NCBI GenBank assembly: GCA_025699025.1 | Contig: JAILWJ010000001.1 | Coordinates: forward strand, 169,148 to 201,147 | Reading direction: 5' to 3' | DNA length: 32,000 bases | Origin: Nitrosarchaeum sp. | GTDB lineage: Archaea; Thermoproteota; Nitrososphaeria; Nitrososphaerales; Nitrosopumilaceae | In this document: positions 1-32,000 of the stretch, in pieces | Numbering within the stretch: the first letter of the stretch is position 1 | Layout: every line of letters starts with the position of its first letter | Position numbers and translations under genes: made by a program | Notes under the pieces: model-generated | What the model was told of the DNA's origin: nothing | Database searches by the model: none | The model's input: the letters and a program-made list of their open reading frames with translations, nothing else

Positions 1-2
1 CT

Positions 3-248
3 AACGAGTGTCCAAACTGCTCATTTGCAGGAAAGGACACAAAGTCAAACAAATTCTCAGACGAGGAAAAAAACCAGTTTCCAAAGGGATATGCAGCTGA
101 GAAGTTTGCAAAGATGCAGACAGTGAAAAAAAGCGGTCAGGAGATAACCGAGTTTGTAAGAGATCAAAATAAACAGATAATTTTTGAGATGAAAAAAAGA
201 TGCCCCATATGCGGACATCGTGAGGATGTAAAGGAGGTTGCTAACTGA
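3..248 (+). CDS. C-terminal 81 codons of a protein truncated by the window edge; Zn-ribbon (CPNC ... CPIC) viral protein of unknown role
   Basis: Hand translation of the frame starting at nt 3 is stop-free to TGA 246-248: NECPNCSFAGKD...KKRCPICGHREDVKEVAN. The stop overlaps the next ATG (TGATG). The ORF is absent from the ORF track because it has no start inside the window. The antisense ORF 57..305 looks spurious. Confidence 0.5.
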   Translation, partial: NECPNCSFAGKDTKSNKFSDEEKNQFPKGYAAEKFAKMQTVKKSGQEITEFVRDQNKQIIFEMKKRCPICGHREDVKEVAN

Positions 249-1183
249 TGGTAACTGCAATAGTGCCTCACTCCCATGTAGACCTGGAAAAGGAAGTACA
301 GACAATCATCGAAGATGATGTACTGACCAACCCAACCAACATTGGCGTAATTCCGACAAATCCAACATTTCTTGCTGTAGGTCCAGACGGCGGCTCAATT
401 GTATCAACCTTTTCTCCTACCAAAAGAGACAGACGAAAGGCCGGAACCAGGACTAGAATCGGAATCAGTGTTACAAAAAAGAAATATACCGCAAGGCTTG
501 TCTTCAAGGCATCAGACAATAATCTGGCACTGCAAAAATGGTGCATAAACGAATCAGCAAAAGGCGGGACTGTAACTCCTGCAGCTACTAGAACTTTCCT
601 AAAATCGTATCTTGTCGGCGCAACTGAGACCTATGAGATATTCCGTGGCTGTGTCCCAGAAAAGACCAACATCGGAGTCTCAAAGGACGGTGAAATCATC
701 TATACTGTCGACCTCAAATGCAAGACAATAGTTGAGAACCAGACAGCAAACGGTGGAATAACTCTTGGAACTGGCGCATTTGCATCACCTGACACTGCAG
801 CACCTTGGAAGGCAAGCGATGGCGGAGCAAATGCATTTGCACACAACTCCATCAACTATGGATTGGAGGGAATGTCAATTGACATTACCAGGGAATACGC
901 AGTACAGGATCCGTCTGAGTCACTTGAAGACATGATGTATGCAGAGACCATCAACACTGTATCAGGCTCTGTGGATATCCAAAAATCAAACATTGCCATA
1001 TCCACAGATGCAAGGGCAACGACTCTCAGAGCAATGACGCTTGTACTCAAAGCCGCAACGCTTACCCTGACATTTGCCAATGCAAACTTTGACGGCCATA
1101 CTGGATTGGACCATGACCCGACAAGCTCGGCATTGCTTACAGACAGCGAGAACTTTACGGCAGACTCGGTGGTGGCAGCATGA
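248..1183 (+). CDS. Major virion structural protein, most consistent with a tail tube protein (a capsid protein is not excluded)
   Basis: 311 aa, rich in T/S/G/A/N, with mostly short beta-like segments and no long spine-type helix. It lies immediately upstream of the chaperone-like gene with the frameshift signature. Its start is coupled to the upstream ORF and its stop overlaps the next ATG (ATGA). Confidence 0.45.
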   Translation: MVTAIVPHSHVDLEKEVQTIIEDDVLTNPTNIGVIPTNPTFLAVGPDGGSIVSTFSPTKRDRRKAGTRTRIGISVTKKKYTARLVFKASDNNLALQKWCINESAKGGTVTPAATRTFLKSYLVGATETYEIFRGCVPEKTNIGVSKDGEIIYTVDLKCKTIVENQTANGGITLGTGAFASPDTAAPWKASDGGANAFAHNSINYGLEGMSIDITREYAVQDPSESLEDMMYAETINTVSGSVDIQKSNIAISTDARATTLRAMTLVLKAATLTLTFANANFDGHTGLDHDPTSSALLTDSENFTADSVVAA

Positions 1184-1602
1184 GTCAGGAAGAAGAAAAG
1201 AAATTCCGTGGCATTGACCAAGCCACTGGGAAGTATTTTATCAATTATGGTGAAATCACCTGGACTATACGAAAAGACGGTCATCTTCCACAATACACTG
1301 ACAAGATTGAGGCCATAGTTGAAAAATTTGAAAAATCAATAAAAGAAAAGGAAGATGGAATAATTACGGTAAAAGAAGCACTGAAAATCAGCAGGGAGTG
1401 CTCCAAAGAGATTCTTGAGATTGGGTTAGTCGACTTCAATTATGATGATGTACTTGCAAAGATAGGATATGCAGAAATTGACAAAATCGCAGTGGATCTC
1501 AAACTTCTTTTTTTAGACGTTGGCGGCCTGGGCGAATACCTGCACTCGCAACAGCAGTTAGAAAAGGCAATACGAAGTGGATTCCATGGTTTGAGGGTCT
1601 AG
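1180..1602 (+). CDS. Tail assembly chaperone-like protein (G-like), 140 aa
   Basis: A small acidic helical protein. It contains the slippery heptamer at codons 111-112, and the -1 frame is open from 1482 to 1745. No sequence motif was recognised; the call is by position. Confidence 0.4.
   Translation: MSQEEEKKFRGIDQATGKYFINYGEITWTIRKDGHLPQYTDKIEAIVEKFEKSIKEKEDGIITVKEALKISRECSKEILEIGLVDFNYDDVLAKIGYAEIDKIAVDLKLLFLDVGGLGEYLHSQQQLEKAIRSGFHGLRV
1509..1515 (+). promoter_or_regulatory. Candidate -1 programmed ribosomal frameshift slippery heptamer T_TTT_TTA
   Basis: The heptamer has X_XXY_YYZ form in the zero frame of ORF 1180 (codons TTT 1510-1512 and TTA 1513-1515, preceded by T 1509). A locally GC-rich stretch (GGCGGCCTGGGCG) starts 6 nt downstream. 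Confidence 0.35.
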
Positions 1603-1745
1603 ACGAGATCTATCAATCATTTGTATTGTTCACACATATCCGAAGCAATCTCTTTGAAATTCACAAACTCATAACTGGCAGAGAAATGACAAAGCAGGAC
1701 CTGCAAGAGTATGCAGTATGTTTTGACCACTGGGGTCCATCATGA
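1515..1745 (+). CDS. -1 frame extension (T-like part of a putative G/GT-type fusion, about 188 aa total); alternatively a small independent ORF from TTG 1626
   Basis: The frame with codon starts divisible by 3 has no stop from 1482 to TGA 1743-1745 (88 codons). It has no ATG until 1686. Its stop overlaps the ATG of the next gene (ATGA). Otherwise there would be an unexplained 139-nt gap in a gap-free module. Confidence 0.35.
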   Translation, partial: RRWRPGRIPALATAVRKGNTKWIPWFEGLDEIYQSFVLFTHIRSNLFEIHKLITGREMTKQDLQEYAVCFDHWGPS

Positions 1746-2302
1746 GTTTCAAGTGGGTCTCAAACAGCAACGTAAAACTGGAAGTCATGTTTGATGAAAT
1801 TGGCAACAAGTATTCTCATCTAGGTCCAAAAATTCTCACTGCCCTTGGAAACAGATTGGTTGATCTAATCCAGGAGAATGCACCATACAGTTCAGGAGCG
1901 TATGCAGAAGGATGGAAGCTTGACCAAGTAAGCCAGACAAAAGCAATAATATCAAATCCTGACGGAAAGAAATTCACAATACTGGAATTCACTGGAAAAA
2001 GACCTACCCATATTGAGGCAAAAAGGGCTAAAGCACTTCATTTTGTAATTGACGGGCAGGATGTGTTTGTGAAGTTTTCAAATCCAGGAGGGTTTGCTGC
2101 AAAACCACACGTGAGACCTGCAATGAAACAACTGATGCGGGAAGCAAGGGATATCATCTATGCTGTATTGGGAGATGAGCTAAAAATGTTCAAGGAAGTG
2201 GCAAAACCATACAAGCTAAAAGCATCAAGGACGGTTCAAAAGAAGACCGGCAGAAAAAGACTGAGAAGAAAGGGAAGTTTCAGAAGTAAGAACGTAACCT
2301 AA
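1742..2302 (+). CDS. HK97 gp10-like neck / tail-completion family protein with a basic C-terminal tail
   Basis: Motif pattern recalled from the HK97 gp10 family: ENAPYSSGAYAEGW (AP-x-x-TG-x-L-type), ILEFTGKRP (VEFGT-type) and AAKPHVRPAMKQ (ARPFLRPA-type). The C-terminus KKTGRKRLRRKGSFRSKN is strongly basic. Confidence 0.45.
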   Translation: MSFKWVSNSNVKLEVMFDEIGNKYSHLGPKILTALGNRLVDLIQENAPYSSGAYAEGWKLDQVSQTKAIISNPDGKKFTILEFTGKRPTHIEAKRAKALHFVIDGQDVFVKFSNPGGFAAKPHVRPAMKQLMREARDIIYAVLGDELKMFKEVAKPYKLKASRTVQKKTGRKRLRRKGSFRSKNVT

Positions 2303-2529
2303 TCTAACTTTTTGGATATCACATCTAATTTTTCAATAATCATAAAATTCATGCCAATGTCAATTATTGCCTGTTCCTGTAAATCCTTTGATGGATATCC
2401 GTTTCGCTCCATTACCTCAGCGCATTTTTTTACAAACTCTTTCCTGATGTTGTGTCTTTCCATAACTGACATGATGCAAACTATCAATTCTTCTCTTTTA
2501 ACTTTTTCATGCCTAGATACGTATGTCAC
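2299..2529 (-). CDS. Small (76 aa) antisense-oriented helical protein of unknown function (moron-like insert)
   Basis: This is the only minus-strand gene in the module. It fills the 220-nt AT-rich gap exactly, overlapping the upstream gene's stop by 4 nt and the tape-measure start by 7 nt. The sequence is charged and helical and looks protein-like, unlike the Cys/Phe/Ser-rich plus-strand alternative 2312..2551. Confidence 0.5.
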   Translation of the reverse strand: MTYVSRHEKVKREELIVCIMSVMERHNIRKEFVKKCAEVMERNGYPSKDLQEQAIIDIGMNFMIIEKLDVISKKLD

Positions 2530-4556
2530 AGAATCTCAAGGCAACTGCTGAGATTGAACTAAGGGGAGATAAGTTCACACGTCCTGCAAAAGAGGCCAAG
2601 GATGCAATATCCAATCTGGGTGTCCAGGGCAGACAGGCAATGCAGAATCTTGAGACGGGTTCCAATCAGGCAGCTACGTCAGTCAAAAAGACAGCTGCAG
2701 AAATCAATGCTGCAAGGACTGCCACTCTGGGAATGGCTGGCTCCGTGGCAGGATTGGCAGCTTCGTTTGTGGGATTGGAAACCTCAATATCAAATATTCC
2801 AACCGCACTTAACGCAATAACAAAAGCCGAAGTCGGATTAAAGAGAGCTCAGGATTTACTTGCAACACAACAGCTTACACTAAAAAGAATAGATGCACAA
2901 TTAGAAGAGGCAAGGAGTACTGGGAAAAAAACAACTGCAGAACTTGCATTGCTTGAAGAAAAAAGGGCAATAATAATGCAGAAACTGTCTACTGCCACAG
3001 AAGATCTTGCAGCAAAACAAGAAGACCTCAATCTGAAAAATGATGCATATATAGACACACTCAAGCTGTTTGCAACATCTGTAGGTACAACTATACTCAC
3101 TGCATTTACATCTGTTACAATCATCCTGACACAGCAGGCAACACAAGCAAATCTCACAACCGGTGCTTACATCAGATTGAAATTGCAAATGCTTTCAGCT
3201 TCACTTGCTCAACGTGGATTCACATTATCTACAATTGCATCCACATTCTCGCTTACAGGACTCAGGGCTGCAATGACAGCTGTATCAACACATCCACTAA
3301 TGACAATTGCATTGGTCACTGCTGCAGCAGCTATGGCAGCATATGAAACCAACGTGCTTGGATTACGAGACGCATTATCATCTCTAGCTGGAACCGAACT
3401 TCCTACAATATCAGGATTGATGACAAATCTCACCGGAACCGTACTTCCAGAAGCACAGGGTGGTGTAGAAGATACCACAAAGGCAATAGATCAGGCGACT
3501 CTGGCAACAGAACAATTCAACGATACCTTATCACCTGGCTCTACAAATGCCCTTGGCGAATTCAGCGGTGCACTGACTGAGGTAAGCAGTCCGGGAGGAC
3601 CATTAAATGAATTTGCACTTGCAATAGGCAACGCAATCACAAAGGGAAGCGAGTTTGCACAAATCTACGCAAAGGATGGAACAACTGCAATCCTGACTGC
3701 AGGAAAGAACGTGAAGATATTCACTGACGAGGTAAATGATGCTTCCGAAGCTATTGACAATTTAAAAAAAAACTTAGATAAAGTAGAGCACAAGATAATC
3801 GTCAATCCTGAGCTTGCCCAGTATATCACGGACCCGTTCAACACAAACCCACAGGTTGCAGCATTTCTGAAATTCCTTGCAGAAAAGAACAGGCGCAAGG
3901 TTCCACAGGTGGCAGGATTGAAAGTCTTTGGCTCTGGTGTTTCAATTCCAAGCACAACGCAGTTTGCAGGCAGAAGCCTGAAACGTGCAGCTGGAAGAAG
4001 TGCAAAGTTTGGAGGCTCCAACGTGACACTGAAAAACAAGCTGAATCGTGAATTTGAAAAAATCAGCAACAGATTTGAGTCAATCTCTGGAATGTCATTA
4101 AACCAGCTTTCTAGTATCACAGGACTGCAATTACGACACGGGCTATTGCATGGAATGGGAGGCAGAAATGCATTACGACAGACCACGTTTACAAACTATG
4201 ACGCATATGTTGAGGCTCAGGCTAGCGCTGCATCCCAGGCAGATGCAGAAAGACAGCGTGTGATGAACAATATAGCAGAGGTGGAACTAAGAATTGCACT
4301 TGCAGATGAATTATTCTCGCTTGATCCTGCACAATATGGAAGCTTTGAGTCACTTCTAAGAACAGATTCACATGTACTACAGCACCAACTTGCAGTCGAA
4401 AATCAAGAGATTACACAGATATCAAATCTGACAAATCTTTCATCATCTCAGATAACACAGATGAGGCAGACAGAGCAGGGAAGATCCGATATTGCAGGAA
4501 TATCACTATACATGCAGAGGACGCAGAAGGAGATGCTAGTCTCTTCTACTGTATGA
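2523..4556 (+). CDS. Tape measure protein-like (677 aa)
   Basis: It is the largest gene of the module. The N-terminal part is heptad-like and Q/A/L/K-rich (LKRAQDLLATQQLTLKRIDAQLEEAR...). There are two long hydrophobic A/T/G-rich segments (LFATSVGTTILTAFTSVTIILTQQ and HPLMTIALVTAAAAMAAYE). The C-terminus is Q/S/A-rich and helical. The gene sits directly upstream of the tail-tip genes. Confidence 0.6.
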   Translation: MSQNLKATAEIELRGDKFTRPAKEAKDAISNLGVQGRQAMQNLETGSNQAATSVKKTAAEINAARTATLGMAGSVAGLAASFVGLETSISNIPTALNAITKAEVGLKRAQDLLATQQLTLKRIDAQLEEARSTGKKTTAELALLEEKRAIIMQKLSTATEDLAAKQEDLNLKNDAYIDTLKLFATSVGTTILTAFTSVTIILTQQATQANLTTGAYIRLKLQMLSASLAQRGFTLSTIASTFSLTGLRAAMTAVSTHPLMTIALVTAAAAMAAYETNVLGLRDALSSLAGTELPTISGLMTNLTGTVLPEAQGGVEDTTKAIDQATLATEQFNDTLSPGSTNALGEFSGALTEVSSPGGPLNEFALAIGNAITKGSEFAQIYAKDGTTAILTAGKNVKIFTDEVNDASEAIDNLKKNLDKVEHKIIVNPELAQYITDPFNTNPQVAAFLKFLAEKNRRKVPQVAGLKVFGSGVSIPSTTQFAGRSLKRAAGRSAKFGGSNVTLKNKLNREFEKISNRFESISGMSLNQLSSITGLQLRHGLLHGMGGRNALRQTTFTNYDAYVEAQASAASQADAERQRVMNNIAEVELRIALADELFSLDPAQYGSFESLLRTDSHVLQHQLAVENQEITQISNLTNLSSSQITQMRQTEQGRSDIAGISLYMQRTQKEMLVSSTV

Positions 4557-4557
4557 C

Positions 4558-6243
4558 ATGGCAACAATCCCGGCAGGGTATGACCCGACAGGGTTATCCC
4601 CCAAGATACAAATCATTGACGAGAATGACACGGTCCAGTACACTTACGAGTCCGACCAGATAGCAGAATCACCGGAACAGGACTTTGACCTGGAATCGTG
4701 GAATCTTTACAGAGGGGTGAACACGGAGCATGGAAACTGTGTGATAGTAATTGACGACCCGGACAAGGACCTGCTGGACCTGACAGACGCAAGACGGGAA
4801 TCAAAAATCAAGGGAACATGGATGCTAAAGATGTTTCTTGGAAAAAACTCGACAAATGTAAACGAGTGGTTCAGAGGATACATACTTGGCAATGACCCAA
4901 ATTTTCCAGATCCAGGAGAGACAAAGCACAGAATCATCGCATATGGCGAATCAATCAAGACTGCATATTACAAGACAATAATGAGGTTCTTCCAGAAAAA
5001 AGAGGCAGACGGTGAGACACTTGATGCCACGGATGCTGATGCAAAACTCTCAGAGATTTTCAAGAGGCTGATTCTAAACACCGACCACCTGGCAGTACCC
5101 GGAATGCCATCGCTTGGATTCACAGTAAACGGGGTCCAGGATATGGATATCAAGATACCTGATTTTCAGAAAAACTTTGACAGTATAGGTCAAGCATGCA
5201 ATGAGCTTGCAGGAATTGGCTCGGCATATTATGGGGTAGAACTTGGCGATGCATACCTGAGAAGACGTGACAGTGTGGATTCTGGATTTCTGGTAACCAA
5301 TATGGATTATGACAACATCATAAAGACCAACTGGAACCAGGACAAGGTGGCCTACCTGCTTAATGCCCCACGTGGATGGTCAAATGATTTTTCTGATTAC
5401 GGAATCGGGTTCTTTAACGGATTAAACACGCAAAAGCCAATCAAGGACCAGGAGCAGACAAGTGCAAATGCAGCACTGAATCTTTCATCAAAGCATATTT
5501 CATTTCCAATAATTCCGGGAAGAGACAATGTCCTAAAGATCGCGCCGTTTCTTGCTAAAGTCGGGACGATATCAAAAGACCTTACAGTAAAGATATGCGG
5601 GGATGATGGAACAGGCAAGCCAAATCCGGAAGACATCAGGGTCAAGAAGATAATCAAGGGAGGCCAGCTTCAAAACGAGCTTGCATCAGCGAAATACTTT
5701 GAGATACTGTTCAACAAGTTTTCGGTGCTTCCTGCAACGACCATACACTGTGTAATTGACAAGTTTGCAGATGCTGTAAACTATATCACGCTTGACTATC
5801 AGACAGGAACTGGAACATATCATGACTCTGATGACGGCATAGCATGGACAGCACGGACAGGTGACATCAAGTTTAGAGAATATGCTGCAAAGACAACACA
5901 CGTACTGTGTGAAAATACTGTTGCCTCAAAAAAGTTTGCCGGAATGAAAAGGCAGATGAATGTACCAATGACCAACTTCAAGAGTAACGAGATGGCACTG
6001 GTCGCACTTGCAGGAATTGCCACATCCAGGGGGAAGCAGAGAAGACGATATCCATCATTTATGGTCTCAGCGCCAACATTGCCGTTACATCTTGGAAAGA
6101 CGTTCAGGTACATTGACATCAGAACTGGGCTACAATTCCAGCCAAATCTCATATCATATGAGTTGGGAGGCTCGGCATATGACAAGCAGAGCAACCTTGG
6201 CGCAACTGAAATTTCTCTGACAATGGAAGAGTGGGGGTACTAA
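4558..6243 (+). CDS. Tail-tip / baseplate protein candidate (in the Dit/Tal position), 561 aa
   Basis: It starts 1 nt after the tape-measure stop. No motif was recognised, so the call is positional only. Confidence 0.35.
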   Translation: MATIPAGYDPTGLSPKIQIIDENDTVQYTYESDQIAESPEQDFDLESWNLYRGVNTEHGNCVIVIDDPDKDLLDLTDARRESKIKGTWMLKMFLGKNSTNVNEWFRGYILGNDPNFPDPGETKHRIIAYGESIKTAYYKTIMRFFQKKEADGETLDATDADAKLSEIFKRLILNTDHLAVPGMPSLGFTVNGVQDMDIKIPDFQKNFDSIGQACNELAGIGSAYYGVELGDAYLRRRDSVDSGFLVTNMDYDNIIKTNWNQDKVAYLLNAPRGWSNDFSDYGIGFFNGLNTQKPIKDQEQTSANAALNLSSKHISFPIIPGRDNVLKIAPFLAKVGTISKDLTVKICGDDGTGKPNPEDIRVKKIIKGGQLQNELASAKYFEILFNKFSVLPATTIHCVIDKFADAVNYITLDYQTGTGTYHDSDDGIAWTARTGDIKFREYAAKTTHVLCENTVASKKFAGMKRQMNVPMTNFKSNEMALVALAGIATSRGKQRRRYPSFMVSAPTLPLHLGKTFRYIDIRTGLQFQPNLISYELGGSAYDKQSNLGATEISLTMEEWGY

Positions 6244-6244
6244 C

Positions 6245-7201
6245 ATGTCATCTACTGATTTTGGTGAGGATCTGTCAAGATCCAACCTGTCACTGGAAAT
6301 GATTGCAAAGCTGATGACTGCAGCACAACAACAGAACCTTCCAGTCGAGGATGACTTGACTCCGGACTATGAGACAGTGTCACCACTTGAAGACATACAT
6401 GATGTATCAATAATTGCAGGTATTGTTGATTTGAACAAGGAGGAAACAGTTGACCATGTTCAGGAATTACCATATCTGATGAGAACGCCTGAAAACCCAT
6501 ATCCTTACGATTTGATTCATACTACAGTTGGAAGTGGATTTGGATTTCCGGACTCTGGAAAAAAACATGCAGGAAGAATCTCAGACAATGCTAATACTCA
6601 CATCAAGGTGGATCATGATGCAGATGCTGCAAGGCTTGACATGGGGGCAGGAACCTTTGCCATTGCCTTTTGGATTATCAAGACATCCTCTGGAACATAT
6701 GGAATTGTAACAAAAAGAGATATTGCAAACACAACAAATGCAGGAATTGAAATATGGGTAGACAACACGACAATATATGTCAGGATTGCAGACGGGACAA
6801 ACTCTGTACTGCTTTCTGGAACACTTGCAGCGTTAAATGACGGCAACTGGCATAGTGTAATCATAAACATTCCAGATACTGGCAACCTTGAGATATTCAT
6901 TGACAACGTCTCAAAGGGGACAGTATCACGTGGCTCTGTTGCAAGCATCAACAATACAAGGGACGTAATTATCTGCGGACGTGACAACAATGGAACCATC
7001 CAGGACAAGCTTGTGGGAGATTTTGCCTGGTTTGTGTGGAAGAAAACCGAAATATTTGATGCCACACAGAGAAATGACTTTCACTCAAACGGACTGCTTG
7101 ACCTGGCAGCAAGCGCCGATGTCGAGGTCATAACCATTCCTGGAATCCTTAATGAAAACCCAATGCCAAATTGTACTCCATCTCTGTTTTCTACTGCATA
7201 A
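6245..7201 (+). CDS. LamG / concanavalin A-like jelly-roll domain protein (putative tail fibre or receptor-binding protein 1)
   Basis: C-terminal Laminin_G_3-type pattern: GTFAIAFWIIKTS...GIEIWVDNTTIYVRIADG...LNDGNWHSVIINIPDTGNLEIFIDNVSKG...LVGDFAWFVWKK. Confidence 0.6.
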   Translation: MSSTDFGEDLSRSNLSLEMIAKLMTAAQQQNLPVEDDLTPDYETVSPLEDIHDVSIIAGIVDLNKEETVDHVQELPYLMRTPENPYPYDLIHTTVGSGFGFPDSGKKHAGRISDNANTHIKVDHDADAARLDMGAGTFAIAFWIIKTSSGTYGIVTKRDIANTTNAGIEIWVDNTTIYVRIADGTNSVLLSGTLAALNDGNWHSVIINIPDTGNLEIFIDNVSKGTVSRGSVASINNTRDVIICGRDNNGTIQDKLVGDFAWFVWKKTEIFDATQRNDFHSNGLLDLAASADVEVITIPGILNENPMPNCTPSLFSTA

Positions 7202-7235
7202 TGATTCTCTTTTGAATTTCAGTATTAATTATTAC

Positions 7236-7520
7236 ATGTTCACTGAGGAACAGAAAAGCATCATTATCGGATATGCAGACAAATGCGTTGCTGAACTGCA
7301 GTCCAGTATTTCAAAAATAACAAACAGAAAAGAGCAATTCATCGCATCAAACGGCAACACCGAAAAGATGATGGAAAAAGACCTCACCAAATTGACAATG
7401 AAGGAGCTCAAAACAAAAGCCATAGTGTTAAACAAATTCCGCTCGGAGCTGACCAATACGGGATCATGGGTACTTTTTGAACTGGAGAAGGTTGACAAGG
7501 AGATAGTGAGAAGACAGTGA
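7236..7520 (+). CDS. Small coiled-coil protein (94 aa), unknown function
   Basis: ATG 7236 is preferred over track start 7152, which would overlap the upstream gene by 50 nt and add a Cys/Leu/His-rich junk-like N-terminus. The sequence is K/E-rich and helical. Confidence 0.5.
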   Translation: MFTEEQKSIIIGYADKCVAELQSSISKITNRKEQFIASNGNTEKMMEKDLTKLTMKELKTKAIVLNKFRSELTNTGSWVLFELEKVDKEIVRRQ

Positions 7521-7675
7521 GTTCAAGGGAAGACCGTGACAAGCTAGAGTTTCAGGCAAGAATTGCAAGAGAGACAAAGATGCCAAAGCCTTTAAAAAAA
7601 TCCAAAATGCGATTACTACAAAAAACAGAAGAGTCAAAGAACCAGGAACACTTTGATTATCTGGAAAACCTGTAA
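7517..7675 (+). CDS. Possible small basic ORF (52 aa, GTG start)
   Basis: GTG 7517 overlaps the upstream stop (GTGA). The frame is open to TAA 7673-7675 and gives VSSREDRDKLEFQARIARETKMPKPLKKSKMRLLQKTEESKNQEHFDYLENL. It would fill an otherwise empty 190-nt gap. It is below the ORF-track size cut-off. Confidence 0.25.
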   Translation: MSSREDRDKLEFQARIARETKMPKPLKKSKMRLLQKTEESKNQEHFDYLENL

Positions 7676-7711
7676 TGCTTCTTTTGTTGAATTTTTCCAA
7701 AACATTCTCAG

Positions 7712-8383
7712 ATGAGACTATCCAAGAAAGACGAGTTAGAGTTTGTTAGATTATTCAAATTAAAACATGGCGTGCCGCCAAACCATGCATCAATCAAGTT
7801 CAGCCAGTGGAATGTTTCCGTGTGGAATGACGATGATATTTGCAGTATTGTTGCAAAACCGTCACATGTAATGTCAGAACTTGATGCGTTATGGGCAGAG
7901 ATTGCAAGTACTGACAGAAACACGGTTGTCAGACCTGTTCTCTCAGAATACAGGACTTCGGCAATGCAAGAACCAATACTGTATCAAAAAAACATTGACA
8001 ATATTCTGACAAATCTTGGGATGAAGAACATGGCTCAGCTAAGTACTGCAGACTCTGTAAAGACAAACACACACTGCTATGTGGGTGATTCGGCGACACC
8101 TGAGGATGTAGGGGATGACCAGCTTGGAAATCAGCTTGCTGCAAAGGCATTTGACTCAGACGGAGATCGAGAAACAGTAGACCAACAGGAAAGATATGCA
8201 ATGGCATTTTTCAGGTCAGACTTTGTTTCCGATGTAATACTAAAGGAGGCCGGCATAGGAACGGGAACTACACCACCGACTGATATTCTTACTGCACATG
8301 TTACCTTTGCAGACAAGCCAATTGGTGCAGGACAGACAATGACCGTGCAGATAACTGTCACTCATAAAAATGGGACGTCATAG
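7712..8383 (+). CDS. Virion-associated hypothetical protein (223 aa)
   Basis: The gene lies between the two LamG genes and its stop is 2 nt before the next ATG. No motif was recognised. Confidence 0.45.
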   Translation: MRLSKKDELEFVRLFKLKHGVPPNHASIKFSQWNVSVWNDDDICSIVAKPSHVMSELDALWAEIASTDRNTVVRPVLSEYRTSAMQEPILYQKNIDNILTNLGMKNMAQLSTADSVKTNTHCYVGDSATPEDVGDDQLGNQLAAKAFDSDGDRETVDQQERYAMAFFRSDFVSDVILKEAGIGTGTTPPTDILTAHVTFADKPIGAGQTMTVQITVTHKNGTS

Positions 8384-8385
8384 AC

Positions 8386-9393
8386 ATGACCGTATCTGAT
8401 GGCACTGACGTATTTGCGCCTGATAAGGCAGTGACTTCTGCAAGATTAAACAAAACTGTTCTTTGGAGAGGTACAAGCTTGCCTGTGGGTGCTGCAAACA
8501 AAATACCAAAGGATGGATTCTTTGTGCTTGTTGATTCGATGACAGATCCGACAACTTTCACTTTTTACATCCAGACATCAGAAATTTTATCCAGTCCTGA
8601 CTTTAAACCAATAATTGCGCCAGACTCGGACTTTCCAGACGGACTTGGCAGTCTTGCCGATAAAGTAGAAGTTGGCTCTATGTCTAGAACGGCTCATACA
8701 GATTTTCCAACTGCGGCCGAGGATTGGGCTTGGGGCGCTTATAGTTCTGGTAATTATACGGAAAAGACAAGTGCACCATCATCTATAGTGGATTTAGACA
8801 AGGGCACATGGGTCATATGGTTCAAACTTACATCCACTTCTACTATTCAAGCAATAGCTTCAATAAGTAAAGCCACAACTACTACATCACAGAAAGATAA
8901 CTATTTCATTCATTATCGTGGTGATCTGTCGAGTCCAAACAAGAGAATTGAAATTGCTTTGGATGTGGCGGGAACCCGTGTAATGAATTGTTACACCAAT
9001 ACTGAAATTAACGATACAAATTGGCATATGATAGCAGTGGTATCAACTGGCTCATTACTGAAAGTATACCTGGATGGAATTTTGCAGACCCTGACCTTTG
9101 ATACTGGCTCTAACTTGGGACAATTTTTTTATTCTGCAACAAATGCAGACAGGTTAAACGATGGCTCCACATATTCAAGTGCAACCCGAGTAAATCCTTT
9201 CACAGGGTATCTTGATGAGCAGATAATTTGGAGTGAAGCGTTATCCGGTGCAGAAATATCAAGCTTGTATAACTCTGGTGCAGGAGAATTACCACAAAAC
9301 ATACACAAAAGTGGCTTGTTGGCTTATTGGAAATACGAAGAGGATCCTGCATCAGGTTCAGGTGTGACAGTAGTTAACAGTGCAATACCGTAA
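8386..9393 (+). CDS. LamG / concanavalin A-like jelly-roll domain protein (putative tail fibre or receptor-binding protein 2)
   Basis: Clear Laminin_G_3-type pattern: GTWVIWFKLTS...NDTNWHMIAVVSTGSLLKVYLDGILQ...FTGYLDEQIIWSEALSGAEISSLYNSG. It is the last gene of the viral block. Confidence 0.6.
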   Translation: MTVSDGTDVFAPDKAVTSARLNKTVLWRGTSLPVGAANKIPKDGFFVLVDSMTDPTTFTFYIQTSEILSSPDFKPIIAPDSDFPDGLGSLADKVEVGSMSRTAHTDFPTAAEDWAWGAYSSGNYTEKTSAPSSIVDLDKGTWVIWFKLTSTSTIQAIASISKATTTTSQKDNYFIHYRGDLSSPNKRIEIALDVAGTRVMNCYTNTEINDTNWHMIAVVSTGSLLKVYLDGILQTLTFDTGSNLGQFFYSATNADRLNDGSTYSSATRVNPFTGYLDEQIIWSEALSGAEISSLYNSGAGELPQNIHKSGLLAYWKYEEDPASGSGVTVVNSAIP

Positions 9394-9519
9394 ATTCAAA
9401 GGCAATGAATTAATCCAAATATTCCTTCACTGTGGAACCAAAATGCCAGATTTGCTTGTGCAAAGGATGATAATCAGCAATAAAACTGTAAGATAGGGTA
9501 ACCAAATTTCAAATCTATG

Positions 9520-9527
9520 TTTAAATA
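9520..9527 (+). promoter_or_regulatory. Candidate archaeal TATA box (TTTAAATA) for mrp
   Basis: The box is centred about 27 nt upstream of ATG 9551. That spacing fits a leaderless or near-leaderless transcript and argues for ATG 9551 rather than GTG 9530. Confidence 0.35.
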
Positions 9528-9550
9528 ATGTGAACGGACTTTTTTACGCA

Positions 9551-10660
9551 ATGGTTGCAATAGACCAAGTCCTTGAGAAACTAAGCACAGTCATTGATCC
9601 GGACTTGAAAAAAGATATTGTCTCAATGGGGATGATCAAAGATCTTGAACTAAACGATGGTAATCTGAAATTTACTTTGGAGCTCACAACTCCGGCATGT
9701 CCTTTCAACGTCGAAATCGAGGATGACGTAAGAAAGGTCGTAGGTGAGATTGAAGGAATCAAAAACTTTGACATGAATGTAACTGCCAAAGTCATGGAAG
9801 GGCGCTCACTTGATGCAGACACCGGCATGGCCACTGTCAAAAATATCATCGGAGTTGCAAGTGGCAAAGGTGGTGTTGGAAAATCTACTGTCTCTTTGAA
9901 TCTAGCTCTTGCACTGTCTCAATCAGGAGCCAAAGTCGGACTACTTGATGCAGATATCTACGGTCCAAGCATTCCGCTAATGCTGGGTATGAAAGACGGA
10001 TACATGGAAGTCGAGGATAACAAGTTACAGCCTGCAGACTCTAATGGACTCAAAGTGGTTTCATTTGGTTTCTTTGCAGAACAATCCCACCAGGCAGCAA
10101 TTTACCGAGGTCCAATAATTTCTGGCATCTTGAAACAATTTCTGGTTGACACAAACTGGTCTGACCTTGATTATCTTATCGTTGATCTTCCTCCCGGAAC
10201 AGGCGACATTCCACTTACTCTTGCTCAAACAATTCCTATAACTGGAATTTTGGTTGTCACCACTCCACAAGATGTTGCAAGTAATGTGGCAGTAAAAGCA
10301 ATCGGGATGTTTGAAAAGCTAAACGTCCCAATAATTGGTGTGGTAGAAAACATGAGTCATTTCATTTGTCCCAAGTGCGATGAGAAACACTATATCTTTG
10401 GCGATGGCGGCGCAAAGAAAATCTCCGAGCAGTTCAACATTCCATTTTTGGGCGAAATTCCACTAAACTCTGGAATAATGTCTGGCTCTGATTTGGGCAA
10501 GCCAATAATGATTACAAACCCTGACTCTCCAAGCGCAAAAGCATTTAGATCAAGTGCAAAAAACATTGCCGCACAATGCAGCATTCTTGCCTCAAAACTG
10601 CAACAGGAGATGGCATCTGAAGGGACAGAGCCCGCTCCTGAAGCAAGCACTACAAGCTAG
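9551..10660 (+). CDS. mrp: Mrp/NBP35/ApbC-family Fe-S cluster carrier ATPase with an N-terminal DUF59 domain
   Basis: N-terminus is DUF59-like (VLEKLSTVIDPDLKKDIVSMGMIKDLEL). It has the deviant Walker A SGKGGVGKST and the conserved CPKC motif. Confidence 0.9.
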   Translation: MVAIDQVLEKLSTVIDPDLKKDIVSMGMIKDLELNDGNLKFTLELTTPACPFNVEIEDDVRKVVGEIEGIKNFDMNVTAKVMEGRSLDADTGMATVKNIIGVASGKGGVGKSTVSLNLALALSQSGAKVGLLDADIYGPSIPLMLGMKDGYMEVEDNKLQPADSNGLKVVSFGFFAEQSHQAAIYRGPIISGILKQFLVDTNWSDLDYLIVDLPPGTGDIPLTLAQTIPITGILVVTTPQDVASNVAVKAIGMFEKLNVPIIGVVENMSHFICPKCDEKHYIFGDGGAKKISEQFNIPFLGEIPLNSGIMSGSDLGKPIMITNPDSPSAKAFRSSAKNIAAQCSILASKLQQEMASEGTEPAPEASTTS

Positions 10661-10671
10661 TTCTGATTTCT

Positions 10672-11166
10672 GTGAAACTGCCTGATTCTCTTAGAGAGCA
10701 ACTAAAGATTCCGCTTGGTGTTCTGTTACCTGAACATAATGTTACAAAACAAAATATCCTAAATCACATCCAAAACAACTCCTTTGTAATCACTGTTGGT
10801 GATAGGACTACTGAAAAGATGCTTGATTTTGGTCTGGTCCCGTTCCTGCAAATTATCGACAGCCAAGAAAAGAGAGTAAAGCGCGAGATTCCAAAGTCAG
10901 ACACCCTGACTGACTTGACTTGTGACAACCCTGCAGCTGAAATCACCGAGCAAAGCATTGATGCCATCAAGCAGGCCTTTCTGTCAAAGCCTCCAGTAAG
11001 GTTAGTTGTAAACGGGGAAGAAGATCTGCTTGTGATTCCAGTCTGTATTCATGCTCCTGAGAACTCAGTCGTGCTGTACGGGCAACCAAATGAGGGGCTA
11101 GTTATAGTCCAAATTACACCTGAAATAAAAAGTAAAACACAAAGACTACTTGATTCAATGGACTAG
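10672..11166 (+). CDS. DUF359 family protein (archaeal GTP-dependent dephospho-CoA kinase family)
   Basis: Family pattern: VITVGDRTTEKMLDFGLVP...IIDSQEKR...VNGEEDLLVIPVCIHAPENSVVLYGQPNEGLVIV. GTG start. Confidence 0.7.
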   Translation: MKLPDSLREQLKIPLGVLLPEHNVTKQNILNHIQNNSFVITVGDRTTEKMLDFGLVPFLQIIDSQEKRVKREIPKSDTLTDLTCDNPAAEITEQSIDAIKQAFLSKPPVRLVVNGEEDLLVIPVCIHAPENSVVLYGQPNEGLVIVQITPEIKSKTQRLLDSMD

Positions 11167-11168
11167 TC

Positions 11169-11226
11169 GGGTATGATGAGACGGTGGCTGTATGATTTGT
11201 GATTACACTACTAAAAACTCTGACCC
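11169..11226 (+). ncRNA. Candidate C/D box sRNA (2'-O-methylation guide), 58 nt
   Basis: Layout: GGGT, C box ATGATGA (11173-79), 12-nt spacer, D'-like ATGA (11192-95), 3 nt, C'-like GTGATTA (11199-205), 14-nt spacer, D box CTGA (11220-23), CCC. The terminal GGG/CCC can pair. It starts 3 nt after the DUF359 stop. Confidence 0.45.
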
Positions 11227-11317
11227 TATTAATTCATATTTTGAAGAATCAAAATGAACCAAACTTCTTACAACAATTGACATTTTAGGATAAACGCCGA
11301 TTCCATCAACATTCTCC

Positions 11318-11695
11318 GTGAAGCTTGATCCTGAACTTAGATTGCAAATTTTAGAAAAGGTCGGAATCTACTCTAATCGGTTCTCTATTGCCGAACCCCA
11401 CATCATGTTGACTACTAAGGAGGTTCTTGATGCACCAAAAGAAATGACCGAAGGTAGACGTACTTCTGCATACAAGTATTACGGGGTGTCATACCTTCAA
11501 CATAATCTGGTGTTCATTAATGTGAGAAAAATTCCAGATGATAAGACCATTGAAAACACAATTGTTCATGAGTTGATCCACATGCGATTCCCATATCTTG
11601 CTCATGGGAAGCGATTCAACAAACTGGTAAGGCAGGGACTGAAAGGAAAAACATTTCCGCCATACAGAAAAAGAAACAAGATCGCCCCTATTTGA
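11318..11695 (+). CDS. Small HExxH protein (SprT-like / metallopeptidase-like), 125 aa
   Basis: Has the motif IVHELIHMRFPYLAHGKRF (HExxH followed by a downstream His). GTG start. No further domain was recognised. Confidence 0.45.
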   Translation: MKLDPELRLQILEKVGIYSNRFSIAEPHIMLTTKEVLDAPKEMTEGRRTSAYKYYGVSYLQHNLVFINVRKIPDDKTIENTIVHELIHMRFPYLAHGKRFNKLVRQGLKGKTFPPYRKRNKIAPI

Positions 11696-11703
11696 TTTAT
11701 ATT
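11696..11703 (+). promoter_or_regulatory. Candidate TATA box (TTTATATT) for hppA
   Basis: The box is centred about 32 nt upstream of ATG 11732, immediately after the preceding stop codon. Confidence 0.35.
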
Positions 11704-11731
11704 TCCCAGAATTAGGCAAGCTCAGTATAAC

Positions 11732-13768
11732 ATGGAAATCCAAGAGATTCTGCCCATTGGGGCAGGCATTGCTTCATTTTTAGTCGCAGCCGTTCTTGTG
11801 GCTTGGATTACAAAACAGCCTGCAGGAACAAAAGAGATGATGGACATCTCAAACGCAGTCAAGGTCGGGGCTTCAGCATTTCTCAAAAGAGAGATGAAAA
11901 TCATAATTCCAGTTGCAATATCTCTGGCAGTAATTATCGGCGTTTTTCTCCAGCCCTCAAACGGCATAGCATTTGCAGTTGGGGCTACATTGTCTGCAGT
12001 CGCAGGATTGATTTCATTAAAGATTACAGTAAAAGCAGCAGTTAGGGCTGCACATCTAAGTAACAGTGGTCTTGGAAAGACCTTTGCCATGGCCTTTAGG
12101 GGCGGAGCAACTGTCGGGCTGGCAGTTCCAGCTATGGCACTCTTGGCAATTACTGGATTGTATCTGATTTATCCAGACCCAATCACCATTGCAGGTGTTG
12201 GCATTGGAGCCAGCCTTATTGCATTATTCATCAGAATTGGAGGTGGCATCTTTACAAAGGCTGCAGACATGGGCGCAGACTTGGTTGGAAAAGTCGAGGC
12301 AAACATTCCTGAGGATGATCCTAGAAACCCTGCCACCATTGCAGACAATGTCGGCGACAATGTAGGCGATGCTGCAGGAATGGGATCTGACGTTTACGAA
12401 TCTTACATTGTGACTATACTTGCAGCACTGTTGATTGCTGCACTTATCGGTGCTCCTGACTTGTTCCTCTATCCAATCTTGATTGGCGCATCTGGAATGA
12501 TTGCATCTATTATTGGCGTTGTAATTGTTGGCTCTAAGAACGTCACCGATGTGATGAAGCCGCTTAACCGCTCATTTTATGTCTCGGCTGCAATTGCAAT
12601 TGGATTAAACTATGTATTTACCATGCAATTTCTTGAATCGTCTGCTGCATATGCGCTGTTTGGTGCAACCGTGATTGGTGTAATCCTAGTTCCTGTGATT
12701 CAAAAGATCACCGACCGATACACCAATTACAAGTATGGCCCAGTAAATGAAATTGCAGACTCTGCAAAGTGGGGGTATGCGTCATTGACACTAATGGGAA
12801 TCATCAAAGGCCTCCAGTCAACAGGACCATTCATGATTGCTCTGGTTGTTGCAATAATCATCTCTTATAGCATTTCATCTGCGGCAGCGCCTGAAGGTGC
12901 AGACCCAGTACTGTATGGAATCTTTGGCACCGCTCTTACTGCAATGGCCATGTTGAGTCTTGCAGGAATTGTTCTAAGTATTGATGCGTTTGGCCCAATT
13001 GCAGACAATGCCGGAGGCATTGTAGAGATGACTGGCATGGGCGAAGAAAACCGTAAAATCACTGATGAAATCGATGCAGTTGGAAATACCACCAAAGCAG
13101 TAACCAAGGGATTTGCAATTGCAAGTGCGGCGTTGGCTGCGCTGGCAATGATTCAGGCATTTCAGTTTGAGGCAGCACATGTGTTTGAAGGAATCTTGAC
13201 ATTAGACTATAGTTTGACCAATCCTGCAGTTGTAGTTGGATTGCTCATTGGAGGCTTGATTCCATTTATCATTACAGGACAACTGATCAACGGCGTGTCA
13301 AGGGCTGCAGGCAAGATGGTTGATGAGGTCCGACGACAATTCAAAGCTGATCCTGAAATTCTTACCGGTAAATCAAAGCCTGATTATGCAAAGTGCGTCG
13401 ATATTGCAACTGTTGCGTCAATCAAAGAGCTCTGGAAGCCTGCACTTATTGCAATCATCTCTCCTATCATTCTGGGTGTTCTCTTGGGTCCTACCGCTGT
13501 AGCCGGACTACTTATGGGCTCTGTTGTCACAGGAATACTGTTGGCGTACCACTTGGCAAACACTGGTGGCGCATGGGATAATGCAAAGAAGTTAGTTGAG
13601 ATGAAAGGACAAAAAGGCTCCGAAGAACACAAAGTAGCTGTAGTTGGCGACATTATTGGTGATCCTTACAAAGACACCGCAGGACCCGCATTAAACACCG
13701 TAATCAAGTTGCTAAACACAATTGCAATAGTGTTTGTATCTGCATTTATCGCAATCATTGCAATCTAG
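11732..13768 (+). CDS. hppA: Membrane-bound H+-translocating pyrophosphatase, K+-independent type
   Basis: Family motifs: GGGIFTKAADMGADLVGKVE, IADNVGDNVGD, DAFGPIADNAGG, GNTTKAVTKGFAI and GDPYKDTAGPALN. It has many TM helices. The Lys in GNTTKA marks the K+-independent subfamily. Confidence 0.97.
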   Translation: MEIQEILPIGAGIASFLVAAVLVAWITKQPAGTKEMMDISNAVKVGASAFLKREMKIIIPVAISLAVIIGVFLQPSNGIAFAVGATLSAVAGLISLKITVKAAVRAAHLSNSGLGKTFAMAFRGGATVGLAVPAMALLAITGLYLIYPDPITIAGVGIGASLIALFIRIGGGIFTKAADMGADLVGKVEANIPEDDPRNPATIADNVGDNVGDAAGMGSDVYESYIVTILAALLIAALIGAPDLFLYPILIGASGMIASIIGVVIVGSKNVTDVMKPLNRSFYVSAAIAIGLNYVFTMQFLESSAAYALFGATVIGVILVPVIQKITDRYTNYKYGPVNEIADSAKWGYASLTLMGIIKGLQSTGPFMIALVVAIIISYSISSAAAPEGADPVLYGIFGTALTAMAMLSLAGIVLSIDAFGPIADNAGGIVEMTGMGEENRKITDEIDAVGNTTKAVTKGFAIASAALAALAMIQAFQFEAAHVFEGILTLDYSLTNPAVVVGLLIGGLIPFIITGQLINGVSRAAGKMVDEVRRQFKADPEILTGKSKPDYAKCVDIATVASIKELWKPALIAIISPIILGVLLGPTAVAGLLMGSVVTGILLAYHLANTGGAWDNAKKLVEMKGQKGSEEHKVAVVGDIIGDPYKDTAGPALNTVIKLLNTIAIVFVSAFIAIIAI

Positions 13769-13953
13769 TTCTTATCTTCAATCATTAATGTCAGATCCAA
13801 TTCGTCAATCTGTGCTTGAATTGCTTTTTTCAAAGTCTCATTGTGCTTATCGCAGAACTTGAAATAGTCGTCTGCTGTCTGAAAACAACCACAAATCCAT
13901 CTTGTCTTTTTGTCTCCTTCCACTGTCCACTTTGAGTATCTGTGCTCTGCCAT
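13765..13953 (-). CDS. Small hypothetical protein (62 aa)
   Basis: The ORF is convergent with hppA and shares a CTAG stop-stop overlap with it. Sequence includes WICGCFQ...FCDKH. No family was recognised. Confidence 0.4.
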   Translation of the reverse strand: MAEHRYSKWTVEGDKKTRWICGCFQTADDYFKFCDKHNETLKKAIQAQIDELDLTLMIEDKN

Positions 13954-14010
13954 GCATCTAAAAAGACAGAGTCATAAAAAAATCTAGAGTCTGAAAAAGG
14001 AAAAAAGTGT

Positions 14011-14268
14011 TTAAGGACAGCCTTCCATTTTCTGGATAAAGTAGCCGTTTTCCTTAATTGCCCGCTCTACGGGCTCTGGTGCCCCTTGGGAATGGCAGAA
14101 CTGACACTCATTTTGTGTCATCACTGCATTTTCTTCGCCAATTGATTTTAACCATTCTTTGCCATATGCAATGGCTTTTGCATGGTCTTTTTCACCAGTA
14201 ATTACATCAAAGTGCATGGTATGTCCGTCTGCTGCCTTGACATAAGTGTCGTATACGTGAATTTCCAT
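14011..14268 (-). CDS. DUF2024 family protein
   Basis: Pattern recalled for DUF2024: IHVYDTYVKAADGHTMHFDV...NECQFCHSQGAPEPVERAIKENGYFIQKMEGCP. The start could be 14280 or 14268. Confidence 0.6.
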   Translation of the reverse strand: MEIHVYDTYVKAADGHTMHFDVITGEKDHAKAIAYGKEWLKSIGEENAVMTQNECQFCHSQGAPEPVERAIKENGYFIQKMEGCP

Positions 14269-14317
14269 AAATATAATCATCCGAAGGGATATTTAATTCA
14301 AAGATCATTTGCATCTC

Positions 14318-14707
14318 ATGGGCCATGTCGTTGACGTTCTCATTCCAAACTCTTCAAACATAACTTTGGAATTAGACAGCACACATTCTCCCAAGACTGT
14401 CAAGCAATTTGTTGAGTGTCTGCCTTTTTCTCTGACCCTTAATGTTTGGGGCGATGAGATTTACACAAATGAATCCCCGATAAACATCTCTGAGGAAGAT
14501 GCAAAATCTACCGTGGCACTCTATGACGTTGCGTACTGGCCAACTGGAAGGGCGATATGCCTGTTCTTTGGTCCCACACCAATCAGCAAGAAAGGTGAGA
14601 TTACTCCTGCGTCACCTGTAAATGTGATTGGAAGAATCCTCTCTCCTGACAAATCCATTCTTAAATTTGCCGATGGCAAGACTGCCACTTTTAGACTACA
14701 CTCATAG
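14318..14707 (+). CDS. Cyclophilin-like fold protein (TM1367 / PF04126-like)
   Basis: Pattern: LPFSLTLNVWGDEIYTN...YDVAYWPTGRAICLFFGPTP...PVNVIGRI. ATG 14318 is preferred over TTG 14309. Confidence 0.55.
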   Translation: MGHVVDVLIPNSSNITLELDSTHSPKTVKQFVECLPFSLTLNVWGDEIYTNESPINISEEDAKSTVALYDVAYWPTGRAICLFFGPTPISKKGEITPASPVNVIGRILSPDKSILKFADGKTATFRLHS

Positions 14708-15103
14708 AATCTCGACAACTGCTTCTTTAATGTCAGATTCCAGCACATACGCCTTCATGTCTTTTGAAACCCCTGAGTAAATCACCCACACTACTGGATT
14801 GCCTAACATGAATTTTCTATCCGTACTTGATGGGAATGCGATGGAGTCTGGATGTGAGTGAAATATGCCAATTACCTCCATCTTTTTTTCCTCAGCTAAT
14901 CTGTACCCCTCAATTAACTGCTCATTTGAAATGGTAAAGTTTGCCGGTGATTCTTCAATGTTTTCTGTCAGAAATACTTCTTTTACAATGCTGCCAGCAT
15001 CGTTTGTGATTCCAAACAAAATAGCACATGTCTCATTTGGCTTTTCATTTTCTGCATACTCTGTGAGGAGTTTTTTTTGAGATTCTGTTAATGTGATTTT
15101 CAA
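14702..15103 (-). CDS. JAMM/MPN+ metalloprotease
   Basis: Has E...HSHP...S..D: NETCAILFG...GIFHSHPDSIAFPSSTD. The start is ambiguous: TTG 15103 (right after the upstream stop), ATG 15136, or track start 15151, which overlaps the cupredoxin gene. Confidence 0.8.
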   Translation of the reverse strand: MKITLTESQKKLLTEYAENEKPNETCAILFGITNDAGSIVKEVFLTENIEESPANFTISNEQLIEGYRLAEEKKMEVIGIFHSHPDSIAFPSSTDRKFMLGNPVVWVIYSGVSKDMKAYVLESDIKEAVVEIL

Positions 15104-15105
15104 AT

Positions 15106-16200
15106 CTACTCTACGTCTACAGAACCTACCATCCATGGATGGACAATACAATAGTAGTCTACTTTTCCAGGACTGGAAAATGTATATTCAAATGAATCTT
15201 CTGCTGCAATCATTCCTGAATCAAACAACCCGTCTGGTCCCTGATTCGGTGTACCTGAAGTGACGGTGTGGATTGTGGTGTCGTTGTTTTCCCAAATGAC
15301 TTTGGTTCCAGCTGGAACTTGAATCACTTCCGGATCATAGTAAATTTGCCCAATCTGCTGAATTCCTGCACCATCAGGTATTGAAACTATAACATCTGCT
15401 TTTGGTTCCTCGACAATCAGCGTTGACACCATCCAAGGGTGAACCACACAAAGATACTCGTATTCTCCAACTGATAACTGGTTTGTATCCAGCTTGTATG
15501 TCTCTCCTGCAGCGATGAGGCTGGAATCAAATGTTTCTCCAAAGTCTACAGAGCTTGTAACGGTGTGTGCGACAGTGTCGGCATTTGTCCATTCCACAAT
15601 ATGCCCTTGAGGTACATTGGCCACATCTGGTTCATAGTCTGGCATTCCCTGTTCTGCAGATCCTTCTAAAATTGTAATTGCAAATATCGGGCCTGACTGC
15701 TCCACGTCTGTTGCCTCTGGCTCTGTTATGTTGGCTGACTCGTCTATCATGTATGTGTCAGGAGATACAAATCCAAACACAACCCACATTATGATGCCTG
15801 TTGCACCTGCCATTGCAACGATTGCGCCAAACGGCTTTGTAATTTCCGGTTTCTTCATTGCAATGTATGCTATTAGAATCGCTGGAAATGCTATTGCCAT
15901 CAAGATGCCTGCCAGTGTGACCGTATAGTTTGAAGAGTTCATTGTAAATGCATATGTTCCAAACCCTAGTGCAATTGAGATAATCACCAAAGTCGTGGCT
16001 TTGGCCCTGTTGCTAGTTGAGACCCCCCCATCCAAAATACCTGCTGACAGAAAGATCAGGCCAACAAACATGGTCAGGCCTGTCAGGGCATGCATTCCGT
16101 CTATGAAGGTATGTGCAATCCCCGAATAGGAAAGCGTGACGCCGGCCAAACCAATAGCCGTCAGTCCCATTCCTGGCATCATGAGGTCCCAATTACTCAT
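15106..16200 (-). CDS. Membrane-anchored protein with two tandem type-1 (blue) copper cupredoxin domains
   Basis: The N-terminal ~150 aa form about five hydrophobic helices. Two repeats follow, each with a His ligand (VAHTVTS / TIHTVTS) and a C-x2-H-x2-M loop (YLCVVHPWM / YYCIVHPWM). Confidence 0.85.
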   Translation of the reverse strand: MSNWDLMMPGMGLTAIGLAGVTLSYSGIAHTFIDGMHALTGLTMFVGLIFLSAGILDGGVSTSNRAKATTLVIISIALGFGTYAFTMNSSNYTVTLAGILMAIAFPAILIAYIAMKKPEITKPFGAIVAMAGATGIIMWVVFGFVSPDTYMIDESANITEPEATDVEQSGPIFAITILEGSAEQGMPDYEPDVANVPQGHIVEWTNADTVAHTVTSSVDFGETFDSSLIAAGETYKLDTNQLSVGEYEYLCVVHPWMVSTLIVEEPKADVIVSIPDGAGIQQIGQIYYDPEVIQVPAGTKVIWENNDTTIHTVTSGTPNQGPDGLFDSGMIAAEDSFEYTFSSPGKVDYYCIVHPWMVGSVDVE

Positions 16201-16293
16201 TTATGCTAGCTGGTAGGACTGAGATACTTATTCCTTTTGAAATGTCTTAGATCATCAAAGAAATTAAATTGCTACTCGCTAGGATAGAGTAGA

Positions 16294-17172
16294 TTGGGAT
16301 TTAACGAAATAATGGAGATATCCAAACCACGAATTGTCGTACTTTTGGTGATTACCGCTGTTACATCAATGTATGCAGCTAGTAAGCTAGTTGACGGTGC
16401 AGCAGAGCTGGATTATTGGGCGTATCTGCACATAATTGTTGCCGGGGCTTTGGCATCTGCTGGTTCTAGTGCACTAAACCACTATTATGACAAGGATATT
16501 GATCCAAAGATGACCCGAACCAGCAAGAGGCCCATTCCATCGGGAAGAATGTCTGCATCCCATGTCTTAATTTATGGACTTGTAGTTAGCTGCATCTCTG
16601 TACTCTATGGATTCTTTACACTAAACCCCGTATCTGCATTCTTTATTGCACTAGGGATATTCTCATACGTGATCATCTACACTGTCTGGCTCAAGCGTCT
16701 TAACACTTCAAATATTGTGATTGGTGGAATTGCAGGAAGCGCAGCTGCCTGGGCAGGATGGTCTGCGGCAACTGGCAGTATGGACTTGCTTGGATTCCTT
16801 GTAGGCTTTTTGGTCTTTGTGTGGACCCCGTCTCACTTTTGGTGCCTTGCAATGAAGATCAAAGATGAATATGCCCAAGCTAACGTCCCGATGCTTCCTG
16901 TGGTGATTGGAATGCAAAAAACTTCAAAGTATATCTTGGTCAACACAATAATTTTGCTTCCATACTCTCTTGTACTCTACGCATTTGGCATGGGGCTTGT
17001 CTATACTGCAATCGCTGCAGTATCTGGTGGCTTGATGCTGGCATATCATTACAAGTTGACAAAAACCCCGACGTCAGAATTTGCATGGAAGGCATACAAG
17101 GTTACTGCCCCGTACCTTACAATAATTTTTGTCGCAGTGGCACTGGATGCCGCGTTTCACTTTAGAATCTAG
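16294..17172 (+). CDS. ctaB: Protoheme IX farnesyltransferase (heme O synthase), UbiA family
   Basis: Has SKPRIVVLLVIT and NHYYDKDIDPKMTRTSKRPIPSG (UbiA Asp-rich motif) and is polytopic. The start is TTG 16294 or ATG 16312. Confidence 0.9.
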   Translation: MGFNEIMEISKPRIVVLLVITAVTSMYAASKLVDGAAELDYWAYLHIIVAGALASAGSSALNHYYDKDIDPKMTRTSKRPIPSGRMSASHVLIYGLVVSCISVLYGFFTLNPVSAFFIALGIFSYVIIYTVWLKRLNTSNIVIGGIAGSAAAWAGWSAATGSMDLLGFLVGFLVFVWTPSHFWCLAMKIKDEYAQANVPMLPVVIGMQKTSKYILVNTIILLPYSLVLYAFGMGLVYTAIAAVSGGLMLAYHYKLTKTPTSEFAWKAYKVTAPYLTIIFVAVALDAAFHFRI

Positions 17173-17468
17173 TTGTTTTCAAACCCTGGAAAGCTGGCCT
17201 CATAGTCCTTTTCCATGACTTCCTGATTTTGCTGGTCTACTTCATCCATCTCTTCTTTTATGGAAAACACCTCTATCCTCCTGTCGTCTTTGGTAATCCA
17301 TGCCACTTTGATCACGCCAAGAATCTCCAAGTCTAGTAGTATTTTGTTGAACCTGTCTTCTGGAATGATGTACCCGTCTTTGGTTAATGCCTTTGACAGC
17401 TCGGTGTCTGTAAGGGAGCCTACCTCTGAAATCTTGTCAAATACAATATTTTTTAGTGGAATTGCCAT
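17169..17468 (-). CDS. Small protein (99 aa), winged-helix-like with an acidic C-terminal tail, co-transcribed with cdc48
   Basis: It starts 2 nt after the cdc48 stop on the same strand. Sequence includes LLDLEILGVIKVAWITKDDRRIEV. The wH assignment is by eye only. Confidence 0.45.
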   Translation of the reverse strand: MAIPLKNIVFDKISEVGSLTDTELSKALTKDGYIIPEDRFNKILLDLEILGVIKVAWITKDDRRIEVFSIKEEMDEVDQQNQEVMEKDYEASFPGFENN

Positions 17469-17470
17469 GT

Positions 17471-19639
17471 CTATCCGTAAAATGATTTATCTCCTGTCTT
17501 GGGCACCACGTTAGATATACTTTCTCTTACCGTGTTGTACCACTGGTCCACCTCTTTTGTGATTGATGGCCTGATCTGCTTTAAGCTGTTTGCAAAATCC
17601 GAATTGGTTATCTTTGATGAATTGCTCTTCATTGCCTGCACTGCGGCCTCTCTGCACAATGCCGACAAGTCTGCACCTGTGTAGTTCTGTGTTGCAACTG
17701 CAATCTCTTGCAGCTTTACATCGCTTGCAAGAGGCATCTTCTTTGTAAGTATCTTGATTATTTCCAATCTCCCTTTCTCGTCTGGTGGCGGGACATACAA
17801 AACCAAATCAAGCCTTCCGGTTCTTAACAACGAGTTGTCTAGTACATCTGGTCTGTTTGTGATTCCTACCACCACCACTCTTGATGATGTTCCTTCTTCA
17901 ATCTCTGTTAGCAACTGGCTTAGAACCGTCTCACTCACTCCGCCCTCTCCTGATTTGTATTTTGCAAGCGAGTCCAGCTCATCAAATATTACGACGCATG
18001 GTGATGATGCTTTTGCCTTTCTGAATATCTCCCTTACTGCTTTTTCAGATTCTCCGACCCACTTTGAAAGTATCTCTGGGCCTCTTACCAGAATCATGTT
18101 TGCACCGGTTTCAGTGGCAAGCGCCCTTGCAATCAGCGTCTTTCCGCATCCTGGCGGACCGTAAATCAATGCCCCTTTTGGAGGCTTGATGCCCATTTTT
18201 GTGAATTTTGTCGGCTCTTTCATTGCAAGTATCAGATTGTCACTAAGTGCACTTTTGACATCTTCTAGTCCCCCTACGTCTCTCCACCATACTTTTGGCC
18301 TCTCTACATAAAACTCCCTCATTGCAGTAGGGACAACTTCATGCATTGCGTCGTAAAAGTCGATTAGTTTTATCTGCATTGACTGCAATACCTCTGATGG
18401 GATCTTTTCAGTTTCAAGATCAATCTCTGGAAGATAGCGCCTGATTGACTTCATTGCAGCTTCTCTGCAAAGCGATTTGATGTCCGCACCAGTATATCCG
18501 TGCAGCTCTGATGCCAAATCTTTAAGATCCACATCATCTGCTACCGGCATCCCTCTTGTGTGGATTAATAGTATCTCGAGTCTGCCGTCCTCGTTTGGCA
18601 CTGAAATCTCAAACTCTCTGTCAAATCTTCCCGGCCTTCTAAGTGCAGGATCAACGCTTTCTGGCCTATTGGTTGCACCTAGCACTATTACGTTTCCCCT
18701 TTCATTGAGGCCGTCCATCAAAGCTAATAGCTGAGCCACTACCCTCTTTTCCACATCTCCGTATGCCTCTTCTCTCTTTGGGGCAATCGCGTCAATCTCG
18801 TCAATGAAGATGATGCTTGGCGAGTTGTCCTTTGCCTCTTTGAAGATGTCCCTTATCTTGGCCTCTGTCTCGCCGTAATACTTGTTCATTATCTCCGGAC
18901 CGTTAATGGAATACATGTTGGCCTCTGACTCACTTGCAAGAACTTTTGCAATCAGCGTCTTTCCGCATCCTGGCGGACCGTACAGCAAAATTCCACTGTG
19001 CGGTTCTACTCCGAGCCTTGCAAACAACTCTGGGTGTTTCAATGGAAGCTCTACAATCTCCCTCATTGCTTTTACCTCGTGCCTCAACCCGCCGACTTCC
19101 TCGTATGTCACTCTGACCTTTCTGTCCACCGAAGTCTCTGTAGATATGGTAAGTGTAGTAGAGCGGTCAATCTTTACGACATGCTTTGGGGTTGTCTTTG
19201 TAATCTTAAAGTCCATTGAGTTGCCTAGAATCATAACTGAAATCTCATCCCCGTGAATTATCGGCAGTCCCTTCAGCCTGTTCTTTACAAAATCTGTAAA
19301 TTCCTTGTCGACTGTTACTGCATCGTTTACCGGTATTAGTGCTACAGTCTTTGCAATCTTTGATGTGACTTTTTTTATCTTTACAATGTCATTAAGTGAC
19401 GCGCCTGAATTCTTTCTTGTCTGCCCGTCAATCCTTATCATGTCTGGAAACTTTTCATCCTCGTCTGCAGGCCACACTACTGCGCATGTTGATCTAGACC
19501 CCATCACCTCGATAATGTCTCCTGGTGAAACTTTGAGATAATCCATAGCTTCGGGGCCTATTCTAGCTCGTTTCTTTCCAACGTCTCTTTGTTTTGCCTC
19601 CCCGACTCTCATCTGCAAAGGTTCTTCTTTGCGTGCCAA
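17471..19639 (-). CDS. cdc48: Cdc48/VCP/p97-like tandem AAA+ ATPase
   Basis: Has an N-domain (IRIDGQTRKNSGASLNDIVKIKKV), two Walker A motifs (GPPGCGKTLIAKVLASE and GPPGCGKTLIARALATE), two DEID/DELD Walker B motifs, and a C-terminal FYG (HbYX-like). The TTG start is preceded by AGGTGAT. Confidence 0.95.
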   Translation of the reverse strand: MARKEEPLQMRVGEAKQRDVGKKRARIGPEAMDYLKVSPGDIIEVMGSRSTCAVVWPADEDEKFPDMIRIDGQTRKNSGASLNDIVKIKKVTSKIAKTVALIPVNDAVTVDKEFTDFVKNRLKGLPIIHGDEISVMILGNSMDFKITKTTPKHVVKIDRSTTLTISTETSVDRKVRVTYEEVGGLRHEVKAMREIVELPLKHPELFARLGVEPHSGILLYGPPGCGKTLIAKVLASESEANMYSINGPEIMNKYYGETEAKIRDIFKEAKDNSPSIIFIDEIDAIAPKREEAYGDVEKRVVAQLLALMDGLNERGNVIVLGATNRPESVDPALRRPGRFDREFEISVPNEDGRLEILLIHTRGMPVADDVDLKDLASELHGYTGADIKSLCREAAMKSIRRYLPEIDLETEKIPSEVLQSMQIKLIDFYDAMHEVVPTAMREFYVERPKVWWRDVGGLEDVKSALSDNLILAMKEPTKFTKMGIKPPKGALIYGPPGCGKTLIARALATETGANMILVRGPEILSKWVGESEKAVREIFRKAKASSPCVVIFDELDSLAKYKSGEGGVSETVLSQLLTEIEEGTSSRVVVVGITNRPDVLDNSLLRTGRLDLVLYVPPPDEKGRLEIIKILTKKMPLASDVKLQEIAVATQNYTGADLSALCREAAVQAMKSNSSKITNSDFANSLKQIRPSITKEVDQWYNTVRESISNVVPKTGDKSFYG
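18127..18163. repeat. 37-nt perfect direct repeat, copy 1 (Walker A of the cdc48 D2 domain)
   Basis: TTGCAATCAGCGTCTTTCCGCATCCTGGCGGACCGTA is identical to 18946-18982. Confidence 0.9.
18946..18982. repeat. 37-nt perfect direct repeat, copy 2 (Walker A of the cdc48 D1 domain)
   Basis: Identical 37-mer, 819 nt (273 codons) from copy 1 and in frame with it. It encodes YGPPGCGKTLIA on the minus strand. Confidence 0.9.
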
Positions 19640-19647
19640 AAAATCAC

Positions 19648-19929
19648 CTATTTCATGTCAACTGACATTCTGCTCATGTTGAGGACCTCAAACTCACTTA
19701 CGCCCTCGACAGACCTTACTGCCTCTTCCAAAGAGTCCATTTGACCTTCTTTGTCATCGACAATAAATTCAGCTTTGAGAAACTCTAACCCAAATGCCAG
19801 TGGTTCTTTTGCATGTCTTTTCATGGATATTCCCTCTGCCAGCTTGCTTTGAATTGATGTTGCTAATTTTTCTAGGTCCACTTCTGTATCTACTGGAAGA
19901 ATCTTTGTTACTAGCAATAGTTGAGCCAT
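19648..19929 (-). CDS. ef1b: Translation elongation factor aEF-1 beta
   Basis: Matches the aEF-1beta pattern: [14 protein letters not shown]...[11 protein letters not shown]...[22 protein letters not shown]. Confidence 0.85.
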
Positions 19930-19932
19930 TTC

Positions 19933-20136
19933 CTAGGGTCCCTGAACTTTGCAAGAGTCGCAAGTATAGTTCCTTGCTGCATCCCTGCAACTTTCACATC
20001 TCCAAATTAAATCAGTGCCGCAATTTGGGCAGTTGAATTTTACACATTTATCATTAGGCATGATGTGTTTGTGACAACAACTACATGTTGGCAATGAAAT
20101 TGTGGACGACATGGATCGACTTTCTGCAAACATCAT
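19933..20136 (-). CDS. Zn-ribbon protein (COG2888/DUF1610-like) typically paired with aEF-1beta
   Basis: Multiple CxxC pairs (CSCC, CPNCG, CESC, CDSC) and the ending QGP. It lies 3 nt upstream of ef1b, a conserved archaeal pairing. Confidence 0.65.
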   Translation of the reverse strand: MMFAESRSMSSTISLPTCSCCHKHIMPNDKCVKFNCPNCGTDLIWRCESCRDAARNYTCDSCKVQGP

Positions 20137-20165
20137 TTATATCTTGCTTAGGATTTATGCGCAGA

Positions 20166-21302
20166 TTAGCTCAGGAGTTTTTTAAATTCCCCGCTGATCA
20201 AAGTCTGGGCTGTTTTGATGGATCCTTTCACCCCGAGCAGTTTTACAATTGATCCTGTGTGAAAATCAAAATCGTCTTTTTCTGAAATCTCTTTTGTAAT
20301 TTCTGGTGTGACTGATTTGAATAGATTGTTGATTGTCTCGTTGTCTAGCCGCTCTAAAACTTTTCTTGCAAATGACTGTCTCTCAAACTCTTTTCCAAAC
20401 TTGTCTGTCCATCTTTTCTGATATTCGTCCAAGTCTGAATGGTTGTTTGTTTTGAGAAATTTTGAAATGGCCTGACCTGCAAGCAATCCACCCATTCCAC
20501 TTGAGTAGATTCCTCCTGCAGTAGTGGGCTTTGCCTGACCTGCTGCATCTCCGATGATGACTGTCATTCCATCCACAAACTTTTCAATTGGGCCTTTGAT
20601 CCATATTGGCGCAAAAATTTTTCTGACTATAGAGTATTTCTCTCTCTTTTTGAGAAATTCCTCCATTGCTTCTGCTGCATTTATGCCTCTGCCTGCAACT
20701 CCTACCTTTCCCTTGCCTTCTCCTGATGGAATAATCCATGCAAAAAATCCCGGATACTTTTTCTGATCAAAAAACACTTCTACCTTTCCTTTTGTTATCC
20801 AGTCTGCGTATATTTCATACTGTGCAGAAGACAGAATCCCTGTCCTGTCTCTGTGAATTAATGATGAAACTCCTCTTGCATCTACGAAAATCTTGCATTC
20901 TATCTGTCCTTCATTTGTTCTGATTCCATCCTTTGTCAATTCCTGAAAGCTTGTTCTGACCTTGATTGTTGCGCCATTCTTTTGAGCTTGGTGAGCCAGC
21001 TGCTTGTCTAATTCCCGCCTGCTAATCTCTGCAACTCTTTGCTTCTTTGAATTGATGGTGAAACTTGTCCCGTCTGGTGCATAAATCTCCGCCTGTTCAA
21101 CCATGTGATCCAAAGTTTTTCTAAACGGGATTACGCCCAGCTCCTCCAGGCCTGAGGTGCTTACCAGTCCGCCGCAGTGCTCAGGCGTTCCAATCTCATA
21201 ATCTTCCTCGATTACCAAAACACTGTTTTTGTTTCTTGCAATCTCCCTTGCACAAATTAGGCCTGCCACGCTTCCGCCTGCAACTACTACATCAAAGTAC
21301 AC
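20166..21302 (-). CDS. Geranylgeranyl reductase family FAD-dependent oxidoreductase
   Basis: N-terminal dinucleotide fold YFDVVVAGGSVAGLICAREIA, then CGG...; GDAAGQAKPTTAGGI. GTG start. Confidence 0.85.
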   Translation of the reverse strand: MYFDVVVAGGSVAGLICAREIARNKNSVLVIEEDYEIGTPEHCGGLVSTSGLEELGVIPFRKTLDHMVEQAEIYAPDGTSFTINSKKQRVAEISRRELDKQLAHQAQKNGATIKVRTSFQELTKDGIRTNEGQIECKIFVDARGVSSLIHRDRTGILSSAQYEIYADWITKGKVEVFFDQKKYPGFFAWIIPSGEGKGKVGVAGRGINAAEAMEEFLKKREKYSIVRKIFAPIWIKGPIEKFVDGMTVIIGDAAGQAKPTTAGGIYSSGMGGLLAGQAISKFLKTNNHSDLDEYQKRWTDKFGKEFERQSFARKVLERLDNETINNLFKSVTPEITKEISEKDDFDFHTGSIVKLLGVKGSIKTAQTLISGEFKKLLS

Positions 21303-21417
21303 GCATTTTGTTATGCTGTCAATTATTTAATTCAACTATTCGATCACATTTCAAGTAATTTTTCTGGGTATGGTACTAAATACTTGCAAATGTTTTATGA
21401 CAAATGAATACGCCTTT

Positions 21418-21813
21418 TCATTTTATAGTTTCATTCCACTCTCTTGACCACTTGATCACCAAATATGCTGAAAGAGATGAAAAAGCAACAGACGTGGCAA
21501 TGCTGATCAGCGGATATGGCATAGCATCCAATTTTCCAACTTGCGGCTCAATAGGTGTCATGTAAGACAGTGTTTGTTCTGTGGATGCATCTTGTTCTAG
21601 GGGGTCGAGTACCATTGCCTCATAGTATGCCGCTGTAAACATAATTCCACTGACGGCCAATGACGGCACTAACACATACAGGACATATCTTCTTAGCTTC
21701 TTTATCCTGTAAAATGCCCATATGTTCAAAGGCGAAATTAGTGAAAACAGAATTTGCCACTTTATGCTTACTCTTGTCTTTGGCATGTGCAAGTGATGTC
21801 TTGCTATGCTCAT
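21418..21813 (-). CDS. Hypothetical membrane protein (131 aa)
   Basis: Three hydrophobic helices. No family was recognised. Confidence 0.45.
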   Translation of the reverse strand: MSIARHHLHMPKTRVSIKWQILFSLISPLNIWAFYRIKKLRRYVLYVLVPSLAVSGIMFTAAYYEAMVLDPLEQDASTEQTLSYMTPIEPQVGKLDAMPYPLISIATSVAFSSLSAYLVIKWSREWNETIK

Positions 21814-22072
21814 AAATCATTCTAATCTCAGACACTGAGATTATTCATCAAGTATTATCCAAGACAGTCCGTAGAGTTGCTCATATGCAGGGGTTGTGTT
21901 ATCATTTGCCATGATGTATTACTACAAAATTTGTTTAAAACACTAACGAACAAATCGTTCATAGGAATCATCAGTATTGGAATGCAAGAATGTCACAAGT
22001 ATCTGTACCTTGACCCTTTGATCAGCGTTCTTGCCATACTAGTATAAATCAGACAATCCCTAACTATGGTTG

Positions 22073-22597
22073 ATGGCAGCCAATCTGAGATGGGTAGACA
22101 AGTTCATACTCGCTGCAATCATTCAGGGCGCAATAATTACGGTGATGGCCTTGGTGATAGTCTCAATCCAGATGATGAACAACCAGATTAACATAATCCA
22201 ATACCTGTCGCTGTCCTTTGATGGCACTGCAAAGTGGTTCTTTCTTGGGATTATCTTTCATCTGATAATCATAGTTGCAGTTGCCGTGACTGCACTGTTT
22301 TACAGTCATCTTGAGATAACACTGCAGAAAAAATTTTCCAGAAAATCAAACATCTTGGCTGCAATTCACTTGGTTGGCATGAATGTCGGCGGTGCAGGCT
22401 CCATGATGATCATGACTTATGCAGGGCTTGCAGGAACGGGATTGCTCAGCGTGTTTACTGAAGGCAAGATTGGTCCAAAATACCCTGCAATTATGGATTC
22501 TTTTATAGAGCCAATTGGGGGCTTTATTGCACTTCTTGCAGTTGGCGTAATATGTGGCGGTCTTGGGTTTGTCCTAGCATATCGAAACAATGAATAA
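22073..22597 (+). CDS. Hypothetical polytopic membrane protein (174 aa)
   Basis: 4-5 hydrophobic helices. ATG 22073 lies directly after TTG 22070. Confidence 0.5.
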   Translation: MAANLRWVDKFILAAIIQGAIITVMALVIVSIQMMNNQINIIQYLSLSFDGTAKWFFLGIIFHLIIIVAVAVTALFYSHLEITLQKKFSRKSNILAAIHLVGMNVGGAGSMMIMTYAGLAGTGLLSVFTEGKIGPKYPAIMDSFIEPIGGFIALLAVGVICGGLGFVLAYRNNE

Positions 22598-22628
22598 AGT
22601 TTTTCATCAAGCCCAATCTGATATCTTC

Positions 22629-22982
22629 ATGGGTGACATCAAACAAGTAATTGTTGTTAGGACTGATCTTGATATGGGCAAAGGAAAGATTGCAGCACAG
22701 GTAGGCCATGCATGCGTTTTGGGTGCCGAACATGTCAGAAAGTCTCATCCTGACTGGTTTGAAAAATGGTGGGGAGGTCAAGAAAAAGTCGTAGTCAAAG
22801 TTTCAGGATTAAAAGAGTTACAGGAGATAAAGAGACACGCAATAGATTTGGACTTGCCTTGGTCTGAAGTTACCGACGCAGGGCACACTCAAATTGCTCC
22901 GGGTACCACCACCTGCATTTCTATTGGTCCTGCACCTGAAAACCTCATTGACAAAATTACCGGCGATTTGAAACTACTCTGA
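22629..22982 (+). CDS. pth2: Peptidyl-tRNA hydrolase, archaeal/eukaryotic type (Pth2)
   Basis: Pattern: KQVIVVRTDLDMGKGKIAAQVGHA...VVVKV...TDAGHTQIAPGTTTCISIGP. ATG 22629 gives the usual ~117 aa; track start 22590 overlaps the upstream gene. Confidence 0.9.
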   Translation: MGDIKQVIVVRTDLDMGKGKIAAQVGHACVLGAEHVRKSHPDWFEKWWGGQEKVVVKVSGLKELQEIKRHAIDLDLPWSEVTDAGHTQIAPGTTTCISIGPAPENLIDKITGDLKLL

Positions 22983-23046
22983 CTGGATGTTTAAAGTCTC
23001 AATTTCTCCTATAAGAGATATAATGAGGCTGCCTTCTTTTTAATTC

Positions 23047-24624
23047 GTGAAGAAAAAAGCCATCATTGTCACTGTTTTCTTTGGCGTTATTTTACTTTCA
23101 TCTACTGTCGCAATTGCAATTCCAAACATAATTCCTGAGGACTCAGATACGTCTGTCACTGTAACTGGTACTCCTGCTGATAATTTTCCTGATGAGCAGC
23201 GACCGCAGTTCTGCGGTTCTGGTGATGCCGAGTCTACACCGTTTGTAAAAGAGTATTCTATTCCAACAGTGTGCACAAATCCTTTGGCCATAGTTGCAGA
23301 CTATGATGGCAATGTCTGGTTTGCGCAAACCAACACTGGTAAACTGGCAAAATTTGATCCTAACACTGAATCCTTTTCAGAGTATGACAACCCGTCATGG
23401 CCACAAGGTGGACGTTCTATGATGTGGGGTATGGATTATGCCCCTGATGGCTCCGTCTGGTTTACAGACGAGACTTATGATTCCTTGTGGAAATTCTCCC
23501 CTGACACCCAAAAATACCAGCGAGTGGCATACCCGTCCGAAGGCAATTCGTTGCCGCAAAGACTGCAAGTGCATGGCTCCCAGATAATCGTCAATGATTT
23601 TACTGGAAACAAAATCACCTTCCTAGATCCTACTCTGTCTGGAACTGACCTGAACTACCTTAGTCTGCCTTCTCCTGTGGATGACTCTGTTACTGCAGGC
23701 TTTGCAGTTGATGCAGAAGATAACATCTGGTACACTAACTGGGTGTTCCAAGGAAGTGGTGTGTTGGTAAAGTATGATCATACTGGATTTGAAAAATCCG
23801 TTGCAGAATCAGATCAGGACTCTCTTCCATTGCTTGACTTTATTGAGATATTTGAATTGCCACAGGAACTCCTTACCCCAAACGGGGCAGTCGTATCTGA
23901 GGATGGTAAAGTTTGGCTGGCTGACACGTCCAGCTCTCATATTTTCAGTTTTGATCCAAACACTGAACAGTTTACACAATATGTTACATCAGACCCGCAA
24001 CTGGTGACATATGGCAACTTTACTGGCGTCATAAAATCTCCAATATCTAGACCCTATTGGATTGATGTTGATTCCACTGGCAGGCTCGTCTTCAATGAGC
24101 AGACTTCAAACAGCATTGCTGTGATGGATCCAAAGCAAGAGTCGCTTGTAGAGTATTCCGTCCCGTCAAGAAATCCCAACTGGGGAGACTGTGGAGATGA
24201 TCAAAACTGTGGAATCGCACAAGTCTTTGATTTTGCAATTGATGGACACAAAATCTGGTTTACAGAATGGGTCGAAAATAATATCGGGGTGGTTGACACC
24301 TCTGTTGCACTCCCGTTTGGTGTTGAACTGGAATCAAATGAGATCTTGGCAAGTCCGGGTGAATCAAGGAACATTAGTTATGTCATTGGCAAACATTCTG
24401 GAGGCGACTCTGAAGTATCGCTGGTATTCTCTAAACACGGTAACTTTTTGGACATATCTACAACATCTCCAAAAAAATTCCAGTTGAGCTCTGATCCAAA
24501 AACAATCGACGTGCTCATTACTGTGAGTGAGGATGCATCTCCCGGAACTTACAAAATTCTCTTGGGCGCCCAGTCCCCTGATGTTACAATTAGCAAGTAT
24601 CTGACACTTGTAGTGAAACCGTGA
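23047..24624 (+). CDS. Secreted or anchored beta-propeller repeat protein (Vgb / streptogramin-lyase-like, COG4257-type repeats) with a C-terminal Ig-like domain
   Basis: N-terminal signal/anchor KKKAIIVTVFFGVILLSSTVAIA. About six repeats of the DGNVWF-type: DYDGNVWFAQTNTGKLAKFDP, APDGSVWFTDETYDSLWKFSP, DAEDNIWYTN, SEDGKVWLADTSSSHIFSFDP, DSTGRLVFNEQTSNSIAVMDP and DGHKIWFTEWVENNIGVVD. Confidence 0.65.
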   Translation: MKKKAIIVTVFFGVILLSSTVAIAIPNIIPEDSDTSVTVTGTPADNFPDEQRPQFCGSGDAESTPFVKEYSIPTVCTNPLAIVADYDGNVWFAQTNTGKLAKFDPNTESFSEYDNPSWPQGGRSMMWGMDYAPDGSVWFTDETYDSLWKFSPDTQKYQRVAYPSEGNSLPQRLQVHGSQIIVNDFTGNKITFLDPTLSGTDLNYLSLPSPVDDSVTAGFAVDAEDNIWYTNWVFQGSGVLVKYDHTGFEKSVAESDQDSLPLLDFIEIFELPQELLTPNGAVVSEDGKVWLADTSSSHIFSFDPNTEQFTQYVTSDPQLVTYGNFTGVIKSPISRPYWIDVDSTGRLVFNEQTSNSIAVMDPKQESLVEYSVPSRNPNWGDCGDDQNCGIAQVFDFAIDGHKIWFTEWVENNIGVVDTSVALPFGVELESNEILASPGESRNISYVIGKHSGGDSEVSLVFSKHGNFLDISTTSPKKFQLSSDPKTIDVLITVSEDASPGTYKILLGAQSPDVTISKYLTLVVKP

Positions 24625-25817
24625 TTCCACAAATAGATTCTCAGATAGGAATTACCACTTATAACACATCTTTTGATGGCATTGGCGGAAAGATTAGGTC
24701 TGCCCCAGAAGATTTCCATGTCTCTGAAAAAATCTCTGAAAAGTCTTTTAATTCAATCAAGGAGCAAGACGGTTATGCCGTATTCAAACTAACAAAGAAA
24801 AAAATAGATACTAACCATGCACTGTCTGATATTTTCAAGCGGAAGGGAATCCGATTAAAAGCCCTCGGACTCAAAGATGCATCGGCTGTAACTGAGCAGT
24901 TTGTCTGCTCAAATAACAGTGGAAATACAATTGACGAATTTGCAACTGACAAATACCATCTTAAAAAAATCGGATATGTAAAAAAACCGCTGTCAAAAAA
25001 AGACATGATTGGCAATCACTTTAAGATCAAAATCTCTGATTGCAGTCCGGGACTATCAAAATTCAGCGAGCATGACCGAATTCTGAACTTTTATGGTTAC
25101 CAGAGGTTTGGCTCAAAAAGACCTGTAACACACCTTGTTGGCAAAGCAATACTTCAGAAAAATTTCAAAAAGGCAGTGGATTTGATAGTCTCATTTACAT
25201 CCCCCTATGATTCTGAGGAAAACACTGCAATTAGGGAAAAACTGGCAGACAAATCCAACTATGCAAGATATCTTGAACAGGTACCTCCACAGATGGATGT
25301 TGAACGGATTGTCCTGCAAGAGATGATAGATCATGGCAGTGAGCAAAAGGCAATACGTGCAATCCCCTTGAACTTGAGGAGGTTTTACATTCAGGCCTAT
25401 CAGTCATTTGTCTTTAATCTCTCCTTGAGTGCCGCTTTTGTTGACGGTGAGAATTTGTTTGAGTGCCGTGACGGCGATGTATGTTTTGATGATTCCGATG
25501 TGATTGGAAAGTTTGTACGTGGCATGGACCAGAGACTTGCACTGCCTTTTGTCGGTTATTCTTATTACAAAAAAACACGATTCCATCCCCAAATCTCAAA
25601 AATACTTGAAAGTGAGGAGATATATCCAAAGGACTTTTTCATAAAAGAGATGCAAGAAGTCAGCAGCGAAGGCGGCTTTCGACAGGCTGCAATACATTGC
25701 ACTGACTATTTTGCATCTGATGATATCGTAGAGTTTACCCTGTCAAGAGGCTCCTTTGCAACAATATTACTCCGTGAAATTATGAAGCCCGAGGATCCAA
25801 TTGCAGTCGGGTTTTGA
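24621..25817 (+). CDS. truD: tRNA pseudouridine synthase D (TruD/Pus7 family)
   Basis: Pattern: GIGGKIRSAPEDFHVSE, catalytic-Asp motif GLKDASAVTEQ, and NFYGYQRFG. The GTG start overlaps the upstream stop (GTGA). Confidence 0.85.
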   Translation: MIPQIDSQIGITTYNTSFDGIGGKIRSAPEDFHVSEKISEKSFNSIKEQDGYAVFKLTKKKIDTNHALSDIFKRKGIRLKALGLKDASAVTEQFVCSNNSGNTIDEFATDKYHLKKIGYVKKPLSKKDMIGNHFKIKISDCSPGLSKFSEHDRILNFYGYQRFGSKRPVTHLVGKAILQKNFKKAVDLIVSFTSPYDSEENTAIREKLADKSNYARYLEQVPPQMDVERIVLQEMIDHGSEQKAIRAIPLNLRRFYIQAYQSFVFNLSLSAAFVDGENLFECRDGDVCFDDSDVIGKFVRGMDQRLALPFVGYSYYKKTRFHPQISKILESEEIYPKDFFIKEMQEVSSEGGFRQAAIHCTDYFASDDIVEFTLSRGSFATILLREIMKPEDPIAVGF

Positions 25818-25850
25818 CTCGCTGTTTTTCTCATCTTTTTAAGTTGATGC

Positions 25851-26576
25851 GTGCAAACACTCACTGTGTTAGACATCATAAAAAATCAGGAAAATTTCAA
25901 AACTGATATTGAGTGGTTGACAAGCTACCATCACTTTTCTTTTGGAGAGCACCATCATCCAGATAAAGTGAATTTTGGGCATCTGCGCGTATTCAATGAC
26001 GACACCATACAACCCGGAAAGGGGTTTGGTTTTCATCAGCATCATGATATGGAAATTGTAACTTATGTCGTAGAGGGGACACTGGAGCACAAGGATAACT
26101 TTGGCAACTGCGGAATAATAGAGCCAGGCGAAGTGCAAAGGATGAGTGCAGGCACGGGAATTTTTCACTCTGAATACAATCATTCAACCACCAAACCTCT
26201 GAAACTGCTTCAAATCTGGATTCTCCCAAACCAGAAAGGACTGCACCCTTCTTGGGAGCAACGAAAATTCCTCCAAGAAGAGCGGCTAAACAAGATGCTT
26301 TGCGTGGTCTCTCCAAAACCAAACGGCTCTTTATTGATTCATCAAGATGTGTCTTTTTACGTTTGCAGGCTAGACGGTTCTGAGGTAAAACATGACTTTG
26401 AGAAAAACAGGATGGGATATCTTTTTGTTATTTCCGGAAGTGTACAGGTCAACGGAATGCAACTGCATGCAAAAGATTCTGCAAAGATTCAAGACGAGCA
26501 ATCAATTGCTGTAAAGTCATCAGGTCCGTCTGAGGTGATGCTGCTTGATCTGTCTGCAAATTCCTTGCACTTGTAA
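25851..26576 (+). CDS. Pirin family (YhhW-like) cupin protein
   Basis: Pattern: FGHLRVFNDDTIQPGKGFGFHQHHDMEIVTYVVEGTLEHKDNFGN...GEVQRMSAGTGIFHSEYN. Confidence 0.85.
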   Translation: MQTLTVLDIIKNQENFKTDIEWLTSYHHFSFGEHHHPDKVNFGHLRVFNDDTIQPGKGFGFHQHHDMEIVTYVVEGTLEHKDNFGNCGIIEPGEVQRMSAGTGIFHSEYNHSTTKPLKLLQIWILPNQKGLHPSWEQRKFLQEERLNKMLCVVSPKPNGSLLIHQDVSFYVCRLDGSEVKHDFEKNRMGYLFVISGSVQVNGMQLHAKDSAKIQDEQSIAVKSSGPSEVMLLDLSANSLHL

Positions 26577-26660
26577 CTATTCTAAAACCACACCATTGGA
26601 ACTGGATCTCTGTTTTATGATTATCGGGATGTCTTTAAGTTCCTGTTTTCTTGATATCTT

Positions 26661-26894
26661 TTGAGGCATTTGGATAAAGCATACATGTTGATCAGCTGCG
26701 AAATAGGTGAGGAGGATTACGTCTATTCTCAATTCCAAAAAATACCCGAAGTGAAAAACTGCCTTGTCACATATGGCAGTTATGACATTGTAGTTGAGCT
26801 AGAAGCCCCCAAAGACCTGGATTCAGTCATTGCCTCCAAAATTAGAAAATTAGAAAAGATCCGCAGCACTATAACCCTCAGGGTAACCAGCTAA
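26661..26894 (+). CDS. Stand-alone Lrp/AsnC-type ligand-binding (RAM) domain protein
   Basis: 77 aa with KAYMLISCEIGEED...IPEVKNCLVTYGSYDIVVELEA...IRKLEKIRSTITL. TTG start. Confidence 0.6.
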   Translation: MRHLDKAYMLISCEIGEEDYVYSQFQKIPEVKNCLVTYGSYDIVVELEAPKDLDSVIASKIRKLEKIRSTITLRVTS

Positions 26895-27097
26895 ATTCTC
26901 TTGAGTGCTAGTGTGATGCCCAATGCCGACATTACTGCTCCTGCCACCAGAATCTGAAATCCATGTGTTGTCCATTCCGGATTTGAATACATAAACGAGG
27001 ACTGGGGGCCTACAACTGATTGCCCTTGCAGGTAAAATATGGCACCTAAAACCGATATCACTGCACCGCCTATTGCGACTATCCTTCCTATCTTCAC
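26891..27097 (-). CDS. Small two-helix membrane protein (68 aa)
   Basis: Two hydrophobic helices. It shares a convergent 4-nt stop overlap with the RAM gene. Confidence 0.4.
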   Translation of the reverse strand: MKIGRIVAIGGAVISVLGAIFYLQGQSVVGPQSSFMYSNPEWTTHGFQILVAGAVMSALGITLALKRI

Positions 27098-27201
27098 TGC
27101 CTTTTGATGGTTGTCACGGTGTAAAAAGGGTAAACAGAATTGATAATTTGACCAAATGATTTTCCAACCTGCTCTTTAATCTTTTTTCTTGATTTTCAAG
27201 T

Positions 27202-27891
27202 ATGTATAATTGGGAATATGGCGAGTCCGAATCTGGCTCCCACAAGTATCTTAACCTGATCCTGTTTACCTTTTCTGCGCTTTCTGCAGTCTTGATTTTC
27301 TTGGTTTTCTATCCCCAGATTGACGCAATCAACCGTGAATCACCAATCCTGATAAACATCATGTTTGCTCCTGCCATGCTTGTGGGTTTTCTTTATGGCA
27401 TGCGCATTACTGAAAGGGCAGTCAGACCTACGGAGATTCGTAGCCCCATAAAAAGATCAATTGTGAAAATATTTCTGTTCTTTTTTGTGATTGGTGGGAT
27501 GTTCAGCTCTGTAAACTTTGCACTCAACGGAGGAAGTCTGATGCCTGACATAAAAATTCTGGAGGATGGGCTCTTCTCTTGGGTTAATGAATTTGTTATG
27601 GCAAACGGCGGGGCTACATTTCTGATCATCACCAGCATTACCTTGATGGCAACAGCTACTAAGCGAATTGTAGGGATGAATACCGGAGTACTCAATAGAC
27701 TGGTTGCATGTGTGGGAACATTTGTTTTCTTTACATTGCTTGCACTTAGCTTCACTCACTCTGATCCAACTTCTTCTGGAGTCTTTTTGTATACGTTTTA
27801 TCATGCAGGCATTGTCGGAGGGGCGTTTTATGCAATGAACAAGCTAACCAAAAACCTGAACACAATGGAAGACTTTGCTAACGGGTTTTGA
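27202..27891 (+). CDS. Hypothetical polytopic membrane protein (229 aa)
   Basis: Five to six hydrophobic helices. No family was recognised. Confidence 0.5.
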   Translation: MYNWEYGESESGSHKYLNLILFTFSALSAVLIFLVFYPQIDAINRESPILINIMFAPAMLVGFLYGMRITERAVRPTEIRSPIKRSIVKIFLFFFVIGGMFSSVNFALNGGSLMPDIKILEDGLFSWVNEFVMANGGATFLIITSITLMATATKRIVGMNTGVLNRLVACVGTFVFFTLLALSFTHSDPTSSGVFLYTFYHAGIVGGAFYAMNKLTKNLNTMEDFANGF

Positions 27892-27893
27892 AA

Positions 27894-28142
27894 TTATTTT
27901 TCCAGATCTACATAAATCCCAGAAACATCGTTGTTGATCCTGTCCCAATACCTCTCACATCCATCTGACTTGAAATCATTTGCCTTGCATTCGTTAAAAT
28001 GCGCCTGGTTCTCTCTCTGGATGTTGTCTGCGTATAGTACGTCTGAGCCTATTGCAAGTGCTAGTAGCGCCACTGCAGTAAGACTTGCAGCTACTACAAT
28101 CATGGCATACCCTACTTTTGCATGATTGTGCGGTTCTTTCAT
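27894..28142 (-). CDS. Small membrane-anchored protein (82 aa)
   Basis: One N-terminal TM helix and a Cys-containing ectodomain. GGAGG lies 12 nt upstream of the ATG. Confidence 0.4.
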   Translation of the reverse strand: MKEPHNHAKVGYAMIVVAASLTAVALLALAIGSDVLYADNIQRENQAHFNECKANDFKSDGCERYWDRINNDVSGIYVDLEK

Positions 28143-28253
28143 TTAATCAAAACCCCTCCTACTCGAATTTAATCTTTTCAAGCGCCTCCTACGATCAATT
28201 CCTGATATTGCCTCCGTATAAGAAAATAGAAAAGTGAGTGATACGATCTATGT

Positions 28254-28757
28254 TTGTTGAGCATACAAATTCTCCAGTATGAATTCCTTGGACCAATCAA
28301 ACTTGATGAGTGGGGTCCGCCCATGGAAAAAGTGGTTTACCTCATACTGTCTCGAGTTAATGATACATTTCACACCCTCTATGTCGGCGAGTGTGAAAAA
28401 ACTGACGATAATGGATTCTTCACCAAACATCCCCTGTTCAAGTGCTGGGTGGAAAAATCCAGATCTGAAAAATCATTATACCTTGCAATTCTCCCAATGT
28501 TTGATGCCGGCTCTTCTCAAAGAAAGCAGGTAGCCTCCAAAATCATCGGCAGGTATCGCCCTGACTGCAATCAAGAGCCTCCTGCAGAACAGCCTGGCTA
28601 TGTCGTTCGCTCAAAACGGGATGACATCCGTTCCAAACCAGAAAAAACCCTTTGCCCGTGCTGCGGCTCTGAGATGAATGTGGAAAAAGTCATGGAAAAG
28701 TCAAGCGTCATCCGGTGCCCTGAATGCGGTCTTAGTGATACAAAACTCAACTCCTGA
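28254..28757 (+). CDS. Hypothetical protein with a C-terminal Zn-ribbon (CPCC...CPEC)
   Basis: The N-domain pattern VVYLIL...LYVGECEKT...HPLFKCW...LYLAILPM...RYRPDCN recalls an uncharacterised conserved family (GIY-YIG-like spacing; not verified). The start is uncertain: TTG 28254 or ATG 28323. Confidence 0.45.
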   Translation: MLSIQILQYEFLGPIKLDEWGPPMEKVVYLILSRVNDTFHTLYVGECEKTDDNGFFTKHPLFKCWVEKSRSEKSLYLAILPMFDAGSSQRKQVASKIIGRYRPDCNQEPPAEQPGYVVRSKRDDIRSKPEKTLCPCCGSEMNVEKVMEKSSVIRCPECGLSDTKLNS

Positions 28758-28980
28758 TCTTATTTTGGACATCAAATAGCTGCAATGTCAGCAAGTCTAT
28801 TGCTTTTTTCAGGTGCTCAAACTCGTTGATTGAATGGATCTGCCCTTCTACCAGTGCTCTTAAAACTTTGACAGTCCCTTTCTGGAATTCATCTGATGCT
28901 ATGATCTCCATTGCGTTAATTTTGGAAAGAAGGTTGTCAAGCTCGCCCCGCATCTCGTCTGCAGGTGCATGTTTCTTCAT
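28747..28980 (-). CDS. Small helical hypothetical protein (77 aa)
   Basis: Protein-like helical sequence. It overlaps the 3' end of the ORF at 28937..29164 by 44 nt. Confidence 0.35.
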   Translation of the reverse strand: MKKHAPADEMRGELDNLLSKINAMEIIASDEFQKGTVKVLRALVEGQIHSINEFEHLKKAIDLLTLQLFDVQNKIRS

Positions 28981-29164
28981 GTGTTTGAAAATGCCCTGTT
29001 GATATATGAATTGTGATTAGATCAGGTCCTCGTCGATTTCCTGGATTGGCTCCAAATATTGCTGGCATGTACATGTTGGAATCTGACACTTTCCAACCCT
29101 CATCAATGATCTGCTTTGGTTTTGTGGTATGTGCGCCTCGTTTGTATGGTGGCATCTTTTGCAA
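28937..29164 (-). CDS. Possible small ORF (75 aa) downstream of adh; the 3' third looks out of frame
   Basis: The first ~60 codons look plausible (PPYKRGAHTTKPKQIIDEGWKV...). The tail TCTCRRDAGRA overlaps the better-looking next ORF. Confidence 0.25.
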   Translation of the reverse strand: MQKMPPYKRGAHTTKPKQIIDEGWKVSDSNMYMPAIFGANPGNRRGPDLITIHISTGHFQTHEETCTCRRDAGRA

Positions 29165-29209
29165 TTCATAGATGAAACTTGTCTCTGGGTTATTTATTCC
29201 GTCTTGGAA

Positions 29210-30244
29210 TCACGGGATGAGAACTGCCCTTGCCTCTATCTGGGAATTTTTTAGTTTTTTTAGAACTTCATTTGCTTTTTCCAGGGGAAACGACTCTGTA
29301 ATCACTTCAACCTTTTCTTTTTCGCAAATTTTTATTACTTCTTCCATGTCTTTTGTCGAGCCAATCAATGTCCCGCGAATCGTCTTTTCCTCAAATGCCA
29401 TAAACTGCGGGTTCTTCCCGACTGTCGCAATTACTATCAGTCCTCCTTTCTTCACAGACTTTATCGCAGTATCTGTTACGATGTCTGCTGGTGCAAATAC
29501 AATTGCAGCATCAAGCAATCCGTGTTTTTCCCTGACTCTTTCTAGAAACTCTTCTTGATTGTTTGAAAACACCATTGCGTCTTTTGCACCCAACCGCTTT
29601 GCAACACTGAGATGATTTTGAGATCGTGAAAAAGCTATGACATCAGAGCCCTCAATTCTTGCAAACTGGATTGCCATGTGTCCCACTCCTCCGACTCCAA
29701 ATATCCCAATCTTTTTGTGTGATCTTGGCTCTGCTGCTTTTACGGCCTTGAATGCAGTTATACCTGCACAAAATAGGGGCGCCGCATAATCTGGCTTCAT
29801 GCTGTGGGGAACTTTTGTCGCAAAGTCTTCTGCAACCGTAATGTATTCGGTGTATCCTCCTCTGAATGACTCTCCTGTAATCTCGGCTGATTCGCACAGG
29901 TACTCCTTTCCCTCTGTGCAGTACTGGCATTTCTTACACGCCTCAAGCAGCGGCGTGATTCCTGCCCTGTCACCCACTCTGAACTTTGTGACATCCTTTC
30001 CGACCTCTGTCACAATACCTACTATCTCGTGGCCTGGAACTGTGGGCAATGTTGGCGGGATTCCAATGTCTTTCCAATCTCCCTCTATGCCGTGCAGCTG
30101 GGAATGGCATACCCCGCACGCTTCAATTTTGAGCAAAATCTCGTTTGGCTTTTTTATCTGATGCTTGTCGATCTCAGCCAGTTTCAGCGGATCTGTCTCT
30201 ACTGGAGCGCATTTTGACAGTATCATTGCCCTCATTTTTTCCAT
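29210..30244 (-). CDS. Zinc-dependent alcohol dehydrogenase (MDR superfamily)
   Basis: Catalytic Zn site CGVCHSQLH...GHEIVGIV, structural Zn site CKKCQYCTEGKEYLC, and NAD fold GIFGVGGVGHMAIQFA. ATG 30244 (MEKMRAMIL) is preferred over TTG 30289. Confidence 0.9.
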   Translation of the reverse strand: MEKMRAMILSKCAPVETDPLKLAEIDKHQIKKPNEILLKIEACGVCHSQLHGIEGDWKDIGIPPTLPTVPGHEIVGIVTEVGKDVTKFRVGDRAGITPLLEACKKCQYCTEGKEYLCESAEITGESFRGGYTEYITVAEDFATKVPHSMKPDYAAPLFCAGITAFKAVKAAEPRSHKKIGIFGVGGVGHMAIQFARIEGSDVIAFSRSQNHLSVAKRLGAKDAMVFSNNQEEFLERVREKHGLLDAAIVFAPADIVTDTAIKSVKKGGLIVIATVGKNPQFMAFEEKTIRGTLIGSTKDMEEVIKICEKEKVEVITESFPLEKANEVLKKLKNSQIEARAVLIP

Positions 30245-30412
30245 ATTCACATCACTATTGCATGAAATTTTAAGATTCGCCACATCCAAGTTGAATACCT
30301 GTCAATTGCACGCTTGAAATTTTACCTATCTTTGTTTTCTGAAATTTTTTTGATCTATTAACAACAATTTTTGCTAAAAATACATTTCAATGATGATGTG
30401 TTTTAGTTGTAA

Positions 30413-30610
30413 ATGGAAAATTCTGAGGTTAAAAATTACGAGCAGCTACACAGTGACTACAAAAAACTGATGAGTGAATATGAAAAATTAACGTCTGAAA
30501 AATCCGATGAAGAATTGATTACTTCAAAATTAGAAGAAATTGAGAAAAAATATCGTGAGCTCACTGATGTTTATTCTAATATTGCTCCAAAAAATAACAA
30601 TAATTTTTGA
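30413..30610 (+). CDS. Small acidic coiled-coil protein (65 aa)
   Basis: E/K/L-rich heptad-like sequence in a very AT-rich segment. Confidence 0.4.
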   Translation: MENSEVKNYEQLHSDYKKLMSEYEKLTSEKSDEELITSKLEEIEKKYRELTDVYSNIAPKNNNNF

Positions 30611-30669
30611 TCAAACATAAAATTTTCTACATGTTTAGTACTTTTAACATATGAAAATTTGATTTTATC

Positions 30670-30975
30670 ATGGCTGCAAGAAAAGCAACTAGGAAAGCAA
30701 CTAGAAAAGTAAAGAGAGCAGCAAGAAAGGCAAAAAGAACTGCAACACGAAAAGCAAAAAAGACAACAAGAAAAGTAAGACGAACCGCAAAAAAAACAGT
30801 AAGCAAGGCCGCAAGAAAAGCGCAAATTGTTGCAAGAAAGAGAAAAAATGATCTCCAAAAAGCAACTAATAAGATTAAGAGTGCCAAGCGCGCACTAAAG
30901 CAAGCAGAAAAAACTGCACGCAAAAAGAAGGCTGTGTATCTCAAAGCTCTAAAACGAGCAAAACAAACAAGCTAA
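30670..30975 (+). CDS. Hyper-basic low-complexity protein (101 aa; A/K/R/T repeats), putative nucleic-acid-binding
   Basis: By hand count about 44 of 101 residues are K/R and only 2 are acidic. Repeated A(T/A)RKA units are visible in the DNA as GCAACTAGGAAAGCAACTAGAAAA. Confidence 0.55.
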   Translation: MAARKATRKATRKVKRAARKAKRTATRKAKKTTRKVRRTAKKTVSKAARKAQIVARKRKNDLQKATNKIKSAKRALKQAEKTARKKKAVYLKALKRAKQTS

Positions 30976-31048
30976 TTGATGCTAAATGCATTAATTTTCT
31001 TTTTATTATATTCATTAGAAAAATAAAGGTGGGTGCACTACCTCCCTC

Positions 31049-31282
31049 ATGGCAGACGGAATAACTGATGAAGATCGTGAGCGTGTTAGACTATTACAAC
31101 TAGTGTCGAGTTCTAAAAATGAATTCAAAAAACTCTCACTTGAGCAGCTAAAAAGGCTGCAGGAACTAATTGAGAAAAAAGACTATAGCCATGACAAAAA
31201 GGCACACAAGTCCAAAGTAAAGTTACTTGGAAAGATAAACGTTAGAATTTACGAGTTGGAAGAAGGCAAAGGAATTTTCTGA
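31049..31282 (+). CDS. Small charged hypothetical protein (77 aa)
   Basis: A clean ORF with helical, charged sequence. No family was recognised. Confidence 0.4.
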   Translation: MADGITDEDRERVRLLQLVSSSKNEFKKLSLEQLKRLQELIEKKDYSHDKKAHKSKVKLLGKINVRIYELEEGKGIF

Positions 31283-31324
31283 TTTTCCAATTAGGTACAA
31301 ATACTATAAGACGGTACTTTCATT

Positions 31325-32000
31325 GTGGCAGAAAATAGTCTTATCCATGAAACAAGCCCCTACTTGCTACAGCATGCCCACAACCCTGTAAACTGGTATC
31401 CGTGGAATGACGCAGCATTAAAAAAAGCACGAGATGAAGACAAGCCAATATTCCTCAGTGTTGGATATAGCTCTTGTCACTGGTGCCATGTCATGGCTCA
31501 TGAATCATTTGAGAATGAAGACATTGCCGAATTTATGAATGAAAATTTTGTCAACATCAAAGTAGATAGAGAAGAAAGGCCTGATCTGGATGACATTTAC
31601 CAAAAGGTCTGTCAGATTGCAACCGGCCAAGGCGGGTGGCCCCTGAGCATCTTTCTCACACCGGACCAAAAGCCGTTTTACGTCGGAACCTACTTTCCGG
31701 TTTTTGACTCGTACGGCCGTCCTGGATTTGGAAGCATCACAAGACAGCTGGCCCAAGCATGGAAGGAAAAGCCAAGCGATGTAAAGAAAACCGCGGAAAA
31801 CTTTCTTGATGCACTGCAAAAAACTGAGACAGTAAAAGTCTCATCAAAACTTGAAAGGTCCGTCCTTGATGAGGCTGCCATGAACTTGTTTCAGTTGGGC
31901 GATTACTCTTATGGTGGGTTTGGCTCTGCCCCGAAATTTCCAAACGCTGCAAATGTTTCATTTTTGTTTCGCTATGCAAAACTTTCTGGCATCTCCAAAT
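31325..32000 (+). CDS. Thioredoxin-domain protein of the DUF255 / YyaL family, 3'-truncated by the window end
   Basis: Hand translation from GTG 31325: [89 protein letters not shown]...[23 protein letters not shown]. It is absent from the ORF track because there is no stop in the window. Confidence 0.9.

Follow-up and report, generated by a model that had tools for sequence, protein, structure and literature searches.

A siphovirus-type tail module at the right-hand end of a probable provirus beside mrp in a Nitrosarchaeum chromosome

Introduction

What kind of element lies directly against the host gene mrp at this locus? The window, which is the whole stretch of 32,000 nucleotides that was analysed, belongs to a contig of 776,525 bp in a metagenome-assembled genome (MAG) of Nitrosarchaeum sp.; the initial annotation was right in placing the host near the Nitrosopumilales. 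It took positions 1-9393 for the tail module of an integrated head-tail virus, and family matches, predicted folds and empty mrp loci support it. We read this block as a tail-morphogenesis module that forms the right-hand end of a provirus of the Caudoviricetes with a long non-contractile (siphovirus-type) tail. To the wider reading, in which 1-9393 is the tail module of a temperate, apparently intact tailed virus that has integrated into the Nitrosarchaeum chromosome between rpo7 and mrp, we give a probability of about 0.72. The window edge falls inside the element, and the remaining provirus, the portal gene at least, lies to the left of the window.

Results and discussion

The gene layout

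The features of the block and of its host flank are as follows.

3..248, +: 3' end of a gene for a small Zn-ribbon protein (CPNC...CPIC), 81 codons and stop, from translation, truncated by the edge of the window
248..1183, +: major tail (tube) protein, 311 aa, double-domain type (T5 pb6/p140, P74-26)
1180..1602, +: G-like tail assembly chaperone of 140 aa (zero-frame product), encoded after the tube gene and before the tape measure
1509..1515, +: slippery heptamer T_TTT_TTA, X_XXY_YYZ in the zero frame, candidate -1 ribosomal frameshift
1515..1745, +: -1 frame extension, 76 codons, giving a predicted 188-aa GT-like fusion chaperone
1742..2302, +: HK97-gp10-like tail-completion/neck protein, 186 aa
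2299..2529, -: small antisense ORF of at most 76 aa; this slot, after the gp10-like gene and before the tape measure, is variable
2523..4556, +: 677-aa tape measure protein, preceded by the chaperone/gp10 genes and followed by the hub
4558..6243, +: baseplate hub/tail-tip protein (gp27/Mu gp44/Tal fold), 561 aa
6245..7201, +: 318-aa tail protein with a LamG/ConA-like fold, candidate receptor binder
7236..7520, +: conserved protein of 94 aa, counted from an ATG inside ORF 7152-7520
7712..8383, +: 223-aa tail fibre protein (phrog_4176 'tail fiber protein', E 1.1e-7)
8386..9393, +: distal fibre/receptor-binding candidate with a LamG C-terminal domain, 335 aa, the element's last gene
9394..9515, no strand: provirus-host junction zone, AT-rich intergenic
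9551..10660, +: host mrp (NUBPL-type Fe-S P-loop NTPase), outside the element

All nine ORFs of the initial annotation (248-1183 through 8386-9393) are present on the plus strand. Its description of the block as co-oriented holds for these and fails for the minus-strand ORF 2299-2529, for which a Pfam search finds no match; minus-strand ORFs of 50-62 aa, unrelated in sequence, occupy the equivalent slot in the related loci L001, L002, L003, L005 and L096. The tight packing, with ATGA overlaps at 1180-1183 and 1742-1745 and intergenic gaps of 1-2 nt at 4556/4558, 6243/6245 and 8383/8386, agrees with the translational coupling that had been proposed. The Zn-ribbon gene is the last before the tube gene, and its homologues (32-50% identical) immediately precede that gene in L001, L002, L003, L005, L088 and L096. 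For the 122-aa ORF 7152-7520 the true start is probably at 7236, which gives a gene of 94 aa, since genes of 94-95 aa are found at the equivalent place in L005 and L001; its product shares 48% identity with the L005 gene, and a family search returns no match.

The tail proteins

The proteins prove less obscure than was thought: Pfam or PHROG matches are found for six of the nine ORFs tested, where most had been held to have no recognisable motif, and the hub, which has no family match, is recognised by its fold.

The gene first listed as a 'structural protein' (K5785_00995, MCV0398551.1 at NCBI) encodes the major tail tube protein. It matches Pfam PF18906 Phage_tube_2 with E 2.9e-5 and 24.2 bits, below the gathering cut-off of 27. 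Its AlphaFold model is of moderate confidence (pLDDT 70.7, pTM 0.71), and Foldseek aligns it in the PDB with T5 p140 (7qg9_G, E 7.5e-12), the P74-26 tube (8ed0, E 1.9e-10), the major tail protein 8xan (TM 0.63) and T5 pb6, and in BFVD with an uncultured archaeal virus (TM 0.70), HVTV-1 (TM 0.69) and numerous 'major tail protein' entries. The ~300-aa tube fold of T5 (pb6, p140), P74-26 and the HVTV-1 major tail protein is matched over its full length, albeit at a sequence identity of just 10-13%, while the single-domain tubes of lambda gpV and Mu cover about half of the model. This difference argues for the duplicated-domain architecture of the trimeric, pseudo-hexameric rings of T5 and P74-26, and the same ring stoichiometry is suggested for the protein here; the sequence itself shows no internal repeat. 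Because the best PDB match, T5 p140, is a tail-tip ring protein, the tube gene product might also have a connector role.

Is the -1 extension of the chaperone gene real? Pfam and PHROG searches give no match for the chaperone, and its homologues (31-37% identity) occupy the equivalent position in seven fetched loci, which represent five lineages. In spite of this low identity, T_TTT_TTA recurs at the equivalent codon (110-132) in L001, L002, L003, L005, L092 and L096. In the window and in L001, L003, L005, L092 and L096, 74-78 codons of the -1 frame are free of stops, as far as the start of the following gene; in the window the stop (1743-1745) lies on the ATG of that gene. The extension is conserved in amino-acid sequence. 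Judged by the conservation of heptamer and open frame, the extension noted initially is real, and a conserved programmed -1 frameshift is predicted.

A comparable frameshift in the lambda tail assembly chaperone gpG/gpGT was reportedly described by Xu, Hendrix and Duda in 2004. As with gpG/gpGT, the gene that follows the tube gene would yield a pair of overlapping products, through a -1 slip at an X_XXY_YYZ heptamer close to its 3' end; the extension stops at the next gene, and the signal is conserved across proteins of low identity. The frameshift predicted here is read from the sequence, and the proteins have no sequence similarity to lambda gpG or gpT. The chaperone gene is also parted from the tape measure by the gp10-like gene and the antisense ORF, whereas lambda T abuts H.

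The gp10-like protein scores above the Pfam gathering cut-off, as its first reading implied (PF04883, 25.6 bits against 21.4), and matches phrog_5 'tail completion or Neck1' (E 4.4e-8). The proposed 677-aa tape measure matches phrog_167 'tail length tape measure protein' over residues 16-491 (E 3.6e-5); in the relatives its length is kept (669-706 aa) at an identity of just 21-31%. The former 'tail-tip candidate' (MCV0398556.1, K5785_01020 at NCBI) is a baseplate hub by predicted fold. Its AlphaFold model (pLDDT 92.4, pTM 0.86) is matched by Foldseek in the PDB with probability 1.00, to contractile-injection-system hubs (E 8e-13) and further to MuSo2 (3cdd), Mu gp44 (1wru), 80alpha Tal (6v8i), T5 pb3, HFTV1 (9h4p_BD; gp44), VgrG and T4 gp27. 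As in siphoviruses, the hub gene directly follows the tape measure gene. It differs from known hub and Tal proteins in having no sequence match to any PDB chain or to Pfam and PHROG families, and in that no separate gene for Dit (distal tail protein) lies between tape measure and hub. The protein library contains 150 or more cluster representatives of the hub family.

The lectin-fold fibre candidates are borne out by LamG domains and tail-fibre PHROG matches. The 318-aa protein (6245..7201) matches PF13385 Laminin_G_3 (E 8e-8) and PF02210 (E 1.2e-6), both over their cut-offs, and phrog_24534 'tail fiber protein' (E 3.7e-7), and is 83% identical to its L005 homologue. The 223-aa protein has homologues in L001, L003, L005 and L096 (47-83% identity), of which that of L096 weakly matches PF12571 Phage_tail_fib. 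The last gene (8386..9393) matches PF13385 (E 8.8e-14) and phrog_8510 'virion structural protein' (E 5.5e-10). Its match to a 410-aa L005 protein is limited to the N-terminal ~70 aa, and the C-terminus of the L005 protein is an F5/8 type C domain, not LamG.

The insertion site

Does the block occupy this site in other genomes? We compare 80 metagenome mrp loci of 88-95% identity, 58 of which have enough upstream sequence to be informative. The block genes are absent from all 80, and in 58 of the 58 informative loci rpo7 stands divergently upstream of mrp instead, at a spacing of 144-150 nt in 50 of them; the window contains no rpo7. This result supports integration, as initially claimed, since the block is not at a shared locus in the relatives (0/58). 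Homology to the 80 loci sets in near 9513-9516, where the mrp TATA box TTTAAATA lies; CAAAG at 9461-9465 is conserved, with its spacing to the TATA box kept, and the junction probably lies within 9394-9460. The break coincides with the expected rpo7/mrp boundary, and the promoter of mrp is preserved. No att core is recognisable at the right junction, and the junction has no core in common with the viral loci.

The host flank had been read as mrp, DPCK and hppA, and its genes are identified as Mrp/NUBPL (PF10609, E 1.3e-101, plus PF01883), DUF359 ('DPCK') and H+-PPase (PF03030, E 1e-231). The proposed lambda-type layout, with the tail genes next to attR, finds a parallel in L005, where a Phage_integrase gene comes immediately after the fibre genes, and in the integrated relative L096, where the fibre genes likewise abut host DNA. 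The integrase of L005 also leads us to regard the element as temperate.

Comparison with known archaeal viruses

The closest known counterpart is the Nitrososphaera provirus Nvie-Pro1 (FR725450; Krupovic et al. 2011), the only entry of the INPHARED phage collection with a protein match; IMG/VR contributes one distant hub relative only. The tail gene order is like that of Nvie-Pro1 (major tail protein, two small genes, HK97-gp10-like, tape measure, baseplate protein, fibre), including the unusual slot of the gp10-like gene (nvie-Pro1-20) between chaperones and tape measure. By tblastn, the tube is homologous to Nvie-Pro1-17 'major tail protein' (21% identity, E 2e-8) and the hub to Nvie-Pro1-23 'putative viral baseplate protein' (20% identity, E 6e-10), and on these alignments both are distant homologues. 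Both elements have ammonia-oxidising hosts of the Nitrososphaeria, of the order Nitrosopumilales here and Nitrososphaerales there. The head proteins of the present lineage have no BLAST similarity to those of Nvie-Pro1; the relatives here have a Mu-F-like gene and separate head genes, whereas Nvie-Pro1 has an annotated protease-MCP fusion. Nvie-Pro1 is also without described att sites or integrase, while the relative L005 has an integrase.

Head-tailed viruses of marine Nitrosopumilales are known from metagenomes (Lopez-Perez 2019; Ahlgren 2019), and families have been proposed for them (bioRxiv 10.1101/2025.08.23.671958). The element shares host order and virus class with these viruses (the protein comparison covers the INPHARED and IMG/VR entries), and set against them it is integrated.

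Alternative explanations

Could the provirus be cryptic or defective, that is, truly integrated while excision or virions have been lost, for example through damaged int, replication or head genes? Decay does occur in the lineage: in L002 and L096, DDE-transposase insertion sequences have cut the element down to a remnant. Since L096, although head-less, retains its tail module and frameshift site fully intact, an intact tail module is no proof of a complete provirus. The part of the element inside the window shows no integrase, attL/attR repeat, major capsid protein or terminase. The missing att core and integrase may be counted in favour of a defect, as may the earlier thaumarchaeal head-tail proviruses, which likewise are without recognisable att sites and replication genes (PMC6563490). 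Against this, the source contig carries a full-length portal homologue (K5785_00925, MCV0398537.1; 489 aa, 69% identical to the L005 portal) at the expected distance, 14 CDS upstream of the tube gene where the L005 spacing is 13 genes. The 9.4 kb are free of insertion sequences, stop codons and unplanned frameshifts, and every ORF is as long as its homologues in the compared loci, including those on contigs of 35-45 kb that resemble virus genomes, with TerL, portal and Mu-F genes and the equivalent tail gene order. The dN/dS against the relatives is 0.07-0.22, a value that covers the whole lineage history and not the current state of this copy. We consider a defective provirus unlikely, yet it deserves to be taken seriously.

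A domesticated element that serves the host, as a flexible-tail tailocin or a particle akin to a gene-transfer agent would, is very improbable. Domestication has been suggested for other thaumarchaeal head-tail elements (PMC6563490), the GC content of the block matches the host (0.429 vs 0.424), and the tail cluster of L096 persists with no head. However, the block is missing from every informative mrp locus, one other match only is found among 185,579 species-representative genomes, and the relatives lie at different host sites or on the virus-like contigs, one of them with an integrase. The portal gene disfavours a tailocin, and the swapped distal fibre domain is what a host-tracking virus would be expected to show. 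The fallback of a decayed remnant or domesticated tail particle, left open initially, is thus disfavoured by the preserved ORF lengths and the portal. Finally, a free viral genome might have been mis-joined to a host contig with no integration at all, given that the source is metagenome-assembled and that the junction is AT-rich intergenic DNA with no recognisable att core. Such an artefact is hardly credible: it needs two independent mis-joins inside the 776-kb contig, L096 and L002 sit in host DNA in other assemblies, and the break falls exactly at the rpo7/mrp adjoining point with the mrp promoter intact.

Proposed assembly and integration

For the preferred reading, an integrated temperate virus, established knowledge of siphovirus tails suggests how the module may work. 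The G and GT chaperones, in a ratio fixed by slippage at T_TTT_TTA, would hold the tape measure, and a hub trimer would nucleate assembly at its C-terminus. The 311-aa tube protein would then polymerise around the tape measure, probably in trimeric rings with the pseudo-hexameric symmetry seen in T5 and P74-26, to a tail of ~100 nm (677 residues at about 1.5 A per residue), and the gp10-like protein would finish the head-proximal end. The LamG and fibre proteins may bind cell-surface glycans, and the swapping of distal fibre domains between relatives may retarget the host range. For integration, a tyrosine recombinase would act at an attP that separates the last fibre gene from int, on the model of L005. 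The tail genes would then end up beside attR, and int at the opposite, far left end.

Conclusion

An integrated tailed virus is a kind of element that is already known and is rarely met in this family of ammonia-oxidising hosts. At this locus the link between virus and host is direct: the virus genes sit within the chromosome of the ammonia-oxidising archaeon Nitrosarchaeum.

Layout of the tail gene block

We begin by considering the genes at bases 1-9393 of the window, which we read, with a probability of about 0.7, as the tail module of a temperate siphovirus-like provirus that is integrated in Nitrosarchaeum and apparently intact. ORF calls bear out the compact plus-strand run that the initial annotation had described in this interval, and neighboring ORFs of the block either overlap at start and stop (ATGA at 1180-1183 and at 1742-1745) or are spaced by 1-2 nt.

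Features of the block and its right flank (window coordinates, strand, feature)
3-248, +, final 81 codons of a Zn-ribbon gene (the window edge falls inside the element)
248-1183, +, predicted tube protein (311 aa)
1180-1602, +, chaperone-like protein (140 aa)
1742-2302, +, gp10-like protein (186 aa)
2299-2529, -, small ORF
2523-4556, +, tape measure protein (677 aa)
4558-6243, +, predicted hub protein (561 aa)
6245-7201, +, LamG protein (318 aa)
7152-7520, +, ORF containing the probable 94-aa gene (7236-7520)
7712-8383, +, fiber protein (223 aa)
8386-9393, +, distal fiber protein (335 aa)
from about 9530, host housekeeping genes (Mrp/NUBPL, DUF359, H+-pyrophosphatase)

The GC content is flat over the whole window, at 0.429 for the block and 0.424 for the host side, and neither tRNA genes nor Rfam families are found in the 32 kb. 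Scanning the window for promoters and terminators with models of the bacterial type gives signals at the level of shuffled sequence.

The 311-aa protein matches the Pfam family Phage_tube_2 slightly below the gathering score (E 2.9e-5), the 186-aa protein is above the HK97-gp10_like threshold and matches the PHROG family "tail completion or Neck1" (E 4e-8), and the 677-aa protein matches a tape-measure family (phrog_167, E 3.6e-5). Laminin_G_3 domains are above threshold in both the 318-aa and the 335-aa proteins, and tail-fiber PHROGs are matched by the 318-aa and the 223-aa proteins; the 561-aa hub protein is without any Pfam or PHROG family match. Pfam and PHROG scans of the window, and of 10 kb of upstream sequence in the relatives, find no sheath-like gene, nor is there a Dit-like match for any ORF of the block, where the hub gene begins 2 nt past the stop of the tape measure. 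Of the parts by which a siphovirus-type (non-contractile) tail is recognized, a tube without a sheath, a tape measure with a predicted frameshifted chaperone, and a hub/Tal protein are present, and Dit is the one not found.

The small minus-strand ORF separates the gp10-like gene from that of the tape measure. An antisense ORF of 50-76 aa occupies the same slot in six loci, namely the window and five fetched metagenomic relatives (L001 12096-12251, L002 12072-12260, L003 14747-14935, L005 12025-12177, L096 12331-12516), and the six proteins are unrelated to each other in sequence; the relative L092 has no antisense ORF between the two genes. This slot in the tail operon looks like a hypervariable "moron" site. 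Farther downstream, the 190-nt gap at 7521-7711, from the 94-aa gene to the fiber gene, holds a short lysine-rich candidate ORF (MPKPLKKSKMRLLQK...), and L005 has a similar-sized gap at the equivalent position.

Tube, hub and chaperone

The tube model, built on a 17-sequence alignment (pLDDT 70.7, pTM 0.71), is matched over its full length by p140 (E 7.5e-12) and pb6 of T5, by the tail tube of P74-26 and by a further major tail protein (TM 0.63), whereas the single-domain tubes lambda gpV and Mu tube span only about half of it. Because of this full-length match to the T5 and P74-26 tubes and the half coverage by single-domain tubes, the 311-aa protein is, according to the model, a double-domain tube protein. 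Among predicted viral structures, the model resembles a protein of an uncultured archaeal virus (TM 0.70), one of HVTV-1 (TM 0.69) and many entries annotated as major tail protein. Aligning the N-terminal half with the C-terminal half by hhalign finds no internal repeat in the sequence (probability 0.1), so that it is the fold that carries the double-domain assignment.

The hub model (43 sequences, pLDDT 92.4, pTM 0.86) matches baseplate hubs with a Foldseek probability of 1.00, including contractile-injection-system hubs, MuSo2, Mu gp44, T4 gp27 and VgrG as well as the siphovirus tail-tip proteins (Tal and others) of 80alpha, T5, Bxb1, Douge and the archaeal virus HFTV1. The hub sequence profile has zero matches among PDB sequences, and PHROG scans of the 43 family members give one weak "baseplate hub" match.

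The 140-aa gene 3' of the tube gene contains, in the zero frame, CT-T_TTT_TTA-GAC with an X_XXY_YYZ heptamer at 1509-1515. The -1 frame past the heptamer is open for 76 codons, and its stop (1743-1745) sits on the ATG of the following gene. T_TTT_TTA is found at the equivalent codon in six other loci with chaperones merely 31-37% identical; in five of the six, the -1 extension has 74-78 codons and ends at the start of the following gene, and its amino-acid sequence is conserved among the relatives. This is strong comparative evidence for a predicted programmed -1 frameshift of the lambda G/GT type. The extension is cut down to 32 codons in L002, a decayed relative.

Head genes and relatives of the block

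A Nitrosarchaeum sp. MAG has, on a contig of 776,525 bp, a protein identical to the tube, MCV0398551.1 (K5785_00995); the hub is K5785_01020. Using the portal of L005 as a query, which itself weakly matches phrog_9232 "portal protein", we find K5785_00925 (MCV0398537.1, 489 aa; 69% identity, E 6e-220) on this same contig. This gene is beyond the window edge, 14 annotated genes before that for the tube, and the same interval in L005 has 13 genes. The portal gene means that a head module is present immediately to the left of the window and that the block does not stand as a tail-only cluster.

At 90% clustering the tube family has 17 members and the portal family 28. Several relatives are on contigs of 32-45 kb, and one contig of 39,443 bp (Logan SRR26786758_1037) is present in six samples. 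Within the reach of each locus, the tail gene order is common to L001, L003, L005, L088 and L092-L094, and the genes upstream of the tail in these loci include a portal, the C-terminal domain of a terminase and a head protein of the Mu-F type. The TerL C-terminal match in the relatives is to phrog_38 (E 6e-4), and the candidates for an HK97-fold major capsid protein in the relatives (387-410 aa) have no family match. A 2408-aa concatenate of the L005 head proteins and integrase, used as one protein-search query, gives no return.

The terminase region of L088 (4508-6133; also L089-L091) seems to consist of two ORFs of 275 and 233 aa, of which only the second, the C-terminal nuclease part, matches the TerL profile; upstream of them lies an HNH endonuclease (phrog_826, E 2e-39), the arrangement of many cos-type phages. 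A Peptidase_M10 (matrixin-type metalloprotease) gene, unusual cargo for such a position, is found in the head-to-tail connector region of L005 (7993-8748), L002 (8061-8804) and L088 (13431-14186). The contig of L092 (JGI Ga0207952_1000106, 87,029 bp) is about twice the length of two near-identical contigs with the same portal, L093 (42,585 bp) and L094 (44,687 bp). As judged from contigs of which 21 kb each is visible, L092 may have been assembled as a tandem dimer, the viral genome being circular or concatemeric.

The distal fiber protein and its counterpart in L005 (18123-19355) have only the first ~70 residues in common. The window protein ends in a LamG domain and that of L005 in an F5/8 type C (discoidin) domain, and nucleotide similarity between the two loci ends at about 8537, within the distal fiber gene. 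The comparison points to a receptor-binding domain that is swapped as a module.

Integration site

The initial annotation had proposed that mrp-flanking loci be compared for presence or absence of the block. Scanning metagenomes with Mrp gives 80 loci at 88-95% identity, none of which encodes block proteins. Of these loci, 58 reach 700 bp or more beyond mrp on the upstream side, and in every one of the 58 the upstream neighbor is a divergent rpo7 (RNA polymerase subunit E'), 144-150 nt away in 50. These empty loci include sequences identical to cultured Nitrosopumilus species. The 32-kb window contains no rpo7, and the clusters of 10 Rpo7 variants list no rpo7 locus tag of the source genome.

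Since homology to the empty sites starts at about 9513, at the mrp TATA box, and CAAAG at 9461-9465 is conserved with a constant spacing to that box, the right junction is probably within 9394-9460, in the stretch that separates the two divergent promoters. The alignment narrows the junction to this zone and not to an att core; with the right junction alone in the window, short-word BLAST of 9385-9535 against the viral loci gives only chance-level matches. Host homology reaching 9472 (L022, L027) was rejected as weak similarity only.

A 414-aa tyrosine-recombinase-like gene (PF00589, E 6.9e-6, slightly under the cut-off) comes straight after the fiber genes in L005, the one relative in which an integrase is seen. 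With int after the fiber genes, as in L005, integration at an attP between the two would place the tail genes at attR, and they are at the host junction both in the window and in L096, where the fiber genes adjoin the host genes for ABC ATPase and TFIIB at a different chromosomal site, the element being between these and V-ATPase subunit I. The lambda-type layout suggested in the initial annotation, with the tail beside attR, is therefore supported by what can be inferred from the relatives.

The rpo7-mrp spacer, normally about 150 nt, is larger in a number of other Nitrosopumilaceae contigs: 243 nt in L016 and L031, 403 in L046, 851 in L017 and L018, 3392 in L022 and 3165 in L027. The extra DNA in the last two is an insert of about 3.2 kb with a largest ORF of 307 aa, and parts of these inserts resemble DNA on the left side of the L096 remnant. 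The enlarged spacers carry no virus genes, and the site may be a recurrent insertion hotspot. On the host side of the window, a 125-aa ORF between DUF359 and hppA (11318-11695) has a HELIH motif and no Pfam match; it is a conserved host gene, because it is detected in 67 of the 80 related loci at up to 91% identity in the best-matching ones.

State of the provirus

The main alternative to an intact provirus, and a rather unlikely one, is that this copy is cryptic or defective. Every ORF in the window has the length of its homologues, and dN/dS between the window and its relatives is 0.07-0.22, with dS saturated. Decay is seen among the relatives, where L002 and L096 are integrated remnants interrupted by DDE-transposase elements. 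L002 (ENA ERZ25071281, 150-kb contig, 7284-13139) keeps only the genes through the gp10-like gene and the antisense ORF, followed by DDE transposase genes. L096 (ENA ERZ26167216, 83.9-kb contig, 1-20936) keeps the complete tail module and the frameshift site and has lost the head module, which is either a very recent head deletion or a retained tail cluster; an insertion sequence in it cuts short the homologue of a 179-aa gene.

That the element has been domesticated, as a gene transfer agent or a tailocin, has only a small chance of being right. The empty mrp sites argue that it is not fixed at this locus across the host lineage, and the relatives are at other host sites or on virus-sized contigs. 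A tailocin would be without head genes, and here the portal gene is on the contig of the window; the integrase of L005 and the swapped receptor-binding domain (LamG in one, F5/8 type C in the other) also speak against domestication. The chance that a mis-assembly of the MAG has produced the arrangement is smaller still. An integrated, apparently intact provirus is thus the reading we prefer.

Relation to known elements

The deposited phage collection has a single match to the block proteins, Nvie-Pro1, a provirus of Nitrososphaera. The hub is 20% identical to its "putative viral baseplate protein" (E 6e-10), and in a local search the tube is 21% identical to its "putative major tail protein" (E 2e-8). 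The gene order of Nvie-Pro1 is that of the block (tail protein, two small genes, gp10-like gene, tape measure, baseplate, fiber), so that the odd placement of the gp10-like gene is a trait common to both tail modules. BLAST similarity is absent between the head proteins of the two lineages. Given the weak similarity of tube and hub, the tie is a distant one and not that of one virus family. The tape measure and the portal have no match in the phage and IMG/VR collections; IMG/VR has no relative of the tube and one distant relative of the hub (one contig). The scan of species-representative genomes returns Nitrosopumilus sp. OFTM383 only.

Head-tail proviruses that lack att sites and replication genes are described for Nitrososphaera, Nitrosocaldus and Caldiarchaeum, and a GTA-like reading of them was raised (PMC6563490). 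The same 2019 survey of thaumarchaeal mobile elements had five terminase matches only, and the elements it describes are from other lineages. A 2026 survey has only five proviruses among 1078 Nitrosopumilaceae genomes (PMC13573593), and new families of head-tailed viruses of Nitrosopumilales are put forward in a preprint of 2025 (bioRxiv 10.1101/2025.08.23.671958).

As a tentative proposal, somewhat more doubtful than not, the provirus and its ~20-30 metagenomic relatives would make up a lineage of family rank, not yet described, of siphovirus-like temperate viruses infecting Nitrosopumilaceae. Its tail would have common ancestry with that of Nvie-Pro1 (Nitrososphaerales), in a tail lineage of ammonia-oxidizing archaea older than the split of both orders, and its insertions would be outside tRNA genes, in this case in the promoter region between the divergent rpo7 and mrp.

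Significance

Ammonia-oxidizing archaea drive nitrification in oceans, estuaries and soils, and to our knowledge few of their viruses have an assigned host. The provirus is not a new type of system. Its value is in its well-resolved tail parts and in representing, anchored in a host, a virus lineage that is poorly sampled: the locus ties directly to Nitrosarchaeum a tailed-virus lineage that is otherwise nearly absent from the searched phage and IMG/VR collections, connects this lineage to Nvie-Pro1, and allows the tube, the predicted frameshifted chaperone, the hub and the swappable lectin-type receptor binders to be assigned confidently. The tube, hub and portal can serve as markers for detecting such viruses in nitrifying communities and, on the tentative proposal above and if inducible, the lineage would give studies of mesophilic ammonia oxidizers a temperate tailed virus system that is anchored in a host.
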